Assembly (NCBI GenBank): GCA_934525675.1
Contig: CAKSZH010000001.1
Span: forward strand, 138,405 to 202,404
Length of the DNA stretch: 64,000 bases
Direction of reading: 5' to 3'
Source: an uncultured Eubacteriales bacterium
GTDB taxonomy: Bacteria; Bacillota; Clostridia; Oscillospirales; CAG-272
Shown: positions 1 to 64,000 of the stretch, in pieces
How the letters are laid out: every line of letters begins with the position of its first letter
How positions within the stretch are numbered: the stretch's first letter is position 1
Notes under the pieces: model-generated
Databases searched by the model: none
What the model was told of the DNA's origin: nothing
What the model saw: the letters and a program-made list of their open reading frames with translations, nothing else
Program-made: the position numbers and the translations under genes

Positions 1-1
1 C

Positions 2-451
2 CTGACGTGGTATCCGCACCGGGACGTGAACTATACCCGCGAATACCTGCGGTATATCGGGCAGCGCTACCGCGTCGGTTCGTTTTACGACTGGGCGTTG
101 GAGTGGAAGCAGGATCACCGCATGATCGGGACCTGCGGCTTTACCTCGTTTGATTTCCCGAACAACCGCGGGGAGATCGGGTATGTCATCAACCCCGCGT
201 ACCGCGGGCAGGGGATCGCGCCGGAGGCTTGCCGCGCGGTGATGACCTTCGGATTTACGGAGCTGGGACTGCATCGCATCGAAGCACGGTACATCACGGG
301 AAACGACGCGTCGGAGCACGTGATGGAGAAATTGGGTATGAAGCCGGAGGGCGTGAGCCGCGGAGCAATGCTCATCAAGGGGCAGTACCGCGACATCGGC
401 ATCTGCGCGATCTTGCGCGATGAGTTCCTCGCCGGAAAAAAGTCTGAATAA
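2..451 (+). CDS. GNAT family N-acetyltransferase (RimJ/RimL-like), 5' end outside window
   Basis: The reading frame is open to the window edge, and the track start at 26 is only a GTG. It has the GNAT core RGQGIAPEACRAVMTFGFTELGLHRIEA and ends in TAA at 449-451. Confidence 0.8.
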   Translation: MTWYPHRDVNYTREYLRYIGQRYRVGSFYDWALEWKQDHRMIGTCGFTSFDFPNNRGEIGYVINPAYRGQGIAPEACRAVMTFGFTELGLHRIEARYITGNDASEHVMEKLGMKPEGVSRGAMLIKGQYRDIGICAILRDEFLAGKKSE

Positions 452-541
452 AGTGTGATTGGCGTGTCAATCCTTTCCGCGAAGACCTTTTGCGGCGACA
501 AACGGAATTCCGCAAAGAGTTCAGGAAAGGAAGGGATCCCT

Positions 542-1105
542 ATGGCAACCTATACAAAGCAGGGCGTTGACGTGGAAACGCTTCGCGGCACCGAAACCGA
601 AAAGAATCTGCACACGGCGCTGAGCGGGGAATCGCAGGCGTATCTCCGGTACAAATGGTTTGAAGCCAAAGCGAAAAGCGACGGGTATGTGGAGATTGCC
701 CGCATTTTTCAGGAGACGGCGGAGAACGAAAAAGAGCACGCGGAGATCTGGTTCCGCTATCTCGGCGGCTGGAGTGCGACCGAGCGCAACCTGGACGCCG
801 CGGCGGGCGGCGAGCATTTCGAGTGGGCGACCATGTACAAGGAATTTGAGGAGACCGCCAGGAAAGAGGGCTTTGACACCATCGCAGGACTGTTTTCCCG
901 CGTTGCTTCCATTGAGAAAATGCACGAGGAACGCTATGTGAAGTACCTTGACGAGGTGCGGCGCGGCGACAGCTTCCGGTCGGATACGGAAACAAAATGG
1001 ATCTGTCTCAACTGCGGGTACGTCGTGACCGGCAAAGAACCGCCCGCGATCTGCCCGGTCTGCTCTCACCCCGAAGGGTATTTTGCAAGGCAAGAACGAT
1101 CATAA
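542..1105 (+). CDS. rbr: rubrerythrin
   Basis: Starts at ATG 542 (MATYTKQG). It has an N-terminal diiron ferritin-like region (ENEKEHAEIW, EKMHEERY) and a C-terminal rubredoxin-type CLNCGY...CPVCSHP motif. Confidence 0.9.
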   Translation: MATYTKQGVDVETLRGTETEKNLHTALSGESQAYLRYKWFEAKAKSDGYVEIARIFQETAENEKEHAEIWFRYLGGWSATERNLDAAAGGEHFEWATMYKEFEETARKEGFDTIAGLFSRVASIEKMHEERYVKYLDEVRRGDSFRSDTETKWICLNCGYVVTGKEPPAICPVCSHPEGYFARQERS

Positions 1106-1150
1106 GATACCGGCACAAACGCGCAGCGTTTGTGCCGGTATCTTTGTTTT
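1106..1150 (+). terminator. intrinsic terminator after rbr
   Basis: Perfect 16-bp stem: GATACCGGCACAAACG (1106-1121) pairs with CGTTTGTGCCGGTATC (1127-1142). It is followed by TTTGTTTT. Confidence 0.85.
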
Positions 1151-1334
1151 CCGGAAGGCCGACCCTTTCTCCGCGTTCCGGTCAGGTCCGCATTCTCCGG
1201 TACACTTAATGCTCCTGCTCTTGATCCGGAGAGAAGACGCGCATTGCCCGGTGACTCGCCCCGGGATGAAAACAACCGGAGCGCCTTTTCTCCCGTCCCG
1301 CTCAAATTTTGCGGGAAAAGATCCCTTTGCCTTC

Positions 1335-1363
1335 TTGCTATTCCCGGCGGAATGTGCTAAAAT
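1335..1363 (+). promoter_or_regulatory. putative sigma-A promoter for pcrA
   Basis: TTGCTA, 17-nt spacer, TAAAAT, ending 36 nt upstream of the pcrA ATG. Confidence 0.45.
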
Positions 1364-1399
1364 AAAATATATTTTGAAGGATAGAAACGGGGATAGCAA

Positions 1400-3850
1400 A
1401 TGTCTGTCGCAGAAAGATATCTGAATGTCAAACGGGCGTTGTTTGAGCGGGCGTATTCCGACCTCAACGAACGCCAGAGGGAAGCGGTGTTCCGGACAGA
1501 GGGTCCGCTTCTGGTGCTTGCGGGGGCGGGAAGCGGAAAAACGACGGTGTTGGTGCGCCGCGTTGCTTTTATCCTCCGCTTCGGAAACGCGTACCATTCG
1601 GACGAGGTCCCTTACGGTGTGACCGAGGAGAGCGTTGCGGAGCTGGAACAGGCGCTGACGCTCCCGCCCGCGGAGATTTTTCCGATCCTTGACCGCTTTG
1701 CGGTTGGTGCCTGCCCGCCGTGGCGGATGCTCGCCATCACCTTTACCAACAAAGCGGCAAATGAGATCAAAACACGGCTTGCGGCGGCGCTCGGCGACCT
1801 GCCCGGCGTCGGCGATATTTGGGCGGGTACCTTCCACTCGATCTGTATGCGCATTTTGCGCCAGCACGGCGACAAGGTCGGCTACGGGCGGGATTTTTCG
1901 GTGTACGATACCGACGACACCAAGCGCGCGATCCTCTCGGTCATGAAGGCGGAGGAAATTGAAGAAAAGACATTCCCCGTCAAAAGCGTGATGAACGCGA
2001 TCGGCAGAGCCAAGGATAAACTGGAGACGCCGGACGACATGGCGGAGCGCGCGCGGGATTTCCGGGAAAAGCAGATCGCGCGGATTTATCGCGGGTACGC
2101 CGAACGGCTGAGGGCATCCAACGCGTTGGATTTTGATGACATCATCATGCAGACGGTGTTCCTGCTCCGCGATTTTCCCGAGGTGCGGGAGCAGTATCAG
2201 TCCAAGTTCCGTTATGTGTCGGTGGACGAGTATCAGGATACCAACGAGGCGCAGTTCCGCCTGACTTGGTTCCTCGCCGGCGGGAGCCGCAACCTCATGG
2301 TAGTCGGCGACGATGACCAGAGCATCTACCGTTTTCGCGGCGCGACGATTGAAAACATCCTGAATTTCGACCGGACCTATGCCGATGCCGCAGTCATCAA
2401 GCTGGAGCAGAATTACCGCTCGACGGGTACCATCCTGGATGCGGCGAACGCCGTCATTTCCCACAATGAAGGCAGGCGCGGCAAAAAGCTGTGGACGGAT
2501 CAGGGCGCAGGCTCCAAGATTACGGTCAGAGAGGTGCAGGATCAGAACGCAGAGGCGCGTTTTGTCGCCGAGACTGTGCAGAGCGGCGTTGCCTCCGGGA
2601 AACATATTTACCGGGATTACGCGATCCTGTATCGTACCAATGCCCAGTCCAACAGCATGGAGCGCGCCTTCACTCGAAGCGGCGTGCCGTACCGCGTGCT
2701 CGGCGGCACCCGGTTTACCGACCGCAAGGAAATCCGCGACGTTGTGGCGTACCTTCAGCTCATCAACAACCACGGCGACCGCGAGCGGCTGCTGCGCATC
2801 ATCAACGAGCCGAAGCGCAAGATCGGCGACCGGACGCTGGAGGCAGTCGAACAGATTGCAAAGGAGAAGGAGTGTACCCTGTTCCATGTGCTGGAAACGG
2901 CGGACGAATATCCCGCCCTCGCGCGTACCGCCACGACGCTTTCGGAGTTCGCGGCACTCATCAACGCGCTGACCGTCCGTGCCGGAGAGGTTCCGCTTGA
3001 CACCCTGTTTGACGAGGTGCTCGACCGTTCGGGGTACCGCCAGATGCTCATTGACGGCGGCGAGGAAGAGAAGGACCGGCTGGAAAACCTCGACGAATTC
3101 AAGTCGAATATCGTGGAATACCGTAATCAGAACGAGCAGCCGACCCTGACAGGCTTCCTCGAGGAGACCGCACTGGTCGCCGACGTCGATCGCTACGACG
3201 AAACGGCGGATGCGGTGGTCATGATGACCATTCACTCCGCAAAGGGACTGGAATTCCCGGTGGTGTTCTTGCCCGGTATGGAGGACGGCATCTTCCCCGG
3301 AATGCAGACGATCATGGGCGCTCCCGGCGAAATGGAGGAGGAAAGACGGCTTGCCTACGTGGCAATCACGAGAGCCAAGCGCGAATTGTATATCCTGCAC
3401 GCCAAGACCCGCCTCATGTACGCGCGGACGATGGCAAACCCCGTTTCGCGCTTCGTGGGAGAGATCCCGGACGAGCTGGTGGACCGCAAGGACCTTGACG
3501 AGGGCGGCGGAATGTACGGCGGCGGGATGTACGGAAGCCCATACGGGCAGAAGACCTATCATTTCGGAGATGACGCGAGTTCCGGCGGATACGGGGCGTC
3601 CCGGAGAAAACGACAGTTCGTTGAAGCGGAGCAGGCGACGGTGAACAAGCCGCTCATGGAACACGGAACGCACTTCGGTGCAAAGCCGGTTTTTTCGGAG
3701 GGCGATCGCGTGGTGCATCCCACCTTCGGACGCGGCGAGGTGCTGAGTGTCCGGAAAATGGGCGCGGATACGCTGTATGAGATCATGTTTGACTCTGTGG
3801 GAACCAAAAAGCTGATGGCAACCTATGCCAAGCTCCGCCGGGCAGACTGA
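1400..3850 (+). CDS. pcrA: ATP-dependent DNA helicase PcrA (UvrD/Rep superfamily 1)
   Basis: Walker A AGAGSGKTTVL, DEYQDTN, VGDDDQSIYRFRGA and TIHSAKGLEFPVVF motifs. C-terminal Tudor-like tail (GDRVVHPTFGRGEVLSV). Confidence 0.93.
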   Translation: MSVAERYLNVKRALFERAYSDLNERQREAVFRTEGPLLVLAGAGSGKTTVLVRRVAFILRFGNAYHSDEVPYGVTEESVAELEQALTLPPAEIFPILDRFAVGACPPWRMLAITFTNKAANEIKTRLAAALGDLPGVGDIWAGTFHSICMRILRQHGDKVGYGRDFSVYDTDDTKRAILSVMKAEEIEEKTFPVKSVMNAIGRAKDKLETPDDMAERARDFREKQIARIYRGYAERLRASNALDFDDIIMQTVFLLRDFPEVREQYQSKFRYVSVDEYQDTNEAQFRLTWFLAGGSRNLMVVGDDDQSIYRFRGATIENILNFDRTYADAAVIKLEQNYRSTGTILDAANAVISHNEGRRGKKLWTDQGAGSKITVREVQDQNAEARFVAETVQSGVASGKHIYRDYAILYRTNAQSNSMERAFTRSGVPYRVLGGTRFTDRKEIRDVVAYLQLINNHGDRERLLRIINEPKRKIGDRTLEAVEQIAKEKECTLFHVLETADEYPALARTATTLSEFAALINALTVRAGEVPLDTLFDEVLDRSGYRQMLIDGGEEEKDRLENLDEFKSNIVEYRNQNEQPTLTGFLEETALVADVDRYDETADAVVMMTIHSAKGLEFPVVFLPGMEDGIFPGMQTIMGAPGEMEEERRLAYVAITRAKRELYILHAKTRLMYARTMANPVSRFVGEIPDELVDRKDLDEGGGMYGGGMYGSPYGQKTYHFGDDASSGGYGASRRKRQFVEAEQATVNKPLMEHGTHFGAKPVFSEGDRVVHPTFGRGEVLSVRKMGADTLYEIMFDSVGTKKLMATYAKLRRAD

Positions 3851-3857
3851 GATCTGT

Positions 3858-3902
3858 AAAAGCCGCCCCGGTTGTGCGTTTGCACAACCGGGGCGGCTTG
3901 AT
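3858..3902. terminator. bidirectional terminator between convergent pcrA and the S1-domain gene
   Basis: Perfect 18-bp stem: AAGCCGCCCCGGTTGTGC (3860-3877) pairs with GCACAACCGGGGCGGCTT (3882-3899), with loop GTTT. Confidence 0.75.
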
Positions 3903-3906
3903 CGTT

Positions 3907-4899
3907 TCATTCCTCTCCGAATACGCTTTCAATCACCCGGCGCGCGCCGTCGGGAGAATACCGCCAGCTCCGGATGGATTCCGTGTGTTCCACATCAATG
4001 TAGTACTTCGGCGGGAGCGGACGTCTTTGTTCCCGGCAGACGTCGATCAGTACCAGCTTGATCTTCATGCGGTCGGGAACGATGCTCTTGATGTATACCG
4101 CGGCGCCGGCGCCGATCAGCTGTTCCGCGGGAAGCGTCAGGTCGTCCCGCAGTTCAGCAAGTCCCGCAAGGTTTGGGGTCAGCTCCACGAAAATGCCGTA
4201 TTCCTCCACGCTCCGGATGATCCCCGTGACGGTCTGACCCGCTTCAAACTGTGCCGCGTTTTCCTCCCAGGTGCCGAGCAGCTCACGCATGGAGAGAAAC
4301 AGCCGCCCCGTTTCCGGATCGACCGTTTTGACGACATTCCAGAGGAACATTCCGGGCGTCAGCCGGTCGCGCGGGTGGGAAATGCGCGAGACCGAAATGC
4401 AGTCCACGGAAAGAAGCGACGCGATTCCGCACCCCACGTCCACGAATGCGCCGAAGTTTTCAAGGTGCGTGACCTTGGTGCGGACAAGATCGCCCGGCTT
4501 CAGTGCGGGCAACCGGACCTCCGCACATTCCTTCTGTGCCGCGCGGCGGGAGAGCAGGGCGGTCGGGACCCCGTCACGGACCTCGATCCCTGTGACAAAA
4601 AAGCACACAGGCTTTCCGACGCGCGTGATGACGGCAATATCCTTGAAGGGTTCCCCCGGACGGCACCAGATTGCCTCTTCTCTTGGTATGATACCCGGGA
4701 TCCCGCACAGATCGACGTGCAGATTCAGCTCCGTATCGCAGAGCACGGCGATCGCTTCCAGAATCGCGTGATCTCTGATGGCTGTTTCCAGATTTTTGAC
4801 GGAAGACAGATATGCCCGGTTTTCCGCGGTGCCGATCCGGGAACCCTCCGGCAGATAACGTCCGCCCGGACACAGTTCAGACTGAGGTTGCATTTGCAT
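3907..4899 (-). CDS. S1 RNA-binding domain protein (two S1 folds)
   Basis: Two S1 signatures: GDLVRTKVTHLENFGAFVDVG and GQTVTGIIRSVEEYGIFVEL. I place the start at ATG 4899 (MQMQPQ). The longer track ORF (to 5253) would run through the rplM promoter. Confidence 0.75.
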   Translation of the reverse strand: MQMQPQSELCPGGRYLPEGSRIGTAENRAYLSSVKNLETAIRDHAILEAIAVLCDTELNLHVDLCGIPGIIPREEAIWCRPGEPFKDIAVITRVGKPVCFFVTGIEVRDGVPTALLSRRAAQKECAEVRLPALKPGDLVRTKVTHLENFGAFVDVGCGIASLLSVDCISVSRISHPRDRLTPGMFLWNVVKTVDPETGRLFLSMRELLGTWEENAAQFEAGQTVTGIIRSVEEYGIFVELTPNLAGLAELRDDLTLPAEQLIGAGAAVYIKSIVPDRMKIKLVLIDVCREQRRPLPPKYYIDVEHTESIRSWRYSPDGARRVIESVFGEE

Positions 4900-5169
4900 A
4901 ATTATGTACTCCGTTCCGCCGCACAAGCGGCTTTTTTTCATTGGTTCCTTTGCAGTGGAACTATATGTGAAACGGAAGGAATTTATGCTGTCCCGATCCT
5001 GTTTTACCGGGAAAGAGAATGCGCAAGGCGGAAGTGCGCTGCCGGAGCATGATGTGAAAAATTTTGATATCGTATCCCGGGAAATGATATAAAAAAGCGA
5101 GAAAAACGGAGAATTCGCGAGATTGTACAGCGGTAAATTAAAATAACCGGATTTTTTTCGAAAAAGGTA

Positions 5170-5198
5170 TTGACAAGCCCCGAAGGGCGTGCTATAAT
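5170..5198 (+). promoter_or_regulatory. sigma-A promoter of the rplM-rpsI operon
   Basis: Consensus TTGACA (5170-5175), 17-nt spacer, TATAAT (5193-5198), 45 nt upstream of the rplM ATG. Confidence 0.7.
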
Positions 5199-5243
5199 AC
5201 ACAGGCATGAAAAAAACCTTATCATATTTCGGAGGAAATAGCA

Positions 5244-5672
5244 ATGTCCACATTTATGCAGAAGAAAGAAGCCGTTACCCGCAAGTGGTACGTGCTGGAC
5301 GCTGCCGGAAAGCCCATGGGCAAGACCGCAGTTGCCGCTGCCGACCTGCTTCGCGGAAAGAATGCACCGGAGTTTACCCCGAACGTTGACTGCGGGAACT
5401 TCGTTATCATTATCAACGCAGAGAAGGCTGTTCTCACCGGCAAGAAGCTGGAGAAGAAGTACTACCATCATCATTCCGGTTACATCGGCGGTCTGAAGTC
5501 CGTTCAGTACAAGACGCTGATGGCAACCAAGCCCGAATTTGCCATGGAGACCGCCGTCAAGGGAATGCTCCCCAAGAATTCTCTCGGCGCCGAGGCTGCA
5601 ACCCGCCTCAAGGTTTACGCGGGCGAGACTCATAAGCACGAGGCGCAGAAGCCCGAAGCTTACGAGTTCTAA
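5244..5672 (+). CDS. rplM: 50S ribosomal protein L13
   Basis: KWYVLDA...GNFVIIINAEK...YYHHSGYIGGLK is classic L13. RBS GGAGGAAA lies upstream. Confidence 0.97.
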   Translation: MSTFMQKKEAVTRKWYVLDAAGKPMGKTAVAAADLLRGKNAPEFTPNVDCGNFVIIINAEKAVLTGKKLEKKYYHHHSGYIGGLKSVQYKTLMATKPEFAMETAVKGMLPKNSLGAEAATRLKVYAGETHKHEAQKPEAYEF

Positions 5673-5696
5673 TCAAGGAAAGGAAGGCAGAGAATT

Positions 5697-6098
5697 ATGT
5701 ATACCAGTGCAAAACCCTACTTCTACGGAACCGGAAGAAGAAAGAAGTCCATTGCCCGCGTTCGCATCGTGCCGGGAACCGGCGCCATCACGATCAACGG
5801 TCGCGATATTGATAATTATTTCGGTCTTGAGACGCTCAAGCTGATTGTCAACCAGCCTTTCGCCGTTACCGGCACCGAAGGAAAGTTCAACATTATCGCC
5901 AACGTCATCGGCGGCGGTATTTCCGGTCAGGCAGGCGCGATTCGCCACGGTCTCTCCCGTGCGCTTGTCGCGGCTGACGAAGCAAACAAGCCTGCACTCA
6001 AGGCGGCAGGTTTCCTGACCCGTGACCCTCGTATGAAAGAAAGAAAGAAGTACGGCCTCAAAGCAGCACGTCGTGCTCCTCAGTTCTCCAAGAGATAA
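5697..6098 (+). CDS. rpsI: 30S ribosomal protein S9
   Basis: [12 protein letters not shown]...[19 protein letters not shown]...[17 protein letters not shown]. Confidence 0.97.
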
Positions 6099-6116
6099 TT
6101 TCTTTTGCGGAATTTC

Positions 6117-6153
6117 AAAACCCGGAACCCAAATGGTTCCGGGTTTTCTTTTG
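6117..6153 (+). terminator. intrinsic terminator after rpsI
   Basis: AAAACCCGGAACC (6117-6129) pairs with GGTTCCGGGTTTT (6135-6147), followed by CTTTTG. Confidence 0.8.
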
Positions 6154-6357
6154 TGTATCGTCTGTCCGCCGGCTTGCCTGACTGAATCGGTATCCTATAA
6201 ACTTTTTACGTCGATATCGCCTTCCCGCGCCGCCGCGCCCGGGCGACTTCCGCCCCCGCCTGCGGCAACTCCGTCGCCGCGGCGGGGACTTCCGCCGCCC
6301 GTACCCGTCGGCTTGTACCGCTGAACCGAAAATTTCTGTTTATGCTGAATTCTTACG

Positions 6358-6395
6358 AAAACAGGAACCGCCGCAGGCGGTTCCTGTTTTCTGTT
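6358..6395. terminator. terminator downstream of the esterase gene (reads on both strands)
   Basis: ACAGGAACCGCC (6361-6372) pairs with GGCGGTTCCTGT (6376-6387). The plus strand has a T-run after the stem. The minus strand has a shorter one (TTTCG). Confidence 0.7.
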
Positions 6396-6455
6396 CTTTG
6401 ATTTACACCACATTCTCCGTTCGGAGTTTTTGTGACGGATCTCCCTGCGTTCTCC

Positions 6456-7166
6456 TTACGCAATCGGGCGCGGGAAGGACAGATCGTCGCGCTTCTGCTC
6501 GAGAAGCCAGTCAATGACCGTCGTGTACCAGTACGCGTCATCCCAGGAGCAGTGCCCGACATTGTTGAAGATGGTGAAACGGACGTTCCCGCCGAAATTC
6601 CGGGCGGAATTGACCATCTGATAAGACATTTCAACCGGCACGGTGTCGTCCTTGTCGCCGTGGAACGCCCAGACCGGCGTCTTGGCAAGATTGCCCGCTC
6701 TCCAGGGGAATCCGCCGCCGCAGATCGGCGCCAGTCCCGCAAAAAATTCGGGATAGGTAATCCCCAGTTCCCATGTTCCGAATCCGCCCATCGAAAGCCC
6801 GGTCGCTGTGATACGATGCATGTCGACGTTGTATTCGGCAGCGACCTTGTCGATCAGCTCCTTCAGGGTGAAAATGATATTGTTCCACACCATGTCCTCG
6901 GGACAGCGGGGGCAGAGAATGATCGCGGGAATGTCCTTTGCATCACAGGCAACAATACTGCTGAGTCCGATGCAGTGAACAGTGGTCAGATCCTTCATGC
7001 CGCCGCGCTCGCCCGCACCGTGCAGAAAGACAATCAGGGGGAGCTTTTCTTTCTTCCAGTCGAGCTTCTTCGGCAGGAAAAGTTCGTAGGCAATGCCGGG
7101 AATATAGCCGTTTTTGGGGGAAACGAACAGATCGGATACGACGTGATAGAGCTTTGTGTCGTCCAT
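6456..7166 (-). CDS. alpha/beta hydrolase (carboxylesterase / prolyl-oligopeptidase-like)
   Basis: Nucleophile elbow GLSMGG, FLHGAGERG, and HGDKDDTVP with a downstream His. RBS AAGGAGA precedes ATG 7166. Confidence 0.8.
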   Translation of the reverse strand: MDDTKLYHVVSDLFVSPKNGYIPGIAYELFLPKKLDWKKEKLPLIVFLHGAGERGGMKDLTTVHCIGLSSIVACDAKDIPAIILCPRCPEDMVWNNIIFTLKELIDKVAAEYNVDMHRITATGLSMGGFGTWELGITYPEFFAGLAPICGGGFPWRAGNLAKTPVWAFHGDKDDTVPVEMSYQMVNSARNFGGNVRFTIFNNVGHCSWDDAYWYTTVIDWLLEQKRDDLSFPRPIA

Positions 7167-7222
7167 GGTATTCTCCTTGTGGTTGCCGCGGCACCAAAGC
7201 GCCGCGAAAAATGTTTCAACTC

Positions 7223-7252
7223 ATTGTATCATACAGGAGGTCCCTCCGTCAA
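7223..7252 (-). promoter_or_regulatory. putative promoter of the esterase gene
   Basis: The minus strand reads TTGACG, 18-nt spacer, TACAAT, with an extended -10 TGa. Confidence 0.45.
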
Positions 7253-7346
7253 CCGTTTGCCCAAAAAAGAAGCGGAACCGGTTGCTTTTGACCGTTTTTT
7301 CACGGAATCCCGCTTTCTGCCCGTCAAACGGCACGTTTGCCTTGCG

Positions 7347-9176
7347 TCAGAATTCCCATTCCACCCGATACCGCTCCGCCCACACGTCCAGCTGATACAG
7401 CCACGCAAGCAATTGCGGGCGCGCCATGAGCTGACCGAACCAGGTCACGTCGCCGCCGTCCAGCAGATCGCGGAGTTTTTTCTTATCAAGATATTCGTGA
7501 AGGAAGCCCTGCTTGCGGGCGATGCGTTCCCGCACCATGGACAACACCCGCTCCTCGTAGGCGGGATTGTGCGTTTTGGGGTACGGACTCTTCTTGCGCC
7601 ACAGAATGCGCTCGGGTAAGTCCCCCCGCATGGCTTCGCGGAGCAGCGATTTTTCGTGCCCGTTTTCCATTTTGTAAGCCCACGGCAGATTGAACACATA
7701 TTCGAGGATACGGTGATCTCCGAACGGTACGCGCACCTCCAGCCCCGACCACATGCTCATGCGGTCTTTGCGTTCCAAGAGGGAGGTCATGAAATAGCGG
7801 GTCGAGAGCCACGTCGCGATCCGCGCCGTGCGGTCCTCGGGAGATTCCCCGTCCGCAACGGGGCAGGCGGCAAGATCGCTCCGGTATTTCTCCGAGAGGT
7901 AAGCAAAGCCTTCGTCCGCGCGGGCGACATCCGGGCGGAGCAGTCCGATCCGCGCCATCGGCTCATGGATCCACGGATAGAAGTCCCGCGAAAGCATTTC
8001 GGGGCGGTAGAACCACGGATACCCGCCGAAAATCTCATCCGAGCATTCCCCGGACAGCGCGACCGTGTGACGCTTTTTGACCTGACTGCAATACCAGAGC
8101 AAGGAGGAATCAATGTCCGCTTGCCCCGGGAAGTCCCGCGCGAGAACGGCAGGGGCGAGACTGTCCGCCACGTCCTCCGTCGATGCCGTGAGGATCGTGT
8201 GATCGGTGCCGAGGCGCTCGGCAAGCCACGCGGCAAACTCATCGTCCGACTGCGGCTGAAACAGACTTGCGTGAAAGTCTTCGTGATTCCCCTCGTATTC
8301 AAAGGAATAGGTCGCAAGCACCTCGCCCTTTTCCCGGTAAGCCTTCGCCGCGATTGCCGTGACCACGGAGGAATCCAGCCCGCCGGACAGGAAAGTGCAG
8401 AGGGGGACGTCGCTGACCAGCTGCCGCCGGACTGCGTCGGTGACAAGAACGCGGGTCGTCTCAATCGCCTGTTCTTTTGAGTCCCTGCATTCCTCGGCGC
8501 GGAGCTGCCAGTAAGGGTAGGTGCAAAGTCCCCTTTCCCCGTACTCGGCGGCATAACCGGGAAGCAGTTGACGGATCCCCTTGAAAATGCCGCTTCCGCG
8601 GAGCGTGACGGGGGTCAGGAAAAACAATTCCCAGAGCCCCCGCCGGTCAACGACGGGGCGCACGTCCGCATGGGCAAGCAGCCCCTTGAGTTCCGAGGAA
8701 AAATAGAATTTCCCGCCGACCTCCGTGAAGTACAGCGGCTTGATGCCGAAGCGGTCCCGCGCGAGAAACAGGCGCTCTCCCTCCACGCCCTCCGAAAGGA
8801 TACAGTAGGCGAAAATGCCGTTCAGCCGCTTTGGGCTGTCCTTGCCCCAGAGGATATACGCCCAGAGCACGACCTCCGTGTCACATCTGGTGCGGAACTC
8901 GGCGCCCGCGCGGACAAGCTCGGCGGTCAGCTCTTCTGCGTTGTAAATTTCCCCGTTATATACGATGGTGTAGGTCACCCCGCGCCAGTTGACGGTCAGC
9001 GGTTGCCTGCCGTTTTCCACGTCAATGACGGCGAGACGGTTGTGCCCGAGTGACACCCTGCGTGCCCGGTATTCGCCCGACTGATCGGGACCGCGCCGTT
9101 TCATGGCGGCGTTCATGCCGCCGGTATCGGGACACCCCCAGAAATGAAAATCCGCCGCACCGCAGATCGAACACAT
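7347..9176 (-). CDS. asnB: asparagine synthase (glutamine-hydrolysing)
   Basis: N-terminal Cys2 Ntn amidotransferase domain (MCSICG...HNRLAVIDV...QP). Synthetase domain with FLSGGLDSS PP-loop. RBS GGGAGGA. Confidence 0.9.
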   Translation of the reverse strand: MCSICGAADFHFWGCPDTGGMNAAMKRRGPDQSGEYRARRVSLGHNRLAVIDVENGRQPLTVNWRGVTYTIVYNGEIYNAEELTAELVRAGAEFRTRCDTEVVLWAYILWGKDSPKRLNGIFAYCILSEGVEGERLFLARDRFGIKPLYFTEVGGKFYFSSELKGLLAHADVRPVVDRRGLWELFFLTPVTLRGSGIFKGIRQLLPGYAAEYGERGLCTYPYWQLRAEECRDSKEQAIETTRVLVTDAVRRQLVSDVPLCTFLSGGLDSSVVTAIAAKAYREKGEVLATYSFEYEGNHEDFHASLFQPQSDDEFAAWLAERLGTDHTILTASTEDVADSLAPAVLARDFPGQADIDSSLLWYCSQVKKRHTVALSGECSDEIFGGYPWFYRPEMLSRDFYPWIHEPMARIGLLRPDVARADEGFAYLSEKYRSDLAACPVADGESPEDRTARIATWLSTRYFMTSLLERKDRMSMWSGLEVRVPFGDHRILEYVFNLPWAYKMENGHEKSLLREAMRGDLPERILWRKKSPYPKTHNPAYEERVLSMVRERIARKQGFLHEYLDKKKLRDLLDGGDVTWFGQLMARPQLLAWLYQLDVWAERYRVEWEF

Positions 9177-9341
9177 ATGATATTCCTCCCTTCACGTCCG
9201 GCATACGTTGCCGGTCCGGCATACCGGCTGACACCCGGTACATCTGTCACAGTATATGATTGCCGACTCCCGGAATGTTATCCGCGTGACAGGGGATTCC
9301 GATGCTTCATATCCTGAAAAGAAAACGGAGGATGGACGGGA

Positions 9342-10061
9342 ATGCGGGATTCTTTGCTTGATCTGTTCCGACGTTGCCTTACGGCGAAGTATATCCATAC
9401 GACGGGCGACGGGGACTATTGTGTGGAGACCGAGGGGAGAACGCTGTATCTGCTGTTTGAATGGTCGGACGGGAGAATCGACTGGAAAAACAATCTGGAT
9501 TTCCCCGCAACGCCTTACAAAAATCAGGCGCGGGGGGAAAAGTGGTACTGCCACCGCGGATTTCTGCGTGCCTGGAAGGGAATCCGCGATGAGGTGACGG
9601 ACTCGGTCGCCTCGGAATTGCTACGCCACCCGGCAACCCGGGAGATCGTCGCGGTCGGGTACTCCCACGGCGCGGCGCTTTCGCTGTTTGCAACGGAGGA
9701 TCTGGTCTATCACTTCGGGGCGCTGCGCGTCCGCGGATACGGCTTCGGGTGCCCGCGCGTGGTGTTCGGGAAACTGCCGGATACGGTCGCAAAGCGCTTC
9801 TGTACCTTCACGGTGATACGCAATGTTCCCGACCTTGTAACCCACGTCCCGCCCGCGCTGTTCGGGTTCCGCCACGTCGGCAGAATCACGGAGATCGGAA
9901 AAGGGAACGGATACCGCCCCATCGACGCGCATACGCCGGAAGCATATATCCGTTCCCTGACACAGTTGCGGAACGGGACCGGGGAACCGCCCCGCGAAGG
10001 GGTCAGTCCCGCGTCCCGGGCGGTCTGCGTTCCCGGGGGTCAAAGCTTTAAGAGGAAGTAA
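9342..10061 (+). CDS. class 3 lipase family protein
   Basis: CHRGFLRAW followed by the GxSxG elbow VAVGYSHGAALS. RBS GGAGGA. The 3' end overlaps the convergent permease gene by 22 nt. Confidence 0.75.
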   Translation: MRDSLLDLFRRCLTAKYIHTTGDGDYCVETEGRTLYLLFEWSDGRIDWKNNLDFPATPYKNQARGEKWYCHRGFLRAWKGIRDEVTDSVASELLRHPATREIVAVGYSHGAALSLFATEDLVYHFGALRVRGYGFGCPRVVFGKLPDTVAKRFCTFTVIRNVPDLVTHVPPALFGFRHVGRITEIGKGNGYRPIDAHTPEAYIRSLTQLRNGTGEPPREGVSPASRAVCVPGGQSFKRK

Positions 10062-11209
10062 CAGAACGCTGTGAGAATGAGGAGAAAGGCAAAGTTGAAA
10101 AGCGAGAAGAGACCGACATAATACCCGGCCTTTTCCGGGTTGTGGCTGGTGTATTCCCGGAAGGTGATCAGGCTTGCAAGCGAGGCGATGAGGGTCCCCG
10201 TTCCGCCGATATTGACGCCGTAAAGCAGAGCGCGGTAATCGTGTGTGAAGCGGGAGAGCAGGATGGCAGTCGGCACGTTGCTGATGAACTGGCAGGAACC
10301 AACCGAAACAAACAGAACGCTTTTGTTCAGCATCTCGGTGAAAAAGTCGTGTACCGCGCCGAGCCGCGAAATGTTCCCCGCAAACAGAAAGAAGCAGACG
10401 AAGGTACCGAGCAGGCAGTAGTCTACCTGCAACAGCGCCCGTCGGTCGAGAAAAAGCAGAGAAAGCGGAATGACGATAAGTCCGATCCAATACGGGATCA
10501 GGCGGAACACGATAACGATGGAGAAGGCAAACAGAAGCAGGTATACGACCGTCCGTGTCCGCGGCAGGGTGTAGGGAAATTCCTCCGTGACGGCAATCGG
10601 TTCTTTTTTGACGAAGAGGAGACAGATCGCGGTGATCAGGGCAACCGACAGAAGAAACGGAAAGATCATGATGGAGAGAAATTCCCCGGTCGGAATGGAG
10701 AAGCGGGAATAGAGGTAAAGGTTCTGCGGGTTGCCGAACGGCGTGAGCATTCCGCCGAGGTTGGCGGCAATGTTCTGCATGATGAAGGTGAACGCCATGT
10801 ACTTTTCTTTGCCCGTCGAGGTCAAAACAAAGTAACCGAGCGGCAGGAAGGTGAGAAGCGCCATGTCGTTGGCGATCAGCATGGAGCCGAGGAAGGTGAT
10901 GTACACGAGAGAAAGCACCGCGGAACGCGTCGAGCCGGTCATTTTGACGATCTTTCGCGCAAGGATGGTGAAAAAGCGGATGTTTTTGAGCGCACAGACG
11001 ACCGCAAGCGTGCAGAACAGACAGGTGAGCGTGCGGAAATCGAAATAGGAAAGGTACTCTCCGTCGGGCGGCACCAGGAACGCGGAGACGACCGCAAGCA
11101 CAAGGGCAATGCAGAAGACGGTGTTCTTACGGACAAAGCCGAGGACCAGAGAGAGGAATCTTGCAGGACCGTGCGAGGATTTTTTTGGAAAAATTACTTG
11201 GGCATTCAT
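10040..11209 (-). CDS. ArsB/NhaD-superfamily (citrate-transporter-like) permease
   Basis: Polytopic membrane protein with LGSMLIANDMALLTFLP and ANLGGMLTPFGNPQNL motifs. Start is uncertain: ATG at 11209 is preferred, and the track start at 11356 is a TTG. Confidence 0.7.
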   Translation of the reverse strand: MNAQVIFPKKSSHGPARFLSLVLGFVRKNTVFCIALVLAVVSAFLVPPDGEYLSYFDFRTLTCLFCTLAVVCALKNIRFFTILARKIVKMTGSTRSAVLSLVYITFLGSMLIANDMALLTFLPLGYFVLTSTGKEKYMAFTFIMQNIAANLGGMLTPFGNPQNLYLYSRFSIPTGEFLSIMIFPFLLSVALITAICLLFVKKEPIAVTEEFPYTLPRTRTVVYLLLFAFSIVIVFRLIPYWIGLIVIPLSLLFLDRRALLQVDYCLLGTFVCFFLFAGNISRLGAVHDFFTEMLNKSVLFVSVGSCQFISNVPTAILLSRFTHDYRALLYGVNIGGTGTLIASLASLITFREYTSHNPEKAGYYVGLFSLFNFAFLLILTAFCYFLLKL

Positions 11210-11370
11210 TGGTATGGAAATCACTTTCTGCGGCGATTTTGCCGCGTTGTCGGTCAGAATGGAGCCGACCGCTTTGGTACGTGGAGCGGTCGGATAAAGA
11301 GACGTTCGGAGAAAAACACCGGGGAATCGTTTCGTGGTGCCGGTCAGAAAAAGCAAAAATGCCGGTGCCC

Positions 11371-14300
11371 TCAGAACCGTATTTCCACGGATCTTCCGAG
11401 CGGGATGGAGTAAATTATAGTTTTTTCCGGCAAGGCTCCGTACAGATGCCGGACGGCGCGGCGGTACACCGAAAGCTGATGTGCGTGGCGTTCGGTGAAG
11501 AACGCGCAGATCCGTTCCGGGTCATTCCGTATTGCATCGGGCACGCGGTCGGTTTTGTAATCCGCGAGGACAAGAGAACCGTCGGGCATGGTGAGGAGCA
11601 GGTCAATGGAGCCCTGCACATGAAGCAGTCGGTTGCCAAGCGCAACTTTCAGCTGTACCCCTTCCGTGAATTCCGCATAGGGCAGAAACAGACTGAATTG
11701 TACCTCGCGTTCGGCTTTTTCCGCTTTCCTGATGAGTCGGAACAGGTCGCTTGTGAGGAATTTTGCGAGTGCCTCCCGGTCGGCGATTTCCGCCGTCCGC
11801 GGGGTGATGAACTTTTCCCGGACAAGCCGGTCAAATTCGGATTCGATGCCGTCCGCCACGAGGCGGCGGTAGTCACAGAATTGCAGGAACTCATGCGCCG
11901 CGGTACCGCGGTCGGTGGCGAGCACCGCCTTGCCTTCACCGAGCAGGGAGGCAAAGGATTTCGAGGAGGTGCGGAGCAGCTCCAGTCTGGCGCGGATTTC
12001 CCCTCCGTCTCCTCCGTTCTCGTCCGCCAGTAATCTGTCGGCAAGCCCCGGGGTGACTTTGCTTGCGGCGATCTTGGCGGGCAGCAGTCGGATTTTTTGA
12101 TCGAGCATCGCCTCGCGGGAGCTATCGGGCAGGGGGGGTGCCATTTTACCGGGGATAGCGGACAAAGAACCCGTTGTTTCGCCGGAAATACCGGGCGGGG
12201 AATCCGTTGTTTCATCCGGGTCTCCGGACCGGAGACCTTCTGTGTTTTCCGGTGTATTCATGTTCTTGGCTCCGGCGGCAGATTCATCGCTGGCAGCGAA
12301 AGCCGTGTCTTTCGTGGAATCTGCGTCGCCCCGTGCAACCGTATCATGGATGACAGCGGAAACCTCATCCCGGGCAAAACCCGTGTCAGACCCGGCGGAA
12401 GCTTCACCGGGAACCGCGCTCTCCCCGACGGATGCCGCATCGGTGTCCGATATCCCGCCGGAAGTCTTGCCGGGAACCCCGCCGGAAACCGCGTTCAGCG
12501 CTGTACCTGCGTCAAAAATCAGCTCCTCCGCTGTTTGCGGGCGGAGGACGGGGTCACAGTGCGCGAGCGCCATGGAGATCCATTCCGCGAAGGACTGCGC
12601 GTGGCGGACGGTGTAGGCATCCTCCGGATCCGCCAGTCCGGCTCTTTCAAGGAATGTGTCAACGTCCCGTGTCCGGACGGTCGCGGAAACATAGAGTCGT
12701 TCCCTTGCGCGCGTGAGCGCCACATACAGAATACGCATCTCCTCTTCCACGGTGTCTCTTCTGTAACCAAAGATCGCGCAGTCGCGGAGCAGGGTGGAAC
12801 GCTTGGCAAGCGTCTCATGGTCGGACAGGCGGCAGGTTACGCCGATGCGTCTGTGAAAGAGCATCTCCTCCTTGATGTCCGGCATGGTGAAGCCGGAGCC
12901 GCACCGCGCAAGAAAGCAGACCGGGAATTCGAGTCCCTTGGAGGAGTGTATCGTCATCATGGTAACGGCATCCGCCTCGGCGTTCCCCGCGCGGAAGGAC
13001 AGCTTGCCGTCCGCGACGGCGGTGCGGAAGAAACCGAGGAACTGGTAAAGCCCCGTGGAAATGCTGCTCTGGTAATGCCGCGCCGTGTCGTATGCGCAAA
13101 GAAAGGCATCGCTGTCCGCCATTCCAAAGAGCAGCGGGTCGCGGTACAGTTCGCGGAGGAATCGGTCGGCGGGAAGTCCCAGCGACAGCCGACGGTAAGA
13201 GGCAAGCCACGAAACAAATCCTCGTGCGTGTTCCGCCGCGCCGCCTGTGGAATGATCCGCCGCTTCGCACATGGCGTCGAACAGGGAAGCACCTTCGCTT
13301 GCCGCAAGATGAAACCCGAGCAGGTCGTCCGTGGTAAACCCGAACACGGGATGGAGCAGGGTCTCATAGAGCGGCACGTCCGACTGCGGGTTGTCGATCA
13401 CGGCAAGCAGGTTCAGAAGAAACTTCATTTCCGGTGACGAGGAAAGCCCGCTTCCGCCGGAAAACGTGGTGGCGATGCCGCGCCGGGAAAGCTCACGGTC
13501 AATCTCGTAGAGCGGTGTGTTCCGGCGGCTGAGGATCGCAATATCGGAGGCGCGGATGGGGGATCCGTCCGCTTTTTGCCCGTCCCGGAGGAGCGCGGCT
13601 ACCGTGTCCGCAATCCATGCGGTTTCGGTGAGGATTCCCGCGTCGGGGGAGGCGGTGGAACCGTCCGTGCCGTCATTTATTTCGCCCGGGACGCCGGACG
13701 CTCCGGTTCCCGCCCCGACGACCATATCCGGCACGTCGGAGGAATCACCGGGTTCCGGATCCGATCCGCCATTTCCGTCCTCTCCGTCGCTTGTCCCCGC
13801 GCCGCAGAAGTAGGCAACGGTGACTCTGGGGGAGACATATTCCTCCGACGGATCCGGCTTGCTCTTCTTCAGATCATCCTCCGGACGGTACCCGACGCTT
13901 TCCCGACAGACCGAAAAGAGCGGGCGGCAGACCGTGTTGGAGAATTCGATGATGTTTTTGTCACAGCGGAAGTTGTCGGACATGAAGATGCTGTTGGCTG
14001 CCGCCTCTTCCGCTCCGGCGGTGCCGTAAGCGGGGAAGCGGCGGCGGTACTCCGCGAACAGCGAGGGATCGGAGCCGCGGAAGGCATAAATGCACTGCTT
14101 GATGTCGCCGACCATAAACCGATGGTCCCCTCCGATGAAGGAGAAAATCAGGTCCTGCATTTCGTTGACGTCCTGGTATTCGTCGATGTACACCTCGTCG
14201 TAGTTGCCCGCGAGCGAGGCGGCGAGGTCGGACGGATGGGTGCCGTCGGCAGTCAGAAGCGCCAGCATATTCCGCGTGATGTCGGTGAAATCGGCAATGC

Positions 14301-15381
14301 CGCGGGTGCGCTTCTCGGCGCCGAGGCGAACATCATACTCCGAGAGAAGCTCGTAGAGCATGGTGCAGAAACCGGCGGTGGCGCGGAACTGCTCCGGAAT
14401 GTCCTCCGGCGGAGTATAGAAATACTTTTTTCCAAGCCCCGTGATGGCTTTGCGGTAGATCTTGTGTTCCTCGTGCACGCGGATGCCGACCTCGGTCTTC
14501 GCGTCCTTTTTCACGGACAGCCTGCCGGGGGGCGGCGCGGTGTTCGCGGCAAGATATGCCGATGCGTACCCCTCGTCCAGCCCCTGGAGGATTGCACGGA
14601 GATATTCTTCTTCCGAAGACAGCAGCGGAAAGAATCCGGCGACATAGGCGTCGTTGTCCCCGAGCAATTCCTTCGCGCGGGAGAGTTTTCCGAGGTAACA
14701 GCCGATCTCCTCCCGCACGCATTCCGAGAACAGTTTTCCCGCCGCCGTCGAAAAGAAATCCATTTCCGCGTCGTGCGTATAGGTATCCGCGTACCCGGAA
14801 AGCAGGCGGATCCCCTCCGGCTGATTGCGGACGGTGTCGTAAAAATCAATCAGAAGATCATAGGGAAATCCGGTTGCTCCCGCCGTCATGAGGTCATCCG
14901 CAAACGCGGAGAAGCGGTTACTTTCCTCGCCATTACCGTAACGTCCATAGAATTCCGTTACGGTATCTTCAAGAATCTGCCGCTTGAGGGGGAGCATTTC
15001 CGCCTCGTCCGCAATGCGGAAGGAGGCGGGGAGACCGAGCCGTTCAAAATGCTCGCGGACGGGCCCCATGCAAAAAGAGTCGATGGTCTGGATGTCGGCG
15101 CTGCCGAGCGCGACCAGTTGCTTTGCCAGATGCCCGTTCTCCGGATGCTCCGCAATTGCCGCGGACAGTGCATCGGAAATTCTTGCGCGCAGCTCCGCCG
15201 CGGCGGAGCGGGTGAAAGTGACGATGAGCATTCTGGTAATGTCCGCGCCCTCGGTGACGCGGCGGATGATGCGTTCGGTCAGCGTCGCGGTTTTACCGGA
15301 GCCAGCCGCTGCGGAGACAAGAAGCGTTTTGCCCGTGACCGACATGGCGGCGGTCTGTTCCGGGGTCCAGTTTCTCGGCAT
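11371..15381 (-). CDS. addA: helicase-exonuclease AddAB, subunit A
   Basis: Walker A AAAGSGKTATL, DEYQDVN and TIHSSKGLEFPV motifs. C-terminal RecB-type nuclease (GSIDLLL...LADYKTD). Start at ATG 15381 with RBS AAAGGAGA. Carries two low-complexity insertions. Confidence 0.9.
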   Translation of the reverse strand: MPRNWTPEQTAAMSVTGKTLLVSAAAGSGKTATLTERIIRRVTEGADITRMLIVTFTRSAAAELRARISDALSAAIAEHPENGHLAKQLVALGSADIQTIDSFCMGPVREHFERLGLPASFRIADEAEMLPLKRQILEDTVTEFYGRYGNGEESNRFSAFADDLMTAGATGFPYDLLIDFYDTVRNQPEGIRLLSGYADTYTHDAEMDFFSTAAGKLFSECVREEIGCYLGKLSRAKELLGDNDAYVAGFFPLLSSEEEYLRAILQGLDEGYASAYLAANTAPPPGRLSVKKDAKTEVGIRVHEEHKIYRKAITGLGKKYFYTPPEDIPEQFRATAGFCTMLYELLSEYDVRLGAEKRTRGIADFTDITRNMLALLTADGTHPSDLAASLAGNYDEVYIDEYQDVNEMQDLIFSFIGGDHRFMVGDIKQCIYAFRGSDPSLFAEYRRRFPAYGTAGAEEAAANSIFMSDNFRCDKNIIEFSNTVCRPLFSVCRESVGYRPEDDLKKSKPDPSEEYVSPRVTVAYFCGAGTSDGEDGNGGSDPEPGDSSDVPDMVVGAGTGASGVPGEINDGTDGSTASPDAGILTETAWIADTVAALLRDGQKADGSPIRASDIAILSRRNTPLYEIDRELSRRGIATTFSGGSGLSSSPEMKFLLNLLAVIDNPQSDVPLYETLLHPVFGFTTDDLLGFHLAASEGASLFDAMCEAADHSTGGAAEHARGFVSWLASYRRLSLGLPADRFLRELYRDPLLFGMADSDAFLCAYDTARHYQSSISTGLYQFLGFFRTAVADGKLSFRAGNAEADAVTMMTIHSSKGLEFPVCFLARCGSGFTMPDIKEEMLFHRRIGVTCRLSDHETLAKRSTLLRDCAIFGYRRDTVEEEMRILYVALTRARERLYVSATVRTRDVDTFLERAGLADPEDAYTVRHAQSFAEWISMALAHCDPVLRPQTAEELIFDAGTALNAVSGGVPGKTSGGISDTDAASVGESAVPGEASAGSDTGFARDEVSAVIHDTVARGDADSTKDTAFAASDESAAGAKNMNTPENTEGLRSGDPDETTDSPPGISGETTGSLSAIPGKMAPPLPDSSREAMLDQKIRLLPAKIAASKVTPGLADRLLADENGGDGGEIRARLELLRTSSKSFASLLGEGKAVLATDRGTAAHEFLQFCDYRRLVADGIESEFDRLVREKFITPRTAEIADREALAKFLTSDLFRLIRKAEKAEREVQFSLFLPYAEFTEGVQLKVALGNRLLHVQGSIDLLLTMPDGSLVLADYKTDRVPDAIRNDPERICAFFTERHAHQLSVYRRAVRHLYGALPEKTIIYSIPLGRSVEIRF

Positions 15382-15400
15382 AGTGATTGTCTCCTTTCTC

Positions 15401-18400
15401 TTAAAAACCGCCCTTGACTGCAACGGGGCAGGCGTCGGCAAGCAAACAGAATTTGCAGGATTTTGCGGACGGGGTCTTGCTTGCGTCGCCGGAAAACAGG
15501 CGATCCGCCGAGGAGAGCAGAGAATCCCCGATCTCGTCGCCGAGCCGGTCGAAATCGGCGCTTTCCATGGCGTTTCCGGAATAGGTGCCGTCCTTTTTCT
15601 CTGTGACCCCGCAAAGGAACGCGCTGTTCATCTCATCGTTCATGGCATGGAGCAGTTCGGGGTCCATAACGACAAGTCCGCTGCGTTCGGGGCGGGGGAC
15701 CTGTCCCTCGCGGTTCATGTACAGGTAAAACGCGCCTGCGGGGAGCAGTTCCGCCCCCTCTGGCAGATCCCCGAACCACGCGGAGTCCTTGCCGCGGCAG
15801 AGCGTGAAGAGGTAGAGAAGCAGCTGCAGGTCGCGCCCCTCCTTTACGTCCTTCATGGAAAACGTGTGGTTTCCGGACTTGTAATCCACCACGCGCAGAT
15901 AGATCTGCCCCTCGCGGCGGAACACGTCCACGCGGTCCACCGTGCCGCCGAGGCGCAGTTTCTTACCTGCGTTTCTGCCGGACGCAATGGTCAGGTCAAG
16001 CGGCGGAATGTCCGCGTCGCCGTCGCCGATTTTCTTTTCGAAAAACGCGGGAACAAACTCCGAATGACGGAGCTCCTCCGTGACGCTTGCCGCCATGAGC
16101 CGCGCGGCGGCAAGGTATCTGCGGAAAAGGTGGGTGTGAAGCTCGTCCGGTGATGCGTCCAGCTCCGGGTAACTCTCCCGGATGCAGTCGCGGGCAGCCT
16201 GTGCCACACGCCGCTCTCTTTCTGCGTCGTCCGGAAGACGGAAGATCCCGTCCTCTCCGATACAACCGCGCAGGTAGTGCTCGAGAACAAAGTGCAGGAA
16301 GTTGCCCGCGTCAAGACTGCCGAACACCGCCGGCTGTGCGAGCCGGAGACGCATGATATAGGTCGACCAGTAGCTGTGCGGGCAGGAGTTGAAGCGTTGC
16401 AGGTTGGTCGGCGAGAAGCGGAGCGTGTTTCCGAGAATGCCGTCCGCAAGCTCCGGGGAAACCGTGTATCCGGCAGATTGCGGGTGGCTGACGGCGGGAG
16501 CCAGCTTGTATTCCGTGACGCCGAGGTAGGGAAAAAGATACCTGACCCGCGCAAACGCGATGGAGGGCGTAAGTGCTTTTCCGTCCGCCGCGGCGGTGGG
16601 CGCCGACAGGATGAGCTTTTCCTTCGGCTTGGTGAAGGCTCTGCGGATGTAATACAGCTCGTTTGCGGACATTTTATCCCTGCGGGTGCCGAAGCGTACT
16701 CCGAGCTCGTCGAGCTTTGCTTTTTCCGCGTCGCCGAGCAGTCCCGCGGATTTCACGGGCGCGGGGAAAGCCCCCTCGGTCAGTCCGAGCACCAGTGCCG
16801 CCCGGAGGTTTTCCACGCGGAGCGTGTCCGCCGCGCCGATGATGACGCAGTCCTGAATTTCCGGAACTGCGCCGATGTCGGAGGCGGATAGCAGGAGCGA
16901 GATGGCAGAAGTGAATTCCTCGGTGTTCATTTCGGCGTCGGGGAGAACGTCCGCAAGGCGCGTGAGTGCGCCGACCACTGCATCAAACAGGCGCACCGTG
17001 TCGCCCGCCTCGCGGATCTCACCGAGTGACAGCTCGGTCTCCGCCAGCGAAAGCAGACGGTCGGTCAGTCCCGCTTCCAGAAGATAGTCGTAAAGCACCG
17101 CGCATTTGTTCGCGAGTGTTCCGGCGGCGCGCAGTCCCGTCCCCAGCTTTTCCAGAGGGGGGATCAGCGTCGCACGGACGCGGTTTGCGCTCTCGAGAAT
17201 TTCTTTCCCGCGCTTGGTAAGGCGCGTGGTATATCCGTCGGGATTGCGGTTCCAGACCGGTTCCGTAAAGGTCTTTCCGGTGATGTTCCAGACTCCGCAG
17301 TATTCTTCAAACAGGTCAAGATCGCGTTCTCCGAGTCCCGTCAGACCGGTTTTGGCAAGCGTCATCACGTCCTCGCGCCGAAAACCTCTGCCTGCCGCAC
17401 GGAGGGAGGACAGGATAAATCTTGCGGGCGGTTCGGAGGAAAGCTCGCGCTTCTCGGACAGAAAGCAGGGAATTCCGTAACGGTCAAACACGCTGTCGAT
17501 GAGCCCCCGGTAATCCTCTGTGTCCCGGACGATTACTGCGATCTCGCCGAAGTGCATCCCCTCCTCGTGAAGCGCGAGGATACGCTTCGCGGCAAGTTCC
17601 GCCTCCGCGTAAGGTCCTGCAGGGGCGTACAATTCAATTGCGCCCCGTTTGTCTTCTGCCGGAAGCGGAAGATTTTCTCTGCGGAGTCCCATGTCAAAGA
17701 GATGCTTGCCGATAAGATGAAGTTCTTCCGATTGCGTGCGGTGGTTACCCTTCAGCAGTTCGGTTTCACAGCCGCCCGCAAGCTCGTTTCCCATCGCAAA
17801 CAGCCGCGCGGCGGTCGTGGCAACGGCAAGCGTTTCGGGGGAGTGGTCGGAAAGCCCCATGCAGTCCAGCGTTACCGTAACGTGTTCCGCCTGCCGCAGC
17901 ATTTCGCCGAGCACCGCGTATTCGCCCTCGGTGAAGTCGGTGAAGGAATCGAGATAGACCCGGCTTCCGCGGAAAAAGGGACAGGTACGGAGTACCCGCC
18001 CGAGGCGGAAGAGCCGGTCGGCGCTGTTGCCGCCGAAGCGCTCGGTCACCAGCCCGTCATAAGCGGCGGTGATGAGCGAAAGGTCCAGGAGCTTTGTCCG
18101 GAGCGGGTCGTCCTCCGGCAGTTTTCCCGCTGCCCCCTCAAGCGCCGCAGGAGATACTCCTCCCGCGTGCATTTCGTCGGAGACAGACAGCATCAGAGCG
18201 GTCAGGCTCTGGTCGGGACGGTCGCCCGGACGGTATTCGGAGAGGAGCGGGGAAAGCTCTCTTAGGTTCTGCCACATGAAAAGGGTACGGAGCCCTTCAT
18301 CCGGATCCGTTTCCGTCAGCCCGCCCGTCTCGCGGAATACAAGCTCCGCAAGCCGCCGGAAGCCGACGATCTTCAGAATTCTTCCCGCGGAACCGGGGAG

Positions 18401-18550
18401 AACGGGGAGCAGTTCCTGTTCGTAGAAATACACCTGCTGTTCGGGAACGATGAGAAACGCACGCTGTCCCGCTTCCATGTCGCGGCGGATGCGTTCCCGG
18501 AGCACGTAGGATTTACCGCTCCCGGACGGACCGCAGATCAGCTTCAGCAT
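15401..18550 (-). CDS. addB: helicase-exonuclease AddAB, subunit B
   Basis: GPSGSGKS P-loop at the N-terminus. C-terminal nuclease (VVDYKSG) and a Cys cluster (CKFCLLADACP). Lies immediately upstream of addA. Confidence 0.9.
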   Translation of the reverse strand: MLKLICGPSGSGKSYVLRERIRRDMEAGQRAFLIVPEQQVYFYEQELLPVLPGSAGRILKIVGFRRLAELVFRETGGLTETDPDEGLRTLFMWQNLRELSPLLSEYRPGDRPDQSLTALMLSVSDEMHAGGVSPAALEGAAGKLPEDDPLRTKLLDLSLITAAYDGLVTERFGGNSADRLFRLGRVLRTCPFFRGSRVYLDSFTDFTEGEYAVLGEMLRQAEHVTVTLDCMGLSDHSPETLAVATTAARLFAMGNELAGGCETELLKGNHRTQSEELHLIGKHLFDMGLRRENLPLPAEDKRGAIELYAPAGPYAEAELAAKRILALHEEGMHFGEIAVIVRDTEDYRGLIDSVFDRYGIPCFLSEKRELSSEPPARFILSSLRAAGRGFRREDVMTLAKTGLTGLGERDLDLFEEYCGVWNITGKTFTEPVWNRNPDGYTTRLTKRGKEILESANRVRATLIPPLEKLGTGLRAAGTLANKCAVLYDYLLEAGLTDRLLSLAETELSLGEIREAGDTVRLFDAVVGALTRLADVLPDAEMNTEEFTSAISLLLSASDIGAVPEIQDCVIIGAADTLRVENLRAALVLGLTEGAFPAPVKSAGLLGDAEKAKLDELGVRFGTRRDKMSANELYYIRRAFTKPKEKLILSAPTAAADGKALTPSIAFARVRYLFPYLGVTEYKLAPAVSHPQSAGYTVSPELADGILGNTLRFSPTNLQRFNSCPHSYWSTYIMRLRLAQPAVFGSLDAGNFLHFVLEHYLRGCIGEDGIFRLPDDAERERRVAQAARDCIRESYPELDASPDELHTHLFRRYLAAARLMAASVTEELRHSEFVPAFFEKKIGDGDADIPPLDLTIASGRNAGKKLRLGGTVDRVDVFRREGQIYLRVVDYKSGNHTFSMKDVKEGRDLQLLLYLFTLCRGKDSAWFGDLPEGAELLPAGAFYLYMNREGQVPRPERSGLVVMDPELLHAMNDEMNSAFLCGVTEKKDGTYSGNAMESADFDRLGDEIGDSLLSSADRLFSGDASKTPSAKSCKFCLLADACPVAVKGGF

Positions 18551-19568
18551 GGCGTATGCTCCTTTCCGCCGCCGTCGGAAGAGGTTCCGCCCGCTGCGGC
18601 ATTTTTTCGTCCGTTACGGCAGTTTCTTCGTTCATCGCGGCGTCCTGCCTGCCCGCCACGGCAGTTTCTTCGTTCGTTCCGGCATCCCGCCTGCCCGCCG
18701 CGATGTTTTCTTCGCCCGTCGCGTTTTTGTCGGCATTTCCCGTGCCGCAGGCTTGCGCTCTTTCAAACAACATAAGATTGCGCAGGATCGTTGCCTTTCC
18801 GCGCCAGGCAAACGCTCGGTGGGAAAATGCGTCGTCCGGCATGGCGCGGACTTCTTCCGAGGTCAGATGGGTGATTGTGTCCGTGAGAAAATAGGGGATC
18901 GTCGTGTAAAGAGTCCCCGCGCGCCGCGCGGCGTCCGTGTACGGGCAGACCTCCTGACAACGGTCGCATCCCCAGACCGATCCGCCAAAGAGGAGAGCAT
19001 CCTCCTCCTCTTTTGTCAGTGTCCCTTTTTTCTGAGAGAGCGCGGACAGGCACTCCCCCTCGCCGCGCCCGAGATAGGAACAGGTTGCCGTACATCTGCC
19101 GCAGCCCATGCAGGTCCCCGGTTCCGCCGCGTGGCAATCGTAGCGGTAAGAGGTGATGATTTCGGCAAGAAACACAAAGGAGGAGTAGAGCCTTGTAATC
19201 AGCATCCGGTTTTTGCCGAGCACGCCGAGTCCGGAGACTGCGGCGGCATGAAGCTCGCTGATCGGGGAATGATCGCCGAACAGGGCGAAACGCTCGTCCG
19301 GATATTTTTCTCTCAGAATCGGCAAAAGTCTCTCCGACAGCTCTGTCAGATAGGCATGATAGTCCCGCGGGACGGCATAGGCGGAGAGATTGCGGCTTTT
19401 GTCCGCCGCAGGGGAGAGATACGGAATGGCGAAAAGGAACACGGTGCCGTCCGCAATTCCCGTGCGCTCCAGCAGATACGGACGTGTGATATGGCAATCG
19501 GCAAGCGGAACGGGGCAGACCAGACCGATTCCTTCTTTTGCAAGCAGTTCACTGATGACGTCAAGCAT
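18513..19568 (-). CDS. epoxyqueuosine reductase-like 4Fe-4S protein (QueG family)
   Basis: From MLDVISELL (ATG 19568, RBS GGGAGG). Ferredoxin motifs CMGCGRCTATC and CDRCQEVCP. The track ORF extending to 20480 is an upstream extension with no recognisable features. The repeat-containing C-terminal tail overlaps the addB start by 38 nt. Confidence 0.75.
   Translation of the reverse strand: MLDVISELLAKEGIGLVCPVPLADCHITRPYLLERTGIADGTVFLFAIPYLSPAADKSRNLSAYAVPRDYHAYLTELSERLLPILREKYPDERFALFGDHSPISELHAAAVSGLGVLGKNRMLITRLYSSFVFLAEIITSYRYDCHAAEPGTCMGCGRCTATCSYLGRGEGECLSALSQKKGTLTKEEEDALLFGGSVWGCDRCQEVCPYTDAARRAGTLYTTIPYFLTDTITHLTSEEVRAMPDDAFSHRAFAWRGKATILRNLMLFERAQACGTGNADKNATGEENIAAGRRDAGTNEETAVAGRQDAAMNEETAVTDEKMPQRAEPLPTAAERSIRHAEADLRSVRER
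18616..18699. repeat. two 42-bp in-frame tandem repeats in the QueG-like tail
   Basis: Units 18616-18657 and 18658-18699 are near-identical. On the minus strand they encode AGRQDAAMNEETAV / AGRRDAGTNEETAV. Confidence 0.85.
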
Positions 19569-19590
19569 ACTCCGCCTCCCACAAAAGGTG

Positions 19591-19619
19591 TTGAAATTTA
19601 TTGCCGTATGGTATATACT
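19591..19619 (+). promoter_or_regulatory. putative sigma-A promoter (long leader to the HtrA-like gene)
   Basis: TTGAAA, 17-nt spacer, TATACT. It would give a leader of about 265 nt before ATG 19886. The target gene is not certain. Confidence 0.4.
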
Positions 19620-19885
19620 GAAAGAAAGTATTCCGCCCCGCCGGGCGGGAAGCGTCCCGCACGTAGGAATTTGCCGGCAATCCGGCGACCCGCGGTGCCG
19701 CACGGCAAAAGGGACAGCGTCCCGAATAATATCATTATACCATGCGGCGAAAAAAAGGACAAGGATTCTTTTGGGATTTCTTTGCATTTTTCTTGCGTTC
19801 GTCAAAAAACGGTCACAAAGAAAGTGTACAATAGAAATCGGATAAATAAAGGGATGATGTGTCATTCCGGGAAGGAGTATTTGCA

Positions 19886-21247
19886 ATGGCGAACACATGG
19901 GACCTGACCGACACCGGAAAAGACAGCATGCAAAAAGGAAAAAGACTGTCAGAATCGGGATCGGAGGTCCGCGAAACGCAAAGCGGATACTGTACCTCCT
20001 ACCGGACAAATGACGGCGGTGCGGGGTATGCCTATACCCCCTTTCGGGACGGAACGGAAGGCGCGGGAAAGCGCCGCAGGGCAGGTAATCCGCATAAGAG
20101 AAGAATCGCGGTCGGCGGCGTGCTCGCGGCGGCGTTTCTGGGGCTTTGTTTCCTCGGCGGATACGCCGGCGCAACGCTTGCCGGGGCGCGGACACCTGCT
20201 GACAGCTCAGGGCTGACCTCGTTTCCGGGCACGGTGCCGAACATTGAAAATCAGTCGCCGAAGGGCAACAAGGAAGGTTCCGCCGTGGGCGGATATACCA
20301 CGGAGGCAGAGGTGATCTCCGCGGTTTCCGACAGCGTGGTGCTTCTGCGGGCGGAAACCTATGAAAAGAATCTTGAGGGAGAGGAGGAACTGACCGCTGC
20401 AACGGAAGCGAGCGGCGTGATCTTCTCCGGCTCCGGGTACATTCTGACCACCGCGCATGACATCGACGGCTCAACGGCAATTACCGCACGCCTGTCCGAC
20501 GGAGCGGAATTTGAGGCGGGGGTCGTCGGTTACGATACCTCGTCCGATATTGCCGTTCTCAAAATCAACGCGGGCGACCGGGAACTGAAGGCGGTGGAAT
20601 TCGGTTGTTCCGCTGATCTTGTTGCGGGAGAAAAGGTCGTCATCATCGGCAATCCGCACGGATACGGCAAGCTGACCGTCGGAGGCATGATAAGCGCGGT
20701 GGATGTCACCTGCGAAGTCCCCCTTGCGGACGGAAAAACCATGACGCTGATTCCCGTTGCTTCCTCGGCGGACACCGGCGTTTTCGGCGGCGGGATGTTC
20801 AATATGGACGGCAAACTGGTCGGCCTTATCAATTCGGAAAACAAGGAAAGCGGGCTCGGTTTTGCCATTCCGGTGGATTCTCTGGTGAAAGTGGTCAATG
20901 AGCTTTGCCGCTACGGTTACGTGCGCGGCGTGGTCGATCACGGTCTGTCGATCGTGGACGTGACCGAGAAGAACCTCAATTATTGCCGCTATCTGTACGG
21001 CATCACCGAGATCGGCGTGTATGTTGTGACATCGAAATATTCCGACGCAATCGAAAACAAGGATCGGATCGTCTCGGTGGACGGTCAGGAGGTCACGACC
21101 TGTGAGGAGTTCCGTAAGATCGTGACGACCGGGTACGCGGTCGGCGACACCCTGCACCTCGTCATCCGGCGCGGGGGAAGGGATTTTACCGTTGACCTTG
21201 TCCTGCATGAGTACATCCCCGCGGGGATCAAGGTGCTGGAAACCTGA
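19886..21247 (+). CDS. membrane-anchored HtrA/DegP-like trypsin-fold + PDZ protein, catalytic Ser replaced by Phe
   Basis: RBS GGAAGGAG 8 nt before ATG 19886. TM helix IAVGGVLAAAFLGLCFLGG. His box ILTTAHDI and Asp box SDIAVLKI are present. The GNSGG box reads GVFGGG (Phe codon 20783-20785). A PDZ-like C-terminus follows. Confidence 0.8.
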   Translation: MANTWDLTDTGKDSMQKGKRLSESGSEVRETQSGYCTSYRTNDGGAGYAYTPFRDGTEGAGKRRRAGNPHKRRIAVGGVLAAAFLGLCFLGGYAGATLAGARTPADSSGLTSFPGTVPNIENQSPKGNKEGSAVGGYTTEAEVISAVSDSVVLLRAETYEKNLEGEEELTAATEASGVIFSGSGYILTTAHDIDGSTAITARLSDGAEFEAGVVGYDTSSDIAVLKINAGDRELKAVEFGCSADLVAGEKVVIIGNPHGYGKLTVGGMISAVDVTCEVPLADGKTMTLIPVASSADTGVFGGGMFNMDGKLVGLINSENKESGLGFAIPVDSLVKVVNELCRYGYVRGVVDHGLSIVDVTEKNLNYCRYLYGITEIGVYVVTSKYSDAIENKDRIVSVDGQEVTTCEEFRKIVTTGYAVGDTLHLVIRRGGRDFTVDLVLHEYIPAGIKVLET

Positions 21248-21334
21248 AGGGTTCCGCAAATCAATTCCGCAGAACCGGGAGAAATATCAAGAGAGAGCAA
21301 ATACAAGACGAGAACAAAGGAAGAGGTGACAACA

Positions 21335-22027
21335 ATGTATCATATTCTTGTAGTGGACGATGAAACAAGAATCCGTTCCATGATCCGCAAGTATGCCGAG
21401 TTTGAAGGGCACGAGGTGACCGAGGCGGCGGACGGCATGGAGGCGGTTCTGCTTTGCCGCAAGCAAACCTTCGATCTCATTATCATGGACATCATGATGC
21501 CGGAACTGGACGGCTTTTCGGCTTGCCGGGAGATCCGCAAGACCTCCGGGGTGCCGATCATCATGCTGTCGGCGCGCGGGGAAGAGTACGACCGGATCAA
21601 CGGCTTTGAAGTCGGAATCGACGACTATGTGGTCAAGCCCTTTTCCCCGAAGGAACTGATGCTCCGCGTGGACAGCATCATGCGTCGGGTCAGCGCCCGC
21701 CCGGGTGCCGGTACCTCCCAGAAAAACGACGTGGTGGAGCTGGACGGCGGCGGTCTTCGTGCCGACATGACCGCAAGACTTGTCTATATCGACGGAGAAC
21801 GGGTGGATATGTCCCCGAAGGAATACGACCTGTTCTTCTATATGCTTGCAAACCGTAATATCGCTCTGACCCGCGAGAAACTGCTCAGCGAGGTCTGGGG
21901 GTATGATTTTTACGGAGACGCGCGCACGCTGGATACCCATGTCAAACTGCTCCGCAAGAGCCTCGGACGTTACAGCCGTTTCATCGTGACACTGCGCGGT
22001 GTCGGCTATCGGTTTGAGGGCGAGTAA
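21335..22027 (+). CDS. OmpR-family response regulator
   Basis: Receiver domain (ILVVDDE...DLIIMDIMMP...SARGEE...DDYVVKPF) plus a winged-helix output domain (LTREKLL...RTLDTHV..LR). ATG 21335 has a GGAAGAGG RBS. Confidence 0.9.
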   Translation: MYHILVVDDETRIRSMIRKYAEFEGHEVTEAADGMEAVLLCRKQTFDLIIMDIMMPELDGFSACREIRKTSGVPIIMLSARGEEYDRINGFEVGIDDYVVKPFSPKELMLRVDSIMRRVSARPGAGTSQKNDVVELDGGGLRADMTARLVYIDGERVDMSPKEYDLFFYMLANRNIALTREKLLSEVWGYDFYGDARTLDTHVKLLRKSLGRYSRFIVTLRGVGYRFEGE

Positions 22028-22030
22028 GAG

Positions 22031-23521
22031 ATGCGCGGAAACGGAAAGGGGAAACGGCATTTCGGTGACCGTGTCAGCATTCGTTGGAAATTGCTTGGGT
22101 ACCTGCTTTTCTTCCTTGTGTTCATTCTGCTCGTGGTCTGGTTTTTTCAGATCTATATGCTGAACTCCTTCTACGAGGGTACCAAGTACCGGGAGATGAA
22201 GCGGGTTTCGGCGGAAATCTCGGACCATCTCGGGAAAGCGGGGCTTGCGGAGCTCGTCTATCGCAACGCGCAGGATTCCACCACCCGGATCGTGGTCTAC
22301 CGGATGAACGGGGGCGTGGCAAGCGTGGTGACATCCTCGGACAATTTCGGCGAGGACAACGTGTTTCACCCCGCGTCCGACGCGGTCGTGAAGCTGTATG
22401 AGAACGCCGTGGAGAAGGGCGGGCAGTATTTCACCGAGCTGACCTTCGGCGGACTGGAAGCCAAGCGCACGGATCGCCGTTCGAACGGAACGATTACCGC
22501 CTGCGTGACCGTGACCGAAGCGGGGGACGGAGATGTGTACCTCATTCTGATCGGTTCCAGCCTGGCGCCCTTCAGCGCGACGGTACAGACGCTCGAATAT
22601 CAGTTTTTCTGGATTGCCGCTATTTTGCTGGTCGCCGCGATCCTGCTTGCCATCCTCATGTCCAAAAAGATTTCGGGACCGCTGGTCCGTATGAGCGGTG
22701 CCGCGCAGAAGCTTGCGAAAGGGGATTATCATGCGGATTTCTCCGGCAAGGGTGGGTATCTGGAAACCAATGAGCTTGCCGAAACGCTGAACTACGCGGC
22801 GGACGAGCTGTCCAAGAACGATGCGCTCCAGAAGGAGCTGATCGCCAATATTTCGCACGACCTCCGTACTCCCCTGACCATGATCGAGGGCTACGGCGAG
22901 GTCATGCGCGACATCCCGGGTGAAAATACACCGGAGAACGTGCAGGTCATCATCGACGAAACCCAGCGGCTCAGCCAGCTGGTCAACGATCTGCTGGATC
23001 TGTCCAAACTCCGCGCGGGAACCAAGAAGATGGAGCCCGTGCGCGTCAACCTGACCGAACTTGTCAAAACGACGCTTGTCCGGTACGAAAAGCTGACCGA
23101 GCATAACGGCTACCGGATCGAGTTTCACGCCGACGGCGAAGCGGAAATTCTTGCCGACCGGACGATGATTCTCCAGGTGGTGTACAACCTTATCAACAAT
23201 GCAATCAATTATACGGGCGAGGACAAGCGCGTGACCGTGACCCAGACGGTGAAGGACGGAAGAGTCCGCATCGGCGTGGCGGATACGGGCGAGGGCATCG
23301 ACAAGGATCAGTTGCCGCTCATCTGGGACAGATATTACAAGGTGGACAAGGTTCATCGCCGCGCCATGATCGGCACGGGACTGGGACTTTCCATCGTCAA
23401 GGGGATTCTGGAGATGCACGGCGCGTCTTACGGTGTGGAGAGCACCAAGGGAAAAGGTTCTTTGTTCTGGTTTGAATTTCCCGTGGCGGAAGAAAACGCA
23501 GAGGAGGCGGTCGTCGAATGA
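22031..23521 (+). CDS. sensor histidine kinase (two TM, HAMP, HisKA, HATPase_c)
   Basis: H-box ISHDLRTPLT, N-box NLINNAINYT, G1 DTGEGI, G2 GTGLGLSIVK. Confidence 0.9.
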   Translation: MRGNGKGKRHFGDRVSIRWKLLGYLLFFLVFILLVVWFFQIYMLNSFYEGTKYREMKRVSAEISDHLGKAGLAELVYRNAQDSTTRIVVYRMNGGVASVVTSSDNFGEDNVFHPASDAVVKLYENAVEKGGQYFTELTFGGLEAKRTDRRSNGTITACVTVTEAGDGDVYLILIGSSLAPFSATVQTLEYQFFWIAAILLVAAILLAILMSKKISGPLVRMSGAAQKLAKGDYHADFSGKGGYLETNELAETLNYAADELSKNDALQKELIANISHDLRTPLTMIEGYGEVMRDIPGENTPENVQVIIDETQRLSQLVNDLLDLSKLRAGTKKMEPVRVNLTELVKTTLVRYEKLTEHNGYRIEFHADGEAEILADRTMILQVVYNLINNAINYTGEDKRVTVTQTVKDGRVRIGVADTGEGIDKDQLPLIWDRYYKVDKVHRRAMIGTGLGLSIVKGILEMHGASYGVESTKGKGSLFWFEFPVAEENAEEAVVE

Positions 23522-24381
23522 ATCCGACAGACAGAATTCCCGCGCCGGTCGCGTCGCTTCTGCGTTGCCCCGTGTGCGGTGCCGGGACCTCTGTGACTCC
23601 CGACGGAAAGAGCCTTATCTGCCGTGGGGAAAAGCCGCATTGCTTTGATTTTGCAAGAAGCGGATACCTCAATCTTACCCCGTCGCACCCGGGAGGCGGA
23701 GACGACCGCGAAATGGTGCGGGCAAGAACGGAATTCCTTTCGGCAGGGTATTACCGCCCCATTGCGGACGGCGTACTCCGCGCGCTCGGAAAGGTTCTTC
23801 CGGACGGCGGAACGGTGCTGGACGCGGGTTGCGGGGAAGGTTACTATTCCTGCCGGATTGTCGCCGGGGGATATACGGTGTTCGGCGCGGACCTTTCCAA
23901 GTCCGCGATCGATCACGCCGCGAAGACCGCGCGGGTAATGGCAAACGCGTCGGGTGTTTCTTCCGCTTTTTTCGCCGTTTCCGGCCTGTTTGATCTTCCC
24001 GTTGCCGACGCGTCGTTTGACGCGGTCGTCAGCATTTTCGCGCCCGTCGCGGAGGCGGAATTTCTGCGGGTACTGAAGCCCGGCGGATATCTCATCCTCG
24101 CGGGGGCGGGACGCGACCACCTGATGGGGCTGAAACAGGCGCTTTACGACAGAACGTATCAGAACGAGGAGCGCGCCGATCTGCCGGCAGGAATGCGGGA
24201 AATCTCCCGCGAAACCGTCCGCGAAGAGATCACGGTGACGGGCGGGGAACACGTCCGCGCACTCTTTTCCATGACGCCGTACTACTGGCGGACAAGCGTG
24301 GCTGACCGAAAGAAACTGGACGGACTTAAGTTGCTTGTCACCCCGATCGACGTGCAGGTGCTGACTTACAGAAAGGACTGA
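23518..24381 (+). CDS. rlmA: RlmA-like 23S rRNA (guanine-N1)-methyltransferase
   Basis: N-terminal Zn-ribbon LRCPVCG...LICRGEKPHCFDFARSGYLNL and SAM motif VLDAGCGEGYY. Collinear with E. coli RlmA as I remember it. The ATG overlaps the kinase stop (ATGA). Confidence 0.8.
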   Translation: MNPTDRIPAPVASLLRCPVCGAGTSVTPDGKSLICRGEKPHCFDFARSGYLNLTPSHPGGGDDREMVRARTEFLSAGYYRPIADGVLRALGKVLPDGGTVLDAGCGEGYYSCRIVAGGYTVFGADLSKSAIDHAAKTARVMANASGVSSAFFAVSGLFDLPVADASFDAVVSIFAPVAEAEFLRVLKPGGYLILAGAGRDHLMGLKQALYDRTYQNEERADLPAGMREISRETVREEITVTGGEHVRALFSMTPYYWRTSVADRKKLDGLKLLVTPIDVQVLTYRKD

Positions 24382-24389
24382 AACGGATC

Positions 24390-25118
24390 ATGAAATTTTC
24401 CCTGATCGTTCCGATGTATAACGAAGCGGCGATCATCCGCGATACGGCAATGACGCTTTCCTCGTATATGTCGTCGCAATTCGACGACTACGAAATTCTC
24501 TTTTCCAACGACGGAAGCACCGACGGCTGTGACGAAATTGTCCGGGGACTGAACCTCCCCCATGTCCGCGTGGTCGGATATCCCGTCAACCGCGGGAAAG
24601 GCTGTGCGGTACGTACCGCGGTTATGGACTCCACCGGGGACATCGTGATGTTCACCGACGCGGACCTTGCCTACGGGACCGAGGTCATCGGGCGTGTGGC
24701 ACAGACCTTTGTCGAACACCCGGAGGCAGACCTTGTCATCGGTTCCCGGAATCTTGAGAAGGACGGCTACGCGGAGTATACGCTTCTGCGCCGCATTGCC
24801 TCCAAGGTGTATATCCGCGTGCTTTGCATCACGGGCGGCTTCCGCCTGTCGGATTCCCAGTGCGGGTGCAAGGCGTTCCGTTGCACGGCGGCAAAAAAGA
24901 TTTTTTCCCGTTGCGAGGTGGACGGATTTGCGTTTGATTTTGAAGCAATTCTCTGGTCGCAGAAGTTCGGTATGAAGATCCGGGAAATGCCGGTAAAGGT
25001 CATCAACCACCGCGCATCCAAGGTGCGGGTGCTCCGTGATACTTTTCGGATGCTCCGCGACCTGCGCAAAATGCGGAAACGCATCCGCCGCGCGTCGGTG
25101 GACGGTGAGTCCGTATGA
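24390..25118 (+). CDS. family 2 glycosyltransferase (polyprenyl-phosphate glycosyltransferase-like)
   Basis: SLIVPMYNE...NDGSTDG...NRGKG...FTDADL...GFAFDFE. Confidence 0.85.
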   Translation: MKFSLIVPMYNEAAIIRDTAMTLSSYMSSQFDDYEILFSNDGSTDGCDEIVRGLNLPHVRVVGYPVNRGKGCAVRTAVMDSTGDIVMFTDADLAYGTEVIGRVAQTFVEHPEADLVIGSRNLEKDGYAEYTLLRRIASKVYIRVLCITGGFRLSDSQCGCKAFRCTAAKKIFSRCEVDGFAFDFEAILWSQKFGMKIREMPVKVINHRASKVRVLRDTFRMLRDLRKMRKRIRRASVDGESV

Positions 25119-25223
25119 GACAAAACCGTCGGTTCCTGCTCATTTTTGTGACGGGTTCCGACGGTTTCTGCCCTCCGGGGCGGAAAGTGAAACAGTCCCG
25201 CCCCGCCTGTTACCCGGAAACGG

Positions 25224-25252
25224 TTGACAAGCGCGGGAAATCGTGATATACT
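25224..25252 (+). promoter_or_regulatory. sigma-A promoter upstream of the DAK2/YloV gene
   Basis: TTGACA (25224-25229), 17-nt spacer, TATACT (25247-25252). Leaves a leader of about 185 nt. Confidence 0.6.
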
Positions 25253-25437
25253 GAAATGTAAAAAATTTTCTGCCGAGAACAGTCTGCCACGGGCAGTTCC
25301 CGCTTTTGGGGAAGAGGCATCAGTACTCCCGGTTCCCGGTCTATTTTCACAAGAGGACGACTCTGCTTCTCTTCAGCCGACCGGACGGTTCCGTTCGGAA
25401 CGGGCAACCGGAGAGAAGGCGGAAAGGTGCGAAAATC

Positions 25438-27144
25438 ATGCAGTTAACCGGTAAACTTTTTCTTGAAATGACGATCTCCGCGGCAAACCTTCTGGAATCC
25501 CGCAAGGAGGAGATCAACAACCTGAACGTATTTCCCGTCCCGGACGGTGATACGGGCGTCAATATGAGCATGACCATCGGCGGTGCCCGCCAGGTCCTGC
25601 TTCCGGCGGACGCAACGCTCTCCGAGGCGGCGGAACAGGTCGCAAACCGTGTTCTCCGTAGCGCGAGAGGAAACTCCGGTGCGATTCTGTCGCTTTTCTT
25701 CCGCGGTTTTTCCAAGGCGGTGAGAGGATTTGAGTGCGCGGACAGCGAGGAGATTGCCATGGCGTTTGCCAGAGGCAGATCCGAGGCGTACAAGGCGGTC
25801 ATGAACCCGACCGAGGGCACTATCCTGACGGTCATCCGTGTCTGTGCCGAGCGCGCCGATACCTTGTGGGAGCAGTATACGGGGAATCCGGCGGGACTCT
25901 TTGACGAACTGGTCAGGGTCGCGAAGGAAGCACTTGCAAAGACCCCGGAAATGCTTCCGATCCTCAAGCAGGCAAAGGTCGTCGATGCCGGAGGCTGCGG
26001 CTTTGTCGCAGTGCTGGAAGGCATGGGCGCGGCGCTTCACGGGAATCCCGTTGCGGCGGTCACGTCCGATACTGTTGTGAAATCCGCGGCGGATTTCGGC
26101 GAATTCCACAGCGAGGATATCAAGTACGGCTACTGCACCGAGTGTATCGTGGAAAAGAGTCTTGCATACCGCGGCGAGGGGAAGGTTTCCGCCTTCTACC
26201 GCTTCATCACCCAAATCGGCGACAGCGCCGTCTTTGTGGATGACGACGAGATCATCAAACTCCATGTTCATACCAATCATCCGGGCAAGGTACTGGAAAA
26301 TGCTCTGAAGTACGGCTCGCTTGCAACGGTGAAAATTGAGAATATGCGTCTCCAGCATTCCGAACTGGCGGGTGGTGTCGAAGCGGAGCATCCTCATGAT
26401 GCCGCGCAGAAAGAGAGCGGGGAATCGGCGGACTCCTCTGCGAAGCAGCCCGCAAAGCGCACGGTGAAACAGCCGGAGAAGCCGTATGGCTTCGTGACGG
26501 TCTGTGCCGGCGACGGGATCCGCGATGTGTTCGCCGATCTCGGCGCGGACCAGATCGTGACCGGCGGTCAGACCATGAATCCGAGTACCGAGGACATTCT
26601 CGACGCGATTCTGGCAACACCCGCCGAAAACGTGTTCGTGTTCCCCAACAACAAGAATATTCAGATGGTCGCCGAGCAGGCGGCAAAGCTGACGAATGAC
26701 CGCGAGGTCTTCGTGATTCCCACAAGAAGCGTGCCGGAAGCTATTTCCGCCATGCTGAACTTTGACGAGAGCGCTGATGCCGCAACCAATGCGGAGACCA
26801 TGCGCGAGGTCATCGGAGGCGTTACGGTGCTGACCACGACCTACGCGGTGCGTGACACCGAGATCGGCGAGGTCGCCATCCGTAAGGATGACGTGCTCGG
26901 CATGTGCAACGGAAAGATCCTTGTGTCCGTGCCGGGACTTGTCGATTGCGTGAAAGCCCTCATCGGCGAGTGCAGGGAAAAGGTCGCCGCTTCCACCTTC
27001 ATTTCGGTGTTCTGGGGCGAGGGCGCGGACGAAGATACGGCGGCAGAGGTCACCGGGCTTCTTCAGGCGCTTGCTCCCGATGCGGAGATCAACACCATTC
27101 ACGGCGGTCAGCCGGTTTACAGCTTCCTGATTTCTCTGGAGTAA
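25438..27144 (+). CDS. DAK2 domain fusion protein (YloV family)
   Basis: From MQLTGKLFLEM. It has LNVFPVPDGDTGVNM, RGNSGAILS and a C-terminal DegV-like half. The track start at 25306 adds a non-conserved extension. Confidence 0.88.
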   Translation: MQLTGKLFLEMTISAANLLESRKEEINNLNVFPVPDGDTGVNMSMTIGGARQVLLPADATLSEAAEQVANRVLRSARGNSGAILSLFFRGFSKAVRGFECADSEEIAMAFARGRSEAYKAVMNPTEGTILTVIRVCAERADTLWEQYTGNPAGLFDELVRVAKEALAKTPEMLPILKQAKVVDAGGCGFVAVLEGMGAALHGNPVAAVTSDTVVKSAADFGEFHSEDIKYGYCTECIVEKSLAYRGEGKVSAFYRFITQIGDSAVFVDDDEIIKLHVHTNHPGKVLENALKYGSLATVKIENMRLQHSELAGGVEAEHPHDAAQKESGESADSSAKQPAKRTVKQPEKPYGFVTVCAGDGIRDVFADLGADQIVTGGQTMNPSTEDILDAILATPAENVFVFPNNKNIQMVAEQAAKLTNDREVFVIPTRSVPEAISAMLNFDESADAATNAETMREVIGGVTVLTTTYAVRDTEIGEVAIRKDDVLGMCNGKILVSVPGLVDCVKALIGECREKVAASTFISVFWGEGADEDTAAEVTGLLQALAPDAEINTIHGGQPVYSFLISLE

Positions 27145-27207
27145 ACGATTGGCACATTGTGCCCGGAAGTCCCGTTCGGTTGAGGAGATCAGCCGGGGAA
27201 TGAATCG

Positions 27208-27249
27208 AAAAAGCCTCCTGCGGCAATACTGCCGCAGGAGGCTTTTTGT
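27208..27249 (+). terminator. intrinsic terminator after the yloV-like gene
   Basis: AAGCCTCCTGCGGCA (27211-27225) pairs with TGCCGCAGGAGGCTT (27230-27244), followed by TTTGTG. Confidence 0.85.
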
Positions 27250-27367
27250 GCCCGGAGCGGTGAAGGAATGCCTCTGCCCCGGCAACGTACGGTATTCCGG
27301 GCTTGTGCAAAGGAAACCACACACCGACCGTTCTTCATGAATTTGTAAATAAAATTTACCGAGCCGC

Positions 27368-27396
27368 TTGAAAACGGCAAACGGATATGTTATACT
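27368..27396 (+). promoter_or_regulatory. sigma-A promoter of the XRE regulator operon
   Basis: TTGAAA, 17-nt spacer, TATACT, about 50 nt upstream of ATG 27447. Confidence 0.6.
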
Positions 27397-27446
27397 GAGG
27401 GCAGGGAAATTTGCGTTTTCCGAAATCAGACAAAAAGGATACACTC

Positions 27447-28331
27447 ATGAATATCGGTGAAAAGATCAAGGAGCTCCGTACCTCCAAAATGATGACGCAG
27501 GCGGAGCTTGCGGGGGATCAGATTACCCGGAATATGCTCAGCCTTATCGAGCGGGGAGCCGCAACGCCGTCGCTTCAGACGGTGCTGTATCTGGCGTCCC
27601 GGTTGCAGGTGCCGCCCGGATTTTTGCTCGCGGAGGGCGTGGACGAGTTTTCGTACCGCAAAATGAGCAGGATTTCAAACATTCGTGCGGCGTACCGTTC
27701 CGGGGATTACAAAAGCTGCCGGAGTATCTGCCGTCAGGAATTGGACGGAACGGATGACGAAATATCGTTGATTCTTGCGGAATGCGATACCGGAATCGGG
27801 GAAGAGGAATTCCTCGCGGGTCATCTGCATTCTGCCTGCCGCTTCTTTGACGAAGCGCTGGAATACGCCGATAAGACTGTTTACCGTACCGACTATGTCC
27901 GCGCGGTGGCGGCGCTGTATTTCCGCTATATGAACGATTTTTCCCACACTCTGTATTCCGAAGTGTCCGACGAGGAACCCGGTGGAGGTGCCATCGGGGA
28001 GAATCCCATCTGTGCGTATATCCGGGCATACTTTGCTGTCAGGGAGGGAAAAGAGGAAGAGGTCGGGCGCTATCTGGAGAGCGCCGGGGACAGTGTTCTT
28101 GCCAGCCACATCCGCATTTGCCGGATGCTTGCCGCGGAGGCATACGCGGAAGCGCTCGGAGAATTGGAACGCCTGCTCGGGAGCGATACGGAGATCCCGC
28201 AGATACTTCTGTACCATTTCACCGCACAGATGGAAGTCTGCTACCGGGAAACCGGGGATTACAAGGGCGCCTACGATTCCGCACGGAGCAAGGTGGAGCT
28301 GTTTGAAAAACTGCTGGAGGATGTATCATGA
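27447..28331 (+). CDS. XRE-family HTH regulator with C-terminal helical-repeat (TPR-like) domain (PlcR/Rgg-like architecture)
   Basis: N-terminal IGEKIKELRTSKMMTQAELAG...ISLIERG HTH. The remaining ~230 aa are helical and repeat-like. Confidence 0.8.
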   Translation: MNIGEKIKELRTSKMMTQAELAGDQITRNMLSLIERGAATPSLQTVLYLASRLQVPPGFLLAEGVDEFSYRKMSRISNIRAAYRSGDYKSCRSICRQELDGTDDEISLILAECDTGIGEEEFLAGHLHSACRFFDEALEYADKTVYRTDYVRAVAALYFRYMNDFSHTLYSEVSDEEPGGGAIGENPICAYIRAYFAVREGKEEEVGRYLESAGDSVLASHIRICRMLAAEAYAEALGELERLLGSDTEIPQILLYHFTAQMEVCYRETGDYKGAYDSARSKVELFEKLLEDVS

Positions 28332-28690
28332 AAAAGATTCACGGCGTGTGTGCGGCGGCTGTTTCCGTGCTCCTCGTGTGTCTCGCGCTTTTCACCGGAT
28401 GCCGGGATCGGCTGAATGCGGAAACAGAGTTTTCCGGCGGGGACCCGGTCGGTATCGGGGATCTTGAAAGTATCCGCCTGTCCCTGACGGAAACCGAACC
28501 GGAAACGGCGGGGGAGTATGTGTACTGGATCGACGGCGGAAGCAGCACGACCTATCATACCCACGCGGACTGTACGTATCTGTCCGGAAAAAAGGTCGCG
28601 TCCGGCAAAAGAATCGACGCGTTTGCCGCCTGCAAAATGGATCTTTGCTCGCGCTGTGCCGCGCGGGACGGCGTGACTCCGGAGTGGTGA
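28328..28690 (+). CDS. small lipoprotein with C-terminal Cys/His motif
   Basis: Signal peptide with lipobox LALFTG|C. C-terminal YHTHADCTYL...CKMDLCSRC. The ATG overlaps the regulator stop (ATGA). Confidence 0.7.
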   Translation: MKKIHGVCAAAVSVLLVCLALFTGCRDRLNAETEFSGGDPVGIGDLESIRLSLTETEPETAGEYVYWIDGGSSTTYHTHADCTYLSGKKVASGKRIDAFAACKMDLCSRCAARDGVTPEW

Positions 28691-28702
28691 CACGGCGGCC
28701 AA

Positions 28703-28737
28703 TCAAAAAGGAACGCCTTTCGGCGTTCCTTTTTGAT
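28703..28737. terminator. bidirectional terminator between convergent lipoprotein genes
   Basis: AAAAAGGAACGCC (28705-28717) pairs with GGCGTTCCTTTTT (28722-28734). A/T runs lie on both sides. Confidence 0.85.
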
Positions 28738-28750
28738 TGGATAACCTTGA

Positions 28751-30655
28751 TTATTTGTTCAGGTATTTTTCGAGATCCTTCATGATCTCATTGTAGATTT
28801 CGGTTGCGGCATTCCGGTTCGGCGCGCAGGCGTAGAACTTTGCGTAGAGCATATAGATGCCGTACTTTTCATACATATCTTCTGCAACATAGGAAGAGGT
28901 AGTTCCGGCAGGAACGAACGGCACATCCAGAGCGTAACCGTTGATAACCATTTCCATCAGACGGTTTCTTGCGCCGTCATTCGGCGAACCATCATCGTTA
29001 CAACCCAGAATATAGTATTGGACTACACCGGCGGAGGTGAGGTCAGACTGCAGGACCAGTTCGTTGTTGCAGTATACATTGAGCGTTTTTCCGTCGTAGG
29101 AGGAGAGGAAAAGCGTCCAACCACGTGCACGGATAGGCTTGTATGCAGCAGTCAGCGGACTGGCAACACTCAGATCCAGATTTTCCACATATCCGGTGCC
29201 GAGGTTGTAGATCAGCGTTGCGCCAAACGCATGCGGGGAATAGTCCTTGTTCTGCATGAGTCCGAGGTAATCCGTATCCTTGTAGTCTGCCTCGGGAATG
29301 TAGTAAAGACCGACGCTGCAACGTCCTTTGACCAGCGAGCCTTTCCAGTATTGAGACAGATCGACAACCTTGATTCCCTTGAGTCCGCCTTCTTTGGTGA
29401 AGTCCAGATCAAAATAGACTTTTTCGAGAACTTCTTCGTAGTTGGAGGGACGGGTATCGCTGTTGTCGAATTCGGGGGTAAATTCCGAATCGTCAAACGA
29501 AAGGTCAAAGGTATGTTGGGGGGTGGGAAGCGTCTTTCCTTCCTGGAAATAACGGTAGAACGCAGCTATTGCCTTTTCGTCGGCAGCATATGCATAACCG
29601 GTTGAGTACATCAGCCGGATACCGTACCGTGCGTACTGGTCAATGATGTTGCTTTCATAGGTATCGCTGACGACGCCCCCGTTGAGTACCAGGTACTTGT
29701 GGAAGATGGTCGCCTGAGCGAGCTTTGCCTGATTCGGGTAGGTCGGTGCGGCATAGCAGACCTTCTGACCGTTGAAGTAGAAGGTGATGTAATCCTTAGT
29801 GAACGTCTCAGCGAACATGACATACTGACCGGTGTACTGATCCGATTTCAATCTGAGCAACCGGGTGACGTTTTTGCCCGCAAACATGGTCGGCGCGACC
29901 GTGTCAACAAGACCGCCGCCGATGCTCAGACGCATACTGAACGTATACGTACCGTCTGTTATGGAGCGGATTGCACCGATGGACAGATAGTCATTGGTGG
30001 TAAACTTACCGCCGTTCGAGATGCCGCCGGGCGACTTTCTTGCAGGGATGTAGTAAACGGAGATCTGCGTCCAGCCGTTGGGCGTTGCGCAGTCAAGTCC
30101 TTTTTCGGCAAGATTGATGATCTCAAATCCCTTCAGACCGTCTTTGTCCGAAAAACCGGAGGTGCGGCCGTCGGCGTAATTGAAATCGTACCACGGGTGG
30201 GAGAGAACCTCGTCAAAATTCCCGTCCGGGCTCTCGGGCTTGGTATCCGTTTCGGTCGCGGATTCCGTTTCGGTCGCGGATTCCGTTTCGGTCGCGGACT
30301 CGGTTTCGGTTGCGGATTCGGTGTCCGTTTCTGTGGGGGTCTCCGGTTCCGTAACGGTTTCGGTTACCGTTTCGGACGGTACTTCCGGGTCAGTCGCGGA
30401 TTCGGTCGCGGATTCGGACGGAACCTCCGGGTCAGTTGCGGACTCGGTGACGGATTCCTTCGGCGTATCCGATTCGGTACCGGTGGCGGATTCCGTTTTG
30501 CTTTCCTCCGTTGTTTTGGATTCTTCCGGTTTTTGCGTGTTGGTTTCCGCACCCGTCTGGGTTTCTTCCGTCTTACCGCCGTTGCAGGATGCAAGCGTTG
30601 CGGTCAGACCCAGAACCATCAGCAGGGCAAGAAACAGTGCAATGACTTGTTTCAT
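28751..30655 (-). CDS. surface lipoprotein: T/E/S-rich repeat linker plus two paralogous ~230-aa beta-rich domains (possibly LamG/lectin-like)
   Basis: ATG 30655 with RBS GGAGGA. Lipobox LTATLAS|C. Linker contains (ESATET)n. Two domains share EEVL..YFD.DF...GLKG...YYIP...F/Y.NG..V...YGI.L.Y..YA.A. No family recognised with confidence. Confidence 0.8.
   Translation of the reverse strand: MKQVIALFLALLMVLGLTATLASCNGGKTEETQTGAETNTQKPEESKTTEESKTESATGTESDTPKESVTESATDPEVPSESATESATDPEVPSETVTETVTEPETPTETDTESATETESATETESATETESATETDTKPESPDGNFDEVLSHPWYDFNYADGRTSGFSDKDGLKGFEIINLAEKGLDCATPNGWTQISVYYIPARKSPGGISNGGKFTTNDYLSIGAIRSITDGTYTFSMRLSIGGGLVDTVAPTMFAGKNVTRLLRLKSDQYTGQYVMFAETFTKDYITFYFNGQKVCYAAPTYPNQAKLAQATIFHKYLVLNGGVVSDTYESNIIDQYARYGIRLMYSTGYAYAADEKAIAAFYRYFQEGKTLPTPQHTFDLSFDDSEFTPEFDNSDTRPSNYEEVLEKVYFDLDFTKEGGLKGIKVVDLSQYWKGSLVKGRCSVGLYYIPEADYKDTDYLGLMQNKDYSPHAFGATLIYNLGTGYVENLDLSVASPLTAAYKPIRARGWTLFLSSYDGKTLNVYCNNELVLQSDLTSAGVVQYYILGCNDDGSPNDGARNRLMEMVINGYALDVPFVPAGTTSSYVAEDMYEKYGIYMLYAKFYACAPNRNAATEIYNEIMKDLEKYLNK
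30246..30460. repeat. 18-bp and longer in-frame tandem repeats (linker of the lipoprotein)
   Basis: TCCGTTTCGGTCGCGGAT is repeated from 30246 (about 4 units), then a longer imperfect duplication encodes SATDPEVPSE. Confidence 0.8.
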
Positions 30656-30927
30656 GGTTTTCCTCCGATTGAGATTGAATTGAGGTCGGTCTTCTTTGTG
30701 TATACCGATGAACAACCCTGTATTCATTATAAATGGAATTTATGAACAAATCGACAATTGTAGCGATTTTCCACAAAACCTCCAAATTTGCAGGTAATAC
30801 ATTGGTCATAATGTAACACATATATGGAATAATACACCAACGCCCGGCGGGAGTATGTGAAAAGTACGTTGTTCTGCCCGCGAAAACGGTTCTGCCGCGC
30901 CCGGTCCGGAAAACAGAACACAGGCAG

Positions 30928-30972
30928 AAAAAACGCACTCCGTCCTGCCTTTCCGGCTTCGGAGTGCGTTTG
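30928..30972 (-). terminator. intrinsic terminator (minus strand) after the small membrane-peptide ORF
   Basis: On the minus strand, CGCACTCCG...CGGAGTGCG is followed by TTTTTT (plus-strand A-run at 30928-30933). Confidence 0.7.
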
Positions 30973-31045
30973 CGGTTGTCCGCTTTTTGCCTGCTTACGG
31001 CGGATGGCTGCCGTTTTCGGGGGGAAGCAACAGGTTGTCCGTTTT

Positions 31046-31201
31046 TTAAGCGAGCGGAGCGATTGCGGGAAGTGCGACGAGTGCGGCGCTCGTGAACATG
31101 GAAGCAAAGAGGGAAATGGTCAGGGTGATTGCGCCGCCGACGCAGAGGACGGCAAGGATGATGGCAAGAATGCGGATGAAGGTCTTGTTTGATTTTTTCA
31201 T
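31046..31201 (-). CDS. 51-aa hydrophobic peptide (single or double TM), below the ORF-track cutoff
   Basis: My translation: MKKSNKTFIRILAIILAVLCVGGAITLTISLFASMFTSAALVALPAIAPLA, TAA stop. Weak RBS (AAAGGA). A terminator lies downstream. It is the last gene of the minus-strand operon. Confidence 0.4.
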   Translation of the reverse strand: MKKSNKTFIRILAIILAVLCVGGAITLTISLFASMFTSAALVALPAIAPLA

Positions 31202-31376
31202 GGTAAGAATCCTTTCTTTATGGAGGTGACCCGGTTCGGGTCACGGAATGAGTTTCTGGCAGTTTGTTTTTTGTCGCGGAGCCGTCGGGCAGATGACAGT
31301 CATGCGCCGGTTTGGTAATCCGGAGGCAGAGCCGATCTGCCGTAAGCGGAACAAAGGAAGCCGGAATGTCTGTATA

Positions 31377-33581
31377 TTATCCCTTTCCGCCGAGCGGAAT
31401 GCCGGCCGCGGGGATTTTCAGCTTGCGGTAGCCCTTCAGAAGTGTTTCGTCCTCCGCGGGATACGCGTCGGCAACGGCTTGTCCCTTCTTGAGCGTGATG
31501 ATCTGAACGCCGGAGGAGGTACGCGTGGTCTTTTTGGGGATGAGCGAGGTACGGACGGCGATGGCGCGGTCGTTGTCGGTCACGATCATCAGGTCAAACG
31601 GATGCTTTTCCTTTTCCACGCCGACGTAGACAACGGGCGACGCGTCGGAATAGGTGCTGGTCAGCTTGCGCCGCGGCGCCTTGGTCTGATAGACCGAAAC
31701 GGGGAAGCGGACGCCCTTGCCGTTTGCAAAAATACAGACCATATTTTCGTCCTCCGGCAACTCGTTGCAGACGTAGACCGAGAGCGGCTTTTCTCCGTCC
31801 TCCATGCCGAGCTTGGCGGGAAGGTAATCGCCGAGCATGGACGCCTTGGTCGTGTCAAATTCGCTGACGCGCACCCGGTACGCCTGGCAGTGGTCGGTAA
31901 AGAACATGAGCATATCCGCGTTGTCCGCGTCAAATTCCATGCGCAGGCTGTCGCCGTCGCGGAACTTCTGCTCGTCGTTGCCCATGAGCGAACGCTGGGT
32001 GATCTTCTTGAAGTAGCCCTCGCGCGAGAGCACCAGACGCGCGGTGTAGCTTTCGACGTGCTCCTCCTCCACATATTCCTTCACGTCGTTTGCGTGGAGG
32101 ATCATGCTGCGGCGGGGCTTTGCGTACTTCTTTTTAATCTCTGTCAGCTGGTTTGCGATGTACGCGCGGATTTTGAGTTCATCCGCGAGGATTTCTTCAA
32201 TTTCCGCAATATCTTTCTTGAGCTGTTCGCATTCGGAAAGACGGTTCAGGATATATTCGCGGTTGAGGTTGCGCAGCTTGATTTCCGCAATGTAGTCCGC
32301 CTGCACCTCGTCGATGCCGAAGCCCGACATGAGGTTCGGGACCACGTCGCTTTCCTTTTCGGTCTGGCGGATGATGCGGATTGCCTTGTCGATGTCAAGC
32401 AGGATCTTGGCAAGTCCCAGCAGAAGATGCAATTTGTCCTTTTTCTTGCCGAGATCGAAGGTCAGCTCTCTCCGGACACACCCCGTGCGGAAGCGGATCC
32501 ATTCGGTGAGGATTTCGTGAATGCCCATCTGGCGCGGGACCGAATCGACGAGCACGTTGAAATTGCATTTGAAGCTGTCCTCCAGGGTGGTCAGCTTGCA
32601 CAGCTTTGCCATGAGCTTTTCGGGGTCCACACCGCGGCGGAGGTCAAGCGTCAGCTTGAAGCCGGAGAGGTCGATCTCGTCGCGGCAGTCGGTGATCTCT
32701 TTGATCTTGCCCGTCTTGACCAGCTCGGTCAGCTTTTCGAGAATGACTTCAATGGTGGTCGAGTAGGGAATTTCAATGATGTCGATGCAGTTGGCTTCCT
32801 TGTCGTAGCGGTAGCGGCAGCGGATGCGGATAGACCCCTGTCCCGTTTCAAAGACGGAGCGCATCTGGTCCTCTTCGTATATGATCTGACCGCCACAGGG
32901 AAAGTCGGGCGCCTTGATGAGTTCCATCAGCCGTTCTGTCGTGAGATTCGGCTTTTTGAGGAGGGCAATGGTGCCGTCGCAGATTTCTCCGAGGTTGAAC
33001 GGGCAGATGTTGGACGCCATGCCGACGGCAATGCCCGTATTTGGGGTGACCAGAACGTTCGGGAAAGTCGTCGGCAGAAGGACCGGCTCCTCCAGCGTGT
33101 TATCGTAGTTGGGGATCATGTCCACGGCGTTTTTGTCAATGCCGCGGAACAGTTCCTGGCAGAACGGATCCAGCTTGACCTCCGTGTAACGCGACGCTGC
33201 GTACTTCATGTCGGAGGAATACTGCTTGCCGAAGCTGCCCTTGGAGTCCACGAACGGATGCAGAAGCGCCTCGTTGCCCCGCGTCAGTCGGACCATTGTC
33301 TCGTAGATCGCCGCGTCGCCATGCGGGTTGAGCTTCATCGTCTGCCCGACGACGTTGGCGCTCTTGGTACGGTTGCCGGTGAGAAGCCCCATCTTGTACA
33401 TGGTGTAAAGCAGCTTGCGGTGCGCCGGTTTGAAGCCGTCGATCTCGGGGATTGCCCGCGAGATGATGACGCTCATGACGTAGGGCATGTAGTTGCTTTC
33501 AATGGTTTCCGTAATCGGCTGCGGTCTTACGGGGGCGGGAATGATCTCCTCGGTCTGGGTTGTCTGTTTTTTTCTCGCCAT
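31377..33581 (-). CDS. type IIA DNA topoisomerase subunit A (GyrA/ParC family)
   Basis: RAIPEIDGFKPAHRKLLY, NPHGDAAIYETMVR, and active-site YAASRYTE. Start at ATG 33581 with RBS GAAGGAGG; the track start at 33599 is a TTG. Confidence 0.88.
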   Translation of the reverse strand: MARKKQTTQTEEIIPAPVRPQPITETIESNYMPYVMSVIISRAIPEIDGFKPAHRKLLYTMYKMGLLTGNRTKSANVVGQTMKLNPHGDAAIYETMVRLTRGNEALLHPFVDSKGSFGKQYSSDMKYAASRYTEVKLDPFCQELFRGIDKNAVDMIPNYDNTLEEPVLLPTTFPNVLVTPNTGIAVGMASNICPFNLGEICDGTIALLKKPNLTTERLMELIKAPDFPCGGQIIYEEDQMRSVFETGQGSIRIRCRYRYDKEANCIDIIEIPYSTTIEVILEKLTELVKTGKIKEITDCRDEIDLSGFKLTLDLRRGVDPEKLMAKLCKLTTLEDSFKCNFNVLVDSVPRQMGIHEILTEWIRFRTGCVRRELTFDLGKKKDKLHLLLGLAKILLDIDKAIRIIRQTEKESDVVPNLMSGFGIDEVQADYIAEIKLRNLNREYILNRLSECEQLKKDIAEIEEILADELKIRAYIANQLTEIKKKYAKPRRSMILHANDVKEYVEEEHVESYTARLVLSREGYFKKITQRSLMGNDEQKFRDGDSLRMEFDADNADMLMFFTDHCQAYRVRVSEFDTTKASMLGDYLPAKLGMEDGEKPLSVYVCNELPEDENMVCIFANGKGVRFPVSVYQTKAPRRKLTSTYSDASPVVYVGVEKEKHPFDLMIVTDNDRAIAVRTSLIPKKTTRTSSGVQIITLKKGQAVADAYPAEDETLLKGYRKLKIPAAGIPLGGKG

Positions 33582-33595
33582 CAGGGAGACCTCCT

Positions 33596-34630
33596 TCAAT
33601 CAATTTTCTTTATCGTATGCGCAGATGCGCGGATCAGTCGGTTGTAAAGCGCGAGCCCGATGCCGTCTTCCTCCGGCAGATGCGCGTAGATGACATCGGC
33701 ATGGAAACGGTCGGCGTCGCGGAGCAGGTAAAAAAGACGGTGCGCCTCGGTTTCGGGGTGCGCGGAAGAACCGATGGGGAGAAGCAGTCCCGTGTCCGTG
33801 AGTTGCGGTACCTCTTCGTCATAGCAGAGGATCACGCATTTTTTCTTTGCCTGTTCTGCCCGCAGAAACGCGAGAATTTTCTGTTCCTCACCTGAAAGCA
33901 GCACCACCGGCGTTGCGGGAGCGTAATGCTTGTACTTCATGCCGGGGGAGAGCGGATGCTCATCCTTGCCGATCTGTTCCTTCACCGCGCGGGCGACGGT
34001 TACATCGGGGCATACAGAGCGGAGCATATCAAAGGTGATCCCGCCGGGGCGGAGCAGGGTAGCATTGCCGTCGTCTGCCTTGACAATGGTGGATTCAAGC
34101 CCGATCTCGGAGGAGCCTCCGTCAAGAATCATGTCCACTCTGCCCATCATGTCGTCCGCCACGTGGCGGGCGCAGGTCGGAGACGGTTTACCCGACAGAT
34201 TTGCCGACGGCGCGGCGATCGGAACACCGGTCGCCTCAATCAGCGCGTGGGCAACGGGATGCGAGGGACAGCGCACGGCGACGGTTTCAAGACCTCCCGT
34301 GACCGAGAGGGGAATGATCGGTTTTCGTTTCAGGATCACCGTAATGGGACCGGGCATAAAGGCATCTGCCAGCTTGTAGTACAGGTCGTTCGTGTATGCG
34401 TATTTTTCCGCGTCCCGGGGATCCGCAATATGAATGATGAGCGGGTTGTCCGACGGACGACCCTTTGCGGCATAAATCTTTCTTGCCGCGTCCGCGTCGG
34501 TTGCGTCTCCGCCGAGTCCGTAGACCGTCTCGGTCGGGAAAACAACCAGTCCTCCGTGGCGGAGGATGGCGGCGGCGCGCGCAAGCGTATCCGTGTCTTT
34601 TTCGGTTACTTTGATGAGTTCGGTTTCCAT
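33596..34630 (-). CDS. tsaC: L-threonylcarbamoyladenylate synthase (Sua5/YwlC type, with Sua5 C-terminal domain)
   Basis: VVFPTETVYGLGGDA...KGRPSDNPLIIHI...SANLSGKPSPT. Confidence 0.9.
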   Translation of the reverse strand: METELIKVTEKDTDTLARAAAILRHGGLVVFPTETVYGLGGDATDADAARKIYAAKGRPSDNPLIIHIADPRDAEKYAYTNDLYYKLADAFMPGPITVILKRKPIIPLSVTGGLETVAVRCPSHPVAHALIEATGVPIAAPSANLSGKPSPTCARHVADDMMGRVDMILDGGSSEIGLESTIVKADDGNATLLRPGGITFDMLRSVCPDVTVARAVKEQIGKDEHPLSPGMKYKHYAPATPVVLLSGEEQKILAFLRAEQAKKKCVILCYDEEVPQLTDTGLLLPIGSSAHPETEAHRLFYLLRDADRFHADVIYAHLPEEDGIGLALYNRLIRASAHTIKKID

Positions 34631-34633
34631 ATG

Positions 34634-35728
34634 TCACATGACGGCAGAGTCCGCCGTCCCTTTGAGTTTATTTGCCGAGTCCGACGCGATGAGCGCGTCG
34701 ATCATGCCGCCGATCTCGCCGTCGAGAAAGGTATCCAGCGAGTACAGCGTCAGTCCGATGCGGTGATCGGTCACGCGGTTCTGGGGGAAGTTGTAGGTGC
34801 GGATTTTTGCGCTCCGGTCGCCGGTGCTGACCTGTGCTTTGCGGGTACCGGAAACCTCCGCATTGCGTTTTTCCTCTTCCATCGCATACAGCTTGGTCTT
34901 GAGCATCAGCATGGCTTTGGCGCGGTTCTGGAGCTGACTGCGCTCCTCCTGACATTCCACCACAATGCCGGTCGGCTTGTGGGTCAGTCTCACGGCGGAT
35001 TCGGTTTTGTTGATGTGCTGACCGCCCGCTCCGCTGGATTTGCAGGATTCAAAAATGAGATCCGCGGGATCGACCGTGACCGAAATGTCCTCCGCCTCCG
35101 GGAGTACCGCGACGGTTGCCGCCGAGGTCTGGAGCTTGTTTGCCGCCCCCGTGACGGGGACCCTCTGCACACGGTGAACACCCGATTCAAACTTGAAGCG
35201 GGAGTACGCTCCGTCGCCGGATACCATGAATACGATCTCCCGGTATCCGCCGAGCTCGGTCGGATTTGAAGACTCCACCGTGACGGAAAAGCCGGTCCGC
35301 TCGGCGTACATACAGTACATCCGGTAAAGATCCGCGGCAAACAGTGCGGCTTCCTCGCCGCCGGTTCCCGCGCGGATCTCCACCATGACGTTTTTGTCGT
35401 CGTTCGGGTCGCGGGGAATGAGCAGGAGCTGAAGCTCGCGGTAGAGCTTTTCCGCAGTCTCCGCGGCATTCTTCCGCTCTTCCTCCGCAAGTCGGAGAAG
35501 CTCCGCGTCGTTCTCCCCGGAGGAGAGGACCGCTTCCGCTTCCTTCTTTCCGTCAAGCGCCGCAAGGTACTTCCCGAAACAATCCATCAGGGGCGTCATC
35601 GCGCGGTATTCTTTCATGAGCTTTGCGTAGTCGGCGGGGCGGGCGAGCAGTGCGGGATCTCCGAGCCGCTCGCCGTCCTCTTCGTATTTGCGCTGTGCCG
35701 CCGTCAGGCGTTCAATGAGCGCGTCCAC
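34634..35728 (-). CDS. prfA: peptide chain release factor 1 (divergent decoding loop)
   Basis: GGQ motif SSGAGGQHINKTESAVR and PVT tripeptide. Flanks GVHRVQRVPVT / TSAATVAVLPE are canonical, but the loop between reads GAANKLQ. GTG start lies 2 nt after the upstream stop. Confidence 0.88.
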   Translation of the reverse strand: MDALIERLTAAQRKYEEDGERLGDPALLARPADYAKLMKEYRAMTPLMDCFGKYLAALDGKKEAEAVLSSGENDAELLRLAEEERKNAAETAEKLYRELQLLLIPRDPNDDKNVMVEIRAGTGGEEAALFAADLYRMYCMYAERTGFSVTVESSNPTELGGYREIVFMVSGDGAYSRFKFESGVHRVQRVPVTGAANKLQTSAATVAVLPEAEDISVTVDPADLIFESCKSSGAGGQHINKTESAVRLTHKPTGIVVECQEERSQLQNRAKAMLMLKTKLYAMEEEKRNAEVSGTRKAQVSTGDRSAKIRTYNFPQNRVTDHRIGLTLYSLDTFLDGEIGGMIDALIASDSANKLKGTADSAVM

Positions 35729-35730
35729 GG

Positions 35731-37119
35731 TTATTCAAAATCGTAGAACGCGGTGAACGCGCGGTGTGCCTCATACAGATCGACCTTGGAAATGAGTTCG
35801 TAGGGCGCGTGCATTGCCAGCACACCGACACCCATATCCACCGTGTCGATGTTGTGCTTTGCAATATACTTTGCAACGGTTCCGCCGCCGCCGAAGTCCA
35901 CCTTGCCGAGCTCCGCCATCTGCCAGACAACGCCCTCGCTTGCCAGTGCGCGACGTACCCAGCCGACAAATTCGGCGCTTGCGTCGTTGGAGCCGCCCTT
36001 GCCGCCGGAGCCGGTGTACTTGCACATGGAGATACCGCAGTTGATGATGGAGGAGTTGCGGATTTCAAACGCGTCCGCAAAGTTGGGGTCGTAGTTCGCG
36101 GTGACGTCCGAGGAGAGGCACTTCGAGTGTGCGCGGACGATTGCCGGTCTGCCGCCGAGTTCTGTTGCGATCGCGTCCATCAGATCGACGAGCAGGTCAT
36201 TCTGCATACCGCTGACGCCCTCGGAGCCGATCTCTTCCTTGTCGACGAGAATGGTCATGAGCGTGTGGGTCGTGTTCTTCGATTCCATGATTGCGGTCAG
36301 GGAGGGGTACGCGCAGACCTTGTCGTCGTGTCCGTAGCCGCCGACGAGCGAGCGGTCAAAGCCGATGTCGCGGGACATTGCCGCGGGAACGGCACATACC
36401 TCCGCCGAGAGGAAGTCCTCCTCGGTGATGCCGTACTTTTCGTTGAGCAGCTTCATGATGTTCAGCTTGATGAGATCGCCGCCGTCTTCATCCTTGATGG
36501 GGCGGCTGCCGACCACCACGTTGAGCTTCTCTGCGGGGATCGCGGTACCGAGCGGCTTCTGGCTCTGCTCTCTGCCGAGATGGGGGAGAAGATCGTCGAT
36601 ATAGAACTGCGGGTCGCCCGCGTCCTCGCCGATGTTGAAATCGACCGGGGTGCCGTCCGCCTTCACAATCACGCCGCGGAACGCGAGCGGGATGGTCGGC
36701 CACTGGTATTTGCGGATGCCGCCGTAGTAATGCGTCTTGAACATGGCAAGACCGCCGTCCTCATAAAGCGGGCAGGGCTTGAGGTCAAGGCGGGGAGAGT
36801 CGATGTGTGCCGCCGCGATGCGGATGCCGTTTTCGATCGGCTCCGTGCCGATGCGGAACAGGAAAATGTTCTTGCCGCGGTTGATGAAGTAATATTTGCC
36901 GCCCTTTTCGATCTTGTCACCGAGCTCGTATTTCCGGAAGCCTGCGTTCTTTGCAAGCTTTTCGGACGCGGTGACCGCGTCGCGCTCGGTCTTTGCGTGG
37001 TCGAGGAATTTCTTGTAGTCCTCGGCATATGCGTATGCCGCGTCAATGACCTCGTCCGAGCAAAGCTCGTAGACGGTCTTCTTCTGATAAAACAGTTTGT
37101 CCTTGAGTGTTTCTGCCAT
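35731..37119 (-). CDS. M18-family aminopeptidase
   Basis: AAHIDSPRLDLKP...YYGGIRKYQW...GYGHDDKVC...VDKEEIGS...DMGVGVLAMHAP. RBS AAAGGAGGA. Confidence 0.85.
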   Translation of the reverse strand: MAETLKDKLFYQKKTVYELCSDEVIDAAYAYAEDYKKFLDHAKTERDAVTASEKLAKNAGFRKYELGDKIEKGGKYYFINRGKNIFLFRIGTEPIENGIRIAAAHIDSPRLDLKPCPLYEDGGLAMFKTHYYGGIRKYQWPTIPLAFRGVIVKADGTPVDFNIGEDAGDPQFYIDDLLPHLGREQSQKPLGTAIPAEKLNVVVGSRPIKDEDGGDLIKLNIMKLLNEKYGITEEDFLSAEVCAVPAAMSRDIGFDRSLVGGYGHDDKVCAYPSLTAIMESKNTTHTLMTILVDKEEIGSEGVSGMQNDLLVDLMDAIATELGGRPAIVRAHSKCLSSDVTANYDPNFADAFEIRNSSIINCGISMCKYTGSGGKGGSNDASAEFVGWVRRALASEGVVWQMAELGKVDFGGGGTVAKYIAKHNIDTVDMGVGVLAMHAPYELISKVDLYEAHRAFTAFYDFE

Positions 37120-37173
37120 GGTATATATCCTCCTTTTTGCCGCAATGCGGCGAAACGATTGACTGAGTATCGG

Positions 37174-37746
37174 TCAAAGCCCCCAAAGGCTTTCGTATTT
37201 TGCGCGCGCCTTTTCGACTGACGAGAGATAGGAAGCCACCGCTTTGTCGGGGATTTTCCTGAAGTTTCCGTTTTTGTCGGTGACGGTCTCATCAAGGCAC
37301 CATTCGTCCGCCCGGTCGGTGCCGACCCGGAAGGCGGCAAGCGCCATTTTCCAGTTGCCGTAGCGCATATACAGATATTGGAGCCAGTGCGCGCCGCTTT
37401 TGAGATTGACCGCCGGGTCATAGAGCACCGCGGGGTCTTTCGTGGTGCCGTCCGGCAGGATTCCGCAGATTTTTTCATAGGTCCCGGGCGTGATCTGCAA
37501 AAGTCCGATCCCGCCGTCTTCCCCGGAAAGACTTGCTTCAAAGCCGCTTTCCGTCCGGATGACGGCGGCGAATAGAGAGGCGGGGATGTTGCAGGCTTCC
37601 GCGTTTTCCAGGATCTCTTCTTTGTAGGGAAGCGGATACTTTTTCTTCTCCGCGCCGGTCAGCACGAAATCGCAAAGCAATCCGAACAGCAAGGAAAACA
37701 CAAGGATTGCCGCGATGACGATGATGTGCCGGAAGCCGTTTTTCAT
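37174..37746 (-). CDS. membrane-anchored lytic transglycosylase (SLT domain)
   Basis: From MKNGFRHIIVIAAIL (TM). Catalytic region AVIRTESGF...GLLQITPGT. The ATG overlaps the coaE stop (ATGA). Confidence 0.8.
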   Translation of the reverse strand: MKNGFRHIIVIAAILVFSLLFGLLCDFVLTGAEKKKYPLPYKEEILENAEACNIPASLFAAVIRTESGFEASLSGEDGGIGLLQITPGTYEKICGILPDGTTKDPAVLYDPAVNLKSGAHWLQYLYMRYGNWKMALAAFRVGTDRADEWCLDETVTDKNGNFRKIPDKAVASYLSSVEKARAKYESLWGL

Positions 37747-38348
37747 GGCGCGACTCCCAGTGTCCGGAGAATTCCGTCCACCATAGCGGACAGCTCCTCC
37801 ATATCGGTCCCGGCTCCGTTCCGGATCACAAAGTCTGCGCGCGAGGTGTAAAATGCGTCCTCCGGCTGCGCCTCGATACGGGAAATCGCCGCTTCCCGCG
37901 GGATTCCGTCGCGCTCCGTAATCCGCCCGACGCGGGTCTCCGGGTCGGCAGTCACCGCAACGACGGCATCGCACAGCCTGTCTGCCCCGGATTCAAAGAG
38001 GGTCGGCGCGTCGATGACGGCGGCTTTCTCTTTGCGCTCCCCGAGGGGAAGAAGCAGGGCTTCAATCCGTTCGATGACATATTTGTGAGAAATGCGGTTG
38101 AGCGTTTCCAGCTTTTCCTTGTCGCGGAATACCTCGCGTGAAAGCGCGGCGCGGTCAAGCGACCCGTCGGGGGAGCGGAATCTCTCCCCGAACACAGAAA
38201 TGATTTCGTCGGTGCAGGCGGACGGCGGCAGGAGAAGCGTATGATATTCTTTGTCACAGTCGATGACGGGAATTCCGCGTTTTTCAAAGCAGGAGCCGAC
38301 CGCGCCCTTTCCGGCACCGCTCGGACCCGTCAGTCCGATTACCTTCAC
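37743..38348 (-). CDS. coaE: dephospho-CoA kinase
   Basis: GTG start 38348 (VKVIGLTGPSGAGKG P-loop) with RBS GGGGGGA. The longer track ORF begins upstream of the promoter. Confidence 0.88.
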   Translation of the reverse strand: MKVIGLTGPSGAGKGAVGSCFEKRGIPVIDCDKEYHTLLLPPSACTDEIISVFGERFRSPDGSLDRAALSREVFRDKEKLETLNRISHKYVIERIEALLLPLGERKEKAAVIDAPTLFESGADRLCDAVVAVTADPETRVGRITERDGIPREAAISRIEAQPEDAFYTSRADFVIRNGAGTDMEELSAMVDGILRTLGVAP

Positions 38349-38402
38349 GGAAATCCCCCCTTTTTCTGCAATTGCAACATAACAAACAATAACACAGAAT
38401 AC

Positions 38403-38431
38403 ATTATACCGCACTTGCCGGCGCAATGCAA
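38403..38431 (-). promoter_or_regulatory. sigma-A promoter of the coaE operon
   Basis: The minus strand reads TTGCAT, 17-nt spacer, TATAAT. It is divergent from the HAD promoter. Confidence 0.6.
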
Positions 38432-38461
38432 GAGGAAAAGCGGATTTCTCCCGAAAATCCG

Positions 38462-38490
38462 TTGCAAAATTCTTCCGCTTATAGTATAAT
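38462..38490 (+). promoter_or_regulatory. sigma-A promoter of the HAD hydrolase gene
   Basis: TTGCAA (38462-38467), 17-nt spacer, TATAAT (38485-38490). Confidence 0.6.
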
Positions 38491-38553
38491 ACTAATATCG
38501 TGTCTGCCGCCCGTGCGGCGTGCGGACAAATTTCGGAAAGCGGGGAACCTGCC

Positions 38554-39252
38554 GTGAAGCACTACCGGACCCTTTTATTTGACGCGGATAATACGCTCTT
38601 GGATTTCAGCCGGTCTGAGCATGATGCGCTCTCTGATACGCTGAAACTTTTCGGGCTTCCCGCGACCGATGATGTGATCGCGGAGTACAGCCGCATCAAC
38701 GATTTGCATTGGAAGAAGCTCGAACGCGGGGAAACCACCCGCGAGCGGCTCAAGGTGGACCGCTTTTCGGATTTTCTTTCAGAGGGCGGCTTTCACGCCG
38801 ACGCGGAACGTATGGCGGTGACCTATTGCGACTGCCTTGCCACCAAGTCGTTTCTCATGCCGGGGGCGGAGGAGACGGTAAAAGTGCTTTCCCGCGACTG
38901 CGGGCTCTATGTCATCACAAACGGCAACAAGGCGGTTCAGCACGGACGCTTTGACCCGTCGCCCATCCGCAAATATTTCCGCGACTGCTTCATCTCCGAC
39001 GAGATCGGCGCGGAGAAGCCGTCCCCCGCGTTCTTCCGTGCAGTTGAAGAGCGGATTCCCGGGTTCTCCCCGGATGACGCGCTCGTCATCGGAGACTCCC
39101 TGACCTCGGACATTCAGGGCGGCATCAACGCGGGGATCGATACCTGCTGGTTCCTGCCGAAAACGAAACAGATGCCTGGAAATGTATCGGTAAAGCCCAC
39201 ATATATCATACGGGACCTCACAGAACTTCCGGACCTGCTCGCCCGCACCTGA
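38554..39252 (+). CDS. HAD-superfamily hydrolase (YjjG-like nucleotidase subfamily)
   Basis: Motif I LLFDADNTLLDF, then ITNG and GDSLTSDIQGG. GTG 38554 is preferred because the track start at 38500 lies at or before the predicted TSS. Confidence 0.78.
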   Translation: MKHYRTLLFDADNTLLDFSRSEHDALSDTLKLFGLPATDDVIAEYSRINDLHWKKLERGETTRERLKVDRFSDFLSEGGFHADAERMAVTYCDCLATKSFLMPGAEETVKVLSRDCGLYVITNGNKAVQHGRFDPSPIRKYFRDCFISDEIGAEKPSPAFFRAVEERIPGFSPDDALVIGDSLTSDIQGGINAGIDTCWFLPKTKQMPGNVSVKPTYIIRDLTELPDLLART

Positions 39253-39410
39253 CGGGTAAGTTGCCGGGTCAGCCGGAATCAACCGGAGACACCGGGAGAT
39301 CCCGGCGACTCCGTGCGCGGGCAGAACCGTGTAACCCGGACGTCTGACGTAACCGGGTAATCCGGACACCCAAACGCCCCGGACCGATCAACCCGAAAGG
39401 AGATATTGCT

Positions 39411-40316
39411 GTGACGGAATTTGAAGAACAACTGCGTCAGACCGGCGCGGAATATACGCGGGAGGAACCCCTCGCGCTCCATTCCACCTTCCGCATCGGC
39501 GGAAGGGCGGATTATGCCGTTTTCCCCAAAAACGAGCGGGAACTGATTGCCGCGATTGCCGCCGCAAAAACAAACGCGGTGCGGTATACCGTCATCGGGC
39601 GGGGAAGCAACGTCCTGTTTTCCGACGATGGGTACCGCGGCATGGTCGTGTTCACCTCCGGACTTTGCGAAATCAGTGTGGACGGAACGACGGTGCGCGC
39701 CGGATGCGGTGCGTCGCTCACGCAAGTCGCTCTTGCCGCCGCGAAGCATTCGCTCACCGGTTTTGAATTCGCGCACGGGATCCCCGGTTCCTTTGGCGGG
39801 GCGATCTATATGAACGCCGGTGCATACGGCGGAAGCATTTCCGGTGTGCTGACGAACAGCGCCTGCTTTGACCCCGCCGACGGTTCCGTTTTCACGCTGT
39901 CGGCAGAAGCGCATGAATTCGGAAACCGGAAAAGCGCCTACATGACGAACGGCTGTATCGTGCTCGGCGGCGAGCTTGCACTTGCCGAGGGCGACTCCGA
40001 AGCCATTTTCGCGCGCATGGAAGAACTGAAGGAAAAGCGCAGGGCGAGCCAGCCGCTGGAGTACCCGAGCGCCGGGAGCGTGTTCAAGCGTCCGGAGGGG
40101 TATTTTGCCGGCAAGCTCATCGAGGACGCGGGGCTCAAGGGTACCCGTGTCGGCGGCGCGATGGTCTCCCCAAAGCACGCGGGCTTCATCGTCAACGTCG
40201 GCGGCGCGACCGCAAAAGACGTTCTTGCACTGATCGAAAAGATCAGGGAAACGGTTGAGCGCCGTTTCGGCGTTCTGCTGGAGCCAGAGGTGCGCTGGCT
40301 TCCCGCCGGGGACTGA
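39411..40316 (+). CDS. murB: UDP-N-acetylenolpyruvoylglucosamine reductase
   Basis: FRIGGRADY...GRGSNVL...GIPGSFGGAIYMNAGAYG...PSAGSVFKRP. GTG start with RBS AAAGGAGA. Confidence 0.9.
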   Translation: MTEFEEQLRQTGAEYTREEPLALHSTFRIGGRADYAVFPKNERELIAAIAAAKTNAVRYTVIGRGSNVLFSDDGYRGMVVFTSGLCEISVDGTTVRAGCGASLTQVALAAAKHSLTGFEFAHGIPGSFGGAIYMNAGAYGGSISGVLTNSACFDPADGSVFTLSAEAHEFGNRKSAYMTNGCIVLGGELALAEGDSEAIFARMEELKEKRRASQPLEYPSAGSVFKRPEGYFAGKLIEDAGLKGTRVGGAMVSPKHAGFIVNVGGATAKDVLALIEKIRETVERRFGVLLEPEVRWLPAGD

Positions 40317-40463
40317 CCCGGGAGGGTTCTTTGCCGCAAAGTCAACCGGTGCCTTGCAACGCCGGTGTTCTCGTAAAATAAACGCAAACCCGGTATTTTT
40401 TTCGGGCAAATTCCGTTTTTCATCCCTGTATCCATCCGGCTTCCGGAAGAAAGGAGTCCCGCC

Positions 40464-41390
40464 ATGTCTTTTGCAACCGAAACCAAAGAGGAACTGATCC
40501 GCGAGGGCAGCTTTCGTCATTCCTGTTGCCGTGCGGCGTTCTCGGCGGGGCTTTTGTTCTCCGCGGAGGCGGAAGGGAAGCGGGTAACGCTGCGCCTGAC
40601 CGGCAAAAATCCGGCGGAATACTGTGCAGAGGTGCTCCGCAAGCAGTACGGACAAGCCCCGGAGGTCACGGTGCGCTCCCGCTTCGGTGCGGAGCTCTGC
40701 ACCCTTTCCTTTTCTTCCTCATCGGCGGCTCGTACCGCCATGGAATTTGCCGATTCAACGGTTCCGCTTGCACAACAGCTCCGCTTCGGCTGTGAATTCT
40801 GCCGCGGACAGTTTTTCCGTGCGGTGTTTCTGTGTACCGGGACGGTCAGCGATCCCGAAAAGGAGAATTATCTGGAGTTTCTCTTCCGCGACGCTGCCCA
40901 CGCCGCGAAGTTTTACCCGTATCTGACCGAAGCGGGGCTTGCTCCGAGACCGATCAACCGGAAGAGCGGCTGCGGGCTGTATTTCCGGAGCGGCGGAGGC
41001 GTCGAGGACGTGTTCCGCCTGATCGGTGCGAACAAAAAGCTGTTCGACCTGCTCAACGTCCGCATTGAAAAGGAAATCAGCAACAATGAAAACCGCGCCA
41101 CCAACTGCGTGACGCGGAATATCGGGAAAACCGTTGCGGCATCGGTCCGCCAGACCGCCGCAGTGGAAAAGCTCATCGACGCGGCTGTCCTCGACCGGCT
41201 TCCGGAGGAATTGCGGGTGACCGCGCTTCTGCGGATTCATCACCCGGACGCGACACTCGGAGAGCTTGCGGCGCTTCACGATCCGCCGATCTCCAAATCC
41301 GGGCTGAATCACCGCCTCGCCCGCCTTTGCGAGGAGGCGGACAACCTGTCGGAGAAGTCCGCGGGGAAACAGAACGGGGGACCGACCTGA
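40464..41390 (+). CDS. whiA: DNA-binding protein WhiA
   Basis: MSFATETKEELI...CCRAAFSAGLL, a LAGLIDADG-like core, and a C-terminal HTH (SKSGLNHRL). Confidence 0.9.
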   Translation: MSFATETKEELIREGSFRHSCCRAAFSAGLLFSAEAEGKRVTLRLTGKNPAEYCAEVLRKQYGQAPEVTVRSRFGAELCTLSFSSSSAARTAMEFADSTVPLAQQLRFGCEFCRGQFFRAVFLCTGTVSDPEKENYLEFLFRDAAHAAKFYPYLTEAGLAPRPINRKSGCGLYFRSGGGVEDVFRLIGANKKLFDLLNVRIEKEISNNENRATNCVTRNIGKTVAASVRQTAAVEKLIDAAVLDRLPEELRVTALLRIHHPDATLGELAALHDPPISKSGLNHRLARLCEEADNLSEKSAGKQNGGPT

Positions 41391-41495
41391 CAGCAAAATC
41401 CGCACCGACGGCACCCGTAAAGCCGGAAGCAATCCGCCCGGTACGCGGGGACACAGCCGGTTGAACCCGGAACAAAACGAAAGGAGGGCACGCTC

Positions 41496-44400
41496 ATGCC
41501 CGGATTTGTCCATCTGCATCTGCACAGCGAATACAGCCTGCTTGACGGCGCGTGCCGGATCGACGAGATCCCGAAGCGCGCGAAAGAGTGCGGTCATGAC
41601 GCGGTCGCCCTGACCGACCACGGCGTGATGTACGGCGCGGTCGCCTTTTACAACGCCTGCAAAAAAGAGGGCATCAAGCCCATCATCGGGTGCGAGGTCT
41701 ATGTTGCGCCCGGCTCCCGGTTTGACAAGAACCCGTCGGCGGGGAGTCCGTATCACCTTGTTCTGCTTTGCGAGAATCAAACGGGGTACCGGAATCTCAT
41801 CTATCTGGTGTCCAAAGGGTTCACCGACGGCTTTTATTCCAAGCCGCGCGTGGACAAGGAACTGCTCCGCTCTCACCACGAGGGGCTGATCGCGTTGTCC
41901 GCCTGCCTTGCGGGGGAGGTGCCGCGGAGCCTTGTCAGAGGTGATTATGATTCCGCCTGCCGCGCGGCAAAAGAGCTTTCGGAGATCTTCGGGAAGGATC
42001 ATTTTTATATCGAGCTTCAGAATCACGGGCTTGACGAGCAGAAGCAGATTCTCCCGGAGCTGGTCCGGCTTGCCGGAGACTGCGGGTTACCCATGGTCGC
42101 AACGAACGACTGTCATTACCTTCGCCGCCGTGACGCGGAGACGCAGGCGGTACTGCTCTGTATCCAGACGGGCAACACCATGTCGGACGGCAGACCCATC
42201 GGCTTTGAAACCGACGAATTCTATTACAAGGACACCGAGGAAATGACCGCCTTGTTCGGTCGGTACGAGGGAGCGATCGGGAATACGGAGAAGATCGCCG
42301 ACAGATGCAACCTTGACTTTGATTTTTCTGAGACTTATCTTCCGAAGTTTCCGTGCCCCGCGGGCGTAACCGCTCCGCAGTACCTGTCGCGGCTGGCGGA
42401 AGAAGGATTTTGCGCCAAAGAAGAAAAAGGGGAAATCCCCGCCGCGGGGCATACCGCGGAAGAGTACCGTGCCCGCATGGAGTACGAGCTCCGCGTCATT
42501 GAGAGCATGGGGTATGCGGATTACTTCCTCATCGTACAGGATTACGTCAACTTCGCAAAGAGCCGCGACATTCCCGTGGGACCTGGACGAGGGTCGGGCG
42601 CGGGAAGCCTGGTTGCCTACCTGCTCGGCATCACCGACGTGGATTCCATCCGTTTTGATCTGCTGTTTGAACGTTTCCTCAACCCCGAACGCGTCAGTAT
42701 GCCGGATATCGATATCGATTTCTGCTACAACCGCCGCGACGAGGTTATCGCATATGTGACGGAGAAGTACGGAAGAGATCATGTTTCCCAGATCATCACC
42801 TTCGGTACGCTTGCCGCGCGTGCGGCGATCCGCGACGTGGGACGTGCCATCGGCATGTCGTATTCCGATGTGGACGCCGTTGCCCGCGCCGTGCCGCAGG
42901 AACTGAATATCACCATCCGGGACGCGCTTTCAAGAAAACCCCTGAAGGAGCTTTACGACGCGTCGGCGGAGGTCCGTAAACTGGTCGATACCGCGTGCGC
43001 GATCGAGGGAATGCCGCGCAATGTTTCGATTCATGCGGCGGGGATCGTCATCACCGACCGCCCGCTTTCGGATTATGTGCCGCTTTCCGCTTCCGGCGGT
43101 GTGGTCATCACCCAGTATGATATGGATACCATCGCGCATCTGGGACTTCTCAAATTCGATTTCCTTGCGCTCAGATACCTGACCATTCTGCACGACGCGG
43201 AGGTGCAGATCAGGGAACAGGAGCCGCAGTTTTGCCTGTCCCGGCTGCCGTTTGACGACAGAAAGACTTATGAGCTGATCGGGAAGGGAAATACGGGCGG
43301 CGTGTTTCAGCTGGAATCCTCCGGGATGCGGAATATGCTCCAGAATCTCCGCCCGGAGAATCTGGACGACATCATTGCCGCGATTGCGCTGTTCCGTCCG
43401 GGACCCATGGATTCCATCCCGCGCTACATCGAGGGCAGGCACAATCCGTCCTCGGTGCACTATGACCCGCCCGAACTGGAGCCGATCCTTCGTTCGACTT
43501 ACGGCTGTACCGTGTATCAGGAGCAGGTCATGCAGATCTTCCGCGATCTTGCGGGCTACACCTTCGGTCACGCGGACATCGTGCGCCGCGCCATGGCAAA
43601 AAAGAAGGCGGACGTGCTTGCCGCGGAACGTCCGGCGTTTCTTGCCGGGTGCCGGGAACGCGGCATTTCCGAGGTGACCGCGAGTAAACTTTTCGACGAC
43701 CTTTCGAGCTTTGCCAATTATGCCTTCAACAAGTCCCACGCTGCCGCCTATGCCGTGATCTCCTACCGTACCGCCTACCTCAAGGCGCATTATCCGAAGG
43801 AATATCTTTCCGCACTGCTTACCAGCGTGCTCGGCAACATTCCCAAGATGGCGGAATACACCGCGGAATGTGCCCGCCGCCAGATCCGCATTCTGCCGCC
43901 CGATATCAACGAAAGCTATGCGGATTTCCATGTGGACGGAGACAATATCCGCTTCGGATTGCTTGCTCTCAAGAACGTCGGGAACCAGTTCATCGAAAAT
44001 ATCATCAGGGAACGCAAGTCCCGCCCGTTTGCCTCGTTTGAGGATTTTGTGGACCGGATGTCCGGAAGCGATCTCAACAAACGCATGGTGGAAGCGCTTG
44101 TCAAGGCGGGTGCCTTTGACGGACTCGGTGTGTATCGCAGCCGCCTTGTCGCCGCCTACGAACGGATCCTTGATCAGGCGGGCAACAAGAACCGTGCCAA
44201 CCTCGACGGGCAGATTGATCTGTTTTCGGCGGCGTTCGCGCCTGTCGCGTCCGCTCCCGCGTTCCGCTATCCGGACATCCCGGAATACACGCTCCGCGAG
44301 AAGCTGGCGCTGGAAAAGCAGGCGTCCGGGCTGTACTTCTCCGGGCATCCGTTTGACGGCTACCGCCCGTCGGCGGAGAAGCTTGGTGCCGCTCCGATTT

Positions 44401-45158
44401 CCGACTATGTTCCCGCAGAGGGTGAGGAGCCGCCCGCGGACAAAACCCGCGTCCGTGTTGCGGGCATGATCTCTTCGGTGTCCCTCAAAACGCCAAAAAA
44501 CGGAGGAGGACGCATGGCGTTCTTCACGCTGGAGGACAGCTTCGGCGAGATCGAATGTATCGCATTTTCCAAGACCTATGCGGAGTATGCTCCCATGATC
44601 CGCGAGGACGTTCCCCTCTGCTGTGAGGGAACGCTTTCCGTCAGGGAAGAGGAGGCGCCCAAGGTACTGGTCAATACGCTTTGCGTGCTTGCGGAGAATC
44701 CCGATGCACAGGAAGCGCTACCGGTGTCCGCCGGTTACCGCAGTACAGGAAGCACGGGAGCCGCAGAGACCGCCAACCGGGTGCCGTCCGGTTCGGGTGG
44801 AAATTCCGTTTCGGGTGATTATCGTGCCCCTGCAAACGTTCGTCCCGCCTCCGCTCCGGTAAACGGAACCGTGCGAGCAGGGAATCCCGCTTCTGCCGGG
44901 ACACGACCCGCGTCCGGTAATCCCGCTCCCGGTGCTGCGCCCAGACCTCACCGCCTGTGCCTGCGCGTTCCGGATTTTGAGTGCGAAGCCTACCGCAAGG
45001 CGAGAAATCTGGTGGAATTGTTCGAGGGACCGACCGAGGTCCTCTTCTACAACAGCTCGGATAAAACCTATCACCGCGCGGGAGGGGTTTTGTATTCCGA
45101 CTTTGTTCTGCGCGAGTTCAGACTGCTGCTCGGGGACGCGAACGCAGTCTATCAGTGA
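41496..45158 (+). CDS. dnaE: DNA polymerase III alpha subunit (DnaE type)
   Basis: PHP domain FVHLHLHSEYSLLDG, then GPGRGSGAGSLVAY and PDIDIDF. OB fold, then a Pro/Ala/Gly-rich linker and a ~70-aa terminal domain. Confidence 0.95.
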   Translation: MPGFVHLHLHSEYSLLDGACRIDEIPKRAKECGHDAVALTDHGVMYGAVAFYNACKKEGIKPIIGCEVYVAPGSRFDKNPSAGSPYHLVLLCENQTGYRNLIYLVSKGFTDGFYSKPRVDKELLRSHHEGLIALSACLAGEVPRSLVRGDYDSACRAAKELSEIFGKDHFYIELQNHGLDEQKQILPELVRLAGDCGLPMVATNDCHYLRRRDAETQAVLLCIQTGNTMSDGRPIGFETDEFYYKDTEEMTALFGRYEGAIGNTEKIADRCNLDFDFSETYLPKFPCPAGVTAPQYLSRLAEEGFCAKEEKGEIPAAGHTAEEYRARMEYELRVIESMGYADYFLIVQDYVNFAKSRDIPVGPGRGSGAGSLVAYLLGITDVDSIRFDLLFERFLNPERVSMPDIDIDFCYNRRDEVIAYVTEKYGRDHVSQIITFGTLAARAAIRDVGRAIGMSYSDVDAVARAVPQELNITIRDALSRKPLKELYDASAEVRKLVDTACAIEGMPRNVSIHAAGIVITDRPLSDYVPLSASGGVVITQYDMDTIAHLGLLKFDFLALRYLTILHDAEVQIREQEPQFCLSRLPFDDRKTYELIGKGNTGGVFQLESSGMRNMLQNLRPENLDDIIAAIALFRPGPMDSIPRYIEGRHNPSSVHYDPPELEPILRSTYGCTVYQEQVMQIFRDLAGYTFGHADIVRRAMAKKKADVLAAERPAFLAGCRERGISEVTASKLFDDLSSFANYAFNKSHAAAYAVISYRTAYLKAHYPKEYLSALLTSVLGNIPKMAEYTAECARRQIRILPPDINESYADFHVDGDNIRFGLLALKNVGNQFIENIIRERKSRPFASFEDFVDRMSGSDLNKRMVEALVKAGAFDGLGVYRSRLVAAYERILDQAGNKNRANLDGQIDLFSAAFAPVASAPAFRYPDIPEYTLREKLALEKQASGLYFSGHPFDGYRPSAEKLGAAPISDYVPAEGEEPPADKTRVRVAGMISSVSLKTPKNGGGRMAFFTLEDSFGEIECIAFSKTYAEYAPMIREDVPLCCEGTLSVREEEAPKVLVNTLCVLAENPDAQEALPVSAGYRSTGSTGAAETANRVPSGSGGNSVSGDYRAPANVRPASAPVNGTVRAGNPASAGTRPASGNPAPGAAPRPHRLCLRVPDFECEAYRKARNLVELFEGPTEVLFYNSSDKTYHRAGGVLYSDFVLREFRLLLGDANAVYQ

Positions 45159-45166
45159 GTTTCGAT

Positions 45167-45210
45167 AAAACGCAGGGCGCACCGCCGTATGGCGGTGCGC
45201 CCTGCGTTTT
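45167..45210. terminator. bidirectional terminator between dnaE and the P-type ATPase
   Basis: Perfect 20-bp stem: AAAACGCAGGGCGCACCGCC pairs with GGCGGTGCGCCCTGCGTTTT. Confidence 0.9.
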
Positions 45211-45242
45211 GGATGACCGGAAAAGTGCCCTGCCTCCGCCGC

Positions 45243-47897
45243 TTACGCCACGGAGCGTTCCTTCTTCTTTTCCAACCGTCTCTGGATCAGCTTGACCAGT
45301 TCCACCGCGGGGATAATCAGCGCGCCAAGTCCGATTGCCACGGCGTACTCGGTGAATTCCACACTGCTGAATTCAAATGCCGCCGCAAGCACGGGAACCT
45401 CGCATACAAGCGTTGTGGTCAGAAGCGATACGGAAGCCGCGATAAGCAGTACCTTGTTCTGCGGGCCGAGCGTAAAGATGCTCCGTCTTTGCGAACGCAT
45501 ATTGAGACTGTGGAAGATTTCCGCCATGCACATGGTGAGAAACGCCATGGTCGTTCCGTGCGGGCTGTCAAGGAGCGTAAAGGAGCCGGTCTCCATGAAA
45601 TGCCCGAGGAAGTAGGACGCAAGCACCAGAACCGTTACGAGGATTCCCTGATATGCTACGTCAAAGCCCATGCCGCCCGCAAAAATACCCGCTTTCGCGT
45701 CGCGCGGCTTGCGGCGCATGATGTCCGGCTCCGCCCGTTCCAGCCCGAGGGCAAGGGCGGGGAAGCAGTCGGTCACCAGATTGATCCAGAGCAGGTGTAC
45801 CGGCTTCAGGATCGTAAAGCCGAGTAAGGTTGCCACGAAGATGCAGAGCACCTCGCTTAAGTTGGAGGCAAGCAGGAATTGGATCGCTTTGCGGATATTG
45901 TCGTAGATGCGCCTGCCTTCCTCGACCGCGCCGACGATGGTGGCAAAGTTGTCGTCCGCGAGTACCATGTCCGCTACGTTTTTGGTGACGTCGGTGCCCG
46001 TGATTCCCATGCCGATGCCGATGTCGGCGGATTTGATGGACGGCGCGTCGTTTACGCCGTCGCCCGTCATGGCGGTGACATATCCGGCGTTTCTCCAAGC
46101 GTTGACGATCCGGGTCTTGTGTTCCGGCTGAACGCGGGCGTACACACTGATTTCCCGGAATACCTTTTCAAATTCCTCGTCCGACATTTCTCCCAGCTCC
46201 GCGCCCGTGACGGCACGGTACCCGTCGGACAGGATACCGAGTTCCTTTGCAATGGCAACCGCCGTGTCGATGTGGTCGCCCGTAATCATGATGGGGCGGA
46301 TGCCCGCTTCCTTACATTCTTCAATTGCCGCCCTGACTTCGGGACGTACAGGGTCGATCATGCCGCAGAGCCCGAGGAAACAGAGGTCCTTTTCCAGCGT
46401 TTCGGGTTCGGAATCGGCGGGAGCGGTATTCCATACGCGTTCCGCCGCGGCAAGCACACGAAGTGCGCGATCCGCCATTTCTTTGTTTGCCCGGAGAATG
46501 GTTTCCCGGTATTCCTCCGTCATCGGAACGAAAGCGCCGTCCTTAAGATAATGTGTGCAGCGGTCGATCACCACGTCCACGGCGCCTTTGGTATACTGAA
46601 TGTATCCGTCCCCGGTTCTGTGCACGGTGGACATCATTTTCCGCATGGAGTCAAACGGCGCTTCGCCGATGCGGGGAAGGGCTCCTTTGAGCTCCGGCTT
46701 GGGAAGTCCCAGCTTTGCCGCCCACGCGACGAGTGCCGCCTCGGTCGGCTCGCCCGTGACGCTCCCGTCCTCCGAGAGTTCTGCGTCGGAGCAGAGAGCC
46801 ATTGCGGTTGCAATCTTTTTTTCGTTCTCACCGAAGCTGTCAACAACGGTCATTTTGTTCTGGGTCAGGGTTCCCGTTTTGTCCGAGCAGATGATCTCGG
46901 CACAGCCGAGCGTTTCCACGGCGGTCAGCTTGCGGATGATCGCATTGCGCTTCGACATATTGGTCACGCCAATGGAGAGGACGATGGTGACGACGGTCGC
47001 AAGACCCTCCGGGATTGCGGCAACTGCCAGCGATACGGCGACCATGAAGGAGTTCAGCACCAATTCAAAGGTGAAGGAGCCGGCGCGGATGAGCTGTACG
47101 CCGAACACCACGGCGCAGATGCCGAGCACCAGCCAGGTGAGGATCTTTGAGAGCTGATTCAGCTTGCGCTGGAGCGGGGTCTCTCCGTCCTCGGCTTTTT
47201 CCAGCGCGTCGGCGATCTTACCCATTTCGGTATCCATGCCGGTCGCCGTCACCACGGCGGTGCCTCTGCCGTAAACCACGGTGCTTCCCATGTACAGCAT
47301 ATTTTTGCGGTCGCCGAGGGGGACATCCCGTCCGCCTTCGCCGAGAGAGATCAAATCAATAAATTTGTTGACGGGCACCGATTCTCCGGTCAATGCCGCT
47401 TCCTCTGCCTTGAGGCTTGCACTTTCCAAAATTCTTGCGTCGGCGGGTACCGCATCGCCTGCTTCCAGAACGATTACATCGCCGACCACAAGATCCTCCG
47501 AGTGAACGGTAATGAGCCTTCCGTCCCGGTAGACCTTCGAGGTCGCGGCGGACAGTTCCTGAAGCGCTTCGATCGCTTTTTCCGCCTTGCTTTCCTGCAG
47601 AACGCCGAGCACTGCGTTGACCAGCACGACGGAAACAATGATGATGACGTCGGCAAAGCCCTCGCTGTTCACCACGGCAAGCACGCCGCTGATCACCGCG
47701 GCAACGATCAGAATGAGGGTCATCGGGTCACAGAGCTGACCGAGAAACCGCAGAATGAGCGGTTTTTTCTTTTTCGCCGCGAGGCGGTTTTTGCCGTTTT
47801 CCGCAAGCCTTTTTCCGGCTTCTTCTGCGGTGAGTCCGTCTTTGCCCGAGCCGAGCTCAGAGAGGACTCTGTCCTTGTCTTCACAATAATAGCGCAT
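45243..47897 (-). CDS. P-type (type IIA-like) cation-transporting ATPase, Ca2+/Mn2+ class
   Basis: Starts at ATG 47897 (MRYYCED, RBS GGAGGA). TGES, CSDKTGTLTQN, MITGDH and MTGDGVNDAPS motifs. 10-TM topology. Confidence 0.9.
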   Translation of the reverse strand: MRYYCEDKDRVLSELGSGKDGLTAEEAGKRLAENGKNRLAAKKKKPLILRFLGQLCDPMTLILIVAAVISGVLAVVNSEGFADVIIIVSVVLVNAVLGVLQESKAEKAIEALQELSAATSKVYRDGRLITVHSEDLVVGDVIVLEAGDAVPADARILESASLKAEEAALTGESVPVNKFIDLISLGEGGRDVPLGDRKNMLYMGSTVVYGRGTAVVTATGMDTEMGKIADALEKAEDGETPLQRKLNQLSKILTWLVLGICAVVFGVQLIRAGSFTFELVLNSFMVAVSLAVAAIPEGLATVVTIVLSIGVTNMSKRNAIIRKLTAVETLGCAEIICSDKTGTLTQNKMTVVDSFGENEKKIATAMALCSDAELSEDGSVTGEPTEAALVAWAAKLGLPKPELKGALPRIGEAPFDSMRKMMSTVHRTGDGYIQYTKGAVDVVIDRCTHYLKDGAFVPMTEEYRETILRANKEMADRALRVLAAAERVWNTAPADSEPETLEKDLCFLGLCGMIDPVRPEVRAAIEECKEAGIRPIMITGDHIDTAVAIAKELGILSDGYRAVTGAELGEMSDEEFEKVFREISVYARVQPEHKTRIVNAWRNAGYVTAMTGDGVNDAPSIKSADIGIGMGITGTDVTKNVADMVLADDNFATIVGAVEEGRRIYDNIRKAIQFLLASNLSEVLCIFVATLLGFTILKPVHLLWINLVTDCFPALALGLERAEPDIMRRKPRDAKAGIFAGGMGFDVAYQGILVTVLVLASYFLGHFMETGSFTLLDSPHGTTMAFLTMCMAEIFHSLNMRSQRRSIFTLGPQNKVLLIAASVSLLTTTLVCEVPVLAAAFEFSSVEFTEYAVAIGLGALIIPAVELVKLIQRRLEKKKERSVA

Positions 47898-47921
47898 AGT
47901 TTCCTCCGTTTTGTGAACTGC

Positions 47922-48095
47922 AAAAATCCGGGTACAGCCGATCAGCTGTACCCGGATATCCAGAGGCTCCGTGTATAACCGTTCAGCTATACATGAGTCT
48001 CGCAATTTCAAACAAGCCAGAATGCCCAGAATGACAGACAGGATGTTGACTTGTTCCACACGACGTGTGCTTGCTACTCCCTCACGGGAATTTCA
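47922..48095 (-). promoter_or_regulatory. candidate yybP-ykoY-like (Mn2+) riboswitch with terminator expression platform
   Basis: The minus-strand RNA has 5' GUGAGGGAGUAGCAAG (48070-48085) and 3' UUGCGAGACUCAU (47993-48005). These can form P1 (GUGAG/CUCAU) and GCAA/UUGC around the conserved GGAGUAG and GAGAC loops. An internal ACAAGUCAAC...GGCUUGU resembles the L3 arm. A 14-bp terminator AUCCGGGUACAGCU/GGCUGUACCCGGAU plus U5 lies at 47922-47957. The usual P4 hairpin is not evident. Confidence 0.5.
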
Positions 48096-48103
48096 CTGGC
48101 ATC

Positions 48104-48132
48104 AGTATACAGTATTTTTCCGCGTTTGTCAA
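48104..48132 (-). promoter_or_regulatory. sigma-A promoter driving the riboswitch-ATPase transcript
   Basis: The minus strand reads TTGACA (48127-48132), 17-nt spacer, TATACT (48104-48109). Confidence 0.6.
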
Positions 48133-48157
48133 GAGGCGGGAGTAAATTTTACAGCAC

Positions 48158-48679
48158 TCAGGAGAAGTCTTCGAGAAGCGCGTTCAGTTCGGCAAAGGAG
48201 GTGACATTGATCCCCGCCGCCAGCGCGTCGCGGTCCTTTACGGGGAGCGCGGACACCATGACGGACACGGTGCGGAGCAATCCGCCGTCGGAAGAAAATA
48301 CCCCGATTTTTCCATTGTATTCCCGCACAACATAAAGCGTGACGGAGGATTTCTCCGTGGTGGCGGGCTCCGGAATTTTGTCGGTTTCCGCATTCCCCGC
48401 TGAAGCACCGTTTTCGGTTTTTCCGGTGGGGGTCGAAGGCGTACCGGACCCGTTTTCGTTCCCGGGATTCTTTTCCACGAGCAGCGGTTCCGTCCGTACC
48501 GTGATGGAAAAATCCTTTGCCACCCGTTCGATGGAATCCGCGGCGCGCTCGGCGTTCTTTCCGGCGTTACCGGCTATGAGAAACGCGGTCACGGAGAAGG
48601 CAAGCGTGATGACCGCCGTGATGACCACGAGCACCGAGACAAAGGAAAACCACCATTCCATTTTGTTTTCACTCTGCAT
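48158..48679 (-). CDS. membrane-anchored protein with BofC-C-like domain (tentative)
   Basis: This is the 3' part of a 1081-aa track ORF. The real start is ATG 48679 (MQSENKMEWWFSFVSVLVVITAV TM). It ends with YVVREYNGKIGVF...LPVKDRDALAAGINV...LLEDFS, a pattern I associate with small clostridial BofC-like proteins. Confidence 0.6.
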   Translation of the reverse strand: MQSENKMEWWFSFVSVLVVITAVITLAFSVTAFLIAGNAGKNAERAADSIERVAKDFSITVRTEPLLVEKNPGNENGSGTPSTPTGKTENGASAGNAETDKIPEPATTEKSSVTLYVVREYNGKIGVFSSDGGLLRTVSVMVSALPVKDRDALAAGINVTSFAELNALLEDFS

Positions 48680-48784
48680 GAGATTACCTCTTTTTGATAG
48701 ATTTGATACATATATTTTTTCCCGGCAACGGTGATATATTCGTCCTTTTTTGCGGAAAATACAAAAAAGAAAGGAGTGTACGGT

Positions 48785-51442
48785 ATGCGGAAATTCATAA
48801 ACGGGGTATTGATTTTTCTCTGTGCCACGGGAATTCTTCTGTCCGTCCTGATTGCGGCGGGAACGGTATTCCTCGTGACACGGTTCGAGCGGGAATTCCC
48901 GGAGACGTATCTGACCCTCGGCGAGGAGTATCGTCCGTCGCTTCTGTATGCGTCGGACGGCGACCGGAATGATCTGAATTCCTTTCATGAAGTGGCGGAG
49001 CTGCACGGAAGTCAGATCAGTATTCCCGTGACGCTGGACGAGGTACCGGCACACCTTATTCACGCGTTCGTTGCCATCGAGGACAAGCATTTTTTTACCC
49101 ATGACGGCGTGGACTGGCTGCGTACCGGCAAAGCGGTCGCGGGGTATCTTTTCGGGAAAGGGGAATTCGGCGCGTCCACCATCACCCAGCAGCTGGTCAA
49201 AAACCTGACCGGCAACGACGCGCGCACACCGGCACGTAAATTGCAGGAACTGTTCTACGCAACGGATCTGGAGGAGAAAACGGACAAAACCGAAATTCTG
49301 GAGCGCTATCTCAACATTATCAATCTTTCCGGCGGCTGTGCGGGCGTGGGCGCCGCGGCGGAAAGATACTACTCGGTCCCGGTCGGGAAGCTGACGCTTT
49401 CCGAATGCGCAAGCATTGCGGCAATCACCAAGAACCCGTCGCGCTATGACCCGCTCCGTCACCCGGAGAACAACAGAAAACGCAGGGATACCGTCCTTGA
49501 CGAAATGTGTCGGCAGGGATACATTTCCGAGGCTGAGCGGGACGGGGCAAAGGCGGAGCCGCTTGCGACCCGTCCGACGCTTCTTACCGGACGCGAGTCG
49601 GTCAATTCGTGGTACACGGATACCGTCATCGAAGACGTACTTGCCGATCTGACGGAAACCTACGGATACACTTCCTCCGCCGCGTCGCGGATGCTGTATT
49701 ACGGCGGGCTTCGTATCTATACCGCAATGGACCCGGAGATCCAGTCGCTGCTCTCGGAGTATTATCTGGAAGCGGACGGGGACGTGCGTTGTTTTCCGCC
49801 TGCCGGGAACGGGAAGGCGCCGCAGTCCTCCTGCGTCGTGATGGATCCTCACACCGGTGACCTTCTTGCGGTCGTCGGAGCCAGAGGAGAGAAGACGGCA
49901 AACCGCATCCGTAACCACGCGACGGCGACCCGCCGTCCGCCTGCCTCGGCGCTCAAGCCGCTGTCGGTGTACGCACCTGCGCTCCGCTCCGGAAAAATCA
50001 CCTGGGCAAGTGTGTATGACGACGTTCCGGTGGAGTTTTATCCGTCGGGAGCAAGGTTCCGCGCCTGGCCGAAAAACGCCGACGGTACCTGGCGGGGGCT
50101 GACCGGGATCCCCGATGCCGTGTCGCGTTCGGTCAATACGGTCGCTGTCCGGGTCCTGCGCGAGATCGGCAAGGACGCGTCCGCCGCGTTTCTCACCGGG
50201 GAATTGGGGTTGCCGGGCTTTTCCCCCTCGGACGGGGAGGCGGCGCTTGCCCTCGGACAGATGGCAGAGGGACTGACGCTCCGCGAACTGACCGCGGCGT
50301 ACACGATATTTGCAGATGGGGGACTTGTGCACTCCGCGCGGTCGTATTACCTGGTGACCGACCGCGAGGGAAAGGTGCTTCTGCCAAACCGGGAAAGCCC
50401 CCGCCGTGTACTTTCCGAGGGGCAGGCGGCAATCATGACCCGGTTGCTTACGGGCGTGACACAGACGGGGACCGCACGCTCGCTGACCCTGACCCGAAGG
50501 ATGGAGATTGCCGGAAAAACGGGGACGAGCAGCAGTGATCTTGACCGCTGGTTCATCGGCTATACACCCGATCTGCTTTGCGGGGTCTGGTACGGCTTTG
50601 AATACCCGGAGGACGACATTTCCGGTACTGCGGGAAATCCTGCCGTAGCGGTCTGGGACGGATTTATGACGCGATTGCTTGGAAAGTATCCGCAGAAACT
50701 GCCGACGAAAACTTTTTCCATGCCGGAGGACGTACTGGAGCTTTCCTATTGCGCGGATTCCGGCGGACTTGTCACCGACCTCTGCCTGTCCGATCCGCGC
50801 GGACACCGTACGCGCACCGGTTGGTTCCTTTCCGGAACCGAGCCGCAAGAACTGTGCCGGACGCATACCGCCGTCATGATTGACCCGGAGACAGGGGGCG
50901 TGACGGAAGACGGCGGGGGACGGCAGGTCGGACTGCTTCACGTTATACGGAGCTTTCCCATGCAGATCTATGTCAATGACGCGCCGTTCTGCACACGCGA
51001 CCTGCCGGAGGGCATCGCATTCTGCACCGACCCGACGCTTCCGTTTTTCGCGAACGCGCTGGGGGAGGGCGAGTTTGCCGGAATCGGGTACGGAGAGAAA
51101 CAGTATAACCGCGGATGTCCTACGCGCGTGACCGAAGAAGAGGAAACTCTTCCGCCCGAAGAAGAAACGGAACCCCCGGTGTCCGAAGAACCGGAAGAAT
51201 CCACGCCTTTTGACGGAGGGTCGCGGAATCCATTCTTCCCGGAATCGGAAACGTCCTCCGCACCGGAGAAACGCCCGCACGGCTTTCCGGACGGAACTGC
51301 TCCCGCGGAAACGGATGACGGGACAAGCGGGATTCTGCCGGATCCGTGGGAGAGGGAAATGTATCCCCATCCGTTCCGGGATACCTCTCCCGGTTCCCGG
51401 CATCTTCCCGCAAAGCGTCGTTCCGGAAGGGCGACCGGCTGA
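48785..51442 (+). CDS. class A penicillin-binding protein (PBP1A family)
   Basis: ATG 48785 with RBS AAAGGAG. Transglycosylase motifs EDKHFFTHDGVD and GASTITQQL. Transpeptidase SALKP...KTGTS. Acidic low-complexity C-terminal tail. Confidence 0.9.
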   Translation: MRKFINGVLIFLCATGILLSVLIAAGTVFLVTRFEREFPETYLTLGEEYRPSLLYASDGDRNDLNSFHEVAELHGSQISIPVTLDEVPAHLIHAFVAIEDKHFFTHDGVDWLRTGKAVAGYLFGKGEFGASTITQQLVKNLTGNDARTPARKLQELFYATDLEEKTDKTEILERYLNIINLSGGCAGVGAAAERYYSVPVGKLTLSECASIAAITKNPSRYDPLRHPENNRKRRDTVLDEMCRQGYISEAERDGAKAEPLATRPTLLTGRESVNSWYTDTVIEDVLADLTETYGYTSSAASRMLYYGGLRIYTAMDPEIQSLLSEYYLEADGDVRCFPPAGNGKAPQSSCVVMDPHTGDLLAVVGARGEKTANRIRNHATATRRPPASALKPLSVYAPALRSGKITWASVYDDVPVEFYPSGARFRAWPKNADGTWRGLTGIPDAVSRSVNTVAVRVLREIGKDASAAFLTGELGLPGFSPSDGEAALALGQMAEGLTLRELTAAYTIFADGGLVHSARSYYLVTDREGKVLLPNRESPRRVLSEGQAAIMTRLLTGVTQTGTARSLTLTRRMEIAGKTGTSSSDLDRWFIGYTPDLLCGVWYGFEYPEDDISGTAGNPAVAVWDGFMTRLLGKYPQKLPTKTFSMPEDVLELSYCADSGGLVTDLCLSDPRGHRTRTGWFLSGTEPQELCRTHTAVMIDPETGGVTEDGGGRQVGLLHVIRSFPMQIYVNDAPFCTRDLPEGIAFCTDPTLPFFANALGEGEFAGIGYGEKQYNRGCPTRVTEEEETLPPEEETEPPVSEEPEESTPFDGGSRNPFFPESETSSAPEKRPHGFPDGTAPAETDDGTSGILPDPWEREMYPHPFRDTSPGSRHLPAKRRSGRATG

Positions 51443-51648
51443 AGCTGTCCCGCGAGTACGTGCAGCCGATCTCTGTTATCCGCAGAGAAGATACGGTAAG
51501 CCGACACCCCCGTTTTCCTTGTACCCGCCCCCGCAGAAGCGGGGCGACTTCCGCCGCCCCGCTTTTGCGGGGGCTCCGTTATTTCCTGCACAAAAAGAGA
51601 ATCGCTTCCCACCATCTTCCCGCCCCCCTTTCTCCCGCATAAAAAAAG

Positions 51649-51678
51649 CATCACCTCATATAGTGAAATGAGGTGATG
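51649..51678. other. 11-bp perfect hairpin covering the SD of the next gene; reads as an intrinsic terminator on the minus strand
   Basis: CATCACCTCAT (51649-51659) pairs with ATGAGGTGATG (51668-51678). GAGGTG is the only SD for ATG 51681. The A7 run at 51641-51647 gives U7 after the stem on the minus strand. Confidence 0.6.
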
Positions 51679-51680
51679 TT

Positions 51681-52214
51681 ATGCGCGCAAAAAGAAAGAC
51701 CGGACCCTCGCTCGGCTCCGGTTTCTATGCCGCCTACGGTCCCGGCGGAACGACCGGGATGTTCGTCGGCGCAGGACTGCTCCTCGCCGTGTTTTTCATC
51801 GTCCGCTTCACGGCGGGTAGCCCGTATGTCGTCATGCAGCGACTCCGGCTGTTCGGACTGATCCCGCCGGTCTTCCTGACGACGCTTCTCATAACCCTTT
51901 GGTACCTGCTCATCGGCGGCGCGTTCGGACTTGGACTCTTTTCTCCGTGCCGGGGGAGAGAAGCCGACCGGTATAAGGGCGGCATGCTGTTCGTTCTGCT
52001 CGCCGTGCTGGAGCTTCTCTGGTACACCTGCTTCTTTGTGCGCTCGGAATTGTTCTTCGCAGTTCTCCTTGCACTTGTTACGGTGGTGCTCGCCGTCGGT
52101 GTCGCACTGTGCTTCCGGCGCGTTGCACGGCTGTCTTTCTGTCTCATGCTTGCCCACGCAGCCTGGCTGTGCTATCTGCTCGTCGTCTGTCTCCTCGCAC
52201 TGTTCCGGATGTGA
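51681..52214 (+). CDS. small polytopic membrane protein (weak TspO/MBR-like resemblance)
   Basis: Four to five hydrophobic helices (e.g. LIPPVFLTTLLITLWYLLIGGAFGL). The family call is tentative. Confidence 0.6.
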   Translation: MRAKRKTGPSLGSGFYAAYGPGGTTGMFVGAGLLLAVFFIVRFTAGSPYVVMQRLRLFGLIPPVFLTTLLITLWYLLIGGAFGLGLFSPCRGREADRYKGGMLFVLLAVLELLWYTCFFVRSELFFAVLLALVTVVLAVGVALCFRRVARLSFCLMLAHAAWLCYLLVVCLLALFRM

Positions 52215-52217
52215 AGG

Positions 52218-52718
52218 TTACTTCTCCCACGAAAAGGTCGTCGCCTCGCCGTCCTGCCGAAGCCCTTCAAATCCGTGCTGACGCAGGACCTCGTATGCCG
52301 CGATGGCAACCGAATTGGAGAGGTTGAGCGAGCGGAGCGTGTCCCGCATGGGAATGCGTACCGCCGTGTCAGGGTGCGCCTGAAGCACAGCCTCGGGAAG
52401 CCCCTTCGTTTCCTTCCCGAACATCAGGTATACCTCGTCCGGATAGCGGATCTCTGTGTATGCGCGCGGCGCTTTGGTGGAGAAATAATATACATCCGCG
52501 CCCGGATTGCTACGGTAAAAGTCTTCAAGATCGTTATAGAAGCGCACGCCGAGCTTGTCCCAGTAGTCAAGCCCCGAGCGCTTCATTTTTCTGTCGTCGA
52601 TGTCAAACCCCAAAGGGCGGATAAGATGGAGACTTGCCCCCGTGACAGCACAGGTGCGCGCAATATTGCCGGTATTCTGCGGAATTTCCGGCTCGTGAAG
52701 TACAATGTGCAGTTTCAT
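52218..52718 (-). CDS. trmL: tRNA (cytidine/uridine-2'-O)-methyltransferase TrmL (SpoU family)
   Basis: [24 protein letters not shown]...[12 protein letters not shown] 52718 with RBS GAGGAA. Confidence 0.88.
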
Positions 52719-52751
52719 GCCGTTCCTCGTTTCAGAGAAGAGAATACCGTC

Positions 52752-52780
52752 ATTATATCGCATATTTTCCGTGAAATCAA
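52752..52780 (-). promoter_or_regulatory. sigma-A promoter of trmL
   Basis: The minus strand reads TTGATT, 17-nt spacer, TATAAT. Confidence 0.55.
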
Positions 52781-52809
52781 GAAATTACACCGGATTTCCA
52801 AAAAAGTAT

Positions 52810-52838
52810 TTGAAATCTTCATACAAATGTTGTATAAT
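52810..52838 (+). promoter_or_regulatory. sigma-A promoter of secA
   Basis: TTGAAA (52810-52815), 17-nt spacer, TATAAT (52833-52838). Confidence 0.65.
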
Positions 52839-52890
52839 ATATCTTAACTATGTGCAAATGACCTTCAATTTCAAATATACGGAGGATATC

Positions 52891-55647
52891 ATGTCACTGA
52901 TCGACAAAATCATCGGTACTTACAGCGAACGTCAGATTAAAAAACTGAAAAAGACGGCGGACGCGGTGGACGCGCTGTCGGAAAAATATGCGGCAATGAG
53001 CGATGAGGAGCTGCGCGGCGTGACGGCGGAGTTCAAAAAACGTCTTTCGGACGGCGAAACGCTCAACGACCTCCTTCCCGACGCGTTCGCGGCAGTCCGG
53101 GAAGCGGACTGGCGGGTGCTTGGCAAACGTCCGTTCTATGTCCAGATTCTCGGCGGCATCATCCTTCACCAGGGACGCATTGCCGAAATGAAGACCGGTG
53201 AAGGCAAAACACTGGTCGCCACCATGCCCGCATACCTCAACGCACTGACGGGAGAGGGCGTTCACATCGTCACGGTCAATGACTACCTTGCCCGCCGCGA
53301 CAGCGAGGAGATGGGACGAGTTTACGCCTATCTCGGACTTTCGACGGGACTTGTCGTGCACGATATGTCGCCCGCGGACAAGCAGGCGGCATACGCGGCG
53401 GACATCACCTACGGAACCAACAACGAGTTCGGCTTTGATTACCTCCGCGACAATATGGTCGTCTACCGCGAGAATATGGTGCAGCGCGGTCACGCGTTTG
53501 CCATCGTGGACGAGGTGGACTCCATCCTCATCGACGAGGCGCGTACCCCGCTGATCATTTCCGGTGCGGGCGAGGAATCGAGCGATATGTACCGGAGAGC
53601 GGACGATTTCGTGCGCGGGCTCCGCAAGTTTGTCATCAAGGAGATTGATGCCAAGCAGGACAACGACCAGATCGACGCGGATTACATCATCGACGAAAAG
53701 GCGAAGAACGCGGTGCTGACCGCGTCGGGTGCAAAGAAAGCGGAAGCCTTCTTCGGTATCGAGAACTATTCCGATCCCGCAAACTCCGAGATCGCGCACT
53801 ACGTCACCCAGGCGATCAAGGCGCACGGCTGCATGAAGCGCGACGAGGATTACGTCGTCAATGAAAAGGGCGTCATGATCGTCGATTCCTTCACGGGACG
53901 TCTCATGCCCGGCAGACGGTATTCCGACGGTCTGCACCAGGCAATCGAAGCCAAGGAGGGCGTGGAGGTCCAGAAGGAGAACAAAACGCTCGCGACCATC
54001 ACCTTCCAGAACTATTTCCGTATGTATAAGAAGCTGTCCGGTATGACCGGTACCGCGCTCACAGAGGAAATGGAATTCCGCGAAATTTACGGGCTGGACG
54101 TGGTGGAGGTTCCCACCAACAAGCCGATGATCCGGATCGACCATTCCGACGTGGTGTATCAGACCATGGAAGCAAAATACGCGGCGATTGTCGAGCAGGT
54201 CAGGGAATGTCACGAAAAGGGACAGCCGGTACTGGTCGGTACCATTGCAATCGACAAATCCGAGCAGCTTTCCGTCCGCCTGAAAAAAGCGGGAATCCCG
54301 CATACCGTACTCAACGCGAAGTATCATGAAAAAGAAGCGGAGATCGTCGCGCAGGCGGGTAAATTCGGTGCCGTCACCATTTCCACCAACATGGCAGGAC
54401 GTGGTACCGACATCATGCTCGGCGGCAACCCGGAATTTCTCGCAAAGACCGAAATGGCGAAAATGGAGATTCCGGAGGAGCTGATTGCGGCATCCACCGG
54501 AACCGCAGAGACCGACGACGAAGCGGTCCTGAATGCCCGCAGGACCTTCCGCGAGCTGTACGACAGATACCGCGCAGAGATCGCGCCGGAGGCGGAGAAG
54601 GTCAGAGCGGCGGGAGGACTCTTTATCCTCGGCACCGAACGCCACGAGAGCCGACGCATTGACAATCAGCTCCGCGGACGCGCCGGACGTCAGGGCGACC
54701 CCGGCGAATCGAGATTCTTCCTTTCCCTTGAGGATGACCTCATGCGCCTGTTCGGAAGCGACCGCCTCACCGGTATGATCGCGGCGCTCAAGCTGCCGGC
54801 GGACGTGCCGATCGACGCGCGCATCCTCTCCAACCAGATCGAAAGTGCACAGAAGCGCCTGGAAGACAACAACTTCAAGCGCAGAAAATACGTCCTGTCC
54901 TATGACGACGTGATGAATCAGCAGAGAAACGTCATTTACGGGCAGAGAAAAGAAGTGCTGGACGGCTCCGATCCCTCGGCGGATATTCTCAAAATGGTAC
55001 ACTCCTCCATCGGGGAAGCGGTTGCCGCAAATACGGCGGATGAGGTTCCGGACAACTGGAATTTCGACGCGCTCCGTTCCCGTTACCTCGGTGTGCTGAC
55101 GACCGAAGAGGATTTCAGATACGAAACGCGCGAACTGGAAAAGCTCTCCCGTGAAGATCTCACGGATCTGCTCACGGAGCGTGCCGAGAAACTGCTTGCC
55201 GATAAGGCGGCGCTGTTCGGCGAGGAGACCTTCAAGGAGATCGAGCGTGCGATCCTGCTCCGCACCGTTGACCGCGCGTGGATGGAACACATCGACGCAA
55301 TGGAAGACCTCAAGGGCAGCATCGGGCTTCAGTCCTATGCGCAGAGAGATCCCGTCACCGAGTACCGCATTCAGGGTGCGGATATGTTCGATTCCATGGT
55401 CGAGGACATCCGTGAGACGACCGTCCGGGGCGTTCTGACCGTCGTTCCGAGAGAAAAACCCGTGACCCGTGTGCAGGTGGCAAAGCCGCTTGGCGAAGGC
55501 TTTGAGGACGGCAAAATGAAGCCGAGGAAGGTCACCATCACGACCGTCCGCAAGCCGGCAACGGTCGGACGCAATGATCCTTGTCCCTGCGGCTCCGGTA
55601 AGAAGTACAAGAACTGCTGCATGAGAGCGGATCAGCAGGGAAAGTGA
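52891..55647 (+). CDS. secA: preprotein translocase ATPase SecA
   Basis: ATG 52891 with [48 protein letters not shown] and C-terminal Zn motif [13 protein letters not shown]. Confidence 0.97.
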
Positions 55648-55648
55648 T

Positions 55649-56326
55649 ATGGGATTCGGTCTCTTGTTTTTCGGCGTTCTCATCGCCGAGGTGCCGTTTC
55701 TCGGCGCATGGTTTCCCACCTGCTTTCTCGGGTATCTTCTGATCCTTGCGGCGGTGGGAAAACTGCGGATGTACGAGAGCACGTACCATTTCGCCTTCAT
55801 CCCGCTTATCCCCCTGATCCTGTTTTCGGGGTTTCAGATCGGCGCGGCGATCTTCGGCGTGACAAAGCTTGGTGTCATCTATCCCGGCGGCACGGCGGGA
55901 ACGGTTCTGAACGCCGCATTTCAGGTCTTCCGGATGTTGCTCCGTGAGACGCTGTTCTTCGGAACGGCAGAGCTTGCCGCATCCGTGAAATTGCCGAAGC
56001 TCCGCCTCCGCGCGGTACAGAATATGGTTGCCTACGGAATCTGGTTTTTGTTTGCCGTGCTCCAATTGACCGGAATCTTCAAAGGCGTTCCCGGTTTTGA
56101 TGCCGCGCTCATGATTGTGTATCTGCTTGTGACCGTATTTGCGCTCGTGCTGTACGCTTCCTCGTATCGCCGGATCTGCCCGGAGGGGGAAGAGGATGCC
56201 CCGCGCCGTAAATCGCGCTTTGCTTTTGTCAACCGCTTTTATGAAAAGCTCGACAAAAAAGAGGAGCAGGCGGCAAAGGAATCCGCAAAACTTTACCTCG
56301 AACATAAAAAAGGAAAGAAAAAATAA
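55649..56326 (+). CDS. polytopic membrane protein, unknown function
   Basis: The ATG lies 1 nt after the secA stop. About 6 TM helices and a Lys-rich C-terminal tail. The N-terminal FLGYLLILAAVGKL resembles the next protein. Confidence 0.7.
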   Translation: MGFGLLFFGVLIAEVPFLGAWFPTCFLGYLLILAAVGKLRMYESTYHFAFIPLIPLILFSGFQIGAAIFGVTKLGVIYPGGTAGTVLNAAFQVFRMLLRETLFFGTAELAASVKLPKLRLRAVQNMVAYGIWFLFAVLQLTGIFKGVPGFDAALMIVYLLVTVFALVLYASSYRRICPEGEEDAPRRKSRFAFVNRFYEKLDKKEEQAAKESAKLYLEHKKGKKK

Positions 56327-56512
56327 GCCGGTAAAACGGCTCCGCAAGACTTTTTCTGAAAGGACAAATATAAAGGGACTGTGGCAACGTGTCCCCCGGT
56401 TTTTCCGCGACGGAGAAGAGCAAGGAACAATCAGGCGGCAACGTGTCCGCAGGATTTCCTCAAACATCGCCCACCTGTCCGTTTGGGACGGAACTATGAA
56501 AGGAGAGACCCA

Positions 56513-57925
56513 ATGCAGAAAATCAAAAAGAATCTCGGAATCGGGCAGATCCTTCTCTCCGCCGTGTTTCTGTTCAATCCGGAGGTCAGCGTCATTGACC
56601 CGCTCCCCGATTTCATCGGTTATCTGCTTCTCGTAACGGGGCTGACCTGTCTTGCCGATCTCAATGAAACGCTTGCCACGGCGCGGAAACTGTTTCTCAT
56701 ACTCGCATGGGTTTCCGGCGCACAGCTTCTGTCGGTTCTGTTTCTGTTCGGCGCCGGCGCGTCGGCAGACCGGGCAATGAATTTTCTTCTGTTCCCGTTC
56801 TGCTTCGGCATTCTGTCAACCCTGCTTGCAATCCCGGCGTTCAAATTCCTGTTTGACGGTCTTTTGTATCTCGGCACCCGCCATAACGGAACGGCGGTTT
56901 TCCGGGGCGCCGGGAAAAAGGAGCCGGTTCCGGGGCAGTTCGCCGCAGTCGATCACCTGCGTTTTCTTACATACGTATTCCTGATCTTCAAAACGGTGAT
57001 GACGGTCCTGCCGGAGTTTGCTGTACTGTCCGCGTACGGACAGGATCTGAATGCGGTCAACTGGTCGCGGTTTCTTCCCCTGTTCCGTATGGGTGCGATC
57101 ATCGTTGTCCTTCCGTTCGGGATCGTCTGGCTCTGCCGGTATATCGGATTTTTCCGTGCGGTCAGGAACGACGGGGAGTTTATCGGAACCCTGACGGAAA
57201 AATATCGCACCGAGGTTTTGACGAAGGAATCCGTGTTTGTTCTCCGGACGGTCTTCCGCGCATTTCTTCTGCTCGGCGCCGCGGCGGTATTCAGCATGGA
57301 CTTTTATCTGAACCGGTATAATGTCCTGCCGGATTTCATTGCGGGAATCTGCATTTTTCTCGCAGTCCTGTTTTTGCGGAAATATCTCAAAAAACCGAAT
57401 TTCCTGCTTGCAGGCAGTGCCGTGTACACGGTTGTGGCCGCCGCGGAATGGATTCTTTATACCCTCTTTGTCCGCTCCAGCCGGTACCGGGACATTTACG
57501 TGGATATCCGCCTGATGGCGCCCGACGCAGTGTCGGGACATTACCTGACATCCGTCGTTTACGGCGTATCCGAAGTGCTGTTTCTCTGTCTCTTTGTGCT
57601 TCTTGTCATACAGCTTCTCGGTTTTGTCCGGAATTATACCTGCTTCCCGGTCAATCCGTCGCTTCACGATTCCGAAGCGCGGCTCCGCCTGGAGCAGAAG
57701 CCGCTTCGCGTCGGACTGTATATCGCGGTGCTGCTTGCGGCGGTTTGCGCGGGGCTTGCGGTCTGCCTCAGAATTTTCATTCCGTATGCGACGGTCAAAC
57801 GTTTTTCTTTCAGTGAACTTCTGACGCTCCTCTCCGCGATCGCGTCGATTGCGTGGGCAGCGGAATTCTGCGTGACGCTTGCGGCAATCCGTGCGCAGGT
57901 GAAAAATAAATACTGGCTGGACTGA
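56513..57925 (+). CDS. polytopic membrane protein with internally duplicated LPDFI(G/A) module, unknown function
   Basis: ATG 56513 with RBS AAAGGAG. IDPLPDFIGYLLLVTGL at the N-terminus and YNVLPDFIAGICIFLAVL mid-protein. Confidence 0.7.
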   Translation: MQKIKKNLGIGQILLSAVFLFNPEVSVIDPLPDFIGYLLLVTGLTCLADLNETLATARKLFLILAWVSGAQLLSVLFLFGAGASADRAMNFLLFPFCFGILSTLLAIPAFKFLFDGLLYLGTRHNGTAVFRGAGKKEPVPGQFAAVDHLRFLTYVFLIFKTVMTVLPEFAVLSAYGQDLNAVNWSRFLPLFRMGAIIVVLPFGIVWLCRYIGFFRAVRNDGEFIGTLTEKYRTEVLTKESVFVLRTVFRAFLLLGAAAVFSMDFYLNRYNVLPDFIAGICIFLAVLFLRKYLKKPNFLLAGSAVYTVVAAAEWILYTLFVRSSRYRDIYVDIRLMAPDAVSGHYLTSVVYGVSEVLFLCLFVLLVIQLLGFVRNYTCFPVNPSLHDSEARLRLEQKPLRVGLYIAVLLAAVCAGLAVCLRIFIPYATVKRFSFSELLTLLSAIASIAWAAEFCVTLAAIRAQVKNKYWLD

Positions 57926-58009
57926 CCGGATTCTGTTCCGCTCCTGAATAGACAGGCGGCGCACGGTGCATACTTATGCTGAAATCCAAATCAGAAAGGA
58001 ATTCAGAAT

Positions 58010-58210
58010 ATGCAGAACAACAATCAGAACAACCAGAACCAGAATAACCAGAACCAGCAGAATTGCCGGAATCAACAGAACAACCAGAACCAGAATCAGA
58101 ACAATCAGAATCAGAACAATCAGAATCAGAACAATCAGAATCAGCAGAACCGCAACCGGCAGAATTTCCAGAATAACCAGAATCATCAGAACAACCAGAA
58201 CCAGGACTGA
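58010..58210 (+). CDS. 66-aa Asn/Gln-only peptide (33 N, 25 Q, 8 other residues)
   Basis: AGAAAGGAA RBS 9 nt before the ATG. 24 of 25 Gln codons are CAG, consistent with GC-rich third positions in this frame. TGA stop, with a terminator about 70 nt downstream. Coding status is unproven. Confidence 0.45.
   Translation: MQNNNQNNQNQNNQNQQNCRNQQNNQNQNQNNQNQNNQNQNNQNQQNRNRQNFQNNQNHQNNQNQD
58013..58207. repeat. CAGAAY hexanucleotide microsatellite including 3.6 copies of a 15-bp unit
   Basis: CAGAATCAGAACAAT repeats at 58091-58144. The whole stretch is built from CAG/AAC/AAT triplets and is clearly AT-richer than its flanks. Confidence 0.9.
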
Positions 58211-58282
58211 TTTTTACTCACCGGAGCGCCCGCAGAAGGGAACGCGGAAGGGATTGGTGCCACCGGCACGAAAAATTCCGGG

Positions 58283-58306
58283 AACGCCCCTCTGCGGGCG
58301 TTTTTT
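58283..58306 (+). terminator. intrinsic terminator after the N/Q ORF
   Basis: AACGCCC (58283-58289) pairs with GGGCGTT (58296-58302), followed by a T run. Confidence 0.65.
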
Positions 58307-58319
58307 CACAATTATTTCA

Positions 58320-58348
58320 TTGACATCAGCCCGCGCGTATGATAGGAT
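58320..58348 (+). promoter_or_regulatory. putative promoter of the ABC-DUF1854-ABC operon
   Basis: TTGACA (58320-58325), 17-nt spacer ending in TGa, then TAGGAT (58343-58348). Confidence 0.5.
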
Positions 58349-58420
58349 AATACATATATTCAGCGTATTTTGAGGTACCCCGGTAAGCGGGATCCGTTTT
58401 TGTCCGCCGCGCGCGGAGAC

Positions 58421-60844
58421 ATGGTCCGTAAAAACGGACGGAGGACTGCTTTGGCAACAGAATTTGATGTGATTCCGGAGAGAATCTGGCAGGAACTGAA
58501 ACGTCGGGGGATTGCCCGCGGGTCGGTTCTTTTTGCCATGTATGCCGACCGGAACGAAAAGGAGGAGCGGGCGGAGAACTATCTCTTTCTGACGGACGAT
58601 CGGATCGCCGTTCTGACCCTCCCGTACAGCGGCGGGGACGGACAATCACGCCGCCGGAAAACGAGGAAAACGTCCGCCTCGGCTCGCCCGGATATGGGCG
58701 ACAACGCAAACGGAACGGAGTCGCCTGCTGCCCGGACCGCGCACAATGATTCTTCTACAGCCTCGGAAACAGACGGTTCCGCGCCGTCCCCGGCGACCCT
58801 GACCGAATACCCGAGGGAGGGACTGGCCCGTCTTTCTGTGGAAGAGCGGACGTCCACCTCTCGCCTGGTCGCGCTGGCATCGGACGGTACCTGCATTCTG
58901 CTTGCGACCATGACCAATTTCTGCCGTACCTCCGCGCACCTGTTTGAGCGTTACGGCAACCGCGCACTCGCAGGGGAGAAGGACATTTCCGTGTCGCCGG
59001 ACGACCTGCCGGGTGCCAACTGCTGCCCCAAATGTGGACTGCGCTATCCAGACGCGGGACAGAAAATCTGCCCGCGGTGCATGGCAAAAACACACTCCAT
59101 CAACCGCATGAACTTCTTCCTTAAGAAGTATCGCATCCAGCTTGCCGTCGCGTTTCTGACGCTTTGCCTGTCGGTTGCGTTCAGTGTTCTGGGACCTTAT
59201 TTTTCTTCCGGCTTTTTCTATGACAAGGTGCTGACCCCGGACGGCGGGTTCTTCGGGCAGATCGGCTTGGTCCTCGGTCTCGTGATCGCCACCCGTGCGC
59301 TCATGTACGTGTCCATCATGTTCAATAACTACGTGACCTCCCGTATCACGGTCAAAATGGTCTACGACCTCCGGAAAACCATTTTCGGCGTGATCGAACG
59401 CCTGTCTTTGCGTTTCTTCACCGGACGGCATACGGGCGGGCTGATGAATCAGGTCAACGACGACGCCGACGCGATCTATGAGTATTACTGCAACAGCCTG
59501 CCGTATTTTCTGATGTGCCTGGTCCAGCTCGTGATCGTGGTGGTACTGCTTTTCGTGATCCAGCCCGTCATGGCGGCGTTTGCCTTTGCCATGATCCCGG
59601 TCTATGTGCTGCTGGTCATGTGGCAGCACCGGCGCAGCCGCCGGCTCCGCGCGGCACAGTATAACCGTTCTTCGGAAATGACCGCCCACCTGTCCGACGC
59701 CCTGACCGGTGCACGCGTAGTCAAAGCGTTTGCAAGAGAAGACCAGGAACTGGCGCGTTTCCGCCGCAACAACGAGCGCCTCGGCGAAAGCGAGCGCCGC
59801 CTCGGTATGTTTCACAGTTTCCTTACCCCTCTGACGGCGACCGTCCTGCTTGCCGGCAATATCGTGACGCTCGGTTACGGCGGGTACCTGGTCATCCGGG
59901 GGAGACTGACCTATGGACAGCTTCTGACGTTTATTTCTTACGTGAACATTGCGTTTACTCCGCTCAGCTTTTTCGTCAGTTTCTTTCAGTGGCGGGCATA
60001 TTATGCCAACGCCGCCGCGAGACTGTTCGAGATCATGGATGCGCATCCGGAGATCACCGAGAAGCCTGACGCCATGCATCCGGATATCCGCGGAGCGGTG
60101 GAATTCTCCCACGTGGATTTTTCTTATGATAAAAACCGCCGTGTTGTGGAGGACGTTTCCTTTTCGGTCCCCGCCGGGGAAACGCTCGGCATTGTCGGGC
60201 ACAGCGGCGCGGGGAAGAGTACCATTGCCAACCTGCTCATGCGCCTGTATGAGACCGACCGCGGAGAGATCCGGATCGACGGCATCAATGTCCGCGATCT
60301 TGCGTTTGACCGCCTGTACGGCAGTATCGCCATTGTGTCGCAGGAAACCTACATATTTGTCGGGAGCGTGCTGGACAATATCCGTTATGCGCGTCCCGAA
60401 GCTACCAATGAAGAGGTCATCGCCGCGGCGCGGATCGCCGGCGCACATGATTTCATCATGCGGATGCCGGACGGCTACGAGACCCGTATCGGACTTGGCA
60501 AAAAGGAGTTGTCCGGCGGGGAAAAACAGCGGATTTCCATTGCCCGCGCAATCCTGCGGAACCCGAAGATTCTGATTCTGGACGAGGCGACCGCCGCGAT
60601 GGATACCGAAACCGAGCGCATGATCCAGAGCGCCCTCTCCCGTCTGACCGAGGGTAAAACGACCATCATCATCGCGCACCGCCTGTCCACGCTCCGCGAC
60701 GCGGATCAGTTGATTGTCATTGAATCCGGCAGGGTGGTGGAACGCGGAACGCACGCGACACTGCTCGCAAAAGGGGGCGGCACCTACCATAAGCTCTACA
60801 CGCTTCAGGAAGAAGCGCTCCGCAGTGCGGGGATCGCGGAATAA
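58421..60844 (+). CDS. ABC exporter half-transporter (TMD+NBD) with ~235-aa N-terminal cytoplasmic extension (PH-like fold? plus zinc ribbon)
   Basis: Zn ribbon CCPKCGLRYPDAGQKICPRC just before TM1. Six-TM exporter domain. GHSGAGKST, LSGGEKQR, ILILDEATAAMD and IIAHRLST motifs. Start is uncertain: ATG 58421 is preferred over the TTG at 58370. Confidence 0.85.
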   Translation: MVRKNGRRTALATEFDVIPERIWQELKRRGIARGSVLFAMYADRNEKEERAENYLFLTDDRIAVLTLPYSGGDGQSRRRKTRKTSASARPDMGDNANGTESPAARTAHNDSSTASETDGSAPSPATLTEYPREGLARLSVEERTSTSRLVALASDGTCILLATMTNFCRTSAHLFERYGNRALAGEKDISVSPDDLPGANCCPKCGLRYPDAGQKICPRCMAKTHSINRMNFFLKKYRIQLAVAFLTLCLSVAFSVLGPYFSSGFFYDKVLTPDGGFFGQIGLVLGLVIATRALMYVSIMFNNYVTSRITVKMVYDLRKTIFGVIERLSLRFFTGRHTGGLMNQVNDDADAIYEYYCNSLPYFLMCLVQLVIVVVLLFVIQPVMAAFAFAMIPVYVLLVMWQHRRSRRLRAAQYNRSSEMTAHLSDALTGARVVKAFAREDQELARFRRNNERLGESERRLGMFHSFLTPLTATVLLAGNIVTLGYGGYLVIRGRLTYGQLLTFISYVNIAFTPLSFFVSFFQWRAYYANAAARLFEIMDAHPEITEKPDAMHPDIRGAVEFSHVDFSYDKNRRVVEDVSFSVPAGETLGIVGHSGAGKSTIANLLMRLYETDRGEIRIDGINVRDLAFDRLYGSIAIVSQETYIFVGSVLDNIRYARPEATNEEVIAAARIAGAHDFIMRMPDGYETRIGLGKKELSGGEKQRISIARAILRNPKILILDEATAAMDTETERMIQSALSRLTEGKTTIIIAHRLSTLRDADQLIVIESGRVVERGTHATLLAKGGGTYHKLYTLQEEALRSAGIAE

Positions 60845-60856
60845 GGAGGGATCGAC

Positions 60857-61405
60857 ATGAACGAAATGAAGAACAACCAAAGCGTCGTGCCGGAAAACGG
60901 GATGCAGTCCTTCCGGGAGGTGGCAACGGAAAAGTATCTTTGCCCGGGGGAGGTCACCTTCCGGGAAAAGGACGGTTTTCTGACCATTGAGGCGGACGGG
61001 AAAACGTATCCGCGGGTGCTTCTGCGCCGGGCGTTTCCGTTTGAACTCCCGGACGAATATATCACGGTGACGGATGGGGAAGGACACGAGATCGGCATGA
61101 TCCGTTCTCTCTCCGACCTTGACGCGGAAACGGGGAAACTGCTCCGGGAAGAGCTTGCCCGCGCGTATTACATGCCGGAGGTGACGAAGATCCTTTCCAT
61201 GAAGGAACGCTTCGGCTTTTCCTACTGGCGGGTCGAAACCGGGGACGGAGAGACGGAATTCACTCTTCAGGATACCTATCGCAGTATTCAGCATGTTACC
61301 CCGACCCACCTGATCTTTCTGGATGTCAGCGGAAACCGGTTTGAGATCCCGGATACCGAGAAACTCGACCGGGGAAGTCACCGGAAAATCGAACTGTACC
61401 TGTAA
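60857..61405 (+). CDS. DUF1854 family protein
   Basis: RBS AAGGAGG. FREKDGFLTIEADGKTYPRVLLRRAFPF...ITVTDGEGHEIGMI...YYMPEVTKILSMKERFGFSYWRVETGDGE...DVSGNRFEIPD matches my memory of DUF1854, which occurs beside or fused to ABC transporters. Confidence 0.8.
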   Translation: MNEMKNNQSVVPENGMQSFREVATEKYLCPGEVTFREKDGFLTIEADGKTYPRVLLRRAFPFELPDEYITVTDGEGHEIGMIRSLSDLDAETGKLLREELARAYYMPEVTKILSMKERFGFSYWRVETGDGETEFTLQDTYRSIQHVTPTHLIFLDVSGNRFEIPDTEKLDRGSHRKIELYL

Positions 61406-61492
61406 TTCCGCGGGGAAGACAACCGGAACCCGTGACTGCGTTGGTTCCGGTTCCTTCCGGAAGACTGTTTTTATGATGATCGGAGGTCAGCT

Positions 61493-63787
61493 TTGAAACG
61501 ACCGAATGAACCGTCCGCCGTGCGGACGCTGAATGAAAAATACCGGGAGCGGTACCGGGACCTGTTTCGTGCGGACCCGCCGGAAGAGGTACTGCTCCTT
61601 GTTGCCTTTAACCTGGACCGCAAAATTCCGGGGAAACGGGTGGACGGCTTGTGCGTATTCACCGCCGGCGACTGCCACGTTTATACCGACGGAGTTCTGA
61701 CCGATACATTCCGGATGGAGTGCGGCGGCAGATGCCGCATGGTTGCCGAGATCGGAAGCGTGTTCGCGGAATATCTGTCCCCCGACGGAACGCCGCACCT
61801 GATCCTGCGCGCGGATAACCGCATGAGGCGGGAGATCGGCGCGGGAATGAAATTCGTGGATCGGGCGGTTGAGTTCGGAGAGAAACTTTCTCCCTTTGAC
61901 GCGCCGCGCGTCACGGAAGAGGTCTGCCCCAAGTGCCAAAGTCCGTACCCACCCGGCTCCCATGTCTGTCCCGCCTGTACGGGAAAGGGAAAGACGCTGA
62001 AGCGCCTGCTCGGAATGGCGGGAAAGTCGCGCGGCTATATCGTTGCGGCAATCGCTTTCTTCTTTCTGATCTCGGCGGTCAGCCTGCTTGCGCCGTATCT
62101 CAACCGCCGGCTCATCGACGGGTATGTGCAGGCACCGGCGGGCACGGTACAGGACCGCGTGTTCTGGATCGGGTTTGCAACCGTCATTGTCACGCTTGCC
62201 CTGGTACAGATTTTTCAAAAGTTCTGCACCATGCTCCGCGGGTTCTTCCTGGTGCGCGCGGGCAACGGTGTGATTATGTCCTTGCGCGAAAAAGTGTTCG
62301 GGCAGATCGAGCGGATGTCGGTCTCCCGCATTTCAAAACGCACCTCGGGGGAACTGCTGAACCGCGTCAAGAGCGACACGGCGCAGATCCAGGATTTTCT
62401 GACGGGACAGCTTCCGAATGTGCTGGAGCAGGTGTTTCTGTTCCTTGCCGTGGTCGTCATCCTGCTTGTGACCGACCCGCGACTGACGCTTCTGGTACTT
62501 CTCCCTGCCGTGGTTGTCATGTTTTCTTTCCGCCTGTTCTGGCGGTTCATGTCGGGGCTGTTCCGGAAATCCTGGTCGCTTTACTCCCGGATGTCCACGG
62601 TTCTGCACGATATTTTTTCGGGTATCCGCGTGGTCAAGGCGTTCGGTATGGAGAAAAAGGAGTCAGAGCGGTACGATCGGGCAAGCCGCGATGTCTCCGC
62701 GAACGATTACCGCATCGAGCGATTCTGGGCGTTTTTCAACCCGCTTCTGAACTTCCTGATGGGTGCGGGAGAATTCATTCTGCTTTATTACGTCGGCAAC
62801 CGGATTCTCGCGGGAAGCATGACCATCGGTGAGATGTCCCAGTTTTCCGCTTATGTTGCCCTCATCTACGGCCCGCTCAACCAGTTTGCCAATCTCCCGC
62901 GCCAGATCATGCGGGTGACCACATCGGTCAATAAAGTCTTTGAGATTGTGGACGAACAGCCGGAACTGACCGACGCGGAGCATCCGAAGGACGTGAAACT
63001 GGATGGACACATCGACATTGAGAACGTTTCCTTCGGATACGACGAGGGCGGCGAGGTGCTCCGGAATATTTCCTTACATATCGAACCCGGAGAATTCATC
63101 GGCATTGTGGGACGTTCCGGCGTGGGAAAGTCCACGCTCATCAACCTCATCATGCGGATGTATGACCCGGAATCCGGCAGGATCCTCGCGTCCGGTACGG
63201 ACCTGCGGGAAATCTCCCAGCATTCGCTCCGTTCGCAGATCGGCGTGGTGCTTCAGGAAACTTTTCTGTTCTCCGGCACGGTTTATGAAAACATTGCCTA
63301 CGCAAAGCCCGACGCGACCCCCGATGAGATCATTGCCGCCGCGCGGCTTGCGGGTGCGCACGACTTCATCATGAAGCTGTCGGACGGCTATGACACCAAG
63401 ATCGGCGAGCACGGCTATACGCTCTCCGGTGGCGAGCGCCAGCGGGTGGCGATCACAAGGGCGTTGCTCCGTGACCCCAAGATTCTGATTCTTGACGAGG
63501 CGACCGCGTCTCTGGATACGGAAACCGAAAAGCAGATTCAGGAGGCGCTTCACCGGCTTTCCGAGAGCCGGACCACCATCGCCATTGCACACCGCTTATC
63601 CACGCTTCGCGGCGCAACCCGGCTGATTGTGCTGGACGGCGGCAGGATTGCGGAGACCGGAACGCATGACGAACTGATCGAAAAGCACGGGATTTATTAC
63701 GGGCTGGTCATGGCGCAAAGGGAAATGTCGCGTATGGCAAAACCCGAGGCGGGACTCCCCGGCCCGGCAACCGCCGCTGCGGAGTAA
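61493..63787 (+). CDS. ABC exporter half-transporter (TMD+NBD) with ~175-aa N-terminal extension and zinc ribbon
   Basis: TTG start with GGAGG 6 nt upstream. CPKCQSPYPPGSHVCPAC before TM1. GRSGVGKST, LSGGERQR, ILILDEATASLD and AIAHRLST motifs. Confidence 0.88.
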   Translation: MKRPNEPSAVRTLNEKYRERYRDLFRADPPEEVLLLVAFNLDRKIPGKRVDGLCVFTAGDCHVYTDGVLTDTFRMECGGRCRMVAEIGSVFAEYLSPDGTPHLILRADNRMRREIGAGMKFVDRAVEFGEKLSPFDAPRVTEEVCPKCQSPYPPGSHVCPACTGKGKTLKRLLGMAGKSRGYIVAAIAFFFLISAVSLLAPYLNRRLIDGYVQAPAGTVQDRVFWIGFATVIVTLALVQIFQKFCTMLRGFFLVRAGNGVIMSLREKVFGQIERMSVSRISKRTSGELLNRVKSDTAQIQDFLTGQLPNVLEQVFLFLAVVVILLVTDPRLTLLVLLPAVVVMFSFRLFWRFMSGLFRKSWSLYSRMSTVLHDIFSGIRVVKAFGMEKKESERYDRASRDVSANDYRIERFWAFFNPLLNFLMGAGEFILLYYVGNRILAGSMTIGEMSQFSAYVALIYGPLNQFANLPRQIMRVTTSVNKVFEIVDEQPELTDAEHPKDVKLDGHIDIENVSFGYDEGGEVLRNISLHIEPGEFIGIVGRSGVGKSTLINLIMRMYDPESGRILASGTDLREISQHSLRSQIGVVLQETFLFSGTVYENIAYAKPDATPDEIIAAARLAGAHDFIMKLSDGYDTKIGEHGYTLSGGERQRVAITRALLRDPKILILDEATASLDTETEKQIQEALHRLSESRTTIAIAHRLSTLRGATRLIVLDGGRIAETGTHDELIEKHGIYYGLVMAQREMSRMAKPEAGLPGPATAAAE

Positions 63788-63944
63788 CCGGGCAGAGCCG
63801 TTTTGCCCGTCCGGTTCCTGCGTTGATGCGCGGAAATCGTGCGGCAACTGCTTTATACGTTGGTATCTTCTTGCGGTATCTGCCCTGTACGCGGGCGAAC
63901 ACGAAAACGCGTCGCGGGTCCGGATGCCCGGAATGCAGAAAGAA

Positions 63945-63993
63945 GCCCCACCTCCTGTCGCGCAAGCGCGACGGGAGGTGGGGCACTTTTGTT
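63945..63993. terminator. strong hairpin terminator about 160 nt after the ABC operon
   Basis: 19-bp stem: GCCCCACCTCCTGTCGCGC pairs with GCGCGACGGGAGGTGGGGC (one G-U), followed by ACTTTTGTT. T-rich on the minus strand too. Confidence 0.8.
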
Positions 63994-64000
63994 ATAATTT

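Follow-up and report, generated by a model that had tools for sequence, protein, structure and literature searches.

The locus and its gene

The window, by which we mean the whole 64-kb stretch of DNA that was analysed, carries a 66-codon gene whose product is almost entirely asparagine (N) and glutamine (Q), with a membrane protein gene just upstream and an ABC/DUF1854/ABC cassette downstream. The features at the locus are as follows.

56504 to 57925, plus strand: M470, the upstream neighbour of the N/Q gene, a 470-aa polytopic membrane protein
57946 to 57950, plus strand: -35 box GAATA, forespore type (sigma F/G-like), a match to the strict motif given below
57969 to 57975, plus strand: -10 box CATACTT of the same promoter, with a predicted transcription start near 57982
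57993 to 58001, plus strand: Shine-Dalgarno (SD) sequence AGAAAGGAA, read from the sequence, 8 nt upstream of the ATG
58010 to 58210 including the TGA, plus strand: the N/Q coding sequence, 66 aa, 8.1 kDa, 88% Asn/Gln, calculated pI 10.3 and GRAVY -3.3
57974 to 58186, minus strand: antisense ORF rich in Leu, Ile and Val, a candidate small hydrophobic toxin in the event that the N/Q frame is not the translated one
58223 to 58306, plus strand: intrinsic terminator, with stem 58227-58236/58291-58300 (or the nearer arm 58283-58289) and a T6 run at 58301-58306
58320 to 58348, plus strand: sigma-70-type promoter of the ABC/DUF1854/ABC cassette, TTGACA-17-TAGGAT with an upstream TG, matching 10/12 consensus positions and lying outside the N/Q unit

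The region from 31 to 55 kb holds housekeeping genes only, and the ORF at 15401-18547 on the minus strand, looked up for annotation, is not on record.

The original prediction described an ORF running from ATG through 66 codons to TGA, and both the ORF and its peptide were recovered exactly as quoted. The peptide contains 33 Asn, 25 Gln, three Arg and a single Met, Cys, Phe, His and Asp, and it is found in identical form on at least ten metagenome contigs. It has no hydrophobic stretch of any kind, so that a signal peptide is impossible, as had been claimed. The stretch is indeed much richer in A and T than its flanks, with a GC content of 0.405 at 58000-58199 against 0.53-0.60 upstream and 0.56-0.66 downstream. 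Its Gln codons are 24 CAG and one CAA, and its Asn codons 19 AAC and 14 AAT. The count of CAG codons had been reported correctly, but the special meaning given to this GC-rich choice does not hold, as CAG makes up 92% of Gln codons in the N/Q genes and 87% in the SecA genes of the same genomes; the bias is the ordinary codon preference of the genome.

The repeat was said to be a microsatellite built of frame-preserving units. The second half of this description stands, since the periods found by Tandem Repeats Finder (6, 9, 15, 18, 21, 30 and 36 nt) are all multiples of three. The copies match each other at only 66-90%, however, so that the repeat is coding and degenerate rather than a pure microsatellite.

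An open N/Q frame is no proof of a gene by itself, because the base composition opens other frames too: of 46 relatives, 45 have an open antisense frame in codon alignment and 28 an open +2 frame. The evidence that the gene is real comes instead from conservation and from its signals. It had been predicted that relatives would keep the N/Q frame while varying in length, and they do; orthologues of 50, 56 and 58 aa occupy the same position, and their non-repetitive, hydrophilic C-terminal tails remain in frame. The near-identical strains L004 and L055 are separated by a single in-frame indel of 6 nt and by three substitutions, none of which alters the N/Q peptide. Each repeat in the family has an in-frame ATG right at its start and a stop shortly past its end, and 104 of the 114 members carry an SD-like site between -18 and -4, a feature of only 14% of random positions. 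In the window the SD is plausible, as originally proposed, though its spacing measures 8 nt and not 9.

The terminator placed at 58283-58306 by the original prediction is real and forms part of a longer structure, whose 3' arm pairs with a distal arm as well to give a hairpin over 58223-58304, followed by the T6 run. The region 58200-58320 folds at -49 kcal/mol (z = -4.1). A hairpin and T run resembling a terminator lie past the stop in 30 of 46 orthologues, and between the window and L004 there is one compensatory change, A-U to G-C, in the outer stem. A simple consensus scanner did not include the terminator at 58283-58306 in its output. Judged from sequence, the 66-codon ORF is a genuine, monocistronic protein-coding gene.

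These signals also weigh on a different reading, namely that no N/Q peptide is made from the repeat, which would instead be neutral microsatellite DNA, an element acting as RNA or the template of the antisense ORF. The open antisense frame would favour it, as would several substitutions that replace Q by K, or N by H or D, in the N/Q peptide but leave the antisense product unchanged or conservatively altered. The openness is forced by base composition, though, because the sense strand has almost no T. Viewed as a type I toxin or antisense hydrophobic peptide, the antisense frame has a start spanning the repeat in only 77 of 109 members (an ATG in 29 of 109). SD-like sites precede it in just 10 of 109, as often as at random, and its promoter scores lie at background (median 2.7). 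The SD, ATG, stop, promoter and terminator are all oriented for the N/Q strand, the hydrophilic tails stay in its frame, and a search of 55-60 kb of the window against Rfam at a permissive threshold gave no match. We regard this reading as very improbable.

A family of N/Q-rich peptides in Clostridia

Searches of other genomes turned up at least 114 distinct small N/Q-rich peptides, 19-72 aa long, from at least about 120 genome loci. The 114 peptides are 79-82% N+Q and 1.8% hydrophobic, with a median pI of 10.3 and a GRAVY of -3.2, and every one of them carries a net charge between +1 and +5. Glu makes up 1-1.5% of residues and Ala less than 1% across the family, and the window peptide has neither. 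The sampled carriers are Firmicutes throughout and nearly all Clostridia, mostly gut MAGs of Oscillospirales, and they include the cultured Eubacterium sp. OM08-24 and Acetatifactor aquisgranensis DSM 110981.

The claim that no such family had been described was borne out by Pfam, NCBIfam, a protein-cluster look-up and literature searches, all of which came back empty. The window peptide and five other members had no match in Pfam or NCBIfam at E <= 0.1 to 1, ten family peptides looked up by exact sequence in a collection of 15 billion proteins were all absent from it, and literature searches on N/Q-rich small spore proteins or on the peptide words returned nothing relevant. A homology search with HMMER gave 295 candidates sharing words with the peptide and none at E <= 0.001, a failure likely caused by composition filtering. 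The N/Q peptides form a family without earlier annotation that is all but confined to Clostridia.

The N/Q genes occur in two recurrent placements. In the first, as in the window, the gene stands behind secA and two membrane protein genes, M225 and M470. A search by the membrane-protein neighbour, whose sequences are only 27-37% identical, gave 84 loci, and 48 of these have an N/Q-rich ORF on the same strand, 13-165 nt downstream of M470 and mostly about 60-110 nt, beginning with MQNN, MNNN, MDNN or MENN. M470 itself has no Pfam or NCBIfam match, and its AlphaFold model (pLDDT 81) found no match in the PDB with Foldseek at E <= 0.001. A conserved non-coding element follows M470 at six loci; it was considered as a tmRNA and rejected when ARAGORN found none, and at the one locus searched with Rfam (L024) it is SRP RNA.

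In the second placement, the N/Q gene closes the operon of spoVAD and spoVAE, the genes of the dipicolinate channel. Pattern scans yielded 70 further small N/Q ORFs, and 18 of them lie 49-79 nt past spoVAE on the same strand. Pfam supports the identity of the operon (SpoVAD, 1e-138; SpoVAC_SpoVAEB, 2e-38), and in the one intergenic region that was read, that of L101, there is no terminator ahead of the N/Q ORF and one directly after it. Upstream of spoVAD, a -10 box of the form CATA[AC]TA is present in 12 of the 18 genomes, where 0.012 would be expected by chance. The sequences of the secA-linked and spoVA-linked groups are too simple for homology between them to be proven. The conserved neighbours of the N/Q gene are secA, M225 and M470, or spoVAD and spoVAE, and not the exporter.

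Promoters of forespore type

The window gene is preceded by GAATA-N18-CATACTT at 57946-57975. The strict motif G[ACT]ATA-N17/18-[CA]ATA[CA]T[TAG] matches nowhere else on either strand of the 64-kb window, and in L003 and L004, two close relatives, the boxes persist despite a diverged spacer. Across the family the strict motif is found in 26 of 45 upstream regions, against 49 matches in the 1.74 Mb scanned. Scoring with the IUPAC consensus GHATR-N-CAHWHTA had been tried and rejected as too permissive (10/12 is reached by 45% of random 130-nt windows), and was therefore replaced by the strict motif count and by matrices from mapped C. difficile promoters. A literature search for a textual sigma G consensus had returned nothing relevant.

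The sigma F/G matrix was built independently of the family, from 41 mapped C. difficile promoters (PMC3789822, Table S6). Compared with GC-matched controls, 37 of the 45 family promoters score above the 95th percentile and 26 above the 99th (p = 1e-25); the window promoter has a modest score of 8.99, barely over the 95th percentile. When sigma E and sigma K models were set beside the F/G model, 43 of 45 family promoters were called F/G, and in cross-validation this happened to only 3 of 70 mother-cell promoters. In this three-way comparison the sigma F/G model gives the window promoter a score of 10.26, as opposed to 5.14 from the sigma E and 3.28 from the sigma K model.

Controls were sought in the same genomes. 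A six-frame scan of the window and of L001-L085 for genes of alpha/beta small acid-soluble proteins (SASPs) found none, neither of the PROSITE signatures K-x-E-[LIV]-A-x-[DE]-[LIVMF]-G-[LIVMF] and G-x-V-G-G-x-[LIVM]-x-[KR]-[KR]-[LIVM]-[LIVM] being present. The region upstream of spoVAD was used as a control instead, since the gene preceding spoVAD here is not spoVAC; the F/G call was made for no more than 9 of these 18 promoters, with models that come from C. difficile and transfer imperfectly. By their sequence, the promoters of the N/Q family appear to be of the forespore type (sigma F/G) and not of the mother-cell type, from which forespore expression of the window copy is inferred.

The adjoining exporter cassette

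The original prediction suggested that the peptide might be cargo of the adjoining ABC/DUF1854/ABC exporter, and it could equally be a precursor of such cargo. The two are adjacent in the window, in its close relatives L003, L004/L005 and L055, and also in L213 and L274. The best NCBIfam matches of the cassette are 'cyanophycin metabolism-associated' ABC and DUF1854 models, and cyanophycin is likewise a nitrogen-rich polymer; the scores are far under the curated cut-offs, at 483 and 524 bits against 880 for the ABC proteins and 97 against 150 for DUF1854. Across the family, however, DUF1854 adjoins the N/Q gene in only 5 of some 150 loci, these being three M470 loci (L001, which is the window contig, L003 and L055) and two of the 70 pattern-found ones, L213 and L274. 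The sole distant locus from a DUF1854 search, in another Oscillospiraceae MAG (L002), has a related cassette without an N/Q ORF.

The transcription signals separate the two as well. The N/Q gene has a promoter of forespore type and ends at its own terminator, and the cassette starts from its own sigma-70-type promoter, TTGACA-17-TAGGAT, which is conserved in L003 and L004. Neither a leader nor a double-glycine motif is present in the peptide, and in Pfam the matches of the ABC proteins are ABC_membrane and ABC_tran only, with no peptidase domain, so that conserved co-location, co-transcription, a leader and an ABC peptidase domain, the marks of an exported peptide or RiPP, are all lacking. Because the cassette adjoins the gene only in a few close relatives and has its own promoter, the proposed link is unsupported, and it is very unlikely that the peptide is its cargo.

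The same arrangement might suggest a regulatory leader peptide, in which ribosomes stalling at Asn and Gln codons would sense tRNA charging, a measure of amide nitrogen, and thereby set whether transcription reads through the terminator into the genes downstream. A short ORF of two amino acids followed by a terminator has that look, and in many Firmicutes the Asn and Gln tRNAs are both charged through the GatCAB amidotransferase route. The genes downstream differ by lineage, though, and are absent where the spoVA-linked ORF is the last gene; in the window the ABC cassette has its own promoter. The stop codon is 13 nt ahead of the hairpin and about 70 nt ahead of the terminator core, the structure is a single long hairpin starting past the stop, and there is no alternative antiterminator pairing that overlaps the ORF. 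At 19-72 codons, the ORFs are also far longer than known leader peptides. We hold a leader function to be extremely improbable.

Comparison with known proteins

The closest likeness is to SspE, the gamma-type SASP of Bacillales, a very hydrophilic and Gln/Asn-rich protein of about 84 aa with internal repeats and no signal peptide, encoded by a monocistronic, sigma G-dependent gene and with roughly 40% N+Q. The N/Q peptides are likewise small (19-72 aa), very hydrophilic, Gln/Asn-rich and internally repeated, they have no signal peptide, the gene is monocistronic, and their presumed location is the spore core; their expression is predicted from the promoter to be of sigma F/G type. They differ from SspE in having about 80-88% N+Q, in being net basic, in having no cleavage motifs for the protease GPR, in occurring in Clostridia, and in showing no detectable sequence relationship by Pfam or NCBIfam. 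No GPR sites (E-[FIY]-[AG]-S-E-like) were found in the window peptide. The repeats NEFANDF and NESANEF are seen only in the Erysipelotrichaceae member L168, whose peptide gave no significant BLASTP match (E = 0.46) to an SspE sequence.

The alpha/beta-type SASPs (PF00269), which bind DNA, are small proteins with forespore-type expression, and such expression is predicted for the small N/Q peptides too. Both are candidates for abundant proteins of the spore core, and a net positive charge would permit contact with nucleic acids. Unlike the N/Q polymers, the alpha/beta SASPs are well conserved, form helices and are not of low complexity. The minor sigma G-dependent proteins of Bacillus, SspH-SspP and Tlp, are hydrophilic, forespore-specific proteins of 34-71 aa with scattered genes and mostly unknown function; the N/Q peptides share their tiny size and hydrophilic character, whereas SspH-SspP and Tlp have ordinary complexity, no N/Q bias, no detectable homology and hosts of another order.

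In prion-like Q/N domains, such as the yeast Sup35 N domain and Clostridium botulinum Rho, Asn and Gln dominate and charged or hydrophobic residues are few. The N/Q peptides are comparably dominated by Q and N (88% in the window peptide, 79-82% in the 114 members). In Sup35 and Rho the Q/N tract is a domain of a larger protein, whereas here it is the whole protein, in a sporulation context.

A proposed role in the spore core

Altogether this suggests a small protein that is made in the forespore and resides in the spore core, a functional analogue, though not a homologue, of the gamma-type SASPs; we consider this account probable, if only modestly so. The sigma F/G-type RNA polymerase of the developing spore would transcribe the window gene from the promoter at 57946-57975, the ORF would be translated from its normal SD and ATG, and transcription would end at the hairpin at 58223-58306. 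The protein would then end up in the spore core, as a small soluble spore protein of a new kind; the core is its most likely destination because the promoter is of forespore type and family members lie in spoVAD-spoVAE operons. It would be kept in the dormant spore and, by analogy with the gamma-type SASPs, degraded at germination, which would release Asn and Gln, with about two nitrogen atoms per residue, for outgrowth. SASPs in general are broken down at germination (PMC8953710). With no GPR-type cleavage motif in the peptide, any such mobilisation would need another protease. By the same analogy, a reserve of nitrogen and amino acids is the most likely role of the protein.

The main rival to a reserve role is a structural or glass-forming one, in which the protein would be made in the forespore and kept in the spore core just the same, and would serve structure and protection rather than nutrition. 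The Asn/Gln chains might form hydrogen-bonded 'polar zipper', amyloid-like or gel assemblies, or they might coat nucleic acids through their net positive charge, and in either form they would help to immobilise and protect the dehydrated core. In its extremely high N/Q content and near lack of hydrophobic residues the family has the make-up of prion-like and polar-zipper sequences, the positive charge of all 114 peptides is needless for a pure nitrogen store, and the C-terminal residue is biased (Arg in 42, Phe in 9 and Tyr in 6 of the 70 pattern-found peptides). The sister genes moreover share an operon with spoVAD and spoVAE, whose channel loads dipicolinate and hence dehydrates the core. 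Against this, the free variation in sequence and in length (19-72 aa) suits a role of bulk composition at least equally well, and a structural role is compatible with a reserve, as known SASPs serve both. A role that is structural and not nutritional is possible, though we think it rather unlikely.

A more specific version, which we hold to be unlikely, is that an all-Q/N protein is loaded into the forespore together with dipicolinate and sets into a reversible, hydrogen-bonded gel or amyloid-like matrix that vitrifies the cytoplasm and is dissolved or digested at germination. If true, bacteria would with such a matrix be putting prion-like chemistry to work in dormancy, and would gain a nitrogen store besides.

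Among the roles named in the original prediction, a spore component and a genetically encoded nitrogen-rich peptide both fit the forespore-type promoter and the sister genes inside spoVA operons. Its interpretation thus survives as regards a coding gene with a spore or nitrogen-rich role, and falls away as regards the ABC/DUF1854 link and the significance of CAG.

Significance

The N/Q genes have so far been invisible, because HMMER's composition filters probably reject them, the ten peptides looked up are absent from the protein collection, and the peptides offer few tryptic sites. To our knowledge they are among the most Asn/Gln-rich natural proteins, and they would provide a clean natural test case for the behaviour of Q/N polymers in a nearly dry cytoplasm. 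The cultured carriers make the question of what the family does directly testable.

Small acid-soluble proteins are central to the survival of spores and to the restart of growth. As far as we know, Clostridia are held to have only the DNA-binding alpha/beta SASPs and no gamma-type, Gln/Asn-rich storage type, and the N/Q family would change that picture. As a widespread and unannotated family with forespore-type promoters, partly inside spoVA operons, it would supply a new candidate for an abundant protein in the spores of those spore-forming lineages that dominate the gut of humans and animals.

The Asn/Gln-rich gene and its 3' structure

The following features of the window are used below:
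55649-56326 (+), M225, a 225-aa membrane protein starting 1 nt after the secA stop
56504-57925 (+), M470, a 470-aa polytopic membrane protein behind M225
57946-57975 (+), strict promoter motif, the only site found by pattern scan in the 64-kb window
58010-58210 (+), N/Q ORF, ATG to TGA, 66 codons
58223-58304 (+), long hairpin ending in T6, an RNA fold 3' of the stop (z = -4.1)

The peptide quoted in the original prediction is an exact match to the translation of the 66-codon N/Q ORF (N33, Q25, R3 and one each of M, C, F, H and D; 2.05 nitrogen atoms per residue). An SD, AGAAAGGAA, lies 8 nt 5' of the ATG, and GC content is 0.405 within the ORF versus 0.53-0.66 in the flanks. The ORF uses 24 CAG and one CAA for Gln, and 19 AAC and 14 AAT for Asn. 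This GC-rich choice of CAG had been singled out but is not special: SecA genes of the same genomes use 87% CAG versus 92% in N/Q genes, and AAC makes up 59% versus 63% of Asn codons, so the CAG bias is ordinary codon preference, perhaps slightly sharpened. Nor is the repeat, which had been labelled a microsatellite, a fresh one. Tandem Repeats Finder gives periods of 6, 9, 15, 18, 21, 30 and 36 nt, each a multiple of three, and since the copies match just 66-90%, the repeat is an old, degenerate coding repeat.

The terminator previously placed at 58283-58306 exists, and is the 3' half of the long hairpin. The distal arm of that hairpin (58227-58236 / 58291-58300) is kept in an 80%-identity relative (L004, ~2180-2260) with one compensatory A-U to G-C change and one G-U pair, which suggests that the extended structure beyond the short terminator stem may be selected, for instance for transcript stability. 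An Rfam search of window 55-60 kb gave zero matches.

Conservation of the gene

The N/Q ORF is a real gene with conserved signals, and its frame is conserved while its length varies freely. At least 10 metagenome contigs have a called gene for the identical window peptide, and the window matches one Hadza gut contig at all 13,991 overlapping bases. The gene order is TspO, SpoU (-), SecA, M225, M470, N/Q ORF, ABC, DUF1854, ABC. At the corresponding position, N/Q ORFs of 56, 58 and 50 aa occur in relatives with M470 identities of 80% and 61%; these close relatives share with the window the motif cTGAATA-N17-CATACTT and the SD, and also have a terminator. Alignment of M470 homologues found 80 loci in Oscillospiraceae, Eubacteriales and Clostridia gut MAGs, with M470 identity of only 27-37%; SpoU/SecA/M225/M470 synteny is kept in nearly all M470 loci. 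An N/Q-rich ORF of 19-70 aa, opening with MQNN, MNNN, MDNN or MENN, is present in 48 of 84 M470 loci, 13-165 nt (mostly about 60-110 nt) from the M470 stop on the same strand, and a hairpin and T run follow the stop in 30 of 46.

An open N/Q frame is by itself no evidence of a gene, because base composition leaves other frames open too: of 46 relatives, 45 have an open codon-aligned antisense frame and 28 an open +2 frame. Among family peptides, 104 of 114 have an SD-like site before them, versus 14% of random positions; for the antisense frame, only 10 of 109 members show an SD, and its promoter scores are at background. The predicted conservation of frame with varying length is borne out by two loci with identical flanks, L004 and L055, whose ORFs differ by one 6-nt indel and three substitutions, all synonymous in the N/Q frame.

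M225 and M470 form a conserved polytopic pair directly 3' of secA in about 80 Clostridia genomes (L006-L085), and neither is assigned a family by Pfam or NCBIfam. M470 has an invariant N-terminal motif like IDxLPDFIGY and a confident, all-helical AlphaFold model (pLDDT 81), with no fold match in the PDB.

A predicted forespore promoter

Motif and matrix searches place a promoter of predicted forespore type before the N/Q gene. The motif recurring 5' of family ORFs, G[ACT]ATA-N17/18-[CA]ATA[CA]T[TAG], was found in strict form in 26 of 45 distinct upstream regions, versus 49 hits on both strands of 1.74 Mb. [quoted passage not shown] 2013, PMC3789822, Table S6). Its blocks, tG[AT]ATAa and [Ac]A[TA]A[AC]TA, 16-19 nt apart, agree with the family motif. 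Set by this matrix against GC-matched control windows of the same loci, 37 of 45 family regions scored above the 95th percentile and 26 above the 99th (Mann-Whitney p = 1e-25 for regions versus controls); the window site, at 8.99, is barely over the 95th percentile.

Promoter models for sigma F/G, sigma E and sigma K were then compared three ways; in four-fold cross-validation, 3 of 70 mother-cell promoters were called F/G and 31 of 41 F/G promoters were recovered. The call was F/G for 43 of 45 secA-linked family promoters, using models from C. difficile whose transfer is imperfect, and for 29 of 37 promoters in other contexts. The window promoter scores 10.26 for F/G, 5.14 for E and 3.28 for K.

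The top forespore-promoter score of the window belongs to 446-476 (+), TGAATAA-N17-CAATCCT, directly 5' of this gene:
455-1105 (+), rubrerythrin gene (Pfam PF02915, PF21349)
Rubrerythrin is sigma G-dependent in C. difficile (PMC3789822), a hint of a forespore regulon in the window's genome. Window 31-55 kb holds housekeeping genes.

Family range and the spoVA operon

In the genome collection, two scans with degenerate DNA patterns, each covering up to 120 stretches, found at least 70 further distinct small N/Q ORFs of 27-72 aa, counts that are samples and lower bounds rather than totals. Among the matches listed, the family is confined to Firmicutes and nearly all Clostridia: all but one carrier (an Erysipelotrichaceae MAG) are labelled Clostridia or unclassified, with labels including Faecousia, Oscillospiraceae, Ruminococcus, Acutalibacteraceae, Pelethomonas, Acetatifactor and Clostridium sp. 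CAG:273, and two are cultured (Eubacterium sp. OM08-24 and Acetatifactor aquisgranensis DSM 110981). Other-phylum matches in the first scan, where every listed match was inspected, fell inside long ordinary proteins or outside any ORF. Pooled, 114 distinct peptides contain about 48-54% N, 28-31% Q, 5-7% K, 4% S and 2-4% R, with 1.8% hydrophobic residues, a median pI of 10.3 and a GRAVY of -3.2. Such sequences are too simple for homology among members to be proven. The window peptide and five other members have no match in Pfam or NCBIfam, an exact look-up of ten family peptides among 15 billion proteins found none, and literature searches found no description of such N/Q-rich small proteins.

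Sister N/Q genes sit inside spoVA operons. At least 18 of the 70 pattern-found ORFs lie 49-79 nt 3' of spoVAE on the same strand (Pfam on neighbours: SpoVAD 1e-138, SpoVAC_SpoVAEB 2e-38), and two further probable cases are truncated by contig ends. At one such locus, L101, the interval between spoVAE and the N/Q ORF is free of terminators and a canonical terminator stands directly 3' of the N/Q ORF. The spoVA-linked copies have low own-promoter scores (median 7.3) and are for that reason taken to be the operon's last gene. Upstream of spoVAD, the previous gene's terminator is followed in 12 of 18 regions (expected 0.012 per region) by a CATA[AC]TA box; the window's CATACTT is a -10 element of this type. 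Only 9 of 18 spoVAD promoters were called F/G by the three-model classifier, owing to weak -35 boxes, which indicates that the C. difficile models transfer imperfectly to this order. The spoVA operon is forespore-expressed, with the spoVAC promoter in the sigma G list of C. difficile (PMC3789822, Table S6), and encodes the dipicolinate channel (PMC8953710).

Neighbours and other occupants of the slot

The original prediction linked the peptide to the putative ABC/DUF1854/ABC exporter downstream. Against this link, the cassette has its own TTGACA-17-TAGGAT promoter 3' of the terminator, its ABC proteins lack a peptidase domain, DUF1854 lies beside an N/Q ORF only in the window's own locus (L001), L003, L055 and 2 of the 70 pattern-found loci, and L002 has a DUF1854 cassette without an N/Q ORF. 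The best NCBIfam matches of the cassette (58421-63787, +) are "cyanophycin metabolism-associated" models, far under cut-offs (483 and 524 bits versus 880 for the ABC half-transporters; 97 versus 150 for DUF1854), and the two ABC proteins are each extended at the N terminus, ahead of the membrane domain, by about 140-230 aa that include a CxxC...CxxC zinc-ribbon motif. A leader-peptide role does not fit, because downstream genes differ among loci and spoVA loci have none.

Some loci without an N/Q ORF have another conserved small hydrophilic ORF, of about 63-66 aa, in the slot:
L015 ~6395-6700, alternative ORF just after the M470 stop; likewise in L018, L026, L064 and L074, and also L017 and L040
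Its pattern is ...DNIFK..QPYLDS..GKWGRGKDDSP..YPxNNPLPY followed by the stop, it matches nothing in Pfam or NCBIfam, and G[AC]ATA-N17/18-CATACTT precedes it in the first five of these loci. It appears to be another unannotated small protein of the forespore in this position. The slot ORF is low-complexity, hydrophilic and Q/T/G/D-rich in L057 (~6470-6690, +; MQNNKPNKRRQNASDVQGNQQTQDTRETQGTQGTQ...), and low-complexity, hydrophilic and S/Q/D/E-rich in L066 (~6500-6650, +), where it has a strict forespore-type promoter match upstream. Selection may act on hydrophilic disorder and not on N/Q itself.

A conserved non-coding element lies 3' of M470 in L024 (6483-6748, +), L012, L052, L061, L065 and L077. 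In L024, the one locus searched, it is large bacterial SRP RNA (Rfam RF01854, 167 bits), which puts secA, two membrane proteins and SRP RNA in one cluster. ARAGORN found no tmRNA in any of the six loci.

Possible role of the N/Q protein

The N/Q protein would be produced in the forespore and then stored in the spore core. [quoted passage not shown] Gamma-type SASPs of Bacillales are Gln/Asn-rich. The window peptide, however, matches no family model and has no cleavage motif for the SASP-cleaving protease GPR, and so is not a member of that family. The Erysipelotrichaceae MAG carries a 70-aa member (L168, 5541-5753, +) with repeats YRNESANEFNQ and YRNEFANDFNQ that resemble EFASE-type GPR cleavage sites; the member may be intermediate in form, or a genuine gamma-SASP relative from beyond Bacillales. 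BLASTP of this peptide against the gamma-type SASP SspE was not significant (E = 0.46).

The main rival to a reserve is that the protein would serve structure or protection, either in a polar-zipper or gel matrix or by coating nucleic acids. This reading is favoured by the operon link to core dehydration, by a net charge that is invariably positive (+1 to +5 in 114 of 114 peptides), and by the biased C-terminal residue: 57 of the 70 pattern-found members end in R (42), F (9) or Y (6); spoVA-linked peptides usually end in ...NSR or ...NNR. This bias could also be a recognition or degradation signal. A reserve freed at germination is still the most likely role, and the reserve and structural roles are compatible rather than mutually exclusive.

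Follow-up and report, generated by a model that had tools for sequence, protein, structure and literature searches.

We asked what an ABC cassette built of two half-transporters and a DUF1854 protein carries across the membrane, and what its N-terminal extensions and neighboring genes suggest about the substrate. The window (the whole 64-kb stretch of DNA analyzed here) holds ABC1, the DUF1854 gene and ABC2 as three intact open reading frames on the + strand, with the following features.

58451..60844, + strand: ABC1, 797-aa half-transporter (start corrected from the ORF 58370-60844)
58451 to ~59020, + strand: predicted N-terminal PH-like domain of ABC1
~58625-58798, + strand: species-specific low-complexity loop inside the PH-like domain of ABC1
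59024-59080, + strand: Cys4 ribbon of ABC1
59144-59965, + strand: transmembrane domain (TMD) of ABC1
60149-60595, + strand: nucleotide-binding domain (NBD) of ABC1
60857..61405, + strand: DUF1854 protein, 182 aa, soluble, without a signal peptide
61493..63787, + strand: ABC2, 764-aa half-transporter
~61520-61876, + strand: predicted PH-like domain of ABC2
61925-61978, + strand: Cys4 ribbon of ABC2
62042-62878, + strand: TMD of ABC2
63059-63508, + strand: NBD of ABC2
63945..63984, + strand: strong intrinsic-terminator-like hairpin with an 18-bp stem, at the operon end

Two half-transporters around a DUF1854 protein

The most likely start of ABC1 is TTG 58451, preceded 5 nt upstream by a GGAGGA ribosome-binding site; this position is matched by the ABC1 orthologues, and gene callers predict 796-797 aa. 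ABC2 is preceded by GGAGG, 6 nt and TTG, and the ribosome-binding site of the DUF1854 gene overlaps the ABC1 stop codon. Pfam analysis identified ABC_membrane and ABC_tran domains in ABC1 (E 1e-40 and 1e-31) and ABC2 (E 3e-45 and 7e-37), with the PF00664 TMD followed by the PF00005 NBD, as in type-IV (MsbA/Sav1866-like) half-transporters. Walker A, Q-loop, LSGGE, ILILDE and IAHR motifs are present in each, and the NBD motifs are unbroken in all orthologues examined (71/71 for ABC1, 68/68 for ABC2). The protein between them matches PF08909 at 134.9 bits, far over the cut-off of 26.8, its residues 51-179 covering profile positions 1-128 of 130. An earlier note on this DNA had described two canonical MsbA-type half-transporters around a 182-aa DUF1854 protein, and the reading frames, Pfam matches and motifs all agree with this description. 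An AlphaFold2 (AF2) model of the DUF1854 protein has a pLDDT of 86.9 and predicts two tandem beta-rich subdomains. Assignment to a known fold was rejected, since the best Foldseek hits (HIN-200, Rtt106) reached a TM score of only ~0.2-0.26.

ABC1 and ABC2 are distinct paralogues, with 39% identity and ribbon spacings of N11 and N10, respectively, and both ATP sites are consensus. They are co-encoded in every locus where the contig allows, in line with the earlier suggestion of a two-gene, heterodimer-type exporter with a soluble DUF1854 partner; because both NBDs are canonical, homodimers of either protein are possible as far as the sequence tells. Comparison with 80 loci from gut Clostridia species, each flanked by at most 10 kb on either side, revealed the order ABC1-DUF1854-ABC2 wherever the contig allows, confirming a conserved neighborhood for the cassette. 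In all, 248 GTDB species carry the cassette. PADLOC returned generic ABC-ATPase matches only, indicating that the locus is not a known defence system.

N-terminal extensions and relation to a cyanophycin-associated family

Ahead of TM1, which starts ~17 residues past the ribbon in both proteins, ABC1 carries the ribbon CPKC-N11-CPRC and ABC2 the ribbon CPKC-N10-CPAC. Orthologues retain the ribbon in at least 69 of 71 cases for ABC1 and 66 of 76 for ABC2, which excludes a chance match. The earlier note had placed a CxxC ribbon at the end of both extensions just before TM1, and this holds; its length of 235 aa for the ABC1 extension has to be shortened to ~227 aa with the start at TTG 58451. The low-complexity insert that it had seen in the first extension is real, and sits in a loop that is variable across all relatives and ~35 aa longer in the window. 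The two N-terminal domains (ABC1_N and ABC2_N) are homologous to each other (hhalign probability 99.9%); a relationship of either to DUF1854 was ruled out (probability <1%).

The AF2 model of the ABC2 extension (pLDDT 91.9) comprises a helix, seven strands, a second helix, the ribbon and a pre-TM helix, and the seven strands together with the C-terminal helix 109-128 correspond to a PH-like fold. In a Foldseek search of the PDB, the top 50 matches to ABC2_N were almost all PH, FERM-F3 or PTB domains, with probabilities of 0.9-0.99 but an E of at least 0.01 and TM scores of 0.3-0.5. The earlier impression of a PH/GRAM-like segment is thus supported for ABC2 at the level of fold; by sequence, Pfam gave no bPH/GRAM match. 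Neither N-terminus gave a Pfam match to C39 (PF03412). A word-indexed protein search with ABC2 residues 1-180 returned zero matches, and when 1.84 billion representatives were scanned in full with HMMER, ABC2_N had only 34 hits, all from the same family or fragments; the domain is thus narrow at the sequence level. PDB sequence searches with ABC2_N, ABC1_N, DUF1854 and mem470 (the product of an upstream gene, see below) profiles gave generic zinc-ribbon matches or nothing.

The top-scoring model for both half-transporters was NF052233 (CphA_assoc_ABC; 482.7 bits for ABC1 and 523.9 bits for ABC2, under the equivalog cut-off of 880 bits), and the best hit of the DUF1854 protein was NF052234 (CphA_assoc_prot; 96.8 bits, under the equivalog cut-off of 150). 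These two NCBIfam entries bear out the cyanophycin label that the earlier note had mentioned for such cassettes. NF052233 has 766 positions and includes the N-terminal extension, ABC1 residues 147-816 aligning to positions 72-746, and its architecture of a ~170-aa N-domain with a Cys4 ribbon, TMD and NBD, with DUF1854 encoded alongside, is found here. The extension, previously taken as special to this cassette, is therefore a hallmark of the DUF1854-coupled ABC family as a whole. The transporter core also matches generic models (MsbA, multidrug, HlyB) at E 1e-80 to 1e-130, as would suit a common MsbA-like pair for drug or lipid efflux whose additional domains are ornamental; we consider such a pair highly improbable, given that the best model for both proteins is the DUF1854-linked family, N-domain included, and that the DUF1854 partner and N-domains are conserved across all 80 species under purifying selection.

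Ralstonia relatives score 1460 bits against NF052233 (ABC) and 234 bits against NF052234 (DUF1854). A Ralstonia NF052233 member encoded beside cphA/cphA' has an N-terminus with a PH-like part and a CxxC-N10-CxxC ribbon, which the ABC2_N profile matched with an hhalign probability of 95% and an E of 4e-8. In this locus, that of Ralstonia wenshanensis p56D2 (cphA-cphA' <> ABC-DUF1854), the N-domain, ribbon, 6-TM and NBD are the same as in the window, and the DUF1854 gene likewise adjoins the ABC gene downstream. By contrast, p56D2 has a single ABC gene (homodimer) in place of two paralogous ABC genes around DUF1854, and its cphA/cphA' genes are adjacent, whereas tblastn with both Ralstonia CphA found no homologue in the 64-kb window, as the earlier note had stated, or in the 80 loci (up to +/-10 kb). 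Where p56D2 has synthetases, the window has a ribosomally encoded Asn/Gln (N/Q) peptide gene and mem470. With scores so far under the NF052233 and NF052234 cut-offs, the function may differ from that of the cphA-linked members, which is itself only inferred. Family members from beta-proteobacteria lie next to cyanophycin-synthetase genes. [quoted passage not shown] According to a 2023 cyanophycin paper, no export process for cyanophycin is known (PMC9974463).

An Asn/Gln peptide gene in a divergent five-gene block

Upstream of ABC1, the window contains the following features.

56513..57925, + strand: mem470, orphan polytopic membrane protein with ~10-12 hydrophobic segments, first gene of the divergent five-gene block
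58010..58210, + strand: NQ gene, encoding a 66-aa peptide with ~84% Asn+Gln and an MQNN start; ribosome-binding site aaagga
58223..58306, + strand: terminator- or attenuator-like element 3' of the NQ gene, consisting of a long hairpin and then a U-run
58320..58348, + strand: sigma-70-like promoter TTGACA-17-TAGGAT with extended TG (10/12 matches; consensus match only)

The NQ gene of the window is predicted by gene callers. Orthologous open reading frames, encoding 44-75 aa with ~80% Asn+Gln, were found in the window and in 30 of the 80 species. In each case they immediately precede ABC1 on the same strand, with a strong AAAGGAG ribosome-binding site, ATG and an MQN start; the gap to ABC1 is 18-250 nt, mostly 41-150 nt. 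Synonymous codons vary while the amino-acid composition stays constant, the MQN N-terminus and a C-terminal basic residue are conserved, strain variants of 56, 61 and 66 aa exist, and the length varies freely by in-frame repeat units. A reverse test, in which metagenomes were searched with a DNA pattern, found two true N/Q genes, both upstream of the cassette. A protein search with an alignment of 30 N/Q peptides gave 8000 candidates, none of them significant, presumably owing to composition correction. Gly is almost absent from the peptides, which carry neither a double-glycine leader nor any other known signal for export. They are candidates for a cargo or a regulatory leader, and the association of the NQ gene with the already known DUF1854 ABC family is new.

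In 32 loci, a mem470 orthologue is encoded upstream of the cassette. The protein gave no match in Pfam, NCBIfam, PADLOC or the PDB, Pfam searches with 25 orthologues gave scattered sub-threshold DUF hits only, and its similarity to mem225, encoded further upstream, is not significant. In 32 of the 64 species with enough upstream sequence, the cassette is present with no adjacent NQ gene or mem470, indicating that the cassette does not need an NQ gene beside it to function. The NQ gene is restricted to the clade that keeps SpoU-SecA-mem225-mem470 upstream, a block that includes housekeeping genes. Its co-occurrence with mem470 and the SecA synteny block is no less strict than that with the cassette, and the linkage may partly reflect inherited gene order.

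The inheritance of the region was examined by comparing the window's species (L001) with a close relative (L007). DNA identity is 95-96% in the flanks and 77-81% in a block with sharp edges, in which mem470 is the first gene and ABC2 the last, SecA and mem225 lying outside. The dS of the block is 0.67-1.3 (0.69 for mem470) compared with 0.12-0.19 in the flanks, a 4- to 7-fold difference, and its dN/dS is 0.07-0.21. Positive selection was rejected as the source of the divergence, because dS is raised too and dN/dS is at most 0.21. The five genes mem470-NQ-ABC1-DUF1854-ABC2 thus behave as a single functional unit that is exchanged or preserved as a whole, with purifying selection acting on it. 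This bears on whether the adjacency of NQ gene and mem470 is inherited synteny only, the NQ product being an independent small protein, for example a nitrogen-rich peptide of storage, spore or surface, and the cassette substrate unrelated to it. That would agree with the confinement of the NQ gene to a clade with a long block of shared gene order and with the complete cassette of the other clade, which has no NQ gene; the exclusion of SecA and mem225 from the divergent block argues for a unit instead, and the same-strand NQ-ABC1 gaps of 41-150 nt fit co-transcription, so we consider mere synteny improbable. The earlier note had named the N/Q peptide without dwelling on it, yet nothing about the locus is more informative than the conservation of the NQ gene, its operon position and the inheritance of the mem470-to-ABC2 block.

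The hairpin of the window folds at -51 kcal/mol with a z of -4.4, a stability that 0 of 200 shuffles reached. At the same site other species have a short C-rich/G-rich hairpin without a U-run, the U-run being confined to the window and L007. A TACAT motif (58351-58355) 3' of the promoter-like site is the same in all 28 intergenic regions that were aligned. The hairpin begins 4-13 nt past the N/Q stop codon in nearly all species, where a terminating ribosome would reach it. The N/Q reading frame might thus be a cis-regulatory Asn/Gln (nitrogen) sensor that tunes the transcription or stability of the ABC genes through the hairpin, while the cassette exports another substrate (a non-ribosomal polymer, an envelope precursor or a peptide from elsewhere). 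The composition of the reading frame, almost wholly two amino acids central to nitrogen status, fits such a sensor, as do its freely varying length, the occurrence of the cassette without the gene in half of the species and the resemblance of the window and L007 U-run to an intrinsic terminator. The leaders of his, trp and thr attenuation similarly have a hairpin behind a small upstream reading frame in which one or two amino acids are enriched. Compared with these classical leader peptides, the reading frame of 44-75 codons is 3-5 times longer, most species' hairpins have no U-run, no alternative (antiterminator) pairing was found, and the downstream genes encode transporters and not Asn/Gln biosynthesis. 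A pure codon sensor would also not require the conserved MQN and C-terminal basic residue, and Rfam returned nothing relevant for the locus or six clade-B loci. A SecM/MifM-type design, in which the hairpin hides the ABC1 ribosome-binding site, was rejected, as ABC1's own GGAGG sits 20-30 nt further downstream. On balance we regard a regulatory leader as unlikely, albeit a serious alternative.

Candidate cargo and comparison with known systems

The explanation that we tentatively prefer is that the locus belongs to the DUF1854-coupled ABC exporters, as a branch of Clostridia with two subunits, heterodimeric and with the N/Q peptide as the likely cargo. For the dimer, the direction of transport, the cargo and the parts played by the accessory proteins, we infer the following scheme. 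ABC1 and ABC2 would pair into a type-IV (MsbA-like) heterodimer, an exporter in which both ATP sites are competent. Each subunit would place a cytoplasmic PH-like domain and a Cys4 zinc ribbon ahead of the elbow helix and TM1, and the DUF1854 protein would be a soluble cytoplasmic accessory subunit. Exporter, mem470 and N/Q peptide gene would constitute one inherited module in the window's lineage. An unstructured, polyamide-like N/Q peptide would be made in excess from the first cistron, the downstream hairpin setting the peptide:transporter ratio; in the cytoplasm, the PH-like/ribbon domains, DUF1854 or both would bind the peptide, which would then be driven out via the ABC1/ABC2 dimer, and mem470 might contribute other than by transport, as a receptor, an anchor or an immunity factor. 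Capture of a substrate by the N-domains had been put forward as a possibility in the earlier note.

Cyanophycin is a poly-Asp with amide-substituted side chains, of which poly-Asn is the unsubstituted analogue, and by analogy this chemical parallel may favor the N/Q peptide as cargo. Against this cargo, the hairpin and promoter-like site of the window lie between the NQ gene and ABC1, the peptide is unlike known ABC-exported peptides, and a small reading frame rich in one or two residues with a hairpin also resembles a regulatory leader. PCAT/bacteriocin exporters, which have a C39 peptidase domain, and HlyB-type T1SS, which have a C39-like domain, share with the window a type-IV core preceded by a cytoplasmic pre-TM1 domain and an operon headed by a small peptide gene and a hairpin. 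The window differs from them in having a PH-like domain and zinc ribbon where they have a C39 fold, and in its additional soluble DUF1854 subunit. Its N/Q peptide also lacks the double-glycine leader of PCAT cargo, so that neither hallmark of PCAT/bacteriocin exporters (C39 domain, double-glycine cargo) is present, and its host is Gram-positive, without MFP/OMP partners. In Wzt, a carbohydrate-binding domain selects O-antigen for ABC export, and the likeness lies in the concept of a cytoplasmic accessory module through which an ABC exporter selects a polymer that is long, repetitive and hydrophilic; the Wzt system is a type V ABC with another accessory fold and lipid-linked glycan cargo, whereas the window's transporter is type IV.

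Sequence does not reveal the direction of transport, and exporter-fold importers with cytoplasmic accessory domains are known, such as IrtAB with its N-terminal cytoplasmic domain. The cassette might accordingly be an exporter-fold importer or a non-transport mechanotransducer, with the PH-like domains and DUF1854 processing or sensing a substrate after uptake. This is very unlikely in our estimation, considering that cofitness ties the relatives in beta-proteobacteria to polymer synthetases of the cytoplasm (bioRxiv 10.1101/072470) and that the block encodes no extracellular binding protein or lipoprotein.

Extending the preferred export of the N/Q peptide to the family, it is possible, and more doubtful, that DUF1854-coupled ABCs are dedicated exporters of hydrophilic polyamides, the polymer in gut Oscillospirales being a ribosomal N/Q peptide of 44-75 aa, in place of a product of a cyanophycin-synthetase-like enzyme, read by the PH-ribbon domains and DUF1854 within a co-evolving, allelically exchanged module that includes mem470. 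The DUF1854/ABC pair, though catalogued in Pfam and NCBIfam, is uncharacterised, and the sole hint at its function is that it is cofit with cphA/cphA' in two beta-proteobacteria. The Clostridial variant supplies a genetically encoded, chemically simple candidate substrate and a compact five-gene module, and would add an unusual class of near-pure Asn/Gln peptides, secreted or regulatory, in abundant uncultured Clostridia of the human and ruminant gut.

A two-gene DUF1854-coupled ABC cassette

The cassette consists of three intact genes on the + strand of the window, followed by a hairpin:

58370-60844, + strand: listed ORF of the half-transporter ABC1, with TTG 58451 as its most likely start
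60857-61405, + strand: DUF1854 protein, with a GGAGG RBS overlapping the ABC1 stop codon
61493-63787, + strand: half-transporter ABC2, with GGAGG, 6 nt and TTG
63945-63984: strong terminator-like hairpin 3' of ABC2

The start of ABC1 was placed at TTG 58451 because GGAGGA lies 5 nt 5' of it, gene callers give a protein of 796-797 aa on identical metagenome contigs, and orthologues start exactly at the matching position. Pfam searches identified ABC_membrane and ABC_tran in both ABC1 and ABC2, and PF08909 (134.9 bits) in the small protein. The NBDs of both transporters carry Walker A, Q-loop, LSGGE, ILILDE and IAHR, unaltered across 71 ABC1 and 68 ABC2 orthologues. The genes, domains, NBD motifs and ribbons described from sequence in the earlier note were all found; only its ABC1 extension, which is present, was amended in start and length, to ~227 aa with TTG 58451. 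TTG is apparently the start codon of both ABC genes (58451, 61493) and ATG that of the DUF1854 gene and of the small NQ gene 5' of ABC1, a difference that may tune subunit stoichiometry. Very long antisense ORFs on the - strand (58646-61381, 911 aa; 56816-57964, 382 aa; 52894-55800, 968 aa) overlap real genes and were rejected as artefacts of GC-rich coding sequence.

The DUF1854 gene lies between two paralogous half-transporter genes (39% identity in the core) in all 80 GTDB species loci compared, wherever the contig permits, and the hosts are all uncultured gut or rumen Clostridia (Oscillospiraceae, Acutalibacteraceae, 'Ruminococcus'). The cassette is thus an intact, conserved two-gene DUF1854-coupled ABC exporter. 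ABC1 and ABC2 would form a heterodimer, with transport presumably outward; a rival reading is that the system imports.

N-terminal extensions and the cyanophycin-linked family

The ribbons, CPKC-N11-CPRC in ABC1 and CPKC-N10-CPAC in ABC2, lie ~17 residues ahead of TM1. Pfam returned weak zinc-ribbon matches and nothing else for the extensions, and a HMMER search of ABC2 residues 1-178 against 1.84 billion representative proteins gave 34 hits, all of the same family. Alignments of ABC1 and ABC2 sequences from the 80 loci revealed a conserved beta-rich domain, the ribbon and a basic pre-TM helix, in that order, with the ribbon retained in at least 69 of 71 ABC1 and 66 of 76 ABC2 orthologues. The low-complexity insert of ABC1 (~58625-58798) is a loop variable across all species, ~35 residues longer in the window. 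By hhalign, homology between the two extensions was clear (probability 99.9%, E 5e-31), and kinship of either with DUF1854 was rejected. The AlphaFold2 model of the ABC2 extension was confident (pLDDT 91.9), with a helix, seven strands, a long helix, the ribbon and the pre-TM helix. Foldseek matched it in the PDB almost solely to PH, FERM-F3 and PTB domains, including those of kindlin-3, GRK2, SKAP and Sin1, with probabilities of 0.9-0.99 but E ~1e-2 and TM 0.3-0.5, which supports at the fold level the earlier impression of a PH/GRAM-like segment.

All four ABC2 ribbon cysteines are gone in ~ten species (including L015, L025, L028, L044, L051, L062, L069 and L078), in which the ABC2 N-domain is shorter and the ABC1 ribbon is retained; a single ribbon per dimer may therefore suffice.

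The top NCBIfam matches of the cassette proteins were NF052233, 'cyanophycin metabolism-associated ABC transporter' (766 positions), and NF052234, its DUF1854 partner, yet the scores were far under the curated cut-offs (ABC1 483 and ABC2 524 bits against 880; DUF1854 protein 97 against 150). Searched by tblastn against plasmids, the DUF1854 protein matched a megaplasmid locus of Ralstonia wenshanensis with the annotations cphA, cphA (divergent), ABC transporter and DUF1854; the ABC protein there scored 1460 bits (NF052233) and its DUF1854 partner 234 bits (NF052234). The N-terminus of this ABC protein has the layout of the window's extensions, including CPTC-N10-CPQC, and matched the ABC2 extension profile with an hhalign probability of 95% (E 4e-8) and the ABC1 profile weakly. 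The PH-like and ribbon module is therefore shared with the cphA-linked family and marks the DUF1854-coupled ABC family as a whole, rather than being a peculiarity of this cassette; the zinc-ribbon extensions, the headline of the earlier note, are already covered by the NCBIfam model and hence not new.

As the earlier note had stated, no cphA homologue occurs in the window; the 80 loci likewise contain none. Only one ABC gene is present at the Ralstonia and Gemmatirosa loci, whereas the Clostridial loci have two. At the Gemmatirosa kalamazoonensis plasmid 1 locus (4154-10489), a single ABC-DUF1854 pair has no cphA within 10 kb, so the pair is not strictly bound to cphA outside Clostridia either; an S9-family peptidase gene lies directly 5' of it. 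We consider it very probable that the cassette belongs to the broader DUF1854-coupled ABC exporter kind, as a distinct subfamily. [quoted passage not shown]

The N/Q peptide gene and its intergenic region

Two features precede the most likely ABC1 start:

58010-58210, + strand: NQ gene, 66 codons, directly 5' of ABC1
58320-58348: promoter-like TTGACA-17-TAGGAT site in the NQ-ABC1 gap

The NQ ORF, predicted by gene callers and preceded by aaagga, encodes a peptide beginning MQNNNQNNQNQ, ~84% Asn+Gln. Counterparts of 44-75 aa occur in 30 of the 80 species loci, all directly 5' of ABC1 on the same strand, with a conserved AAAGGAG RBS 8-11 nt ahead of the ATG, an MQN start and a basic residue at or near the C-terminus (N 51%, Q 29%, K+R 9%). 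Strains of the window's species have versions of 56, 61 and 66 aa, differing by in-frame 5-aa units. Codon choice varies widely among species (CAG:CAA from 19:0 to 3:11; AAC:AAT varies too) while amino-acid composition is kept, a pattern suggesting that selection acts on the peptide encoded in this frame. In a reverse test, metagenome contigs were scanned for an RBS followed by ATG CAR AAY AAY AAY CAR AAY; of five matches, both true N/Q peptides sit 5' of an ABC1-DUF1854-ABC2 cassette. The gene is thus real and conserved, heading the operon in ~40% of species.

The +2 frame over the repeat is also open (57966-58373, +, a 135-aa 'RTTIRT...' ORF), as in 29 of 31 species, so openness alone is no guide to a gene; the conserved RBS, ATG and composition are confined to the N/Q frame.

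Most species have 41-150 nt between the NQ stop and the ABC1 start, including a C-rich/G-rich hairpin and then an invariant TACAT, without a U-run. The gap widens to 240-250 nt in the window and in L007, the closest relative of the window's species; the window's gap contains a long hairpin with a U-run (-51 kcal/mol, z -4.4). In the main rival to export of the N/Q peptide, the N/Q ORF would be a nitrogen-sensing leader acting through the hairpin.

TACAT (58351-58355 in the window) is invariant in 28 of 28 aligned species (intergenic regions including L009-L081) and, in the window and L007, lies just past the -10-like box in the promoter-like site of ABC1. A related palindrome, AAACATATGTTT, follows the -10 box in clade-B loci; these motifs may represent an operator or processing site common to both. 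Species lacking NQ (L008, L012, L014, L023, L027) carry a conserved promoter, GATTGACAA-N17-GGTATAAT, with AAACATATGTTT, ~400 nt 5' of ABC1, and a conserved small hydrophobic ORF (MK.ASFVISV...) on the opposite strand.

Block inheritance and a possible role in peptide export

Two membrane protein genes follow SecA upstream:

55649-56326: mem225, polytopic membrane protein
56513-57925: mem470, orphan polytopic membrane protein

Pfam, NCBIfam and the PDB gave no match to either protein. The two share an N-terminal motif of the 'P(D)xxIGYLLL..GL' type, but their similarity to each other is not significant.

The NQ gene strictly co-occurs with mem470 (29 of 32 loci with mem470, 0 of 32 without), and this clade also retains SpoU, SecA and mem225 upstream. 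Since synteny alone could explain this, as one rival holds for the NQ-cassette adjacency, we compared the locus of the window's species (L001) with that of L007. DNA identity was 95-96% in the flanks and 77-81% in a sharp-edged block from just 5' of mem470 to just 3' of the ABC2 stop (~56.33/56.49 kb to 63.79/63.99 kb of the window). Synonymous divergence was 0.67-1.31 in the block and 0.12-0.19 in SecA, mem225 and the downstream MacB-like gene, with dN/dS of 0.07-0.21 throughout. By this comparison, the five genes mem470, NQ, ABC1, DUF1854 and ABC2 form one unit that is either exchanged or kept in the form of old alleles, and purifying selection acts on all of them. Evolution was faster in the N-domains, DUF1854 and mem470 than in the transporter cores. 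The pair L028/L051 showed a like but weaker pattern, and the pair L041/L060 none.

Inside the block lies mem470, outside it mem225. The MacB-like gene (1094 aa, fused ABC_tran+FtsX), also outside, is convergent with the cassette just past the window's 3' end (L001 13151-20040, with two more ABC half-transporter genes, 582 and 579 aa) and is kept at this position in 16 species.

In many peptide-export operons a small first gene is followed by a hairpin and then a transporter, the order found here. Cyanophycin is poly-Asp with amide-substituted side chains, of which poly-Asn is the unsubstituted analogue. On the grounds of operon logic, block inheritance and this chemical analogy, the N/Q peptide would be the cargo, which the cytoplasmic PH-like/ribbon domains and DUF1854 would select or deliver. 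We hold this full reading, export of the N/Q peptide by the cassette, only tentatively; a generic efflux pump, a further rival, is poorly supported. Judged by the searchable literature, three things are new: the cphA-free, putatively heterodimeric architecture of the Clostridial loci, its coupling to an Asn/Gln peptide that is ribosomally encoded, and the presence of mem470 within the same allelically exchanged block. The DUF1854-coupled ABC kind is itself already known yet uncharacterised, and the cassette is a real finding that merits follow-up.
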